A stretch of DNA of 64,000 nucleotides from Monocercomonoides exilis PA203 (lineage: Eukaryota > Protista > Preaxostyla), in assembly GCA_001643675.2 (NCBI GenBank), contig LSRY02000010.1, forward strand, positions 1,798,001-1,862,000, written 5' to 3'. The translations under genes and the position numbers were made by a program. The notes beneath the pieces are model-generated. The model had not been told where the DNA came from, did no database searches, and was given only the letters and a program-made list of their open reading frames with translations. This document shows positions 1-64,000 of this stretch, one piece after another; position 1 is the stretch's first letter; every line of letters begins with the position of its first letter.

Positions 1-3000
1 GCTGCTGCTGCTGATGCTGGTACTGATAGGGATAGGCATGTGCAGGCGAATGAGAAGGAGAAGGAGAAGGAGAGCTTCTCCTCCCAACATTGAACGAACA
101 CCCGCCAAACGATCCCATCGAAGCTGGCTGCATTTCCTGCAGTGATGCTGTTGACTCTGTGTTCTGTCTGAGGCAGATTGTATACTCCATCCCGTGCAAC
201 CCGTTTTCTCCGCCCATTTGAGCTGTCTTAAAGGCCGGCGAGCAGGAAGGCGCGGGAGAAGGAGAAGGAGACGCCAGGCGGAGCTGCTGCACAAGAGAGC
301 CAGCGTCGCTCATCATCGACATCATCGTGGTGGCATCAAATGTGAAGCCGTTCTCGTCTGCATTGTCGTCCTCATTGCATTCATCACAGCTGCTGCTTCT
401 GCTTTCACTTTGACTTTGACTTTGACTTCGACTTCGACTTCTGCTTCTGCTTCTGCTGCAACTGCTGCCATCTGCTGAAGATATGTTGCTATGCACTCCT
501 CTCTCATTGTTCACCCCTTCTTCTTCATTCACCTCTTCCTCACTTGATGTGCTCACCAGTGAAATATTATCGTCACTCCCTCCCAATGACACCACGTCAT
601 TCCTCGGCGTTTCTGACCCCATTTCACATTTGCCTTTCCCTTGCTTGCTCATCCTGTGCTCTTCTTCTTTCTCTTTCTCTTTCTCTTTCTCGCTGGCTCC
701 TTCAACCTCCTTGTTTTTCCTGTCTGTTTCGTTTTCTTCGTTTATCTCGCCTGATGCACTGATTGATCTTAGTGGTTCTCTTCTTCCATTCACATCTCCT
801 CTCCCTTCTCTCCTCTCCTTCCTCTCCTTATTCTCTTTCTTCTCCTTTCTTTCTTTCCTTTCCTTCTTTTCCTTCTTTTCCTTCTGCTCCAAAAACGGCA
901 GCATCTTCTCTACTTCTTTCCTCTCCTTCTTCTTCCTCTCAATCACAGACGGGTCTGCCTCTACTGCCGAGGCATACAATCTGGCTGCTGTGTGCTGCCT
1001 GGCGATGATTGAGACAGCAGATTTCTGATGGGAAGAAGAAGGAAGAAGAGAAGAGGAGGAGGAGGAAGGAGAAGAGGCTGTTAATACAAATGGAGAAGAG
1101 GAAGGTTGATAGTGAAGAGAAGCAGAGGAAGAGGAGAGAGGAAGGCAAGGTGGAGGTGACATGTGAGGAAGAGGAATTTGATGAGCATACAGCTTGTTGG
1201 AAGAAGAAGAAGAAGATGATGATGAAACAGAGGAGGAAGGGACGTAGGCATCTTGAGAAGCAGCTGGGTGGATCACAGGTAAGGCAGAAGAAGATAAGGA
1301 AGAGGAAGAAGAAGAAGAAGAAGAAGAAGAGTGCATATTAACAGGCACTTGCTTATTCTCAGAGAAAGAAACTGTGAATGAATTAGAGCGAGAATTCGAA
1401 CGAGAATTTGAATTTGAATTCGAATTAGAACCAGAGCCAGAACCAGAACGTGAATGCAGATGCAGACGAGAATGTGAGTGAGAGCGTGGCTGGAGAGAAG
1501 AGATGTCTGGATTAGGCTTGTACGGCTGTGGGGTTGCCAAAGGGGAAGCAGAGGAGATGTAGTTGGCGAAGGTCACTTGATTTGAGGGGGAAGCAGATGA
1601 ATGTGCTGATAAAGATGAATCTTGTGTTGATTGCATTGGTTGTATTGACTGTGAACTTGGCACAGAAGACGAGGAGGAGGAAGAAGAAGAAGAAGAAATA
1701 GAAGAAGTAACATTTGCACCAGCACCAGTAGCAGAAGTGGTAGTAGTTGTGATGATGTGCTGAGGAAGCGGAGTCTGGTTGAACTGTGCATAGCCTGGGC
1801 CACACGATATCTGTGTGTGTATCTGAGAAGATGGCTGGTTCATTCCCTGTGTTATTCCTTGTGTAATATTCTGTGTTATTCCCTGTGTTATGTTCTGTGC
1901 GATGTTCTGAGGTGTACCAAAGGGAACCATCTGAGTTGTGCTGCTGCCTGAGGAGATGATAAGGACAGTCACGGAAGGCGAGGAGGAGGAGGTGACATAC
2001 GATTGAGTGGTTGGCTGTTGAGGCTGTTGTGATTGCTGTTGAATGAACTGTTGCTGCTGATGTTGTTGTTGTTGCATCTGCTGCTGCTGTTGCTGTTGAT
2101 GCAGTTGAGACTGACTTCCATTCTGATATGAGTTCATCATGTGTGTCTGAGACTGTGTCAAATTCTGATTCTGATTCATATTCTGATTGTATTGTGATTG
2201 TTGCTGCGATTGCTGCTGCGATTGAGGCATCATCATCATCATCAAATGACTCTGGCTGTGCGATCCTTTCTGCCTGGCACCAGACGGCTGGTACTTCAGC
2301 AGCTGGCATTTCATCACTTCCACTTCATTCGCCTTCTTCTCCTCTTCCTGTTTGGTTGCATATGCATCTTTCTGTTGTATCTGCTTTATCTGGTGAATAG
2401 GTTGTATTTGATGGACTTGATTTATTTGATTTATTTGATTTATTTGATTTATTTGATGCACTTGTTGTGCTTGTTGTGTCTGAGGCATCTGAGGCAGCTG
2501 GGCAAATGACATTGAGCGTGCAGCATAAGCAGAAGACTTCGACTGCTCGACTGAGACAGACAAGTCAGAGGAGTCTGAATGAGCTGTGGTTACTTCAGAG
2601 GAAGAGTTGGTGTTTGTGACATATGGAATGTGCAGTTGTGAAATGGAAGATGGAGAAGAAGAGGAGGAAGAGGAGGAAGAAGAAGAGGAAGAAGAAGAGG
2701 AAGAAGAAAGAGATTGAGAAAGAGGAGGGCTGGGAGCGCGGAAGAGGCTGGTGAGTGATTGAGACAGCTGTCTTGTGTTGGCAAAGCGGAGGTTTGCAGA
2801 AGGAGAGGAAGGAGAGGAAGGGTCTTTGATGAGAGAAGAATTAGCAGCATTTGGGTGTGATGGGAAGCAGAAGTCGGGGGAGTTGTGATTAATAGAGGAA
2901 GAAGAAGAAGAGGAGGAGGAGGAGGAGGAAGAAGAAGAAGAAGAGGAGGAAGAAGAAGATGTTTCGGATGAAGTGATGTGGGCTGTGGAATGAAGTGAAG

Positions 3001-6000
3001 AAGAAGAAGAAGAAGAGGAAGAGGAAGAGGAAGAGGAAGAAGAAGATGATGATGAAGTGAAAGCAGTTGTGCTTGGGTGTATGTTTGATTCCATTGAGTA
3101 CTGCCGCAGATAAGTTGAGGCAGGTGTGATGTTGTCCTGACACGTGCTAGTTGCATCTCCGATCCCTCTGTTGATGCTCATCCGACTCATCTGCTGCTGC
3201 TGTTGATGTTGATATTGCTGTTGTTGTTGTGCGTGTTCACCTGTCATAGTGACTGAAGCAACAGAAGCGATGGAAGAGTTGAGCGTCTGATTGGTCGTGA
3301 TGGCTGAGATGGCTGAAGTTAAGACGGTGTTTGCAGTAGCTGCTGATGCAACAGATGGCGTTGTGGTTGCTGGATGAGTCAGAGGAACTGTACTGTTTGT
3401 ATCACGTGTTTTAATTATGCTGCTATTAACATTATTATTATTGCTATTATTATTGCTATTGCTATTGATACTGTTGCTATTGTTTCTCTTCTGTATGTCC
3501 GTCTGTCGCATCTGAGGCAGTTCAGGTGAAGAGGACGAGTGGCTGTGTAAGAGATGTCCGAAACTTGACTGATGGAAATGCTGCTGTTGAGACTGTGGAG
3601 ACTGTTGAAGCTGTTGAGACAGTTGTTGCTGCTGCTGCTGTTGCTGTGAAGGTGGAATTAAGGCACAGGAAGAGGAATGCTGGTTGACATTATGAATATT
3701 GTTACTATTCATATTGCTTTGAGCATTTGCATTATGGCTGTTATTATTGCTAGGATTACTAACATGTCGCATATTGCTCTCAAATTCATTACTACCAGCT
3801 TCTCCTTTACTTCGCCCCATCTTCGCATTCTTCGTTCCCATGTGCGGACTTATCTTCTCTTTCATCTGCTTTTCGTTCAAATGAGCAGCGCCTTCTTCTT
3901 CACTTTGTTCTGAACTCACTGAACACTCAGCATTGCCTCCATCATCATCATCATCTAATTCTTCGTCATCATCTTCTCCTTCTCCTTCTCCTTCTCCTTC
4001 TTCTCCCCCGCTCTCCTCATCCTCTTCTCTTTCCACAGACCCCGCTGACTCATTCTCATCCAGCTTCTCTCTTTCTCCTCCTTCTCTTCCTTCTCCTTCT
4101 CCTTCTCCTTCTCCTCTTTGCCTCCTCCTTCCTTTCCCTTCTCCTTCATCATCGCCATTCACCACCCCGTTCACCCCCAAATGCTGCTGCCCACTTCCAT
4201 ACTCTCCATACCCTCTGTGATTCTCAATCACACCAGAAGAAGAAGAAGAAGAAGAAGAAGAAGAAGAAGCAGAAGAGGAAGAAGAGCCAGAAACAGCTCC
4301 TCTTTCTCCTCTTTCTCCTCCTCCTCCTCCCTTCTCTCTATCCGGGCGTGGAACGGGTGGGATAACCACGTCCTTCACACAGAACCTCCTTTCCTTCCTC
4401 TCCCACTCAAAAGGGAATGTGCGGTCGACGTGGAAGGACGAGAGCACAGACAGCATCAGCTGTTTCAGATAGGCATAGTTGGGGGTGTCGTCGAAGTCGC
4501 AGCAGGAGCTGCTGGGAGAAGGGCAGGCACTGGGCGTGTTGGAGGAGATGGGGTTGTGAGAGGACATAGAGGGAACAGAAGACATAGAAGCCATAGAAGA
4601 CATAGAGGGAACAGAAGGATTGGAAGGAAAGGAAGGAAAAGAAGGGTTGGAGAACTGGGGGTATTGAGAGAACTGGGATTGTTGGGGGAATTGATAGGAA
4701 TGAGAAGGGAGAGGGTATTGCGCAGAGCGGAGGCCGGGGGAGGTGCTGGGGGACATGAGGCGATAGGGGGAAGAGGAAGAAGAGGAAGAGGAGGAAGAAG
4801 AGGAGGAGGGATAAGAGGAAGAGGAAGAAGAGGAGGAAGATGAAGAAGAAGAGGAAGCAGAAGAGGAGGAAGAAGCAGAAGAGTAGAGATTGGAAGAGAT
4901 TGACTGTAAGTGGTCGAAGAAGAGGGTGAACTGCACGGGAAGCTGGGAGACGAGGCGGTGGCTGTGGAACTCTTGTTTGGAGTGTGCTATGCGCGCCTGG
5001 GTGGAGTTATAAGAAGAGAAGGTTGTGGATTTTTTGTGTTTAAATGATGAAGAAAGAAGAGAGAGAGAAAGAGAGAGAGAGAAAAAAGAAAAAAAGAAAG
5101 AAAAAAGAAGACGAAGATATTGGCAAAATGTTTGAAAATGAGAAGAAGAAAGAATGCGAACGCGATTATTGTTAAATAAATAAAAGATTAAATTTTTTCA
5201 AAAAGAAGAAAAGAAAAGAAAAGAAAACATTTATTAAAAAGGCAAACCTTATCTTTGATGGTGCACCACGGAAGCTTTCTTTTGGCACACTCCACCAGCA
5301 TATACAGCAGACTCCAGAGATCGTCCACTCTTCGAAGTTCCTTTGAAATAATGAAAAAGAAGAATTGAAATTTTATTGGAAGTTTCAAAAATAAGTAGAA
5401 AGTATGTTAAAGTTGAAGTTAAAAAAAAAAAAAAAAAAAAAATATGACAAAAGAAAGCAATGTAACAGATATTTCTCCTCAAATCTTAATTCAAAAAATA
5501 AATTATGTTTATATTTTAAAATAAAATAATAATTACAACAACAAATGCTTTTTTTTTCCAGAAAAACATAAAATTTTGTTCATCAGCATACATATCCACG
5601 ATGGGACGCCAACGATGCATATCTCGGAGTTCCTCGAAATCCAACACCTTTTCTGGGCTAATTTTGCATATGAACTCATTATTTTTTTAAAAAATTATTA
5701 AGATAACACTCAAACTGGTTTTCCAATATCGTTTGGATTCCATCTTTTGGCTAGGCCGTAATCGATTAAATAAATGTTATGACTATTTCCACTTGGTCCT
5801 ATTAAAAAATTAGCCTTGAAATCAAGTCAAAGAAAAATAGAATTGAAGCATCTTTTTTCGTTTCTGAAAGTGATTCGACATACAGGCTTAACATCGCGAT
5901 GAATAAATCCTTTGTTGTGAAAAATCTCGAGTGCTTCAATACATTCCACTGCTAGTAAGCAAATAGTTATAATATTGAATCGTTTTTTCCTTCGTTTTCT

Positions 6001-6437
6001 CATGATGACGCTTTATATATTTTACAGAAATTAAAGTTGTTCATAAAATAATTCATTAACCATTCCGGAAGCATACGAAAGTGCTGGACCGAGCAAATCC
6101 ATTGTATAAAATGCTTCTTTTCCTATGGATCCAGAGTGATGAATTCTTGGGAAATGAGCATATCCTGCGTTTTTATTTGTTGAATGAATTACAATATTAT
6201 TTTCATCATCGAAAATAAATGTTGATTAATACCTTGCAATTCTTTCAGAACTGAAACTTCAATTTTCAATGTTTGCGATCCAGATGGTTTGCGAGCACGT
6301 TTCATCGCAAGGTCAAGCCCTTTCCATCGAGCATGATGAATTGTACCGAATCCACCTTGTCCAAGCTTTTTCAGTATAATTAATCGATCCCCTGGTGCAT
6401 CGGACAATTGGATTACAGTAGACCGTTGGATATCCAT
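1..6437 (-). CDS. Tau-tubulin kinase (TTBK)/casein kinase 1 family Ser/Thr kinase with a very long low-complexity C-terminal tail; 3' end lies beyond the window
   Basis: Hand-spliced GT-AG exons 6437-6233, 6164-6077, 6010-5884, 5814-5716, 5657-5592, 5340-5248 and 4996-<1 give GQGGFG...[13 protein letters not shown]...MDLLGP...HRDVKPANFL...IDYGLA...[10 protein letters not shown]...[12 protein letters not shown]...LPW...DTPNYAYL...PFEWE. DDLWSL.YMLVE and GFRGT.RYAS are TTBK-type motifs. The ORF track lists no stop-terminated minus ORF in this frame, consistent with a last exon open to the window edge. Confidence 0.88.
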
Positions 6438-6565
6438 ATGTTACAACGCAACTAACGAAAAAACAGCTTTTATTTCAACTCCACTTTCTCTGATCCTTCA
6501 TATACCTTAATATAATTTTCAAAAAATTATTTGAGAAAATAGAATTATGCATATGAGATCAAAAA
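6438..6565. promoter_or_regulatory. Compact bidirectional promoter region (TTBK-like / hypothetical membrane protein)
   Basis: Divergent start codons at 6437(-) and 6566(+) are separated by 128 nt. Confidence 0.45.
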
Positions 6566-7519
6566 ATGATAAAAGAAGGGCAAGTTATCGCTGATTGGAT
6601 AACTGTAATAATTCTTTCGTTTTTCGTTTTGTTTGGCATTAAAACGACTTCTGCGCCCAATGATCCATTTGTGTCTCAAGCGAATGTTAAAGCGGATATT
6701 GGCTTATCACAAAAATCTTCAACTCACAGCAAACCTGCAAAGATAAGTCGCCCTATGCTTGGATTTTCTCCCCAAGAATATCATTTTAGTTATGTTACAG
6801 TTGAGGATTCTGATGATAAACCCAAAAATACGCGAAGTTCAAAGGGTGGATCATTGGTTGCAGTTGATTTATCGAAACAATCGTCTTCTTCCTCTTCTAC
6901 TTCGTCTTCATCAACTTCTTCAAGCTATAATGATGATTCTGGTGATGAAAGCGAATGGACATTTCATTCTTTTTTTGCTTCACCATCTTCAAATTCTTCA
7001 AATTCGTTTTCATCTCGCTTGAAAACATTTTTCAATTTTTCATCTAAATCGTCTTTTTGCTTCAAGCACTTTATGAATTTGCTACAAAAAAAATGGGTAA
7101 GGTGTCTTCTACTTGCGATTGTAGCTGTTTTATTTTTCAGATTCGGAACATTTTCTTCGTTTTTTTCATCACGTGACAAATACAGGGATCAATTTTGTGA
7201 ACTTCAATTTTCTGCTACAACATTAGCAATATTATGTTGTTTTTTATACTTTATTGGACCAGCATATGCAGTGCTTCTTTTGACTATAAGGTTGGTTTTG
7301 GGAACGTTCCTTATGACCTTGCAAATTGTTCTAAATCACATTGCATCAAAGGAAGTCATAAAACAACGCGGAAGTATTACTAAATTGAAGATTGAAAAAG
7401 ATATTTATTCAAAAAGAAAATGGATAGAAGATGAATCAGAAGAAGAAAATGAGAATCAAAAATGCAAATGTAGTCGCAAATTTTCTCCTCCGTCAGATGA
7501 ATGGGAAGAAGATTTTTGA
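6566..7519 (+). CDS. Hypothetical protein, Ser-rich middle, probably 2-3 transmembrane segments
   Basis: 317-aa ORF in AT-rich context, with hydrophobic stretches (CLLLAIVAVLFFRF; LAILCCFLYFIGPAYAVLLLTI) and an acidic C-terminus. No recognisable family; the start or a 5' intron is uncertain. Confidence 0.6.
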   Translation: MIKEGQVIADWITVIILSFFVLFGIKTTSAPNDPFVSQANVKADIGLSQKSSTHSKPAKISRPMLGFSPQEYHFSYVTVEDSDDKPKNTRSSKGGSLVAVDLSKQSSSSSSTSSSSTSSSYNDDSGDESEWTFHSFFASPSSNSSNSFSSRLKTFFNFSSKSSFCFKHFMNLLQKKWVRCLLLAIVAVLFFRFGTFSSFFSSRDKYRDQFCELQFSATTLAILCCFLYFIGPAYAVLLLTIRLVLGTFLMTLQIVLNHIASKEVIKQRGSITKLKIEKDIYSKRKWIEDESEEENENQKCKCSRKFSPPSDEWEEDF

Positions 7520-7886
7520 ACAATTCACAATTCATAATTCATTTCAATCATTTCATTTCGCTTTCACTTTATTTAACCTTTTATTTATTTATTTCGCGTA
7601 AAGCACAAAAAATTATTGCTGGTTCAGATTTTTTAAAAGTATGAAATCATGAGCTATTTAGGAATTGTAAGGCTTTCAATTATTTTCATTTTATTATCAA
7701 ATTTTTTTTATGTTTTTACATAATAAAAATATATAAAAATAAAAATAAATAAATAAATAAAATAAAATAAAAAATGAAGTTACAGTTGGTAACTCTAATT
7801 TTGAAAAGTGAAAGCATTTTTTGTTATTTTCATAAGAGATCGATAAAAAATATGCTTTAAATAAGAATTAGAGAAACTTCTTTCCC

Positions 7887-7958
7887 AGCGACGTGGCTCA
7901 GTGGGAGAGTGGTGGGCCCATAACCCACAGGTCACAAGATCGAAACTTGTCGTCGCTA
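7887..7958 (+). tRNA. Initiator tRNA-Met (CAT)
   Basis: Cloverleaf with acceptor stem AGCGACG/CGTCGCT (A1:U72), anticodon stem GTGGG/CCCAC with three consecutive G:C pairs, loop CC-CAT-AA, and T-loop ATCGAAA (A54, A60). These are eukaryotic initiator hallmarks. A T-run follows (Pol III terminator). Confidence 0.95.
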
Positions 7959-8096
7959 TATATTTTTAATCTTAAATAAAAAATCATTTTGATCAAAAAA
8001 TAATAAAAAATTATGTTTCTTGCTTGAACTTAAACCTTTGCAACAAGGAAAAATTATGAAATGATTGTCAGTCGAATGGGAAAACCTGTGTCAATA

Positions 8097-8097
<1 letters not shown>

Positions 8098-8140
<43 letters not shown>
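8098..8140. repeat. Poly(T) tract (~43 nt)
   Basis: Direct reading of the sequence. Confidence 0.9.
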
Positions 8141-8142
<2 letters not shown>

Positions 8143-8917
8143 CTGTTTGCTTATTTTAAAGGAAATAAATTGTTCACGAACAGTATGGTTTTTATTTCAT
8201 CTCAAAAAAAAAATGTTTATATCAATCACTTTCATGTTTTGAATAAATTCGATAAATGATGCACATTTTTATTAATCAAATTGCAAACACTATTGTTGCA
8301 TCCGTTGTGAATAGAACATTCGTTTGGGAAAAAATATTCATTAATCAATGAAAACTTGAAAATCATAGAGATTTGGTTCCACAAAGTTCGCGTTGTGGAA
8401 AATGCAGAAAATAGGGGGACCAAAGTTTTTTCATTGTTTTGTGATAAATTGCAATAAAAATGATATTCACATTTATTCATGTGTTTCATATAAGTTACAT
8501 ATCAAATAAGAAAATTATGAAGGAAAAATGAAACAAACAATTTCATATTCCAATTTATTTTCAAGTTTTTCAATGTTTTGTTCCATTTAATAATATTGAT
8601 ATGAAAAGGAAAAATTAAATTATTACCGTCAAATACCTTGAAACAGGACGTAATATCATGCTTGTCAATGGTGAAACATTTAACGAAGATTTTGGAGTTG
8701 TGGATAGCCATGATGCTTCAAAATTTTTTTAAGTTAATATTTTGGGTTTCTTTTTTTCATGATTTATTCATTGATACACACAAATTTTTCTCCAAATCTA
8801 AAAAATTGTTATTATTTATCTTTTTAATAGCATGTGGCTTGATTATAATGCAGGATGAATGATTAACTTTAAGATTTTTAGGTACGCCTATCTTCTGCTC
8901 TTACCCGCGTTGTTACC

Positions 8918-9345
8918 ATGGGTGCTTAACCCGCACCCTGGTGCCAAACCCGCCCCCTGCAAATTTCTTGAAAATAGAGATATTTATTTTTGCTTATCAC
9001 AGTTGTTCATTGATAGTGAATTTGATTGAAACTTATTCAAAAAAATTATATATTTTATTTTTTTATAAAAAGACTTTCAAAAAATTGGATTTATAATATT
9101 TTAATTTGGAAAAGAACTTTATCTATATTTACTGAAAAAGAAAAAAAGAAGAGTTCAAAAAATATGTACATGCTTGTTTGTTAATGTGTTTTCAAATATC
9201 TTTATTAGGTTTTTGGATTTGAATTATTCAGCAACAAATTTCGCTTTTTATTTTATTGATCAATTCCATTAAAATGTGAAAAACGAATCGAAAGTTCAGT
9301 AGCTGCATTGATAGAGGTTTGTAAAAATTGTTTCAAATGGTTTTC
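8918..9345 (+). repeat. Inverted repeat pair 1, left arm (428 bp)
   Basis: ATGGGTGCTTAACCCGCACC...AAATGGTTTTC is the reverse complement of 10691-11118; the arms have equal length. Confidence 0.93.
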
Positions 9346-10690
9346 AATTAAAACTTGCTTTTATTATATAAAATGTGGTTATTTAATGTTATTATCGATG
9401 TATACGATAACTATGATTGATTTTGTTTCATTTATATTTGATTGGCGATAGAAATGTTTTTTGTTTTATTTAATAACTATTTTTAAATGAAGATATTTAT
9501 TTTCAAAAATTTCAAACACTTTTATTTTAATTCACTTAATTATTTTTTTGTTTTTGAAATCAAATTTCGAATTGTTGTTTTTCACTGATCAGGAAACATT
9601 CTGCAACTTTCAATATTATCTTCAAAATTTCATATTATCATTGGCTTGTTGAAAGTATTTATCATGTGAATAATTTCAAATTGCGTGTGTTTTCCAAATT
9701 TTAAATTTCATTAAAAATTAGTGATCATGCAATTGAATGTGACTGAATTGTCACAAATGCAGATTTTTCATTTGAGAATTGTTATTTTATTTATTGAACA
9801 TATTTTCATTTGTCAGTTCATATACTTTTCTTCTCATTTCACATGTATTTTAGAGTTCTTTTCAATTCATTTTTTTTTGTAAAATTTAGCTTTTGATAAG
9901 CAAAGACAGTCCAATCATATCATTCAAATTTCTTGAAACAATTTAATAATTATCATTCTTAAATAATGATTTGCAAAAAACATTTGTTGCCGAGGATAAA
10001 CGTATTTTCATGAAAATTGTGAGCTAATTTTCATATTGAACTATTTTTATAACATTTTGGAAATTTTTTCACATTTTTCAAGTCACATCGATGAATGTAT
10101 AATTTATTTTTCTTCTAATCAAATTTTTTTTCTATTATCATCCTTATTGAAAAAAGTATTATTATTTTTGTCAGTGAGATTATCATTTTGAATACGACAG
10201 TTCAGGTTAAATAAAACTTGGATATAAAATGAATACTAAATCAAAGATTAAAAGTATTCCATCACAATCATTGTTTAAAAATAGCTATTCTGAAAACAAC
10301 AGTTTTGTTAAGAAAATATCATATAACACAAAAAGCTCATAATTTGCAAATCTGACATCTTTGTTACAAGTGAATAAAACATTCATATGCGCAACAACAT
10401 TAACACTCAGAACCAAAAGTTGCAATTTTGAAAACAACAAAATAACCAAAAATAATCGTCAAATAAATTAGTATCACCTAAACTCACAAAAAAAAAATAT
10501 TAGAACTTGACCAACATCAACAATAAATATGTTATAACATTCAAACCATGGAAACAATTTATCAAATATTAAATATTCAAAACAAATTAATAAGAGAATA
10601 AACTGGTTGAATAATACAAACAAAAAAAAAAACAGATGAGTTATAGAACAATATAATAAGCGATAATATAAAAAATACAAAGCTGTAATA

Positions 10691-11118
10691 GAAAACCATT
10701 TGAAACAATTTTTACAAACCTCTATCAATGCAGCTACTGAACTTTCGATTCGTTTTTCACATTTTAATGGAATTGATCAATAAAATAAAAAGCGAAATTT
10801 GTTGCTGAATAATTCAAATCCAAAAACCTAATAAAGATATTTGAAAACACATTAACAAACAAGCATGTACATATTTTTTGAACTCTTCTTTTTTTCTTTT
10901 TCAGTAAATATAGATAAAGTTCTTTTCCAAATTAAAATATTATAAATCCAATTTTTTGAAAGTCTTTTTATAAAAAAATAAAATATATAATTTTTTTGAA
11001 TAAGTTTCAATCAAATTCACTATCAATGAACAACTGTGATAAGCAAAAATAAATATCTCTATTTTCAAGAAATTTGCAGGGGGCGGGTTTGGCACCAGGG
11101 TGCGGGTTAAGCACCCAT
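10691..11118 (-). repeat. Inverted repeat pair 1, right arm (428 bp)
   Basis: GAAAACCATTT...GGGTTAAGCACCCAT is the reverse complement of 8918-9345. Confidence 0.93.
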
Positions 11119-11266
11119 AATAATACCATTCAATAAATTTTCATTATGATAACAAAAGATGAATTTCATCTGTTTGAAAAACGGAAAGTGATTTATGAAT
11201 TTGAGGAAAATAAAAACAAAATAAGTTAGTAAAAAATTTTGAATCAAAAAATTCCGTTTTCAAGAA

Positions 11267-11339
11267 GCCTGGTTAGCTCAGTCGGTAGAGCGTTGCTCTA
11301 ATAAGGCAACGGTCGCAGGTTCGAGCCCTGCACTAGGCA
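11267..11339 (+). tRNA. tRNA-Ile (AAT, read as IAU)
   Basis: Acceptor stem GCCTGGT/ACTAGGC, D-arm GCTC...GAGC, anticodon stem TTGCT/GGCAA with loop CT-AAT-AA, T-arm GCAGG-TTCGAGC-CCTGC; T-run downstream. Confidence 0.95.
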
Positions 11340-11757
11340 GTTCTATTTTTGTTATTATTAAGAATATTTTTATGATGAGGTAATTTTTTGAAAAAGTATA
11401 AGCAGTGATGTAATGAGCATAAATTTTCAATGAGAAGGTTTTCTCTCTTTCTCTTTCTTTCTTTCTCTCTCTCTCTAAATTTTGTAAATTCGGAAATAAA
11501 CAAAATTTTGTGTTTTTGGAAAAAACTTTATCAAACTAGGCTAGGGGTTTTTTATCTACAAAATCATTTAATGCATTTTTCATTATCAGTTGCTTTGAGT
11601 GAAAAAAATTTTTTTTGTACTGTTTTTGGGTATTTTTTTATATTTATTACTAACAATAAATACAACCGAAAAGGAAAAACTTGTGAAGTGTGGTGTTAAA
11701 ATTAGTTAAACAATTTTTTTAGATATCATTCGCAAAGGAATGATTGAAAAAAGTACA

Positions 11758-14700
11758 TTAAGAAAGGAGGAGGCAAGAACCAGAAAGTGTCCATTCATCT
11801 TCTTCGGAAAGTGGTTGATTTTGTGAAGAAGAATCAGATTCACAGAGCGGAAGTCGAATATTCATAAGAAGTCGTTCTCTTTGCTCATTGATGTAGACAG
11901 GAAATTCAAAGAATCCAGTGCGTGCGTTATGATGGTGTGCTGATGAGGATGAAGTTTGCGATTGAAGATAGAGGTGAGCTGACTGAGATGGAACAAACTG
12001 TGCAAAAGTAGCATCTTCTTTGTGAAGTGATTTTGGAATCCATGCCAATGCAATGTTTGTGTTAAGCAATGAAACAGATGAAGTGCCTGACTCTGCCGGA
12101 GCCATTCCCTGAGACTTCCACACGCCTCCCTGGATTCTCAGCCCAGATACAAAGCACGGCGCACAGCCGCCAACTTGCCAGCCTTGTGGAACAGATGGAG
12201 CATGGCCAGATGATTGCCCGGTGGATGGAACAACGCATGCCTCCATCTTCAGCTCATCCATGGCACAGCTAAGGTTTCGGGCTGTTTGTTGTCGCAGCGC
12301 ATTCAAAAGCATGGCAGGACGGAAGAGTAACCCCAGATCGATGGGCTCTTTGAAAATAGCAGGAAAGCCAGCAGTGGAAGAGCTGGATGCACTTCCGTAA
12401 GGCAAAGCAAACTTTGTAGCATTCTGTGATGTGATTGTTGTGAGCTTCCAGATGTTTCTGGCACGATGGACGGCGCCACGGAGAAAAGCGCTGCATGAAG
12501 CTGGGCCTGAATCCCAGAGTGACTCCCATTTGGCAGGCACAGCATCGACCATGAGTGCCTCGCCTGTCTGGCGCAGTTGAGGAGTGATGGGGATCTCTCC
12601 ATTGATCAGTGCAGTGAGCTCTTTAATGTCGTTGTCAATAGCAGAAAGGAGAGAATATGAGAAGCGCGACTCAATCAAGAAGAACAAGTCAATTGGCGAT
12701 GTTTCAGCAGTAGTTGCCTGTTTAAGTGCTGGGTGCAAAGAGATGAGATTGACTGAACTTTGCTGTGAAGACGAGGAAGATGCCCCCTTTTCAGAGCGAT
12801 TGTTGAGCAGCACATTCCACATTGCAATGATTGGAGACAAAGTGCTCTCCCACGAATCTCTGTCAAATGAACTTTCGTTGCTGCTGCTTCCTTCTCCACC
12901 TGAATGTGAGAGCCTTTTCAACGAGGTTGTGACTTCCAGTGCTTGTGCTGATTGCACTGTGCCTTCGATGTTTGAAGGCAGATGGAACAAGAAAGGCGGA
13001 TCCTGATCAGGAAGCATTTTGAGTGAGTCAATGTATGGTGTGATTGCCTTGGTGGACATGGGAATTCTGGCGTTTTGAAGCGGTGCACCCAAAATCGACA
13101 AGTCATCATCTGCCAAAAGCTGGTTGCAGAACCAGTGTCGAAGATACGACTCGAGCACTTTCCAGTCTGATGGGTTGTCAATCCTCCCACCATACACTGT
13201 GTATGCAAACAAGCCTCTGATAGTCTCCCACGGAATCGCAACAGAAGCACCAGAACCAGCCTGGCGTGTTCTGCTTCCGGTGTTGGCAGAGTTATTCGAT
13301 GAAGCAGCTCGCAACGTTGCATCAAGCTGATTGTCGATGATGTCCACTGCAGACCGCAGATCAGCTGACGAGAATTCGTAAGCCCTGATCCATCCCTGCG
13401 GTACGTATGTTCTCCTCTCCTGCACAACAGCATGCAGCCATGCCAATGCAAACAGGATTCTGGATCGAGCAGATGATGTTCCAGAGAGCCCGTTACCATT
13501 CTCAAAGCGCCCATCCTCTCGCCATGAGTCAAATGTGCGCGCCAAGTTCTTCTTCAGTCCAGGAGGTGCTTCATATGTGATTTTCAGGCATTGTCTAAGT
13601 AACACTGGAGAGAATCTGTCGTGTGCTTCGCTTGTGAGGAACAGGCGGAACTCGTCGTGAAGTGTCGGTGTCAGTGCAGCAAGCAGCTTTTCAAGATCGT
13701 TCAGCCATTCAGGCATCAGATGTACGTTTTTGAGGCAGACCCAGCTTCGCGTGGAAGACACACGACGCAAGAGATCCAGTGCAACGTCTCCTTGTCCTTG
13801 TCCCATGGCAATGGCATGGTAGTTGTCAGCACCAACTGTCCTCTTTGCAATGTCCTCCAGATCGACAGTTGGGTCAATGCCTGGTGTCACTATCATCAGA
13901 ATAGGAGAGGATGATGAGCATTCATTTGCCGCTACATCCACAATCGAAAACGGTGGCGGATCAATTGAATCAACGCCCAATGCTGCCTTCACAAACAACA
14001 AACATTGACTGACAAGACGATCAGGACGGCACGCCTGAACAAGAAGGACACGCTGGAAGAGTGAAAGTGTCGATGCAGATGATGGATCCTCGTCAACTGC
14101 TTTTCCCATGGACTCTCCCACAGGCGATGGAATCGGAGGTGGTGCAGGCAGCGGAAATGCTGTCTCACACTGTGTTGTGTTCAGCCACTGGCTCCACTTG
14201 GAAGCACCAGCAGCTGCTTTCAGCTGTGCCAACTCCTCAAATCGAGGAATGGTACCCATCAGCTGCGCTACGGCTTCTTTCGCCTCAGGAGGCACCCACT
14301 GAGGCACAGAAGAGGCAGAAACAGGGGGCTGTGTGTATCTCCCCAAGAAATGGTCCCATTCACCCGGACCAAAAGCGGCAGGGCAGACAGCATGGACCAA
14401 GTGAAGGGCAAAAGCGAGCCTGTCGCCTTTGAACATCCCGCGGCTGACGGTGATGATGGTGGAGTCGAGGAGAAGCCTGCCCATGTTGGAGATTCGCTCT
14501 GAAAGATCATCAGATGGCGCTGCATCACGCAGGGAGCGAGTGAAGATGGATAGAAACGAAGAATGTGAGTACTGATACATGTGATTCACAGCGGAGAGTG
14601 AAAGAATCAGGAAATAGATTGTTCCTCCAAGCACGGCCAGTGGTCTGTATGCATCTCTCTTGCTGCTCAGCTCAATTTGCAGCTTTGTTGATTCAGCCAA

Positions 14701-17700
14701 TGATTCACTGATGCTTCTGGATTTCGCTTTGGTCTCGTTCAATGACTCAATCAGTGCTTTGTCTTCGAGAATGTTTGCTTCTGAATTGGCCAATCTGTCC
14801 AGTAGTTGCTTCTCCAGATCAGCCAGATCGAGACGCAGCTTCTCTTCCTTCTGCAGCAACTGCGACCGCTGTACTTCGATCGTGGGCTGCTCGTTCTGGA
14901 TGGTCATCGACAGCAGCTGTGCTTCAAGCCCTGCTCTGGTCACAGTGAATGAGATCTCTGACACAATGCCCTGAGCATCGGGGGGGAGCTGTGGGGTTGG
15001 ATTTCGAGTGACAAGGAACAGGCAGAACTTCTCATCCAGCTCCACCAGCTTCTCCCCCAGCTGCACAGCCACTCGGTTCCCTTGTTTTTTGTGCTCGTGC
15101 CGCAGGATGGGGAAGAGCACAGGCTCAATCTGATCCACTTCCTGCACAATCAGCACTTTGCCCCACCGCACCGCCAGCTCCAGATGCGACAGGAACTTCG
15201 GGTCGTTCTGCTGCACAACATCGATCGTCGATGCAGCCCCTTTCTTCTGTCTTGTCTGCGACTCTTCTCCGTCTCCGCTTCCGTCACTCGCTTTGCTGCT
15301 CATCGAAGCAGCAGTTTCGCCTCGGAGATGTGCAATCAGCCAGTTTGTGATGGATGATGAAGGATCGACAATGAACGGAGTGGCAAATGGTGATGAGGAA
15401 GTATCCTGTGCAGAATCCCCTTCTCCTTCTGTATCAGAAGAACTGTTGGCGTTTCCATTTGATGACTGTGTTTTGTTTGGTGCTCCGATTTGGAGTTGTG
15501 TTGTGGTGATGATCATGACAGCATTTTCGATTGACAGTTCGTCAGATGGAAGCCCCTCGCGCTTCCACTCCAGCCTGTCTGCTTCTGTGCACATGAAAGC
15601 TGAATAGTTGAACAGGACTGGGTTTGGTCTGCACAAAAACTGAGGTATTTTGAATGATGAAGCACTCGATTTGTGAGAGGAAGACGACAGCTCGTAATAA
15701 TCGATGAGCCACTGTCTGATTGTGGCCTGCCTCTTGTCTTCTGTTTCTCCAGACAGGTATATCTGGAATGCTGCTGCCATCAGCGCCTGGAGCGGGAGCC
15801 GATCCAGCTCGTCTTGCATCGTCCTGATCTGTTTGACCCATCTGTCCTTCTCGTCAGCCAGCTGCGACAGCAAACGAGATGCTGAGTCGCGCTGCTCTTT
15901 GATCTTCCCCAGCTTCATCTCCAGCCGCACTGCATCCTGCATCTTCTCATCCAGCTCTGTCTGCAGCTTGTTCTGCTCTGCCTCCAACTCCACAACTTGC
16001 TTTCTGCACTGATCCAACTGCACTTTCATCTCCTCGCTCCGTTTCTTGTTCTCCGACGCCATTTTCTCCAGCGGCTCCACTTTTTCAAACACAAACGCGA
16101 ACTTCACACACGCCTGCGCCCACTCCGCCATCGGAGCAACCGCCTTCGATGCTCTCTGTGCAACTTCTGGCTTGAACGAGTTCTGGTTCTTGTTGATGAT
16201 GTCCTGGGCGTTCTTGCGCACGTTGTATGACATCGAGCGTGGGTTGAACTGGGTGATCTGCGTGATTGACCCGCTTCTTCCAAGAAAAGTCCTGATTGAT
16301 GGCCAGGCGGTGTCTGTCACGCCAATCACTGTCAGCACAGCAGACATGATGTGCTTCACAGCCTCAGGAGGATTGCCCATCCCTTTCAGCTCGTTCAGAT
16401 CTGTCTTTGAGATGTTCCCTACTGCTGCTGCGGCTGCTTTGAGGGTGGGTTCGACCTCTGCCAGCTGGTGATTGATCTCCTTTGTCTGCACCGCCAGCTC
16501 TTCTGTCTGCACTTTCAGTTTCTTCTCCAGCTCTTCTGCCTGCACCCGCTGCACACCCACCACCTGCACCTTCTGCTGGATCCGCTCCAGCAGCTGCTTG
16601 CATTCCTTCTGTCTCTTCCCGACCTCTTTTCCTTGAATCTCTGCTTCTTTCGACAGCGCATCAACTGTCTCGTTGGCAGACTGCAACTTCTCCACACCCG
16701 CTGCCAGATGCTTATGAGCTCCTTCACGCATCGCCATGCGCTCTTTGTAGATGCCACAGAAGCCGTTCAGCAGGCGCACAAAATCACGGGGACATCCTCT
16801 GCTCTGGTTGCGTGAGGAGGCTTTGGTTGTCTTTTCTCCGCTGTCGAAGTCGGTTGACTGTCGAAGATGGATGGAAAGACACAGGCGGGTGAGTGTGCTT
16901 GGAGTGGGGACAGGCAATTGTGACATAAGAGATGCTGATTGGATTGAGTCATCAGAAGAAGACGAAGAAGTGTCTGCCTTTGCTGCTTTGTTATGAGAGA
17001 TCGTTCTGTAAAGAGGTGCAAGTAGCGAGTCAGCCACGCTCCGCATTGATGCAAAACTCCATTCACCCAGCCACATAACATTCGCCCGTGTGAATAGCGC
17101 TGGATAAGCAGACAGCCGCCGCTCGAAGTCAGCTGAAGAGCTATCAAATGACAGTACAACGTGCAAGTTCCGCCTCAGTCTGGCTGCAACAATCGCTTCG
17201 AGCCTTCCTTTGGGATCGCGATAGGATAGAGTGAGGAACGCCTTCTGGAGAGAGGCAATGGCAGGAGAGACAGGTGCCACAACTGCAGAAGACGCAGCTG
17301 ATGATGATGCACTTGTGGAAGAATGGGCTGCTTTCTTCTCGTCTGCATTCTGACTCCCACCAGCGCCAGTGCTGTTTATGTTGCTTATCAGCTTCTTTCC
17401 TGTGTCGACTTCTTCTTCCAGCGCTTCCTTCAGCTGCTCTCTCAGCAATTCCATCTCTTCAGGCGAGTAAAGTCCATGCACATCCTGCGACTGGATAAGA
17501 GTTGTTGCAAAGTCAAGCAGCATCCCACCAGTTCCTGGCTGTCTGGCGTGTGAGTCTTCAATGAATAGACATGCTCCTTCGTTCTCCACCACACAACACT
17601 GCACAACTGTCCGGAAAAACGCCTTCAGCGCCTTGGCATCGAACCACTGGCCAACAGTTGGGGTGAACAGCCTCAGTCCGTGTGACGATCCAACCACTTC

Positions 17701-20700
17701 AACAAGAGTGCGCCTTCCCACGCCGCATTTCCCAGCCATCAGAACAGACGTGCCTGGCCACGAAAGCAGCCGGTCGAGATGGGCCATGTGCTCCACCCAC
17801 TCGTCGAAAAGCACAACATCCAAGTCCCTCACATTCCGCTCGTACTGTGAAATAGCCTTCTGCCCGTGTTTTCTGCAGCTCGCGCGCCAACATGCTCCGA
17901 TCCCGATGCGCTTGTGAACAACGCTGCTGGGCCATCCGTTGTACCACGAGCCAAAATACAGCTGTTCCTGTTCAGAGGATGATGATGCTGCTGCTGAAGA
18001 GGAACGAGATGGCACTGGACTGCTCCCGAGAAGAGCACGCGAAATCAATTGGAATGCACACTTCCATGAGGGAATCGCTCCAAAGTGCTTCTCTGCGATT
18101 TTCACAAGCTCCTTTTCAAACCTCGATGCATCTGAATTTGACGAGTGTTCAGCTGTCTGCAGAAGCGATGCAACAGACGAATCAGCATTTCCATCTCCCT
18201 TTCGTTGTGCTTCTTTGGCACTGCTCAACTTCACAGAATTGTCCAATCGATCGCGGAAGATGCGAAGTGCTTCGTGTGCCCAGCTGGTGAGGATGCTGAG
18301 TGTGTCTGCATCTTCTCCGTCTTTGCACCCCTCTGCACAGCTCGCAACAGCTGCGTCACCGTCTGCAAGCCGCACAGCCACATCTGCCAGTTCTGAGGAG
18401 CGGAGATCACAGCGCATCAGTCCGATGACCCATCGTGTGAGATCGCGAGGAGTGAAGACGTAGTGTGTGTGGGAAGCAGTTGTGAACAGCCTCTGCACGA
18501 TGCTGTACACATTCACCATTGCAGATGCTATCTGCCCGCAGGAAAGGCTCTCGTGGCGCATGCCTCCAAAGATAGTCTTGACCATCTCTTCATACACACG
18601 ACGTAAGGACGATGTGGACGGATATGGCACAGCAGCCACTTGTACATTCGCAGTGAATCGAGGAGGTAGTGGTGATGCTGCTGTGTCTGTGACAGCCGAA
18701 GAGTCAGCCACGACAACAGTGACAATCAGCTCCACACCTTCAATCCCTGTCCACTCGAGGTCGGTGTCGTAGAAGCCGTTGTATGTGACCAGCTGCTGTG
18801 CAAATGCCACCACTTCGACAGTGTCGTACTTGTCCCCGCGAGGCAGATGCAGATCAGACAGAAACAAGACCAGGCGGTCTCCGCGCTTCGGCTTGAGCAC
18901 TCGGCCGTGTGCTGTTGAGAAGACTGCGCAGTGCTGCTTCAGCGACGACACAACTTGAGTCGAGCTTGTTTGTGAGGAGCAGTTCACTTCAGCCACTTCT
19001 ACTGTTCCCATCGAACTCAAAACATCCTTCAACAGCATGTGCTTCCCTGCTCCCTCTGGACCAACAAGAATAAAATGTGATCCTCTCTTCATCCACGGCA
19101 TAAACAGCCGCTTGTTCATGCATACCTCCGCAGTGTTGATCAGCAAATCGCTGGTTTCTGCGCTCTGCACTTGCTCCAATGTTGGCGTCTTGCACGAGTT
19201 TTTCAATCGCACCAGTGATTTTCCGTCTGGTGACAAGTCCACAGCAAGCGGGGGTTCTCCTTCTGGTAGCCCACCCTCAGGCAGCAAATTGGCCTTTTCG
19301 AAAATGAACTGTGTGAGAGACTTCTGCAGAGATAGGGATACATTTGCACAGAGTCCGCAGGCTAAGCCTAGCGCAAATTCAGATTGTGTGGTTGTTCCGA
19401 TGAGGTGGGAAAGGGCATTGCGGCAGAGGCCAGTCAGCGTGGTGGATAAAATGAGCCCATCGGAGGAGTTTTGTGGAAGAGAAGAAGAAGAAGAAGAAGA
19501 AGCTGACGCAGAAGCAGATGATGATGATGTTGATGGCCCCATCAACCCAACTCTTTCAGCCACAAAGTTGATAGCCGGCAGTCCAATATTCTTCATCCAC
19601 AAGCTGTACTTTTGTTGCATTGCCTTTGGCTGCTTTCTGATCCATGCATCAGCCAGCTCTTTTGTGCCCAGATCTTCATCGCTCAAGAAAATGACTGCCA
19701 TTCGAGAGACAGTTGCAGGTGATGCAAATCTGAGTGAATCTGTCTCAAATATAAAGTTCACTTTCGCACTCGACTGGAACTGTATTCTCTCTCCAGAGGG
19801 AAGCGTGAGTAGCCTGTTATCATCCAGCACCGAGTTCAGCGACTCAATCCATTCTGGGTCAATGTCTCCATCGCACACCAGCCACGATATCACTCCCTCT
19901 GGTTCTCTTGACATGATCCGTGCACGAGAAGTGAGTATCCCATCGTACCATTTCCGGGTGTCGAGATCCAACCTCCCCAGCAGCTGAGAACGTGGAAGTG
20001 CTTTCGGGTTCATCACGTGCTTGTGGAGTGGCATTCCCAGGAAGCCATATGCCTTCTCTAACACCTGCCACAGAGTTGATTTTCCGCAGCCTGATGCGCC
20101 CACAAGCACCACTCCCATTCTCTGTGATGTTGCCTCGTTCAGCTGAAGGATCTTCTCCATCTGCGACTCAATCACCCCAAACTTCATCTCCTCCAACGAG
20201 CGCTTGATGGCTGATTCAAACTCTGTCTGTGAGTATGTGGTGATTTTGGCTGTTGGAAATACATCATGGACGAGCGAGTTGAAGAGCATGGCGTCAGAAA
20301 ATGTCAGTTTTGAAAGAGTGTTTGAGCGGAGCGTCTGGACAACCAGTTCTGCTTCCCTTTCGGGTGATATGAGAGACTCACGAGATGTTGATTGGCTTGA
20401 TCCTGAGGCCTTTCCCTGTTGATTAGACAGAACAGCAAGCTCCCTTTTGAGCAGCACACCTGCCGAGTTGAGTATCACTTTGAGCGAACGCAGCCCCCAG
20501 TCGTAGTGCACCTGCTTTGACAGCTGGTCTTTTGAGAGCTGAAACACATTCACCAGCTTTGAGGCTAAGTTCTTTGCATCTGCAAACCCTTCGCTCAGCA
20601 AAATGACTTCTCCAATCTGCTCGTTGTTCGGTACAGACATCGCAACAGACCGGAATAGTTGTGTAAGATTGTCAGGCAGTTTGGATCTTCCACCATACCC

Positions 20701-23700
20701 TTTTCCGGCGGGGTTCATTGTCACGAAGATGCCGCTGTTCATGTCCACCTTCACCATCGTGCCCAGCAGGTCGATTTCTTCTGTCTGCTCCTTCAGTGCT
20801 CTCTGGATAGTTTGGATCTGCTGCGAAATGGCTGACAGCACTTTCGGCTCCAACCGATTAAACTCATCGAAGCAACCCCACGCACCACACTTGACAATCC
20901 CTCGGAAGATTCTTCCCATCCCCTTCGCATCAATCCCTTCATCACAGTTGAACACAAGCACTTGTCTCCCAAACGCCAACCCCAGCGCCTTCACAGACTC
21001 CGTCTTTCCTGTACCAGCTGGTCCGTATGGATGTCCACCATACCCCAATCGCATGGCCTGTGTAAGCACCAAGAAGCACTTGTCTGTGAGAGGAGTGTGC
21101 ACCAAACGAGCAGCATTTCCTTGATATTCCCATGTCTGGTCAAAGACTGCATCTGCCATGGCGATTTTGACACGCACCGGAAGCGGCAGGTTGCTGCTGC
21201 TGTTTCCATTGCTTTTGCTGCGGGTGCTGCCTTCTTCAGCGTAATAGCGCATCTGCTTGAACCACGTCCAGTCGCTGACTGAAGTTGTGCTTGCGCCGAT
21301 GAGCTGCTCCACCACGTCCATGCAGTGAATGATGTCGAAGATGAGCGACTTGATCTTCAGGTCAGTCAGCGTGTGTGCTGCTTGCGTCAATGAAAACGGG
21401 TTCTTTCCTGCTCTCCTCTGCTCACTTGCTGAAACTGGGTTCATTTCGTCCTCGCTGCTGCTCTCGCTGTCCTTCAGATGGCCAGCGGCTGTGAGGAGAG
21501 ACGCCAATGTGGAGTATGCACCGAGGCGCTGCTTCATCAGCTTCGCCAGCTGCGGAAGCGTCTGTCTTTTGATGGCCTCTTCGCAGAGCTGTGTGAATAC
21601 AACTGTCTCCGCCAGACACAGCACTTGTGACGGGAAGCGACGCACATAATCGAGGCAGCCTTCGGGTGTGCTGATCATGTTGGACTCTGGCGAGGCGAGT
21701 GGGAGTGCTTCTTTGAGGAGCGTCGAGAGGGTGATCTTCATCTCGTCTGTCAGCGCATTCAGCCAGTCTTCGACAGCATCCACCACACGCACTGGATGCT
21801 TCAGCCGAACAACTTCACCAGCTGAGCTGCACATGGCTGTGATGTACTGCTCAGAGACAGAAGAAGAGGAAGAAGATGCAGATGCAGATGCAGATGAAGT
21901 ATTTCCACTGAATACAACACGATGTATTCCCTGGAACAGCTTCTTCAGATGTGCCTGGATGACTGATGGTGTCTGTGCCTGCCCCAGGATCTCCAGCAGA
22001 TCATCATCGCCAATGAAATAGAAGCGAGGGAATTTGTCTCTTTTATCCTCTAGAAACTCCGACAGTGCCTGCTGACATCTGTCGAGCTCTTTCTTCATCT
22101 CCTCAGCTGTTGTCTCCACGCCCACCATGTTGAATAGAGTAGGCAGATGTGAGTCTGTCTTCAGCTGCTCCATGATCCCACGGAACTTCTCATCCACTCC
22201 TCTGAACCTCGCTTGATGTGCTGGAATTGATCCCCGCATGAAGATCGGTTCCAGATACACCCACCTTCGCTGCACCGCACTCAGCAGATGACATCCTGTG
22301 CCCAGCTTCGTCAGCCGCTCTTCCCATTGCTTAGCTGTCTCTGCAAACGGTGCAAAGAACTGCGACTCCTTCATTGCAGACAGCTGTGCCATGCGGTCGT
22401 CGAGGGCAGACAGCACATCCGCCCAGTCCTCCACAAGCGCCGTCACCCGCAGCGTCCCTCCTGCCGTGCAGGTGTGGTCGCTCATGGTGAATGCTGTCTG
22501 CAGTCCCCATCCTTTCACCTCGTCCATCCCCTTCCGGATGTCTGCCTCTCCCTGCGCCCTCTTCTGCAGCTGGATGATCGCATTCCGGTGCTGCTTGATC
22601 GACTTAGCCCGGGCAACCAGATCGCGGAAGAGGAGTGTGGTGGCTGTGGTGCCGTTGTCAATGGCAAGCATCTTGAACAGCGCTGTCCAGTGCTCGTCGG
22701 TGAACTCGTCGCCTCTGATCAGCTTCAGCGGGAGCATCAGGTCTTGGAACAGATCAGCCTGCTTCTCCAAAAAGGAGACAATTGAGTTGCGCACCATTTT
22801 CTCTACAATCGACATTGGAGCTGTTGATCCAGCAGAAGAGGAAGAAGAGGAAGATGAGGCAGAAGCAGATTCTGATTTGCTTTTCTCGTCTCCTTCCTCT
22901 GGCTTGAATAGTGCAATAGCGCCCTTCCATTTCGTGCAGAAGTCTTCGAACATTGCAAGCTTCCCTCTGAAGATGATCCACTCCTGCTTCCCCATCTCCT
23001 CCAGCTCCTCGTTGTATTCCCTGTGTACATTCAGCGCCTTCTTCATCTCTTCGATTTCTCTCATAGGCACCTCAATCTGTGTCAGCTTCTCCGGCGCCTC
23101 CTGCCCTGCCAGCTCGCATTCTTCTCTGATCGCCTCCATTTCCCCTTGCATTCCCTGCGCCCACGACTCAAACTCCTCACAGTTCTGCGCTGCCTCGCTG
23201 ATCGATGCAGCAGACGATAGATCTAATGGTTTCCTCTTCATCGCCCACTGTTTTGCAAACTTGCTCGCGCTCTGCTTCAGCTGTGCCTTTCTTGTCTCCA
23301 GCTCGCCCACCAGTGTCACCCCTCTCTGTTTCAAGACACCTTCTCTTCCATCAATAAGATCCAGAAGTCCATTCCACTGGGACATCGCCTGTGAAAGCTC
23401 TGAATGTGTTGCGTCTTCGTCGTCCAGTCCGATGCCTCCACCAGACATGTGCCCAATCCCTCGTGTGCGTGTTGCTTCCTCCAGCAGCTCTGCCTTCTTG
23501 TTCGCTTCGTCGACAATGCTGCGATATTTGGCAACCTCCTCCCGTGTTGCAATGAGGTCTCCCTTCGACTTCTCCAGCTCTGCCATCGTCTTCGTGTTGC
23601 TCGAGATGCGCTCTGTGCTCTCTCCCACAAATGCCGCCAGCCCCTCTGCGTCCTTCGCAATCGACACCCGCAGCGCAGACAGGATCTCTGCCACAAGCTT

Positions 23701-26700
23701 CGCTGCCTGGTCGTTCACTGCCCGCTGCAGCCGGCTCAGCGACACCACCACAAAGTCCACGTCTTCGTGGTCTGGCCCGCCGCTCAGCTGTTCTGCCCGT
23801 TTGTCGGCGTCTTGAAGCGCCTCTCTCCACTTCTCAGAGGTCGGACACGCCTTCTCAATCACCTCGCGCAAGTCCCCCGCGGCGCCCAGGATGGCATAAG
23901 GAGCGTATTTGTCTCTGAGTGCCTCGAGTTTCTTGAGGGTCCTTTCAGCCGCGCTGAAGACAGCAGCAATCTTCTCAGTGCACATCGTGGTGATGCAGCC
24001 AAAGAGCTCTGGCGCTCCGATGTAGTCGCCCACAACACTCGGCGTCTTCACAAACTTTTGAATCGCTTTGAACAGCGTCGAGCGCACCTCCTGCAGCGGC
24101 GGGTCGTATCTGCACGTGCGCCCTTCGAACACGAGTGAGATCTCCATCTTTCCTTGTTCCTTCAGCACCTCCCCCAATCCACAGGAGTATTGAATGAAGA
24201 ACACTTTGAACAGCTGGTGGTTCCAGTGTGCCTGCCACTCGTCCACGTTGAACCCTTTCTTGCGCAGGCTGTCGAAGGTGCAGATGATGTCGGTGACTTC
24301 TCTGTCCCACACGTCAAACTGCGTCAGAAGCGACGTCGAGCTCAAAAGCGTCACTCGCTCCAGCATCCGCGAGTGCAGACGCCGCAAGTGCACATTCCGC
24401 ACCGCCAGCGCCTCCGCTGCTGCCTTCATCTTCTGCATGTGCCGCTCCTGGTGCACCAGAAATCCCCCTCCTGCCCCAATTCCCACACCCCCCGCGCCGC
24501 CGGCACTTCTTCCAGCGCCCATAAGCTTTTCGTTCTCTGCGATGACTGCCGGCAGGATGTTCTTCTGCTCGTCCATCAGCTGCTCAAAGGCAGCTACGAC
24601 GTCGCTGAGCATCGCCCGCTGTGAGGGGATGATCTGCGTGTGGATACTGTTGTAGAACGATGCCAGCTGCTTCATTTTGATTGATGCGTCGTATGCCTCT
24701 GCTGCCGTCTGCCCCAACCGCAGGACACTTTGGTCTACTTCAAAGCCACTCGACAGAAGATGCCGCAGCTCTCTCACAAACACAATCAGCTTGTCGTTGA
24801 ACACCACCCGCACACTCCACCCTTCTCCGCTTTCCTTCACAAGTTCCGCGCGGCAGGAAACAGAAGACAGAGAAAGAGAAGAAGACGAAGAGGAAGAAGA
24901 AGAAGATGATGATGCTGACGACGAAGGATTGTCAAACAACCTCTGTCTGGCGTATTCGAGCCAAGAGGCAAATGCATCGTCCTGGTGTATTTTGATGGCA
25001 TCTGCAATTCTCATCAGTGCTGTCTGCACCGCCTCTTCTGAGGGAATGCCTCCAAACAAATCGCCAATCAGCGCATATGTCTGCATCGTGCGTCTGTGCA
25101 GCTGCTGAAGGGCGGTGATGCTTTGTATTTGCGGTGAGATGCCTCTGCTGAGCAGCTCTTCGTCTTCTTCGCAAGCTCTCTTCTTCCCTCCAGACTGATC
25201 GCTGCCTTTCCCTTCTTTGCCTGCTGCTGCCTCTTCTCTTTCTTTGATCTCTCTCGACAGCCGATCAAGCTCCTTCTGCGTCTCCCCGACTTCCTCCTTC
25301 AGCTCCCCCAGCATCATCTCCCTCTCCTGCACCAGCTGGTCACCAATGTGTGCCCTCTTCACCAGCAGATGGTACTTCTTCAGCTCTCTCAGCGTCTGCC
25401 GCACTTTCCCTTTCTCGTGGTACAGCAGCAGCTGCTTCAGGCGCTGGCTGACCTGAAACTCCACCGGCGCCAGCTTCGTCCAGAAGCTCTCGATGGCTGC
25501 CTCAAATGCACTTGCCCCAGCATCAGACGTGTCCAGCAGCGCCACCCCGGCGAAGCTGTCGAAGACTCCCTGAAACAGAGGAGCTATTGTGGGTGGAAGG
25601 CGTGCAATATCCTGCGTCCAGCTGTTGGCAGAACCTGCATATTCGTCGCTTTCTTGTTTGGCGCTTGACGATGCTGACGCAGATGCTGATGATGATGACG
25701 ACGATGGTATTCCGTTTTCTTTGTCTTCGCTCAGAAGATGGATGATCTGCTGTAGAGTCAGCCGGAGATTGAGAATTGACTCAATCCGCTGCACAAGCGC
25801 CTCGCAATTCTTGTGAGTTAGCCCCGGCCCGTCCCACTTGTGCTGCTGCTGGCGCGGCCACGTTGTTCCAGTGAATGTTTTGATGATGTTCAGCCAGCCG
25901 TTCAGCGTGTTAATAGACAGCTGGCACATTGCACGAGTGACATTGAATGAAGCGGTGAGAAGATTAAATTCTCGGCGAGTTGAAGAGTTGACGTGAGAAG
26001 AAGGTGAAGTGAAAGATGTGTTGTGTGTTGTCGAAGTGACAGATGAAGAAAGATTTAGTGTCTCGTCTCCTCCATGAAGCAACCATCGTTTTGCTGCAAT
26101 CACAATTTGATTGAGTGAAGCTGTTAGAAGTTGTTCCATTCTTTCTTTTGGATAAGGAGGAATAACTTGAAGGTTCCATAGTGAATCAAGAGCGTTTTTC
26201 ATTTCTCCAAATTTAGAATTAAGCTCATAAAAAGCTATAAGGGACGAGCCAAGTGCGGATGATGTGGCTGGCATAAGTGATGTGAAAATCTCGGATAGAG
26301 GAGATAGTTTCTCAGCAATTAAAAATTCTCTCTAAAAATAATAATAATAATAAATGATTGAAATTGAAGCATCTTTGACGTGGAAGAATGGCATGTTAAA
26401 ACCTTCCTCTTGTCTCCATTTGCTTGTTGAAACCAAGCTTTGAACTCTTTTTGAACTGACATCTTTTGAACTGCAACAAGTTCTGCTTTGTCTTCATTCT
26501 AAAAGCATCATCATTTAATCAGAAGTTAAGTCACTACTGAAATCAATGCATACTAAAAGTTTGTCAATTGGAATGCTTTCTTGTTTTTCTTGTATTTGAC
26601 TCAATCTTTTTTGCACTTGAACTTCAAGTAGTTGCCTTTTTGATTCTTTTATTTGTTCCTCTAATTTTTTGCAAAGATTCGAATAGCGTTCAATCTCCCT

Positions 26701-26816
26701 TTCAACGTTTCCAGACTGGGAAACAGATTCAGAGATTCTTTTTGTCTAAATATTTCAGATACGCAAAAAAATCAAACATTATGCACCAAAAAAGGAAAAA
26801 AACAAACTGTTGACAT
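11758..26816 (-). CDS. DYNC2H1: Cytoplasmic dynein-2 heavy chain (retrograde IFT motor), ~4956 aa
   Basis: AAA1 GPAGTGKTESVKALGLAFGRQVLVFNCDEGID...GAWGCFDEFNRL (dynein-2-type), AAA2 GASGCGKS, AAA3 GPEGAGK, AAA4 AGKCGVGRR, linker FPRFYFIGDDDLLEILG, stalk/MTBD, AAA6 YGGRID. Upstream exons 26816-26808, 26745-26554 and 26498-26403 splice in frame (GT-AG) to the 26331-11758 exon. Confidence 0.95.
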
Positions 26817-26954
26817 TGAAAAATAGTCTCTCTTTATCTATTTCCAGTTGTATTTTGTAATTAAAAGAAAATTGAAAAAAGCGATATAACCATAACGCAA
26901 ATTATGAGCTGATCACAATTTACAAAAATATTTTTTTCTCTTTTAAAATTGGAC
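26817..26954. promoter_or_regulatory. Compact bidirectional promoter region (dynein-2 HC / importin-alpha)
   Basis: Divergent start codons at 26816(-) and 26955(+) are separated by only 138 nt. Confidence 0.55.
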
Positions 26955-29262
26955 ATGCAATCATGGTCGAGAGATGAAAGAGCTTTGGAACGAAAAAAAA
27001 CATTTTCCAAAGGTTGAAATAGAATTTGTAAACAGTGTATTTTTCTAAATGTTTTGGACTTTCATTATTTGATTATCCAAGAATTGTGTTCAAATGTTGA
27101 TCGTACAAAAGCAAGTGATGATGCCTTAACATTAAGAAGTGAAAGCAGATTTAATTTTTTAGCAATGAAACGATTTGACACATCGGAGTCATTGGATGAT
27201 AACGAAGATGATGATTATTCTCAAACTGTTCGCCAAAATAAATTATTAATGAATAAATTGTTATTTTGTTATTTCCTTTATAGGACACTGCGATTCCTTG
27301 TGCAATAATGGAGATATATTCAACTGATTTTAATGTTGTTCTAAAAGGAATTCACTATATTCATCGACAAATTCGTTCAAGTTTTGAATATTATCAATTT
27401 GCTTTTTTTGTAATGTTAATACTTAATTCGTTTAAGAACATTTTGATAGATGCGATGCAATTCATTCCATTGTCAATGCAGGAGCAATTCCTCCTCTCAT
27501 CAATCATTTGTCATCTGAAAATGCATTTGTTCAAACGATTGCTTTGACAACTTTAACGACAATAAGCAGTGGAAATACAGAAGACATTCAAAAGCTTGTT
27601 GATGAAGGAGTTATATCATCATGTGTTCCTTTGCTTAATGATCAATCATCCCCAGTTCAATCGAATGCATGTTTACTTCTTGGAAACATTTCGAGTGAAT
27701 CAAATACTTTAAGAGATGAAGTAATACAGCATGGAGGACTGATAGCTCTTTTAAAGCTTATGTCCTCTTTTTGCTCCCAAAATTCTCCTTCTGCAACTTT
27801 CCCACTGTCAAATTCATCTTCTTCAATCATTCAACCATCTTCTCAAAATCCTTTTCTTTCTTCTCAATCTAATTCAGCAATCACAACAGCTTTTGAACCA
27901 CTTCACCCACTTCAATCACAACAAATTGTGCCTCCGAGCCTTTCTTCACCGCTTGGGCAGCACATCATCTTTTTCATTTCGCAGCTTTCATCCTCTTCAT
28001 TTATCACTTCGACGCATCTCACCATTCTTCTTCCATTCATCAAATCATCACTGCTATCTGTTAAAAATCCTTGCCAGCCAGAGTTATTCTTACCATTGGC
28101 TGATCTGTTTTGCACGCTATCGCGCTTTGCAGCTCGAAAAATATTCAGTTCATTTCTTATTCAATGTGGCTTTCCTTCAATCATCCAGCCATTCATAACG
28201 TTTGCAACATTAATTTTAAATATAAATAATTGACTTTTCTTTCGCACAATTGAAATTTCTTTCTTTTTTTTCTTTATATTTTCATGAATCAGCCACAAAG
28301 TTTCGTACATTTCACAGATTGTTCTCACCACTTTCTATCATTTGATAGCAAACAGCAGCATTGAGAGTGTTAAGACATTCGTGACTCCGTCTATGTTTCG
28401 ACAGTTTTCGATGATTTTAGGTGAAGGAGATGCAATATCGAGTGCTGATGATGCTTTTTCTTCACCGATGCACATAAAGGAGGAGGTGTGCCGTATTCTT
28501 GCCATTATCACAGCTGGGGCACAGGATCAGATAGCGATGGTGGTTGAGTCTGGGGTGCTTCCTTCTTTGATTCGCATCCTCAAAGGCGATGGCTCTGGAA
28601 GCAAGTGGAAGACGGATGAAGCTAATGGTGAAATGAAATGCAGTGAAATGATGGATGAAGATAGCGCATCGAATTTCAAAGAAGTGCAAGGTGAGATCAA
28701 TTCAGATGAAGATGTTTCTGATCGGTCAATGGATGTGGAGAATTCATTTACCGAGCAAATGTCTTCATTGGAGCAAGCGATTGCAGATGCTGAGGATTCT
28801 GATGAAGCTGTGTCGGCCTCCATTTGCAGCCGAGCAGAACGGGTCCATCTGCTTTCACAGGACACGCCACTTCGCAGGCAGGCTCTGAAAGTTGTTGTGA
28901 ATATCAGTTATGGATCGATAGATAATATCAAAGCCTTGCTTGAACTGGATGTGATAAATGCATTGTGCATTGTGATGAGTACAACTCCTGTGTGCGAAGT
29001 AAAAGTGCTGCTTTCTGCGTTGGAGGCAGTCGTCAATTTGCTTCGAGTTAAAAAAACAAAGCAAATATCTTCATGGATGGCTGAAGATCATTTAACTAAG
29101 CTCCAAGGAGTATCCAACGAAATATCGTTTTTTGATAGTATATCAATAAATGAAATAATGCGTTTAGGGATTGTTCTTCAACATTTGGAATTGTCTTCAG
29201 ACGAAGAACTGAGAAAGAATGCTCATGGAATCTTATCTATGATTCAGATAAAGAATGAATGA
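26955..29262 (+). CDS. Divergent importin-alpha-like ARM-repeat protein (multi-exon)
   Basis: IBB-like N-terminus (RALERKKTFSK...LTLRSESRFNFLAMKR) followed by ARM repeats (ISSGNTEDIQKLVDEGVI, LGNISSESNTLRDEVIQHGGL, ITAGAQDQIAMVVESGVLPSLIRIL). Assembled from ORFs 27054, 27508 and 28342 plus short GT-AG introns; internal junctions are approximate. Confidence 0.82.
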
Positions 29263-29598
29263 ATTTTTATTGATTAATGTATTTTTGTTCAATTATTTCA
29301 TAAAAATATACCAAAACAAGAATTTTTGCTTGAAAAATATCTATTTAATACTCAAATTAATTCTCTATATTAGAAGTTGAAATTTTCCTTTTAAAAAAAT
29401 CATGATTTGTATGATGCTATTCGTAAAAAAATACACAAAAGATTTTTGTTCTTTTTTCGTAATTGTTACAATATCTTTGACCTTTATAAACAGTGTTGAT
29501 AAAAATGTTTCCTATCAAGTATTTCGAATTAATAATACTTTGTCACAATGCAAGATATTACACTCGTTGAAGGTTAAAAAAAAAAATTTTCTTTTTTT

Positions 29599-29601
<3 letters not shown>

Positions 29602-29645
<44 letters not shown>

Positions 29646-30464
29646 CTGCAAAGAATCAATTTTGAAAAATCACACAAAAATATAGCTGATCTTTTTTGAA
29701 AACTTCTTTCTGTTAAATTTTCAAATAAATCAAAATTTTCATATTTTGCTCAAAATTTTGTTAACATGCAACAAACTTCACCAATATGGAATCTATTTCT
29801 GGATAATGCTATTTCAAACATTCTGAAGAAGATTCGTGAATGGAAACAGAAATTTAAGCAAAATAAAAAAATTTTATATTTATTTGATAATTAAACATTT
29901 GCGACTTTTCAAAAAGAATAACTCACATTGTTAAGGTTTTGTTTCCATTTTGGGGTAGCTTTATAAGTGGGAACTGAAATTTTATAAAAATAATCATTTC
30001 CATCACAAAAAGTTCTATAATAAAACAAAAAACGTTTCTATCCCCAATCCAATCAAAATGAAACATAAATCAATCAAAGATATTGCATCCATCGAAAATA
30101 ACAACAATTTTTAAAAGTTTCAATTATAATAAAAGTTAGCTTTCATTGAAAAACATTTGATATTTCTTTCACAGACCTTTTTCAAAGCAGCTGCTGAATT
30201 TTCGATTCATTTCACATATCTTAATTTGCTCGATCAATTAAATAAAAATGGAAATTTGTTGCATAAAACATCAAATCAAAAAAACAAATAAAAATATTTG
30301 AAAACACTTTAGCAAACAAGCATGTTCATATTTTTTCGACTCTTCTTTTTTTCTTTTTCAGTAAGTATCTACAAATTTCTTTTCCAAATAAATATATCAC
30401 AAATCCAGTTTTTTGAAAATCCTTTAATACACCAAAAATTATTCAAGATCGAAAAACTTCACTT
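29602..30464 (-). repeat. Inverted repeat pair 2, left arm (819-bp core 29646-30464 plus outer poly(T))
   Basis: CTGCAAAGAATCAATTTTG...GAAAAACTTCACTT is the reverse complement of 31344-32162. Confidence 0.93.
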
Positions 30465-31343
30465 TAAAATTGAATATGTTTTTTTACAACATCTTAAATT
30501 CTTTGTAATCAAAAAATTCGAAAAAAATTTTTAAATTCATACACACATGTCAGTTTTTTTTCTTTCAGTTATTTATCTGAGAAATTTGTCTATTCCAGTT
30601 GTGTGATTATTTTGGATCTTTATTTTTGTGTTTGGTTGTGTTCAATAGCGTGAATAAAAAAAAATGAATATTTATTTATTCTTCATATGTGCTCAGAATA
30701 TATGAGTGATTATTTTTGAAATCATATTTTTTCATTCATGATTTTCGGTTCGAAAATTTCTATTAAATGTCAACCAATGAACACTGAAAAGTTTACAAAC
30801 ATATTCAAAGCCCCTCACTTTTTATTTCCGATTTTGCAATAGCTTTTGAAATAGTTGTGATCATTTCAACATTCGAATATGAAATCTCCTCCCAAAGAAA
30901 AATAGTCTTTTAAAAAAAAATGAACACCCAGAAAAAAAATTATGATTTCTTAAATAATCACCCATATATAAGCAATTTTTGCAAAAAATGAAAGTGATAG
31001 GATATTTCATGATCTTGTTTTGTGCACAAAAAAATAGAAATCAATCTCATTTTTTTGAAACGAAGTGTTTTGTATTTCATTTATTGCATTGGAAACTGAT
31101 AAAATGTATCATGTTCAATATACAAAATGAGAAAAGAATCGATTGATATCAGTCTATATCGCAGAAAACAGTTGTCAAAAACGAAAGAAAAACATTTCCA
31201 ATAAAAAAACATTTGTTAATATAAACATTTGCTTCGACAAAACTTTTTTGGTTTTGACTTTAATTGAAATTCTGAACTAATCATATTCCATTTCGATTTC
31301 GATTTAAACCTTTTCTATGTTGAATTAAAGTTTTTCGATTTTG

Positions 31344-32160
31344 AAGTGAAGTTTTTCGATCTTGAATAATTTTTGGTGTATTAAAGGATTTTCAAAAAAC
31401 TGGATTTGTGATATATTTATTTGGAAAAGAAATTTGTAGATACTTACTGAAAAAGAAAAAAAGAAGAGTCGAAAAAATATGAACATGCTTGTTTGCTAAA
31501 GTGTTTTCAAATATTTTTATTTGTTTTTTTGATTTGATGTTTTATGCAACAAATTTCCATTTTTATTTAATTGATCGAGCAAATTAAGATATGTGAAATG
31601 AATCGAAAATTCAGCAGCTGCTTTGAAAAAGGTCTGTGAAAGAAATATCAAATGTTTTTCAATGAAAGCTAACTTTTATTATAATTGAAACTTTTAAAAA
31701 TTGTTGTTATTTTCGATGGATGCAATATCTTTGATTGATTTATGTTTCATTTTGATTGGATTGGGGATAGAAACGTTTTTTGTTTTATTATAGAACTTTT
31801 TGTGATGGAAATGATTATTTTTATAAAATTTCAGTTCCCACTTATAAAGCTACCCCAAAATGGAAACAAAACCTTAACAATGTGAGTTATTCTTTTTGAA
31901 AAGTCGCAAATGTTTAATTATCAAATAAATATAAAATTTTTTTATTTTGCTTAAATTTCTGTTTCCATTCACGAATCTTCTTCAGAATGTTTGAAATAGC
32001 ATTATCCAGAAATAGATTCCATATTGGTGAAGTTTGTTGCATGTTAACAAAATTTTGAGCAAAATATGAAAATTTTGATTTATTTGAAAATTTAACAGAA
32101 AGAAGTTTTCAAAAAAGATCAGCTATATTTTTGTGTGATTTTTCAAAATTGATTCTTTGC

Positions 32161-32242
<82 letters not shown>
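31344..32242 (+). repeat. Inverted repeat pair 2, right arm (819-bp core 31344-32162 plus poly(A) and (GA)n)
   Basis: Reverse complement of 29646-30464, followed by about 55 A and a GA microsatellite. Confidence 0.93.
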
Positions 32243-32244
<2 letters not shown>

Positions 32245-32916
32245 AAACAGAAAAATGAAAACAATTTTTAATAACATTATCATCGTTATTTGAGCAAATT
32301 CATTGGATTTCAAAACAATTATTAGGCATATAGCATTCGAACACAAAATCTCTTTGCAAAGATAAACAACCTTTGAAAATCAACACAACGAAAAAAGTTA
32401 TGATTTAGAAAATAATCACCCATTTTTTCTGCGAATTTAGATTATATCAAATAGAAAATAAACTCAAAAATCAACTGGAAAAAAGACATTAAAAATTTAT
32501 TTCATTTTTATAAAAAATAGGTTATTTTCTTGAAAATACACAAAAGAAGAGAACCAATACTGCTTGCATAGAACTTCACAACATAAGTTTTAATAAACAT
32601 GTTAATTCTTTATTAAATTTTTTGTTGAGCAACATTCTTTCAATTGAGATGAGTTTTAATTCTATCATTATTCCTCTCTTATTCAAATTACGCAATTGTT
32701 CATTATGAATCAAAAAAATATATTGGAAAAGCGATGAAAAATCTGTAAAATTTCAAGTATCGTTGATATTTCCATAACAAAAATGTTTTTTTGTCTTTTA
32801 TTGGTTTTTGTTAACTTATTGAAAATTTGAAGTTTTTACGAACTTTCGACTTTGGTTGAAAGTTTTTCGATTTTGAATAATTTTTGGTGTATTTCATTTT
32901 ATTGTATTTTTGATTG

Positions 32917-32918
<2 letters not shown>

Positions 32919-32961
<43 letters not shown>
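32919..32961. repeat. Poly(T) tract
   Basis: Direct reading of the sequence. Confidence 0.9.
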
Positions 32962-32963
<2 letters not shown>

Positions 32964-33289
32964 TTTATTTTAAATATCATTTCTTCTTTCATAATATAAT
33001 TAAAAAATTTTGAATGTCAATTTTTTTCAAAATATTCATTGATCCGTAAATTATATAAATCGATCAGACAACCTTTTGATTCCGATCTTGGAGCAAGATT
33101 TTAAAAAGAAGAAATGGTATTTGATTATGAAATCTACAAAGTCTAAACTCAATTTATATTAATATTTGGAATATCTTATTCTTTGATTTTTTGAATATTG
33201 AAATGTAGATTTCGCTTGTTCAAAAATTTTTAAGTGTGCAAAATATTATCTTTGATTGGACAATTTTAAGTTCGTTTTGAATTGAAGAA

Positions 33290-34635
33290 ATGCTTTCTGA
33301 ATTGAATCATTCAACATATGATGTTCAAAAACAGAAAATAGAAGAAATGAATAAAACCATACAAAAAATTTATGAAGACGAATTGGATTTAATTATAACA
33401 GGAAAATTATACGATGATGTCAACAAAATGATTGAAGAAGGGAAAATTTCAACAGAAAATGCATGCCTTCTTTTGAAGAAAGTCGGATATTGCAAAGTTT
33501 TGAGAAGCATAACAAATCAATGTTTTGATTATACTGCCTTAAGACAAAAATTCGAAAAGATGATTGTTGATGAAAACGAGAAAAAAGAAGGAAAAAACGA
33601 AAAGCTTTTATCTGATCTTTGCGAATGCTATTTGTCTAATTGCAGCGTATTTTTTTTGGAAGATGTTCCAAAGGAGCTTGTTTCAATCTGCTTGCACTTT
33701 CTTTTGAAAGTTTCTGGAAACAAAGAGAAAAACGAGAAAGCACAAAAAGAAACTGAAATGTCTTTATTGGCTTTGACAAACATTGGTCTGCATAAAGTGT
33801 GAAAATTGACAATTTATCGTTGACAGTTAATGATCTGTAATAATACTAGGTTGTGAAAACAGAACTGTATTTGAACGAAATCAAAGAGATAATCCAATAT
33901 CACCAGAAATATCACAATTTGACACAACTTGCATATCAATCGGCTTGGAGATTTTTGATTAACAGATTATTCAATGAAGGAGAATTAAGATATGCGATTA
34001 CGAGCGAATTGCAATTTATGAATGAGGCAGTTCAAGAATTGAAAGAGATAGAAAAATGTGTTGAACTGGAAGAAAAAGCAAAGAAAAAAGGAGATAAGGA
34101 AGGAGAAACGAAGGAAAAAGAAACAAAAGAAGATCTGACATTGAAGAGATGTCTCAAAACATTAAATTTATATTTCCAATTTTGCAAATCTGGAGGAAAA
34201 CATTCTGCCGAACTGATTGAATTAGTCATTCGACAGATCAAAGCATCACAGAAAAATCGTAGAGCGCAATTATTAATAGAAAGCTTGAATATTTTTTCAG
34301 AAATGATTTCAAAGGAGACAAATGATGTTTGTAATTTGCTGAATGGAGGAGCAACAGTTTTTGTTTTGGAGGAACTGTTTCGATGTTCATTGAAAAATGA
34401 AATAATAGATTACTGCTTGATTTTCTTTATGAACCTTCAAAGAAGACTTAACGGAAAGATACAAGATGAGAAAAATGAGTTGAAATTAAAAACTGCAAAA
34501 ATAGAAATTTTAAGAGAATATGAAGAAGAAGGATATGAAGATGCAATTATCTCCTCTCTTGGAATGATACATAGTTTCACTTATAGTGGGTTTTTTGTTC
34601 ACTTCAACCTCTCTGACTATTTTATAATTTTATAA
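33290..34635 (+). CDS. Hypothetical helical Glu/Lys/Leu-rich protein, two exons; probably a member of a lineage-specific expanded family
   Basis: ORFs 33290-33802 and 33853-34635 join in frame through a GT-AG intron at 33798-33850 (…GLHK|VVKTELYLNEIKEIIQYHQ…). Motifs EIIQYHQ.YHNLTQLAYQSAW.FL and EEEGYEDAI resemble an oxymonad repeat-family protein (recalled, unverified). Confidence 0.75.
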
Positions 34636-34748
34636 AACCGATAAAGAAAAAGTTATTATCCATAAAATGCATTTCAAGGAAAATTATTATTATTTAAATG
34701 CGATGAAAATTGAAATCAAAAATATTTTTTTTTAACCATAATAATTCA

Positions 34749-35351
34749 ATGACAGAAAAGAAAAGAACATCTAAATGCGGATTACAAGGTTTCCATATCA
34801 ATTTTAATTGATTATTTTTTGACTCATTGTAATATTTATTTTTTTAATAATATTTTTTTGCAACAAATGTTATTAAAGCTTGGATTGATGAATATAAAAA
34901 AAGCTCTGTAACTCCAGAAGAATTCGAGATCAAATTACTTCAGGAACTTAAAACAGTAACGAGTGAAGAAAAGAAGAAGATTCGTGATTTAAGAGATCCA
35001 TCATTAGATTCCGACGGATTTAGAACAGCAAGATCAAAACGAAGAATTGTTTGGATCTTTTGCATTTATTTTGTGTTATTTACGAAACTATATTTGTTAA
35101 ATATTTAGAGCATCTCTTCTAGAAATTCTATGCATATCAAAATCAAGCAACCAAAAATTGTTACAGATTTTTATAAATTCCAGAAAACCGAAGCCAAGAA
35201 GAACAGTATGATCACAACAAAGACAAATTGCATTATTTCTCTAACTTTTTTCAATTTATTTATAGAATTGGAAGAAATACGAAAGCAATTTGAAGAAGAT
35301 AAAAAGCGTGTTTCTCAAATGCGTGAAGCAAGAGTATTCCATCCATTGTAA
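34749..35351 (+). CDS. RRP7: Ribosomal RNA-processing protein 7 (RRP7), C-terminal domain only, 130 aa, four exons
   Basis: Exons 34749-34788, 34879-35048, 35109-35205 and 35266-35351 give ...GLQAWIDEYK...DSDGFRTAR...DFYKFQKTEAKKNKLEEIRKQFEEDKKRVSQMREARVFHPL. This matches the RRP7 consensus DEDGF/W...DFYRFQ.RE.K...LR.KFEEDK.....MK..RKF.PY. Confidence 0.85.
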
Positions 35352-35512
35352 AATCTTCCTTTTCCTGTTTCATTTCAAAAAAAAATATCATTTCAAAAAA
35401 GTTTAAAATAATCAAAAAATTGTAAATTTAAATTCTTAACAATTACTGGAATTAAAGGGCAATTACTTTTTTTTCTTTTTCTTTTTTGAAAAAGATGAAA
35501 AAAAGAAAATTT

Positions 35513-36928
35513 CTAAGCAAGAACAACATTATCCTTTTTTTCTGGGTCAATGATGCGTTTTGATTGAATTCTGCCAGAAGTCAGCTGCCCATTGCTTGGA
35601 GGAGCAGAGAATTCGTCAAAGACAATGTCGGATTTGAATTTGCGCTGAACATTTGGATCTCGACGTTTACGCTCTGTCGGAAGGCGCCTGTCATCCAGCG
35701 AAGAGCCATCGATCCTTGACCACACGCGAGGATCCACATCGAAGCGCTTGCCCATCTTCCCCGAATAGCGAGATGTGTGAAATGAAGAGAAAAGCGGAGC
35801 TTCATCATCCACTTTTAGCTGAGACTTTTCGGTTGAGTTCAGATTAAAAGAGGGAGATGTTGTCTGCTTAGACAGAGTTGTATGCAACGTGGAACGAGTT
35901 GTCCGCACAGGCGAAAAACTGGAAAGTGAAGATATGGTTCTTCTTGTTGTTGGAACGACGGATGGAAGCGTTTCCATTAAAGAAGAATGTGTCCGAGTTG
36001 TGTATGGCGAGCTAAGAGGAGGCTGAGAGGATGCAAGTGACAGAGGAGGGAGATGGTGCCGTGCTGCAGAACTGTGCGAAGATGTAGTAGAAAAAGAGCG
36101 ATTTGTGACATGAGGAGGTGAAAGAGTCTGTTCAGGTGAGTTTTTGAGGAGTGATTTCGAGGGTGAAGTGTGGAGAAAGTGAGTTGGAGTTGTAGATCGA
36201 ATTGACCTCTGAGTCGCTTGGGAGACAGTATATGAAGGATCAGCCGAACCATAAGAATGCTCATAACCCCCTTTTGATAGCGAAGATATAGATTTTTCAA
36301 CTTCTTGGGCAGCCGAGGATCCTTCAAGTGGATCATCTTTCATCAAAGGAGGCTTGTAACGGATAATTTCAGAATGGCTTTCAAAAGGATCGTAATCTCT
36401 CTCATCCACACAATCAAGAAATATTCCTAATCACAAAAAATTTTTTAAAAGTTTCGATATTTCAATTATAAATAATATTATTTTCTAACTTCTTGTATTT
36501 CCAACTCTGATAAACTGATCATATGCCTCTCTCTTCTTCTTCATTGCTTCATTTGCTCTAAACGAATCAACTGATTGCTGTACTTGATCTTTTATCGGAG
36601 AGTACACTTTATCACTCCATTTTTTGAAAATTTTATGAGCCTTTCCAGAAGAGAGAGTTTCAGTTTCTGCAATCGTATGCGTAATTTTACTCACAAAATG
36701 TTCATTTTCTTCTGACAGCTGCGTTAATCTATTAAGAAATTTTGCTTGCTTTTCTTCGAATTGCTCTTGTTTCCGTTTCTTTTGAAAAAGTTATTTATAG
36801 AAATTAACCAAAAATGAAAACGATTTAACCTTGTACTGCTCAACAGATGATGTAAATTGAGCAGAAAAATTTAATTGCTGATCATAATATTGCTCCATTA
36901 CACTTTCACGCAAGTTCTTTCTTTGCAT
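35513..36928 (-). CDS. FAM228-like protein (ciliated-eukaryote family), three exons
   Basis: Exons 36928-36830, 36778-36490 and 36426-35513 give ...KIFKKWSDKVYSPIKDQV...KKREAYDQFIRVGNTRRIFLDCVDERDYDPF, resembling the FAM228 motif (W...V..P...KR......FL....N....F......EYDPF), then a Ser/Pro-rich tail. Confidence 0.6.
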
Positions 36929-37471
36929 TTTTAGACTCTTTTTATCATAATCATTCTTTATATATTATGAGAAAGCCAAATCTTTTGAAATATTTACAAA
37001 CATTGTTGTCATCTATTTCCATGGATTTAATTTCTTCCGATAAAGTTTCTCTTGCCGGAGAAACATAACTCATCTATCCCAAGTGAAAAATGAAATCCAT
37101 AATGGGTATAAAAGATTCAACCAAATATCGAGTCAAAATATGTTGAACAAAAATAAAAAACTAGTTTGTAGCATGAAAAATAATGCAATTTTATAAATTT
37201 AATGATATTAAATAAATAAAGATGTTCGAAATAATAAACAATTTTAAGAATAAAAATCAGAAAATTTTAAACAATTTCGTTAAAATTAAAATTTGAGTTT
37301 TGTCAATTGCTCTGTGATTTAATTTGAATATTGAAAGTGTTTTTTCCATTTTTGAATTTCAATACTTTGGAAATAGTTATTAAAAGGTTATGATCTTTTG
37401 AGCATTATTTCTTTTGGATTGTTAACCATTTTTTGTCCGTTTCGGAGGATAATTATTGAAAAACAATTTTG

Positions 37472-40400
37472 ATGGAAGAATACAATGGAAAGTCTTCTGA
37501 GTCTCTCAGCGGACCTCAAGATCCAATAGCAATTGTTGGTCTTGGGGCCCGTTTGCCAGGTGGAGCGAATTCTCCTGAGCAATTTTGGAAATTGTTATTA
37601 GAAGGTTATGACGCAATAACTGATGTGCCAAAAGAACGTTGGGATGGTAATTACTTCCACGATCCAGAGAATCTTGGACTTGTTGGAAAATCTATTCAAA
37701 ATAAAGGTGGTTTTTTGAAAGGCTACAATATTGATGAAGTTGATTTGAAATTCTTCTATCTTTCACCAAGAGAAGCCAAAAGTCTTGATCCTAACCAACG
37801 ACTTCTTCTTGAAGTTACTTATGAAACATTCGAAAATGCAGGTTTGACACTCGAACAGGTGAGTGGAAGTCGAACTGGAGTTTTCGTTGGGATCTCTGCA
37901 ACAGATTATTCTCATTTGCAATTTCCAGATATAAATACAATTGATGTTCACACACAAACTGGTGTTTCAACTTCGATTGTTGCCAATCGTGTTTCTTATT
38001 TCTATAATCTTATTGGTCCTTCATTTATTGTTGATACTGCTTGTTCTTCAACTCTTGTTGCATTAAATTGTGCTTGCCAGTCTATGAGAACACACGAATG
38101 CGATGCAGCATTATGCGGAGCTGTAAATTTGATGATGTTTCCAGAAATTACAGTCGGTTTTTCAAAACTTGGAGTGCTTTCGCCTGACGGACATTGCAAG
38201 GCTTTTGATGCAAAAGCAAATGGATATGTGAGATCGGAAGGATGCGGAGCAGTTCTTCTGAAGCGTTTATCCGATGCTGAAAGAGATGGAAATCGTATCT
38301 ATGCAGTTATAAGAGGAACTCATGTTGGCTCTGATGGACATTATCAGCAACAAATGACTTCTCCATCTGAGCAGCAACAAGCTGTTGTTATTCGAGAAGT
38401 ACTTAAGAAGTCAGATATTTCTTCAGTCGATGTTGGGTACGTAGAGTCTCATGGAACAGGAACTTTTGTCGGAGATCCAATTGAATGCCGTTCTGTAAGT
38501 TCCGTTCTTAACATTGGAAGGGAAGGAAAAGAGCCCATCCTTATTGGCTCAGCAAAATCAAATGTGGGACATCTAGAGCCAGCAGCTGGTATTGTATCGC
38601 TTGTCAAAATTGCCATGGTTATGAAACATGGAATTATTCCTCCTACAATCAGCATGAAAAAGCCAAATCCAAATATCGATATGCAGAAACTCAACGTGAA
38701 GATAGTGACTAATGCAATGAAATTCCCAGCACCCCCACGCTGCGAAGTTCCACGCACTGCTTTAATTTCTGCATTTGGTTTTGGAGGTACAAATGGAGGA
38801 TGCATTGTGCAAGAATACCGAGGAGGCAAAGGATTGAAGGATGTTAAGAAAGGGTTGAAGGAAATCGAAAGAGAGGAGCTGTTTTTGCTCTCCGCAAGAT
38901 CCGTTGAAGCACTTAAAGGACAAGCAAAACGTCTTGCAGAATATTTAAGCTCTAAGACAGCTTCACCAATTCAGCACGTGGCATACACACTTGGCTGCCA
39001 TAGAACGCAGCACAAACAATGCAGACTTGCGTTTATTGCCAACTCCAAAGAAAGTGCAATTGCCGAGCTGAATGCGTTTATCGAAGACAAGAACGACACA
39101 GGAGCAGTGCAGACTCGCTTCACATCTTTTGCACCATCTGAGAAAAAAAGGAAGTTGTGCCTTGTCTACTGCGGACAGGGCTCGCAGTGGTATGGCATGG
39201 GACGTGTGCTGTACAGAGAAAATGTGGTGTTCAGAGAGTGGATGGACAGAATCGACAACTGTCTGAAGGAAGCAGGTGCGGAATATTCAATTGTGGAGGA
39301 AATTACAACCGGAACTGAAGAGACCTCGCATATACACGAAGTGGAATATCTGCAGCCAATCTTTTTCGCCATCCAGGTGAGTTTGACAAAAGTGATGGAA
39401 GCTGCTGGTCTGAAGCCTGACGCCATTGTGGGACATTCGCTGGGAGAGATCGCTGCTGCACACGTGTCTGGAGCGCTGTCGATTGAAGATGCCACTCGTG
39501 TTGTGTGGGAGAGAGCGAAAGGACAGAAAGTTGCACACGGAATGGGATACATGGCGGCAGTCACAGCTGAAGACGGAAACGATCTGAAGAGATTGATCGA
39601 AGGAAAAGGAGTTGATATTGCGGGCCACAATGCACCAAAGAGATGGAACATTTCTGGTGAGACAGCTGGCTTGGACGAAGTGGAGAAGCTGGCAAATGAA
39701 AAGAGAGGTTCAACTGTGCGTGTGAGACGTCTTCTGGTCGATGAGCCAATGCATTCACAGTTTGTTGATCTGTCTCATGATCAAATTATCGAAGGATTGG
39801 AGGGCATTTCTCCTGCACGTCCAACAACTACGCTGATTTCGACATATACACCGTCAGTGAAGGAGGTGAAGATGGACGGGTATTATTGGTGGGCGTCTCT
39901 CCGTAATCCAGTACTGTTTATGGATGCCATTCAGGAGATGATCAGAAGAACATCGACTGATTCTCCACACGACGCAGAGGAGAATGCAGAGGGAGAACAA
40001 GAGAATAAGGGAATTGAATGGGTGTTCCTGGAATGTGGGCCACACAACGTGCTCAGAACTTTCTTGAGCGAAATTATGGCTGTTGAAAAGAAACCGTTCG
40101 TTTATGTTCCCACATTGTTGAGAAAAGCAGAGAATGAGCGTTTGCTGATGCTGCGAACATTGGCCAATATGTTCTCATTGGGATACAATCTTGATCTGAA
40201 GAAATCTGTGTTTGTGCCATACAACACATACGACGAAAGACAAGCCCGCGTTTTGTTTGAAGAGTCATCTCTGTCTGCAAAGGAAGATGTCCAGGAGTAC
40301 TATTTCGTACCAGACCTTCCATATTATTCGTGGGCTCGCACAAAGTGCTGGAACGAATCACCTGTTCAGCACGAGCATCGCTTGGGACCAGTCGACGGAC

Positions 40401-43400
40401 ATCCCATTGCGAGAATTCGGCAGGACACACTCAACCCTTGCTGGCAGAGCGATATCTCCACATCGCACATCCCGTGGGTGCTGGATCATTGCTTGCAAGG
40501 AAACATTGTTGTGCCTGGTGTGACATTCGTGGAGTGCATATTGACATGCGGACGAAGAGTGTTTGGCGACAGGCCTTTCTGGCTGCGTGATGTGCAATTT
40601 TTGAATGCGTTCTATATGAACAAAGGAGAAACATTCAGAGTGACCATTTCATTGGATCCAATCAACAAGCCGGGCTCCCGTTCCTCAACTGTTGATGCAT
40701 ACAACGTCACCTTATCATCTCGTCTACTTCCCAGTGGCGAATACACACTTCACTGCGCTTTGGTGATGGAAGCCGAAGAACAACTGGCAGAGAGGGAGAA
40801 AAAGCAGCTTGAAGATGTTGTTGATGTTCCTGTTGGATTCACCCCATCTCATCCAGCGAATGCATTTGACGATGTTGATCTTGATGAATACAGAAAACTG
40901 TGCCCGATTGAAATTCCAATTGATCAGTTCTTCTCTCAACTGTGGGTTGATGGGCTGGAGCTGAGCCGACAGCTGCGTCTGACCAGACGTATCTGGTTCA
41001 ACGACAGAGACAACCCGGTGATGTCTATTGCTTACATCGAAGTCAATCCAGAGACGACTGAAGAGGAGCTTGGGAAGTGGGGATTCATGTACCCACCTCT
41101 GCTTGACTCCTGCCTGCAGTCTGGTCTGTCTGCCCGTGCAAAGAGAGGAGCCTTCTTCCCAGTCTCAGCACGCCGCGCACGCTTTGCCCGCTCTTTCCCG
41201 AAGAACTGCCGCCACTGCTGGTCTTTGTCCCGCAAGGATCCAGTCACAGGAAACCTGTCTATGACCTGCTGCGACGACGAAGGACACATCTACGGGTCAC
41301 TTCAGGATGTGGTAATCAGATACCTGGAATCTGGAAAGAGAGGCAGCAAGCTGGGCATGATTGGAGGTCCTGAAACTCCAATGTTTGAACACAAGTGGGA
41401 GCAGATTGCTATTCTGCCTTCATATGAAAGAGAATCGTGCTCGAAATCAGCTGCATTTCCTTTGATTCCATTCGACGAGTCGGATGATAGATGCTGCACT
41501 GACTCAAAGATAGTTAAGTTCTCAGATAAAGAATTTACAGAACACTTCAATTGTCTGATGAACAGCATTGGAGCGGAGTTCCAAGCACAGGAAATTGCAG
41601 AGAACGTCATTCCACTGAACAACCTATTGACTGATGCTATTATTCTCGAAGTCTTCCGATCAAAACTGAATCTGTGGAAAGAAGAAGCCGATTTGATTAA
41701 GCAGAAGAAACTGAATGTTGCCGACATCAAACCAGTTCCTGTGAAGCAGCTTGCTGAATCCGCTTCGATTCTTCCTTTCTATCACAGACTTTTCTTGCTG
41801 CTCTGCCGCTACATGTCAGATTCTGGTTATTTTACACTCAACTTAACAGCTGAAGCGCAGAAGAAAGACAAGAGCGAGCCCATTTTCTTCATTGAGAATT
41901 ATGTTGTTGCTCCGCTTGCGCCATTCTTCCACGATGAGACACAACCATTGCCTCACAACGAAGATTGCGATGCGTTGGCTTCTGAGATTCTGACCAAATA
42001 CCCTCAAATGCGCCCTTCGACGATGCTTATGATGGACGTTGGCCGGAGAATGAAGGATGTGATTGTTGATGGAGAAAAAGCGATTTCGATGATCTTCAAA
42101 GACAAAGGACTTGCAGATTCTGTGTACAGAGATGATGGCGAAGTGCGTACTCTCAACTATGTTGTGCAAGGTGGAATGAAAGGGTTGACTGAACACATTC
42201 AGCGCTTTGTTCTGCCAAAGACTCCCGAGAAACTTGACGAGAATCTCATGAATCTTCTGAAAGGGAAACACGACAAACCGTTGACCATTCTTGAGGTTGG
42301 TGCAGGAACAGGAGGAACTACAGATTATTTGCTTGAATTTTTGGATCCTTTGACGACAACATACACATACACTGATATTTCTGCCTCCTTCTTTGGAACA
42401 GCAAAGGAGCGCTTCTCTCGTTATTCCTCGTTTATGAACTTCAAAATCTTGAACATTGAGAATTCGCCAATGGATCAAGGCTTTGAGCCATATTCACAGG
42501 ATATCATCATCGCAGCCAATGTTGTCCATGCCACTTCTGACTTGTTTACCACACTGACACACATCATGCAGCTTCTCAAGCCAGGCGGGCACTTGGTTCT
42601 TCTCGAAGCATTGAATGGATTGAGATGGCTCGACTTGGTGTTTGGACTGACTGATGGATGGTGGGCACTCAAAGATACGAACTTTAGACAGCATCCATTG
42701 CTGACACCAGACATGTGGAGAGACATTCTGAAGAGAGTTGGTTTTGAGACATGCCAGGTTGTTAATGAATGGACAGCTGATTCGAAGCTTGAAGTTGAGA
42801 AGAAATTGCATTCACGTCTGGGAATGATGGTTGCACGCACTAAGTGCAGTCTGACTGAAGAAAAAGAGAAAGTCGAAATTTTGTTGAATGAACAAAAACA
42901 AGGATGGATGAAAAAGGCGTTCGAACGAGAAGATCAAGCTCCAACAACTACATGCGTTGTCTTTGCAGAAGAAAGAAACGTTCTCTCTGGTAGAATTGTG
43001 TCTTCACTGCTTCGTGATGGTCATTTCGTCATTGCAGCATCTCACAAGCCACTCCCAACAACACACAACAATGAGGACGAGTCATTCCTTCGCACTCTCT
43101 GCGATTTGAATACAACATACAGAGAAACAGATCCAATTCGCCCGAAGGACTCTTTGCTCAATGAAGAAGAAATGAAAGTGTATATCAAACATTTCCATGC
43201 GATTTACGTTCCCGATGCATCAAAGTCTCGAAAGGGATACGACGCAATCTTTGAATACGTCAGTGAACACAAATTGGCATCGATTGTCTCACTCGTTCAT
43301 TTGTGGTCACTTGATCTGCCGTGCGTTGCTAAGACCGAAGAGGAAGTTAAACTTGGATTCGAAATGAACATCTACTCTCCGCTGTACCTTGCACATGCAC

Positions 43401-46400
43401 TGATGGATGCCTCAAAGACTGCATCTGTTTCTTCTCACATAACCACATGGGGTGTGACAGAAGGCGTATGGAGTGTTTCTGGCCAGACAAGAGGAATAGT
43501 GAAGGGAGAAGTTGGGTTGGGTCAGTCAACCATTTGGGGACTTAACAGATCCATCATCAACGAAATTGGAACTGTTCATCCTCGGTCGCTGGATATTGGC
43601 CGCTGCCCCGGACTTACTGAAGTTCAAGGCGTTGTTGGAGTCATCTGCTCAACTGCACTTGATGCAAAGGAAAAATCAGAAGTTGAAGGAAGTTCATCAT
43701 CAATCACTGCAGATACCTCTGCTGTGATTCCACTCAATGAAACTGAAATTGCAATCAGAGGAAACAAATGCTTTGGCCAAAGACTGGTCGAGGTTATGGA
43801 CACATCAGAGCTTGGCGTGACATTCAAATCACTTCAAACAAATTCTGATCCATTCCATTCAGCTGCCAACAGCTTCACACTGACATCACCCGGCAAAGGC
43901 TTGCTTTGGCTTGAAGAGCGAAAGCGAAAGGAGGCATTAGCAGAACACGAAGTAGAGATTGATGTTGCTGGATGTGGTGTGACAGCACACGACGTGTCCG
44001 TATGGCAGCGCTCTGGCAACAGCAGCAAAGGGCAAAGCTACGACCTGGGCAATGAATTTGCTGGTGTGGTCCGACGAGTAGGAACAGGTGTGACACGCGT
44101 GAAGGTTGGAGACTTTGTGTTTGGTGTGGGAAAAGAATGCTGCGGATCGTTTGTGACTATTTCTGAAAGCCACGTTGCTGCGTTCCCGAAGGACTGCGAC
44201 CTCAGCTGGGATCAAGCTAGCGGGTTGGGTCTGGAGCTATCAGCTGCAGTGTACTCGCTTGTGAATGTTGGGCGAGTGAAGAAAGGAGATTACGTGCTGA
44301 TCACTGGAGCCACTGGAGCAACAGGGCTGATTGCCATTGAGATCTGCAGACAGGTCGGAGCAATTCCGATTGTCACATCAAGAAGCGAATACAAGCGCCG
44401 CTGGTTGCAATACATGGGACTGAAGCATGTGCTGGACACTGATGCTATTACCATTGTTGAGAAATGCAGGGAAATCACAAACGGAAAAGGAGTGAAAATT
44501 GCAGTCAATGCTGTTCCTGTTGATGCAATCTTGAAGGCTGCTTTGACTTCTCTGAGGAAAGGTGGAGCTCTTGTTGACTTGTGCGCATCCAGCACGAGCA
44601 ACCTCCATCTCGACTCAACTCTCCTTGCTGGACGCAACATCACATACAGAGCTGTTGACATTCTGCAGATGTTCACTGACCCAGATTCAGAAGAAGAAGT
44701 CATCGAATTGATGGATGAGTGCACCAAAGTTCTGTCCAATGAACAATTTGCACCACCACCAGTCACCACATTTGCACTTTCACAAGCAAAAGAAGCATAT
44801 GAAGCAATGAAATCTGAGAATCATTCAGGAAAGATCGTACTGTTCCCTATTTCGTCTATTCCTCCTCTCTTTTTGATTGATGTTGAACAACTTGCTTCTC
44901 AATCATCTGCTTCGTCTTCATCAAGCGTTCCATCAACCTTACCGATTAAAGCTCACAAGTTGAAATATGCTTCGCCTTTCATTTATTCTCCTGTTGCTGT
45001 GCCTTTCGCTCAAAAAGTGCTTGGAAAAGAAGCACAAGGAAGCTACATTGATCCAACCAAGACTTACTTGGTGACAGGTGGAACAGCTGGATTCTCCCTT
45101 GAATTGGCTGTTGGATTGCTGGAAAGAGGAGCAAAGCATCTTGCTGTTTCCTCTCGTTCTGGCGCAGGAAATGAAGAGAGACAGAGGAAATTCCAGATGC
45201 TGAGAGAGAAATACGATGCAGAGATTAAAGTGTTCAGTTGCGATGCATCTTCTTCATCAGAGACAAGAGCCATGCTGGCTGAGATTAGAAAGACAATGCC
45301 TCCACTCACTGGTGTCATCCACGGTGCAATGCTTTTGCATGATGGGTATCTGATGAACTTGGATGACAAGGCATTCTGGGAAGTGCTTGGTCCCAAATCA
45401 TTTGGTGCTTGGCTGATTCACGACGATACTGTGAAGAACAACGATCCAATCACAATGTTTGTGCTTCTCTCATCGTTGAATGTTGTTGTCGGAACACACG
45501 GACAGGCAAACTATGGTTCAGCTAACATGTTCCTTGACTCACTTTGCTTGCACAGAAGAAGCTGTGGACTGCCATGCATCTCTCTGCAGTGGGGTGTGCT
45601 GGGCGATGTTGGATACGTCCACCGTAACACAAGCACCATCGGACAGAACATGGGACAGTTTGGATTCCGCGCATTCTCTGCCAACTGGGCTAAGAGAGTG
45701 ATGCACACATGCCTCGAGGCACAGGCTGACTTAGAGCAGATGCGAAGCAGTGAGTGGAATCACGAATCTGTTGAAAGAGCATCCCATTCACTCACCTCCA
45801 CAATGGCTGAAAGACTGTCAAATACCTACAAAGCTCTTCCTGTCGGTCTTCTCCCAGGCTCTCTTCGTCCTGAAAACGATGTTGTGATCAAGTCACACTT
45901 CTTTGACGGCTCAGAAAACTTCCGAAATGTTCTTCTTGCAAGAGAAGTGTACAAACATCCACTCTTTGTGCCTGTGACTGTTGGTGTCTTCAATGTGAGC
46001 TGGAAGCCATTGTTTGCATTTATGCAAACACTTGGAGACACAGCTCGTATGAGATACATGAAAGAAGCCTCTGAATTGGAAGCAGCTGCCAGCGAATCAG
46101 CTGATTCCACGAAAGATTCAGCCTCAGCTTCTTCTTCCTCTGCCTCGTCTTCTTCGTCCAAAGGCACTGGATCATATTCTTCAGTTTCTGATGCACTTCG
46201 TTCGATGGTCACAGAAGAGGAGTCAATTGCCTTTTTGGCTCGCTCCATTGCAAATGAAGCAGCACGTGTTTTGGGTCTGTCGAGCGGCGATGCCATTGTG
46301 GTGGATGTTCCACTGTCACAGTATGGTTTGGATTCACTCACAGCTGTTGAAATGAAGAACTGGACAGAGAAGCAAGTGAAGGTCGATATTCCTGTTGTCG

Positions 46401-48379
46401 ACTTCGTGAGAGGACCATCATCAGATCAGCTGGCAAAGAGCATGCTGGTGAAGTTCTATGAGACGTACGGAAAGCCAAAGCAGAAGCAGGCTGAAGAAGG
46501 AAAAGCTACAGAAGCCGACGGAAAGAAAGCCGAAGCAGCAAAGAACGCATCTTCAGCTACCCAAGCCGAGAAGGAGAAATCTTCTGCCTCTGAGAAAGCT
46601 GATGAAGAAGCACAACAAGCTGAAGTGCAAGTGGAGAAGCGCAAGCAACCACTTACAGCATATGTGTTTACGGGACAGTCTGGTCTGAAGGCGGGTGTTG
46701 GAATGGATATATATGATATGTATCCAGAAGCCAAGCTTGTGTGGGACAAATGTGATGAACACTTTGTGGAAGAGCTTGGAATATCCATTCTGAAGATTGT
46801 GAGAGAGAATCCGAAAGAATATGTGATCGATTTCACTGATGGTGAGAAAGGCAAGAAGCTGAGAGAGAAATACATGAATCTGAAAGTGACCAATGATGAG
46901 GAAGTGATGAAGGAGGTGAAGAAGATTGATCCTACAATCAATGCCCATGTCTTCCCAACAGTAAATGAAAGAACAGAATCTTACACTTTCCATTCACCGA
47001 ACGGACTGTTGAACATGACCCACTTTGCACAGCCAATCATCATCATCTACGAGTATGCTGCACTTGCATGCCTCGAAGCAATCAGAAAGAAGTCTTCACA
47101 GAATCAGCACGGCAATGTCACTGAAGGCATTCACCACATGTTCTGCGGACATTCACTGGGTGAATACTGTGCACTGACAGCGATGGGAGACATTGCATCA
47201 GCTGAAGAGATGGCAATGGTGTGCTTTATGAGAGGAATGGTGATGCAGAGCTGCGTGCCTCGTGATCCAGTCACCCACATGACTGACTATGCAATGGCTG
47301 CTGTTTCACCAATGCGTGTGGCTCCGTGGTTCAAGATTGAACATCTGAGAAGGGTGATGGAATCAACCGTCAATGCATGTGGAGGCAGACTGTTGCAGAT
47401 TGTGAACTACAATGTGTACAATGACCAGTATGTTGTGTCTGGTGAAAGATATGCGATTTTGCAGTTGTCTTTGGCACTGACACACGTTGAGGAGATGAGT
47501 AGAGAGAAACTGGCGCAGAAGACCAGCTCAGACGACGAGAAAGACAACAAAGCAATGATTGAAGAGATTATGAGCACAGTTGACCGATTCTGCTATGTCT
47601 CTATTGGAACACATCCTCATTCATCAACACCACTTGAACTTCAGCGCACATCCAGTGTTATGCAGCTGAAAGGAATTGACATGCCATTCCATTCGCGTCT
47701 TCTGAGAAAAGTTGTCCCACTCTTCCGCTCCTTCCTAGACTCTCGCCTTCCATCTGTCAAAGACTACAGCTACGCAGACAGGCTGGTTGGCCGCTTTATC
47801 ACCAACACTTACAGCCAGGAGACCTTCTCGCTCTCTCTGAGCTATGTGCAGAAGATGGTGAAAGTGACAGATTCTCCTTATCTCAAAGAGGCCCTGGGAG
47901 AATTGCTGGATCCATCAGCAAACGAGATGATGCTGCTGCACGAAATGAAGCAAGCACAATCATCATCTGCATCTGCATCCTCATCTTCAGAAGCTCGTGT
48001 CTTCCCTCGCTGGCTGTCGATGAGTGCCAACGAAAAAGCGCGCCTTCTTCTGCGCGAGTCTCTTTCCTACCAGTTTGCTTCCCCAGTGCAGTGGATCGAT
48101 GCACAGAACACGCTGATGCTCAATGGTGTTGTGCGTGTTGTGGAGATTGGGCCTGCTAAGACGCTGTCCACAATGTTCTCGAAGTCGACGATGCGCCTGG
48201 GCGAGCAAGGCGAGCTGGGCAAAGAGATCACGAAGCGCCTGAATAAACTGGTAGCCCAACAAAAAGAGGCACCGAAAGATCAAAAAGAACGTGCTATTCC
48301 CAAGACAAATGGAGTTGAAATCATTTCATTTGCTACAGATAGAGAATTGCTGGAGGCACTTGCAATGGAAGAGATTTAA
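37472..48379 (+). CDS. Type I PKS/FAS megasynthase KS-AT-DH-cMT-ER-KR-ACP-MPT (~3635 aa, intronless)
   Basis: KS DTACSS/HGTGT/KSNVGHLE (~37517-38820); AT GQGSQW/GHSLG (~39150-40190); DH HCLQGNIVVP/LDSCLQ (~40400-41330); cMT ILEVGAGTGG, YTYTDIS, NVVHAT, LLKPGG (~42020-42720); ER (~43870-44850); KR TGGTAG, K-S-Y..N (~45060-45620); ACP GLDSL (46325-46339); C-terminal fungal-FAS MPT FTGQ, GHSLGEY, PFHS, YQFASPVQW, EIGP (46646-48376). The first ATG is at 37472; the ORF track starts at TTG 37469. Confidence 0.95.
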   Translation: MEEYNGKSSESLSGPQDPIAIVGLGARLPGGANSPEQFWKLLLEGYDAITDVPKERWDGNYFHDPENLGLVGKSIQNKGGFLKGYNIDEVDLKFFYLSPREAKSLDPNQRLLLEVTYETFENAGLTLEQVSGSRTGVFVGISATDYSHLQFPDINTIDVHTQTGVSTSIVANRVSYFYNLIGPSFIVDTACSSTLVALNCACQSMRTHECDAALCGAVNLMMFPEITVGFSKLGVLSPDGHCKAFDAKANGYVRSEGCGAVLLKRLSDAERDGNRIYAVIRGTHVGSDGHYQQQMTSPSEQQQAVVIREVLKKSDISSVDVGYVESHGTGTFVGDPIECRSVSSVLNIGREGKEPILIGSAKSNVGHLEPAAGIVSLVKIAMVMKHGIIPPTISMKKPNPNIDMQKLNVKIVTNAMKFPAPPRCEVPRTALISAFGFGGTNGGCIVQEYRGGKGLKDVKKGLKEIEREELFLLSARSVEALKGQAKRLAEYLSSKTASPIQHVAYTLGCHRTQHKQCRLAFIANSKESAIAELNAFIEDKNDTGAVQTRFTSFAPSEKKRKLCLVYCGQGSQWYGMGRVLYRENVVFREWMDRIDNCLKEAGAEYSIVEEITTGTEETSHIHEVEYLQPIFFAIQVSLTKVMEAAGLKPDAIVGHSLGEIAAAHVSGALSIEDATRVVWERAKGQKVAHGMGYMAAVTAEDGNDLKRLIEGKGVDIAGHNAPKRWNISGETAGLDEVEKLANEKRGSTVRVRRLLVDEPMHSQFVDLSHDQIIEGLEGISPARPTTTLISTYTPSVKEVKMDGYYWWASLRNPVLFMDAIQEMIRRTSTDSPHDAEENAEGEQENKGIEWVFLECGPHNVLRTFLSEIMAVEKKPFVYVPTLLRKAENERLLMLRTLANMFSLGYNLDLKKSVFVPYNTYDERQARVLFEESSLSAKEDVQEYYFVPDLPYYSWARTKCWNESPVQHEHRLGPVDGHPIARIRQDTLNPCWQSDISTSHIPWVLDHCLQGNIVVPGVTFVECILTCGRRVFGDRPFWLRDVQFLNAFYMNKGETFRVTISLDPINKPGSRSSTVDAYNVTLSSRLLPSGEYTLHCALVMEAEEQLAEREKKQLEDVVDVPVGFTPSHPANAFDDVDLDEYRKLCPIEIPIDQFFSQLWVDGLELSRQLRLTRRIWFNDRDNPVMSIAYIEVNPETTEEELGKWGFMYPPLLDSCLQSGLSARAKRGAFFPVSARRARFARSFPKNCRHCWSLSRKDPVTGNLSMTCCDDEGHIYGSLQDVVIRYLESGKRGSKLGMIGGPETPMFEHKWEQIAILPSYERESCSKSAAFPLIPFDESDDRCCTDSKIVKFSDKEFTEHFNCLMNSIGAEFQAQEIAENVIPLNNLLTDAIILEVFRSKLNLWKEEADLIKQKKLNVADIKPVPVKQLAESASILPFYHRLFLLLCRYMSDSGYFTLNLTAEAQKKDKSEPIFFIENYVVAPLAPFFHDETQPLPHNEDCDALASEILTKYPQMRPSTMLMMDVGRRMKDVIVDGEKAISMIFKDKGLADSVYRDDGEVRTLNYVVQGGMKGLTEHIQRFVLPKTPEKLDENLMNLLKGKHDKPLTILEVGAGTGGTTDYLLEFLDPLTTTYTYTDISASFFGTAKERFSRYSSFMNFKILNIENSPMDQGFEPYSQDIIIAANVVHATSDLFTTLTHIMQLLKPGGHLVLLEALNGLRWLDLVFGLTDGWWALKDTNFRQHPLLTPDMWRDILKRVGFETCQVVNEWTADSKLEVEKKLHSRLGMMVARTKCSLTEEKEKVEILLNEQKQGWMKKAFEREDQAPTTTCVVFAEERNVLSGRIVSSLLRDGHFVIAASHKPLPTTHNNEDESFLRTLCDLNTTYRETDPIRPKDSLLNEEEMKVYIKHFHAIYVPDASKSRKGYDAIFEYVSEHKLASIVSLVHLWSLDLPCVAKTEEEVKLGFEMNIYSPLYLAHALMDASKTASVSSHITTWGVTEGVWSVSGQTRGIVKGEVGLGQSTIWGLNRSIINEIGTVHPRSLDIGRCPGLTEVQGVVGVICSTALDAKEKSEVEGSSSSITADTSAVIPLNETEIAIRGNKCFGQRLVEVMDTSELGVTFKSLQTNSDPFHSAANSFTLTSPGKGLLWLEERKRKEALAEHEVEIDVAGCGVTAHDVSVWQRSGNSSKGQSYDLGNEFAGVVRRVGTGVTRVKVGDFVFGVGKECCGSFVTISESHVAAFPKDCDLSWDQASGLGLELSAAVYSLVNVGRVKKGDYVLITGATGATGLIAIEICRQVGAIPIVTSRSEYKRRWLQYMGLKHVLDTDAITIVEKCREITNGKGVKIAVNAVPVDAILKAALTSLRKGGALVDLCASSTSNLHLDSTLLAGRNITYRAVDILQMFTDPDSEEEVIELMDECTKVLSNEQFAPPPVTTFALSQAKEAYEAMKSENHSGKIVLFPISSIPPLFLIDVEQLASQSSASSSSSVPSTLPIKAHKLKYASPFIYSPVAVPFAQKVLGKEAQGSYIDPTKTYLVTGGTAGFSLELAVGLLERGAKHLAVSSRSGAGNEERQRKFQMLREKYDAEIKVFSCDASSSSETRAMLAEIRKTMPPLTGVIHGAMLLHDGYLMNLDDKAFWEVLGPKSFGAWLIHDDTVKNNDPITMFVLLSSLNVVVGTHGQANYGSANMFLDSLCLHRRSCGLPCISLQWGVLGDVGYVHRNTSTIGQNMGQFGFRAFSANWAKRVMHTCLEAQADLEQMRSSEWNHESVERASHSLTSTMAERLSNTYKALPVGLLPGSLRPENDVVIKSHFFDGSENFRNVLLAREVYKHPLFVPVTVGVFNVSWKPLFAFMQTLGDTARMRYMKEASELEAAASESADSTKDSASASSSSASSSSSKGTGSYSSVSDALRSMVTEEESIAFLARSIANEAARVLGLSSGDAIVVDVPLSQYGLDSLTAVEMKNWTEKQVKVDIPVVDFVRGPSSDQLAKSMLVKFYETYGKPKQKQAEEGKATEADGKKAEAAKNASSATQAEKEKSSASEKADEEAQQAEVQVEKRKQPLTAYVFTGQSGLKAGVGMDIYDMYPEAKLVWDKCDEHFVEELGISILKIVRENPKEYVIDFTDGEKGKKLREKYMNLKVTNDEEVMKEVKKIDPTINAHVFPTVNERTESYTFHSPNGLLNMTHFAQPIIIIYEYAALACLEAIRKKSSQNQHGNVTEGIHHMFCGHSLGEYCALTAMGDIASAEEMAMVCFMRGMVMQSCVPRDPVTHMTDYAMAAVSPMRVAPWFKIEHLRRVMESTVNACGGRLLQIVNYNVYNDQYVVSGERYAILQLSLALTHVEEMSREKLAQKTSSDDEKDNKAMIEEIMSTVDRFCYVSIGTHPHSSTPLELQRTSSVMQLKGIDMPFHSRLLRKVVPLFRSFLDSRLPSVKDYSYADRLVGRFITNTYSQETFSLSLSYVQKMVKVTDSPYLKEALGELLDPSANEMMLLHEMKQAQSSSASASSSSEARVFPRWLSMSANEKARLLLRESLSYQFASPVQWIDAQNTLMLNGVVRVVEIGPAKTLSTMFSKSTMRLGEQGELGKEITKRLNKLVAQQKEAPKDQKERAIPKTNGVEIISFATDRELLEALAMEEI

Positions 48380-48867
48380 TATTTATAAAAAAAATAAAAT
48401 AAAATCATAATTATATTTGTGAAACAAAGAATTTACTTTTCATTCCCTACAACTTTTATTCCTTTTCTTGTTATGTAGCCTTTTGTTATTAGTTGTCATC
48501 TTTTTGTATTTCCTTCAATTTGTAGATAAAATATTAGTTTATTCAAGTTACGCATTCTCCTGAAACATTACATTTTTCCAACCACTATTTAATTTCGAGA
48601 GCTTTTATGATATTCTTAATTTGATCCATTTTGTTGGATCGAAATTCTATTCATTAACATTCGTTCTCTTGAATAATCATTTTGAGGAGTTATTCCCAAT
48701 CTAGATTTTTTCATCTCTTTTCTTTTTTTAATCGCCTTTTCGAAATTAATACTGTTTGAAGTTCATACAATATTTTTTTGTCTTTTTGAACATTTTGACT
48801 ATGAAGTGGTAAAGAATGGAAAAAAATCTTTCAATTCAATTTGGATCAAATAAACCTTATCAAATTT

Positions 48868-51039
48868 ATGAAGTTATTTATCTTTGGATTATTTTTCCAT
48901 TTTTGCTGTGCATTAACAGGCAATAATGATGTTGTGAAATTCAATATATATCACACAAATGATGGTATATTCTATTATTTCTTTAAAGAGGAATTTAATG
49001 TTTAATAATTTATTTTTCATCATATACCTTTACAGTTCATGGTTGGGTGTATGGGGACAAAAGTACAAAGGGAAGAGATGCATATCTTGCAGACTACCAA
49101 AATTTACTCGATCATAAAAATTCATCTCTTGAACAAAATGAATTTCTTTTTGCGTTTGATTCAGGAGATTGGACTCAGGTTTGAAAACCACTCATGCTTT
49201 TTCTTTGAGAACTCATAATCATTTGCATAAATTCATTTTTGAAAGGGAACTGGATTAAGCGATTCGACACCGATTCCTGGAGAGTTTATCTTTGAACTAG
49301 CAAAAAACATGACTATTGACGTGATGACACCAGGAAATCATGAATTATACACAGAAATTGGAATTAATCACATCATTGATAATGTGTCATTATCGCTTGG
49401 AGAGAGGTATGTCAGCGGGAATGTTATCAGAAAAGCGGACAAAAAACCAATGGGGCAAAAAGTGAGAGTTTTAAATGTTCAGTCATTCGGCAAGATAGCT
49501 GTTTTTGGATTTTTGTTTCACTTTACCGCTGCTGCAGACAATGTGGAAGTTACAGCAATGGCTGATATTCTGAAGGACAGCAAGAATAAATGGGTTCGGG
49601 ATGTATTGAAAGATAATGAACTTCGCTTTGTTATTTGCGTTGCACACATGCCACCTACGCCTGAATCTCCGACAGATGTCAATGAAACAAAAAATGTTCT
49701 TGAGGCAATGCATACAGCTATACGAGAAGAAAGGGAGGGAGACTTACCTGTTCTGTTTTTGGGAGGACATGACCATAAAAAGCATAATGTGACAGAAAAT
49801 AAAGATTTTCTGTTTGAAAGCAATTACTTTTTCAAGAACATTGGGCACATTACATTTTCTATGCCTGCGATATACAACAAAGCTACAAACGAATTTAGTG
49901 ATATCAAGTTCGAATATATCGAAACGAATGTTCAGAAAATGCAGGAGTCTGTAGGAATTCCTCCAGAAAAATGGGAGACAAAACGAGGAAAGCAGCTGCG
50001 AGAAGCAACCACAGCGAAATACAAGGAACTGAAACTGGACGAGGCGCTGGGCTGTTCTCCAAAGGACTACACACCAAATGCGAGCGACAAGTCAGACAGC
50101 ACACTGTATCACCTGGTGGTGAATCAGGCATACCCTTCAGAGAAGCCACTGACGAACCCCAACAGCAAGAACAAGTTTGTTTACACGCTCAACAACAAGT
50201 CACTGAGGATTGGACTGACGAAAGGAGTGTTCACATACGACGATGTCATTTCAGTGGATCCGTTTCAGAACACTTTCACAGCGCTGAGAAATGTGACAGG
50301 GAAGCAGTGGCACAAGCTGTACAACGGAGAAGTTGATTCTCTGACTGTGCAGTTTAACAGCGACAGCAGAGAAGAGCAGCTGCAGGCAGAAAGGGCAGCA
50401 TCAAACGAACCGGATCTGTTTGAGGGATTGGAGCTGATGGATGACAAACCACTGGACAAGAAAAGAATGGATCAGCTGTTGGAGTTTGCATATGCACATA
50501 AGGGGAAGTTGCTGAACAGCGAAATCAAGCAGTTGGAGTGGATGGTGAATGGAGCACTTCCTCCGACGAATCCGTTTTATGGAGAAGAATTCCCGTTTGC
50601 AACAGCAGAAAAGCGGTATCCTTTCTATCCGAGGTATTACATCCAGAATGTGACAGTAGAAGACAGCAACGATGAAATGATAGACATCATTACGTCGTCG
50701 TATGACGGGCCTCGCATTGAGAAGGAGCTTGTTGATCGATGCGGATGGACCGGGAAAATTGAGACATCTGAAAGCCTGACAGTTGACGTGACAATAAGTT
50801 ATTTGAAGAAAAACTTCATCTGCAAAGCCAATGAAAATGAAACAGATCCAAACAAAAAGAAAAAAATTGGCATTGTCGTTGGTTGCTGTATTGGAGGAGT
50901 TGTGCTTGTGGCTGCTGTTATTGTTGCTGTTATTTGTGTTGTTCGCCATAAGCGCAAACGAGGATTATTTGAAAAGAAAGACAGTATTGACGATGCGACT
51001 GGAAAAAGCTTAGGATATATGCCCTTACAGCAAAATTGA
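48868..51039 (+). CDS. Type I membrane calcineurin-like metallophosphoesterase / 5'-nucleotidase (similar to the yeast YHR202W family)
   Basis: Exons 48868-48964, 49036-49178 and 49246-51039 give a signal peptide (MKLFIFGLFFHFCCA), metal-binding motifs HTNDVHGW, DSGDWTQGTGLSD, GNHELY, H and GGHDH, a 5'-nucleotidase C-terminal-like DPFQN motif, a TM helix (IGIVVGCCIGGVVLVAAVIVAVICVV) and a short basic cytosolic tail. Confidence 0.85.
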
Positions 51040-51277
51040 GTTTTAGCAGATGTTTTGTTTCATTCATTTTTTCAACCATTTCATAAATGTTTTTGAAATC
51101 ATATTTTTACTTTTTTGATATTTATTTTTTTTCATTCATATGCATTCCACATTGCGTAGCTCGAGTTTTCTACGCATATTTTCCTTATATATTTCAAGAG
51201 AATGTATGTATTGAACTGAAAATATGATAAAAATTTTTCATATAACATTAAGGTATTTTGATCAAAACAAAATATTG

Positions 51278-54200
51278 ATGCAGAGGGTAACTGTTTCAGA
51301 TATTTTGCCAAACTTGCTTTCAAACAAGCCTAAGCTACAAGCTTCAACAATTAAGGCTTTACATCCTTTGGTTCCGGCCTTTTTTCATGAAATAGCCTCC
51401 GAACCTTTCATGTCAAAATTGTGTGAAACTTTAAAAAAGCAAAAATAGTTTTATTCAGGATTATTTATTATTAAATTATTGACTTGCTTTTTTGATATTA
51501 TTTAAAGGAATTCATTGGTCACTTCCGATTCATTACCTGAAATTGATCGGAAAAATGCATCATTGCTTCTGTCAAAAGTGAGCCTTATCTATTTCTTTGT
51601 TATTCTATAATTTATAACATTTGATTTTTTTTATTTTTGAGGTTTATTATCACTTAAACAAGCTTCCACAAGCATTAGAATGGGCGTTAAATGCAGGGGA
51701 ACTTCTTGACTTCACAGTTAGTTCTCCATTCATCTCCACAATAATTGGTATGCGCTATTTCTTACAAAACATTTTATTTCATCTCTTGATGACTTCGTGA
51801 AAAGATTTGGCAATTACAAGTTACACAGAATACCGTCAGCACGTTGTTGACGAAGATCCAGTTGACGAACTCACTTTTATCAGTCCATTTTTGGAACCTC
51901 TTTTTGATAAGATTATTGAATACAGCTTTGAGTATGATTCTTTTATTGTGATATATTTTTCAAAAATACACAAAATAATTTTATTAGAAAAGAAGAATAT
52001 CAAGATATAATTGGCCTTGGATTCGAAGCCCGAAGAATTGATATTATCGAAAGAAGTATTAGAAAAGGAGAAAGCGCAACTCATGAAGAACAGAAACCAA
52101 CAGTCTTTTCATCTTCGACGGGCAATGAATCAGCTAAACATTCAATCGATCTTAAGAAATATTGCCTTCGACTTGCTTTGAATCACGTAACCAGCTATGC
52201 ATTCAAGTTGCAAATTGTGAAACTTTTAGCTGACTTGGCTAACGAAGGGGCAGATTCAGAGTCAGAAGGAGAGAAGGAAAAGCCAAAAGAGAAAGATGAG
52301 TCAGCAATGGATATTGAGAGTTCTTCAAACACAACTATTATTGCTAAAAAGCCCAAAGACTTCTTTTTTGTTGCGCATTGCTTAACAATTCTCGATGACA
52401 GCGATCGTCTTGCAAACATTCTCATGGAACTGCTAAAGGAAGGGGTTTCCACTTTTTTTTATTTAATTTTATAATGTGAATTTTTTTTCAAACTATTAAT
52501 CTATTTCTATTCGATTTTCCAATTCTGTGATAATATTCATCATTTCTATTGCTTTTAGAGCCAAAAATCTCTGGCTTCTGCACTTCAGATTGCCTTCGAC
52601 CTACACGAAAGTGGAACACAAGGACTCCGCATGCGTGTCAGGAAATTGCTTGCAAATGCAAGATCAACAATCCTTTCTTCAGCGCCTTCTTCAGATTCTC
52701 CTGTTGAAGTGTGCTTTGACGAGCTGCTGGCAGTCATTTCAGGCGAAATTCCCACTCTTCTCTATCTGAAGTTCCTCTCCTCGCGCAACGAGGCCGACCC
52801 GATGGATCTGCAGGACTTGAAGACGTGCAACGACCGGCTGAGCACGCTGCTGATGACAGGCGCGATGATCTCGCACGCCATCATGGAGCACGGCACCATC
52901 TGCGACGAGTTCATCAGAGCAAACACGGAATGGTTGCAGAAGGCATCGAACTGGTCGAAGTTCACCATCACTGCCTCGTTTGGCATGGTGCACTTTGGAC
53001 ACACTGCGATGGCGTTCCGACTGCTCGAGCAGTTTCTCCCAGCGACAGACGCGACAAACGCGATGAAGCTGTCGGAGGAGGCGACACAGCGGGAGAACGA
53101 GCGGAGGACGCAGCAGGGGCTCAGCGTCTACAGCGGGAACAGCGCTGAGAAAGGTGCAGAAGAGGCAATGCAGCGGCTGGTTTCGGAACCTGCTGGCGCA
53201 AGACAGGCACGTGGAGGAGGAGGTCCAGTGACGGAATCTCCTTATTCAGAGGCTGGTGGGCTGCTGGCGCTGTCGCTGATTTATGGAGAGAGCGGGGCGC
53301 TGCTTGTGCCGTATCTGCTGCAGACGATGCAGGAAGTGGTGCCACTCTCTGCGAACAAGGCTGTCCATCAGCACGGCCTGTGCCTGGCACTCGGCTGTGC
53401 AGCCATGGCGAATGGCGACGAAGGACTGCTCAGCTTTTTGAGAGACATTCCACTGGAAGACGACCCGAACTCAGGGCTGGCTGCGACTGTGGCGATGGGG
53501 CTGGTGATGCTGGGAACAGGGCGGATGGACATTGTGGAAGAGCTGATGCAGCACGCACGCAATACACCGCATGAGAAGACAGGGCGTGGGTGTGGTATAG
53601 GCATTGCACTGTGCTGTGCCACGAAACAGGAGGTGGCTGACCACTGCATTGAGCAGCTGTGTGGAGAGACAGACGCTGTGCTGAGGTATGCAGGTGTCCT
53701 GACAGCAGGGCTCGCCTACATCGGCAGCCCGAAGCCGCACATTGTGCAGCGACTGTTTAAGATAGCAGCAACTGACCCCAACAAAGACGTGCAGAGACAG
53801 GCAGTTGTTTCATTGGGGCTCATCCACACGTCTGCTGGTGCAGATGCTGAGGGAAGCGAAGCAGATGACTCGTTCCCTCGTTCGATGAGAGCGCTGTGTG
53901 ACTCGTTCAACCCGCACATCAGAGCTGGCGCTGCACTCGCACTCGGCTTTTCAGCAGCGGGGAAGCCGTCGATGGAGACGACAAGACTGCTCATCCATCT
54001 TTCAGAGGACAGAGAAGGGTTTGTGAGAGAGTGTGCGTGCATTGGGCTGGGATTCGTGTTTATGGAGAAGTCGGAGAAGGACCCGAAGTACAAAGACATC
54101 GATGCGCTGCTGAAGAAAGTCATTGAGCAGAAGAAAGCAGACGTTCTGGCGCGGTTTGGTGCAATGATTGGTATCGGTGTTATGAATGCTGGTTTGTTTA

Positions 54201-55153
54201 TCTTTTTATAAACTTAAAATTATTATCAATAACAAATGCATTTTGTTTGAATATTTCTTTCTTTCTTTTCTTTCTTTTTCTCTCTCTCTCTCTTTTACAA
54301 ATAAGGTGGACGAAACTGTGCTCTCCGCCTGTTCACCGCCGAGCACACGCCACGTCTCGGGGCTATTGCAGGGATGGCGCTCTTCAGCCAGTTCTGGTTC
54401 TGGCACCCGTTCCTACTGTTCCTGTCGTATGCGCTCAACCCAACAGCTCTGATTGGCGTGGACACAAGAATGCGCATTCCATCATACCCGTTTGCGTGCA
54501 GTGTGGTTCCAGACAAGTTTGGCTATCCGCCGAAGAGAGAAAGAGAGAAGGAGAAAGCGAAGGAGAAGAAGAAGGCGGTGGAGCTGTCAGTCACAAAGAA
54601 GAAGTCGGCAATGATGACACCAGACGAAAAGAAGATAAAAGAAGAGAAAGAAAAAGAAGAGAAAGAAAAAGAAGAAAAAGAGAAAGAAGAGAAGGAGAAA
54701 GAAGAGAGAGAAAAGAAAGAGGCAGAGGAGGCAAAGAACATCCCTGATCCAATACACCCTGGCTTGTATATTCTCGACAACCCCACTCGTGTCGTTCCAC
54801 TTCAACAGCGCTACATCGTCTTCCCTTCAAACGAGCCGTCGGAGCCGAAAAGCGAGATGGATGAGGCTGAGCTGACTCCGTCATCTTCTTCTGTTCCTTC
54901 TGCTTCTGCTTCAGCTTCTTCTTCGTCTTCGTCTTCTTCAACATCTCCTTCTCCTGCTTCTCCCACTTCGACTGCTGCAATTGCTGAGTCCAGGGCCAGA
55001 TACAAGCCCATCAGGACAGACAAGCAACAGGGTATTCTGCTTCTTCTCGACAACAAGGAAAACGAGAAGTTTGTTGTTGCAAAGGAAACAATTGAGGAGT
55101 TGGATGCTGAGATGAAACCACCAGCCGCAGAAGTTTACTTTGATGATGACTAA
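51278..55153 (+). CDS. RPN2: 26S proteasome regulatory subunit Rpn2/PSMD1 (multi-exon)
   Basis: N-terminal exons (LLSKVYYHL, ALEWALNAGELL, LALDSKPEELILS region), NTEWLQKASNWSKFTITASFGMVH, PC repeats (HGLCLALG, AMGLVMLG, SFNPHIRAGAALALG), GGRNC, FSQFWFWHP, LDNPTRV and terminal PPAAEVYFDDD. The start codon and small 5' exons are approximate. Confidence 0.92.
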
Positions 55154-55437
55154 ACATTTATCTTTCTTTCTTTTATTTTTGTTTTGCTGTTCATTTCCCG
55201 TTCTAATTTAAAACTCTTTATTGTTAAGACATATCGTTTGCTAATTCTCTTTCAAAAATTATTTCCAATGTGTGAATGCTTATCCAAAATGTTGTGTGAA
55301 ATACCGTAATCGAAAATTCACAAAATTCAAAATTTCAATTCACTTGGTATGTTGTTGTTGACATTTTGTGGTGAATAATCATTCTTATTGAAGACAAATG
55401 GTTTATGAAAAAGCCTTTTTTTTCTCAAAACTAATAA

Positions 55438-64000
<8,563 letters not shown>

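What the first reader, a model, noticed from the sequence alone, without database searches (positions are those of the whole stretch)
37472..48379. Chimeric megasynthase: highly reducing PKS chassis terminated by a fungal-FAS malonyl/palmitoyl transferase instead of a thioesterase
Seen: one ORF reads KS-AT-DH-cMT-ER-KR-ACP, the order shared by fungal HR-PKS and animal FAS. After a charged Ala/Glu/Lys linker it carries a second, unrelated transferase (46646-48376) with motifs that match the yeast FAS MPT in order: AYVFTGQ..G.GMD.Y, GISILKIVRENP, GEKGKKLREKY, SYTFHSPNGLL..T.FAQP, GHSLGEY.AL, F.RGM.MQ..VPRD, IVNYNV.N.QYV..G, PFHS. Established: MPT belongs to the barrel-type fungal/CMN-bacterial FAS lineage, where it loads malonyl and off-loads the finished chain onto CoA. 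HR-PKS and animal FAS instead end at ACP, TE, R, a carnitine-acyltransferase domain or an NRPS module. Inference: domain shuffling between the two independent type I FAS/PKS architectures produced a synthase that releases possibly methyl-branched acyl-CoA directly into lipid synthesis, or uses the second transferase to load a different starter. I do not recall this architecture being described. It is especially striking if the host is an anaerobic metamonad, since studied relatives (Giardia, Trichomonas) lack de novo fatty-acid synthesis.
Basis: partly seen in the sequence, partly recalled or inferred. Interest (0 to 1): 0.93.

Follow-up and report, generated by a model that had tools for sequence, protein, structure and literature searches.

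The report
Polyketide synthase ending in FAS transferase
An expressed gene of the mitochondrion-less protist Monocercomonoides exilis joins a polyketide-synthase-type assembly line to the malonyl/palmitoyl transferase of yeast-type fatty acid synthase, a domain combination found here only in this protist group and possibly its overlooked route to fatty acyl-CoA.

Summary
Window 37472-48376 (+) is one uninterrupted 3635-aa ORF. Its Pfam order is KS-AT-DH-cMT-ER-KR-ACP, followed by a poorly conserved 60-aa linker and a second acyltransferase.

The last domain is a true barrel-FAS malonyl/palmitoyl transferase (MPT):
- It matches fungal FAS beta at E 4e-70, against about 1e-9 for FabD.
- It also holds the piece that ascomycetes carry at the Fas2 N-terminus.
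- The Gln, Ser, Arg and His columns of the MPT motifs are invariant.
- The AlphaFold model (pLDDT 92) matches yeast and mycobacterial MPT.
- A tree puts it in the MPT clade, far from the protein's own AT.

It is not a chimera or contaminant. The genome matches the M. exilis ONT assembly and holds three such paralogs. The same ending occurs in Blattamonas and Paratrimastix, and two metagenome contigs also end ACP-MPT. A Streblomastix fragment matches the MPT. RNA-library unitigs cross the ACP-MPT junction.

The genome has no barrel FAS, no lone FabD and no animal-type FAS. No paper found describes the fusion. The scan noted the same fusion on a paralog (s1-463731).

Function (release as acyl-CoA) is inferred. 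This copy's ER domain has lost conserved motifs, and the chassis resembles bacterial PKS modules most. Verdict: a new variant of a known kind, of high interest.

The parts
37472..48379 (+). Whole coding sequence with stop codon: 3635 aa, no intron, one module
   Evidence: It equals protein P0001 of the protein collection.
37520..38656 (+). Ketosynthase (aa 17-395). The Cys191 (DTACSS), HGTGT and NVGH motifs are present.
   Evidence: Pfam PF00109 at E 3.7e-85 and PF02801. Motifs are conserved in 6 family members.
39164..39940 (+). Internal acyltransferase (aa 565-823). It has GHSLGE, a conserved Arg (WERAKGQ) and an unusual PMHS in place of the usual HAFH or YASH.
   Evidence: Pfam PF00698, motifs. 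It groups with PKS ATs, 4.76 substitutions per site away from the MPT clade.
40430..41335 (+). Dehydratase (aa 987-1288) with the HxxxGxxxxP motif and DxxxQ
   Evidence: Pfam PF21089 and PF14765, motifs
42224..42754 (+). C-methyltransferase (aa 1585-1761). SAM motif LEVGAGTGG, plus the His of NVVHAT and the Glu of LLEA.
   Evidence: Pfam PF08242. The best solved relative is the CurJ C-methyltransferase at E 3e-47, with the His and Glu positions aligned. Conserved in the family.
43943..44842 (+). Enoylreductase (aa 2158-2457), divergent in this paralog. The cofactor motif reads LITGATGATG instead of LIHAxxGGxG. The Lys of FVEIGK is replaced (LVDLCA, Ala2372).
   Evidence: Pfam PF00107 and PF08240. 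Identity to paralog P0002 is 49%, against 74-92% for the other domains. Alignment to the mycocerosic acid synthase ER.
45062..45601 (+). Ketoreductase (aa 2531-2710) with GGTAGF and the Tyr of NYGSAN
   Evidence: Pfam PF08659 at E 2.9e-48, motifs
46232..46465 (+). PKS-type acyl carrier domain (aa 2921-2998). The phosphopantetheine site is Ser2955 (GLDSL).
   Evidence: Pfam PF00550 and PF23297, motif
46466..46645 (+). Ala/Glu/Lys-rich linker (aa 2999-3058), poorly conserved and probably a flexible tether
   Evidence: 15-33% identity among family members. The start of the model is low-confidence: pLDDT 49 and 59 for the first two blocks of ten residues.
46646..47896 (+). MPT, the part that matches the C-terminus of the fungal FAS beta subunit (aa 3059-3475). 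Gln3069, Ser3228 (GHSLGEY), Arg3254 and His3407 (PFHS).
   Evidence: phmmer against PDB at E 4e-70 to Fas1 1653-2052. These columns are invariant in a 46-sequence alignment. Model and Foldseek.
47897..48028 (+). Ser-rich insert at the point where ascomycete FAS is split into two subunits (aa about 3476-3519)
   Evidence: It lies between the two PDB matches. pLDDT dips in blocks 46-47 of the model.
48029..48196 (+). MPT, the part that matches the N-terminus of the fungal FAS alpha subunit (aa 3520-3575)
   Evidence: phmmer to Fas2 residues 7-61 at E about 1e-6. Also present in unsplit FAS of Mucoromycota, oomycetes and CMN bacteria.
48197..48376 (+). C-terminal tail (aa 3576-3635), conserved only among oxymonads and modelled as packed helices and a strand
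48380..48770 (+). Likely 3' untranslated region. RNA-library unitigs end at 48603-48770 and there is no depth from 48849 on.
   Evidence: The mean 3'UTR in M. exilis is 312 bp (PMC8767320).

Best explanation
The gene encodes a single-module, iterative type I synthase of the PKS/animal-FAS fold (KS-AT-DH-cMT-ER-KR-ACP). A thioesterase would normally follow the ACP. Here a complete malonyl/palmitoyl transferase from the barrel-type (fungal/CMN) FAS lineage sits there instead.

Proposed mechanism (inferred, not shown):
- The chain grows on the PKS-type ACP from malonyl units, probably with SAM-dependent alpha-methylation.
- The tethered MPT then takes the finished acyl chain onto Ser3228 and passes it to CoA, as MPT does in yeast FAS. 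The product leaves as acyl-CoA, ready for ER elongases and glycerolipid acyltransferases.
- The malonyl-binding Arg is kept, so the MPT may also load malonyl. The internal AT would then act as primer or second loader, which is the two-transferase logic of fungal FAS.

The fusion arose before oxymonads and Paratrimastix diverged. It has since been duplicated into three copies in M. exilis. This copy has a degenerate ER, so it may make an unsaturated or otherwise different product than its two paralogs.
For: Architecture and intact catalytic motifs.
MPT identity:
- E 4e-70 to fungal Fas1 MPT, plus a match to the Fas2 head.
- Gln, Ser, Arg and His columns invariant across 46 MPTs from Preaxostyla, eukaryotic FAS and CMN bacteria.
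- Model with pLDDT 92.2 and pTM 0.91.
- Foldseek: yeast MPT domain 9pqz_G TMt 0.87 and M. tuberculosis MPT 9pqy_A TMt 0.83, ahead of FabD.
- Tree: a single Preaxostyla clade (SH-aLRT 99) inside the MPT clade (100), far from the PKS ATs.
No other release domain is present. No Pfam thioesterase or reductase-release domain was reported in the ORF. The two bimodular PKS ORFs of the same genome do carry a TE inside the ORF.
Conservation:
- Three paralogs in the genome, all open frames of 3533-3672 aa.
- The same ACP-then-terminal-MPT ending in two Blattamonas proteins, one Paratrimastix protein and metagenome contigs in which the gene stops inside the contig.
- A Streblomastix strix fragment matches the MPT only, so its upstream architecture is unseen.
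Expression: unitigs from four metatranscriptome runs tile 43600-48770 with no differences. One runs from inside the ACP into the MPT (46351-47305). Coverage stops about 400 nt after the stop codon.
Metabolic context in the genome:
- Acetyl-CoA carboxylase-type carboxyltransferase at three loci.
- An Sfp-type PPTase.
- No barrel FAS and no acyltransferase outside the six megasynthase ORFs.
- The only other KS genes are FAAL-primed PKSs.
- The M. exilis genome paper found ER elongases that use malonyl-CoA, but no short-chain fatty acid synthesis components (PMC6759080).
Against: - No biochemical data exist, and transfer to CoA is argued only by analogy with fungal and CMN FAS.
- Stand-alone thioesterase-like ORFs exist in the genome (C51, C18) and could release the product in trans.
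- The intact SAM motif and His/Glu pair of the cMT point to a methylated product rather than plain palmitate.
- In this copy, and in both Blattamonas copies, the Lys of the ER's FVEIGK motif is replaced. The cofactor motif is also altered. This fits a specialised polyketide better than a housekeeping saturated fatty acid.
- An ACP-MPT docking prediction gave no verdict.
Confidence: 0.55

Rival explanations
1. The C-terminal MPT is only a second loading transferase, for malonyl or a special starter moved from CoA to the ACP. The product is released by a separate enzyme, such as one of the stand-alone thioesterase-like proteins.
For: The malonyl-binding Arg3254 is invariant. The internal AT has an atypical PMHS motif, and Blattamonas has AHSLGE, so loading duties may have shifted. 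Stand-alone TE-like ORFs exist.
Against: The internal AT keeps its Ser, Arg and His in all six proteins, so a second pure loader would be redundant. The domain sits exactly where release domains sit, and no other release domain is fused in any family member. In barrel FAS the same domain performs the release (established knowledge of yeast FAS).
Confidence: 0.25
2. The MPT passes the finished chain to an acceptor other than CoA, for example a lipid or sugar hydroxyl or another carrier protein. The enzyme would then be a specialised-metabolite synthase rather than part of bulk lipid synthesis.
For: The cMT looks active. The ER is degenerate in this copy and in Blattamonas. Three diverging paralogs suggest different products. 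The MPT clade sits on a long stem of 0.76 substitutions per site.
Against: The MPT motif columns shared with CoA-using MPTs are invariant. No partner gene lies nearby; the neighbours are dynein, an Arm-repeat protein, a nucleotidase-like protein and RPN2.
Confidence: 0.12
3. The fusion is an assembly chimera, a contaminant, or a dead relic domain.
For: None found.
Against: - Three paralogs lie on three contigs.
- Independent assemblies of two other genera (Blattamonas, Paratrimastix) and two metagenome contigs show the same junction.
- An RNA unitig crosses the junction.
- The flanks hold ordinary eukaryotic genes.
- The MPT motif residues are invariant.
Confidence: 0.02

Closest known systems
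MPT domain of fungal type I FAS (yeast Fas1 C-terminus plus Fas2 N-terminus) and of CMN-bacterial FAS-I
   Same: Same domain family by sequence (33-36% identity to solved fungal MPTs in Foldseek; 33-39% to FAS MPTs in alignment A1), with the Gln, Ser, Arg and His motif residues. Same fold, and the alpha-subunit-derived segment is included.
   Different: It is not part of a barrel FAS. The genome has no Fas1 helical, MaoC-DH or FAS-ACP parts. It follows a PKS-type ACP through a 60-aa linker, carries a Ser-rich insert and an oxymonad-specific tail, and forms a separate deep clade.
Mycocerosic acid synthase and MAS-like PKS of mycobacteria
   Same: An iterative, fully reducing KS-AT-DH-ER-KR-ACP synthase that makes methyl-branched fatty acyl chains. 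It is the best solved match for the ER (E 6e-32) and a strong match for KS-AT (493 bits). From established knowledge, MAS also lacks a thioesterase and hands its product to a separate acyltransferase.
   Different: From established knowledge, MAS gets its methyl branches from methylmalonyl-CoA. Here there is an embedded SAM-dependent cMT. Here too the transferase is fused and belongs to the FAS MPT family.
Cyanobacterial curacin PKS modules (CurJ, CurL)
   Same: The best solved cMT match is CurJ at E 3e-47, and KS-AT matches CurL at 535 bits. The cMT lies between DH and ER in the query.
   Different: Those are modules of a multi-module assembly line with a downstream hand-over. This is a stand-alone single module in a eukaryote, ending in MPT.
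Fungal highly reducing PKS with a C-terminal carnitine-acyltransferase-like domain, and LovB
   Same: The logic is the same: an acyl-transfer domain after the ACP instead of a hydrolase. LovB likewise has an inactive ER (established knowledge). LovB matches KS-AT at 397 bits and the cMT at E 2e-38.
   Different: The terminal domain has an unrelated fold and origin. The chassis scores lower against LovB than against bacterial PKS modules.
Animal FASN and Dictyostelium Pks16
   Same: Same overall fold and domain order. From established knowledge, Pks16 is a PKS-like protein proposed to serve as the FAS of a protist. Pks16 matches at 441 bits.
   Different: From established knowledge, FASN has an inactive pseudo-methyltransferase and a C-terminal thioesterase that releases free palmitate. 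Here the SAM motif is intact and the end is an MPT. FASN KS-AT scores only about 345 bits.

Membership tests
Barrel-FAS malonyl/palmitoyl transferase (MPT) domain | Sequence far closer to FAS MPT than to FabD or PKS AT | tested here: met
   E 4e-70 to Fas1 MPT against about 1e-9 to FabD. The MPT query does not hit the AT of the modular PKS inspected (P0263) at the thresholds used.
Barrel-FAS malonyl/palmitoyl transferase (MPT) domain | Branches inside the MPT clade in a tree of AT-fold domains | tested here: met
   MPT clade SH-aLRT 100 and Preaxostyla subclade 99. PKS ATs, including the protein's own, are 4.76 substitutions per site away.
Barrel-FAS malonyl/palmitoyl transferase (MPT) domain | GHSLGEY Ser, PFHS His, malonyl-binding Arg and the GQ of the oxyanion hole | tested here: met
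   Q30, H188-S189, R215 and H368 are invariant in 46 sequences and present in all six full-length family members.
Barrel-FAS malonyl/palmitoyl transferase (MPT) domain | Contains the segment that split fungal FAS carries at the alpha-subunit N-terminus | tested here: met
   aa 3520-3573 match Fas2 residues 7-61.
Barrel-FAS malonyl/palmitoyl transferase (MPT) domain | MPT three-dimensional fold | tested here: met
   Model pLDDT 92.2. The best Foldseek hits are fungal FAS MPT at E 3e-27. 9pqz_G gives TMt 0.87 and Mtb 9pqy_A gives 0.83.
Barrel-FAS malonyl/palmitoyl transferase (MPT) domain | Sits in an AT-ER-DH-MPT / ACP-KR-KS-PPT barrel synthase | tested here: not met
   The protein has only PKS-type domains. 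There is no Fas1 helical domain anywhere in the genome.
Barrel-FAS malonyl/palmitoyl transferase (MPT) domain | Dual activity: malonyl-CoA to ACP, and long acyl-ACP to CoA | not testable with these tools
   Needs enzyme assays.
Iterative highly reducing type I PKS / mFAS-fold synthase | Single module in the order KS-AT-DH-(cMT)-ER-KR-ACP | tested here: met
   (one KS in the ORF)
Iterative highly reducing type I PKS / mFAS-fold synthase | Catalytic motifs of KS, AT, DH, cMT, KR and ACP | tested here: met
   The cMT His and Glu align with CurJ.
Iterative highly reducing type I PKS / mFAS-fold synthase | Functional enoylreductase (cofactor motif and the Lys of FVEIGK) | tested here: inconclusive
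   This copy has LITGATGATG and LVDLCA (Ala2372 for Lys). Paralogs P0002 and P0003 and Paratrimastix keep the canonical motifs. Activity cannot be judged from sequence alone.
Iterative highly reducing type I PKS / mFAS-fold synthase | Ends at ACP, TE, reductase, cAT or an NRPS module | tested here: not met
   It ends in an MPT domain.
Animal-type fatty acid synthase (FASN) | Inactive pseudo-methyltransferase and a C-terminal thioesterase | tested here: not met
   The SAM motif and His/Glu are intact. No TE was reported. KS-AT scores lower against FASN than against bacterial PKS.

The most novel reading that the evidence does not exclude
These PKS-MPT enzymes are the missing de novo fatty acid synthases of Preaxostyla. 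They would be a third way to build a eukaryotic type I FAS, joining the animal/PKS-fold chassis to the CoA-offloading transferase of the yeast-type barrel. They would supply (partly methyl-branched) acyl-CoA to ER elongases in a cell without mitochondria or type II FAS. The paralogs would have diverged in reducing power, with this copy ER-deficient.
Probability: 0.35. Interest if true: 0.85.

Novelty: new variant of a known kind. Interest (0 to 1): 0.76.

Why it matters
Type I FAS/PKS enzymes come in two unrelated architectures: the animal/PKS X-shaped dimer and the fungal/CMN barrel. Domain exchange between them has, as far as I could find, not been described.

This fusion shows that a barrel-FAS MPT can be moved onto a PKS-type ACP and then kept for a long time, since before oxymonads and Paratrimastix split. 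That bears on how release chemistry evolves. It also offers a natural template for engineering PKSs that deliver acyl-CoA rather than free acids.

For the biology of M. exilis, the model eukaryote without mitochondria, it gives concrete candidate genes for a pathway the genome paper reported as not identified. Whether these anaerobes make their own, possibly branched, fatty acids becomes directly testable.

Tried and rejected
- Complex prediction of the MPT (aa 3055-3635) with the ACP (aa 2912-3002) scored 0.00 with no verdict. It counts neither for nor against docking.
- The donor of the MPT could not be resolved. In the tree the Preaxostyla clade forms an unresolved polytomy with CMN-bacterial and eukaryotic FAS MPTs. 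An AU test could not reject even a grouping with anaerobic gut fungi (p 0.18). I make no claim about a donor or about lateral transfer.
- The search for homologous proteins on KS-AT was swamped by multi-module actinobacterial PKSs, whose scores add up over modules, so it gave no usable picture of the chassis origin. I used per-domain PDB comparisons instead. Those show similarity, not phylogeny.
- I checked whether the 2390-aa KS-bearing ORF on contig C5 is an animal-type FAS. It is FAAL-ACP-KS-AT.
- I checked whether P0249 (5652 aa, with an MPT in the middle) is another chimera. It is an ordinary fused fungal-type FAS with a long N-terminal extension.
- The supplementary tables of PMC6759080 are not held, so I could not see how the M. 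exilis curators labelled these genes.
- Literature searches for the fusion found nothing. The library lacks most subscription journals, so this is not proof of absence.
Full report
OBSERVATION

Window 37469-48379 (+) is the longest ORF on that strand. From the first ATG at 37472 it encodes 3635 aa without interruption.

Pfam gives KS 17-395, AT 565-823, DH 987-1288, cMT 1585-1761, ER 2158-2457, KR 2531-2710 and ACP 2926-2988, plus a second Acyl_transf_1 stretch. Scanned alone, the C-terminal 637 aa match only Acyl_transf_1, at E 2e-29.

WHAT THE LAST DOMAIN IS

Against all PDB sequences the last 637 aa hit the MPT region of fungal FAS beta subunits. The best hit is Thermomyces Fas1 residues 1653-2052 at E 4e-70, and yeast Fas1 scores 1e-59. 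A separate stretch (aa 3520-3573) hits residues 7-61 of fungal FAS alpha subunits at E about 1e-6. Mycobacterial FAS-I scores about 1e-31 and FabD only about 1e-9.

The domain is therefore the complete, unsplit MPT. A Ser-rich insert sits where ascomycete FAS is cut into two chains. This agrees with scan note s1-464998.

In an alignment of 46 MPTs (Preaxostyla, eukaryotic fungal-type FAS, CMN bacteria) several columns are invariant. They are the Gln of the FTGQ motif, the His-Ser of GHSLGEY, the Arg of the RGxxMQ motif and the His of PFHS. In this protein these are Gln3069, Ser3228, Arg3254 and His3407.

An AlphaFold2 model built on that alignment is confident, with pLDDT 92.2 and pTM 0.91. 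Foldseek ranks fungal FAS beta first, at E 3e-27. The isolated yeast MPT domain 9pqz_G gives TMt 0.87 and the M. tuberculosis MPT 9pqy_A gives TMt 0.83. FabD follows at about 1e-13.

In a maximum-likelihood tree (IQ-TREE quick search, LG+C20) the Preaxostyla terminal domains form one clade (SH-aLRT 99). That clade lies inside the MPT clade (100). The MPT clade is 4.76 substitutions per site away from PKS ATs, including these proteins' own internal ATs.

IS THE FUSION REAL?

The window lies on contig C2 of a genome of 82,301,135 bases in 101 contigs. This matches the published ONT assembly of Monocercomonoides exilis PA203, which has 101 contigs and about 82.3 Mbp (PMC8767320).

The flanking ORFs are ordinary nuclear genes: a dynein heavy chain, Arm-repeat proteins, a nucleotidase-like protein and proteasome RPN2.

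The genome holds three such genes, on C2, C23 and C31. All are open frames of 3533-3672 aa, and their MPTs are 67-70% identical.

Proteins with the same composition and a terminal MPT are on record from:
- M. exilis (P0002 and P0003, probably the two paralogs);
- Blattamonas nauphoetae (P0004, P0005 and the near-identical fragment P0122);
- Paratrimastix pyriformis (P0007);
- two metagenome contigs in which the gene ends inside the contig just after the MPT.

A Streblomastix strix fragment (P0123) matches the MPT only, so its upstream architecture is unseen.

Among the 379 proteins fetched, PKS-type KR/ACP and an MPT occur together only in this set.

Four metatranscriptome runs from one 2024 study hold the stretch. 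Their unitigs tile 43600-48770 with no differences. One unitig (46351-47305) runs from inside the ACP through the linker into the MPT. Coverage ends about 400 nt after the stop codon, as expected for a transcript rather than contaminating DNA.

These are contigs, so they do not prove a single full-length mRNA. Even so, an assembly chimera or a contaminant is excluded for practical purposes.

THE CHASSIS

The KS Cys/His/His, AT Ser/Arg/His, DH HxxxGxxxxP, KR and ACP Ser motifs are conserved in all six full-length family members.

The cMT keeps the SAM-binding motif. It also keeps the His and Glu that align with the CurJ C-methyltransferase, its best solved relative at E 3e-47. That these two residues are the CurJ catalytic pair is from my memory of the CurJ paper.

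By similarity to solved structures, KS-AT is nearest to bacterial cis-AT PKS modules (CurL 535 bits) and to mycocerosic acid synthase (493 bits). Dictyostelium Pks16 (441), LovB (397) and animal FAS (about 345) follow. The ER is nearest to mycocerosic acid synthase.

The sequences, however, look like a bacterial-type PKS module.

This paralog's ER is only 44-49% identical to the ERs of the two other M. exilis copies, while the other domains are 69-92% identical.

Its cofactor motif reads LITGATGATG instead of LIHAxxGGxG. The Lys of the FVEIGK motif is replaced (LVDLCA). Paralogs P0002 and P0003, Paratrimastix and mycocerosic acid synthase all keep that Lys. The Blattamonas copies have also lost it.

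This copy may therefore be ER-deficient, like LovB.

CONTEXT IN THE GENOME

- There is no Fas1 helical domain, so no barrel FAS.
- All twelve Acyl_transf_1 matches lie inside six megasynthase ORFs, so there is no stand-alone FabD.
- The eight KS matches lie in the same six ORFs. Three are the PKS-MPT genes. Two are bimodular PKSs on C28 that carry a thioesterase inside the ORF. One is a FAAL-ACP-KS-AT gene on C5.
- Acetyl-CoA carboxylase-type carboxyltransferase is present at three loci.
- An Sfp/AASDHPPT-type PPTase is present.
- Stand-alone thioesterase-like ORFs also exist.

The M. exilis genome paper reports ER elongases that use malonyl-CoA. [quoted passage not shown]

A 2025 metabolic-modelling study says in passing that M. 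exilis can synthesise medium-chain fatty acids. The passages found give no genes (PMC12308965).

The Preaxostyla comparative-genomics paper does not mention polyketide, acyl, lipid or malonyl (PMC10703272). A 2026 survey notes FAAL-PKS genes in Preaxostyla but not this fusion (PMC12820801).

HOW IT MOST LIKELY WORKS

Shown:
- a single-module synthase with the catalytic motifs of KS, AT, DH, cMT, KR and ACP conserved (the ER is the exception, see above);
- a complete MPT, with its conserved motif residues, tethered by a poorly conserved linker right after the ACP;
- no other release domain;
- long-term conservation of the arrangement;
- transcription.

Inferred: the MPT takes over the thioesterase's role and moves the finished chain from the ACP to CoA, as it does in yeast and CMN FAS. 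Because the Arg is kept, it may also load malonyl. The internal AT would then act as primer or second loader. The product would be an acyl-CoA, probably alpha-methylated. From this copy it may be unsaturated.

I put 0.55 on release to CoA, 0.25 on loading only with release in trans, 0.12 on transfer to another acceptor and 0.02 on an artefact.

COMPARISON AND NOVELTY

The domain is a member of the MPT family by every feature that could be tested. The exception is its context, because it is not in a barrel FAS.

The protein is a member of the iterative type I PKS/mFAS-fold class. The exception is its ending, and in this copy possibly the ER.

The closest analogies are:
- mycocerosic acid synthase, an iterative branched-chain synthase without a TE whose product is handed to a separate acyltransferase;
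- fungal HR-PKSs with a terminal carnitine-acyltransferase-like domain, which use the same logic with an unrelated fold;
- Dictyostelium Pks16, a PKS-like protein proposed to act as a FAS.

The proteins are in public databases under automatic names such as 'putative polyketide synthase PksE'. I found no description of the architecture. The scan itself noted the same fusion on a paralog (s1-463731).

I rate it a new variant of a known kind.

LIMITS

- The origin of the MPT is unresolved. The tree gives a polytomy, and the AU test does not reject a grouping with anaerobic fungi (p 0.18).
- The ACP-MPT docking prediction gave no verdict.
- Chain length, methylation pattern and the released form all need experiments.

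Noticed in passing
window 43943-44842 (aa 2158-2457): The ER domain of this paralog evolves much faster than the rest of the protein. It is 44-49% identical to the two sister paralogs, against 69-92% for the other domains. It has lost the canonical GGxG cofactor motif and the Lys of FVEIGK. Both Blattamonas copies have lost the Lys too, while Paratrimastix and the other two M. exilis copies keep it.
   Followed up: partly
window 37472-48379: The 10.9-kb gene has no intron, in a genome with about 1.95 introns per gene (PMC8767320). Its two paralogs are also single open frames of 3533-3672 aa. This hints at acquisition by transfer or retroposition, but I did not test it.
   Followed up: no
window 11758-26274 (-): A 4838-aa uninterrupted ORF encodes a complete dynein heavy chain (DHC_N1/N2, AAA1-6, stalk, C-terminal domain).
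   Followed up: partly
window 52631-55153 (+): Two consecutive ORFs (526 aa with PC/HEAT repeats, 259 aa with RPN2_C) look like one proteasome RPN2 gene split by a short intron.
   Followed up: no
G000:C5:1340792-1347961 (L007:792-7961, -): A 2390-aa ORF with FAAL (AMP-binding)-ACP-KS-AT. It is one of the FAAL-PKS genes of Preaxostyla mentioned in PMC12820801.
   Followed up: partly
G000:C28, around 714808-727884 and 1019581-1032600: Two ORFs of 5325 and 5237 aa each hold two KS, two AT and a thioesterase. They are bimodular PKSs with a canonical TE ending, in contrast to the MPT ending studied here. The scan's notes s1-466170 and s1-463814 describe FAAL-primed bimodular PKSs on another piece of this genome, which probably correspond to them.
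   Followed up: partly
window-wide composition: Coding stretches have 41-55% G+C (the synthase gene 45-47%), while several largely non-coding stretches drop to 25-33% (e.g. 8001-12000, 26001-36000).
   Followed up: no
PDB 7pua_Fg / 7pub_Fg: An 'acyl transferase-like protein' of the Trypanosoma brucei mitoribosome assembly intermediates is the next-best match after FAS MPTs. It scores E 1.7e-18 by sequence, ahead of FabD. This hints at a wider eukaryotic spread of MPT-like domains.
   Followed up: no
protein P0249 (5652 aa, source not looked up): A fused fungal-type FAS with an extra N-terminal extension of about 1900 aa that has no Pfam match. It forms a long branch in the MPT tree.
   Followed up: partly
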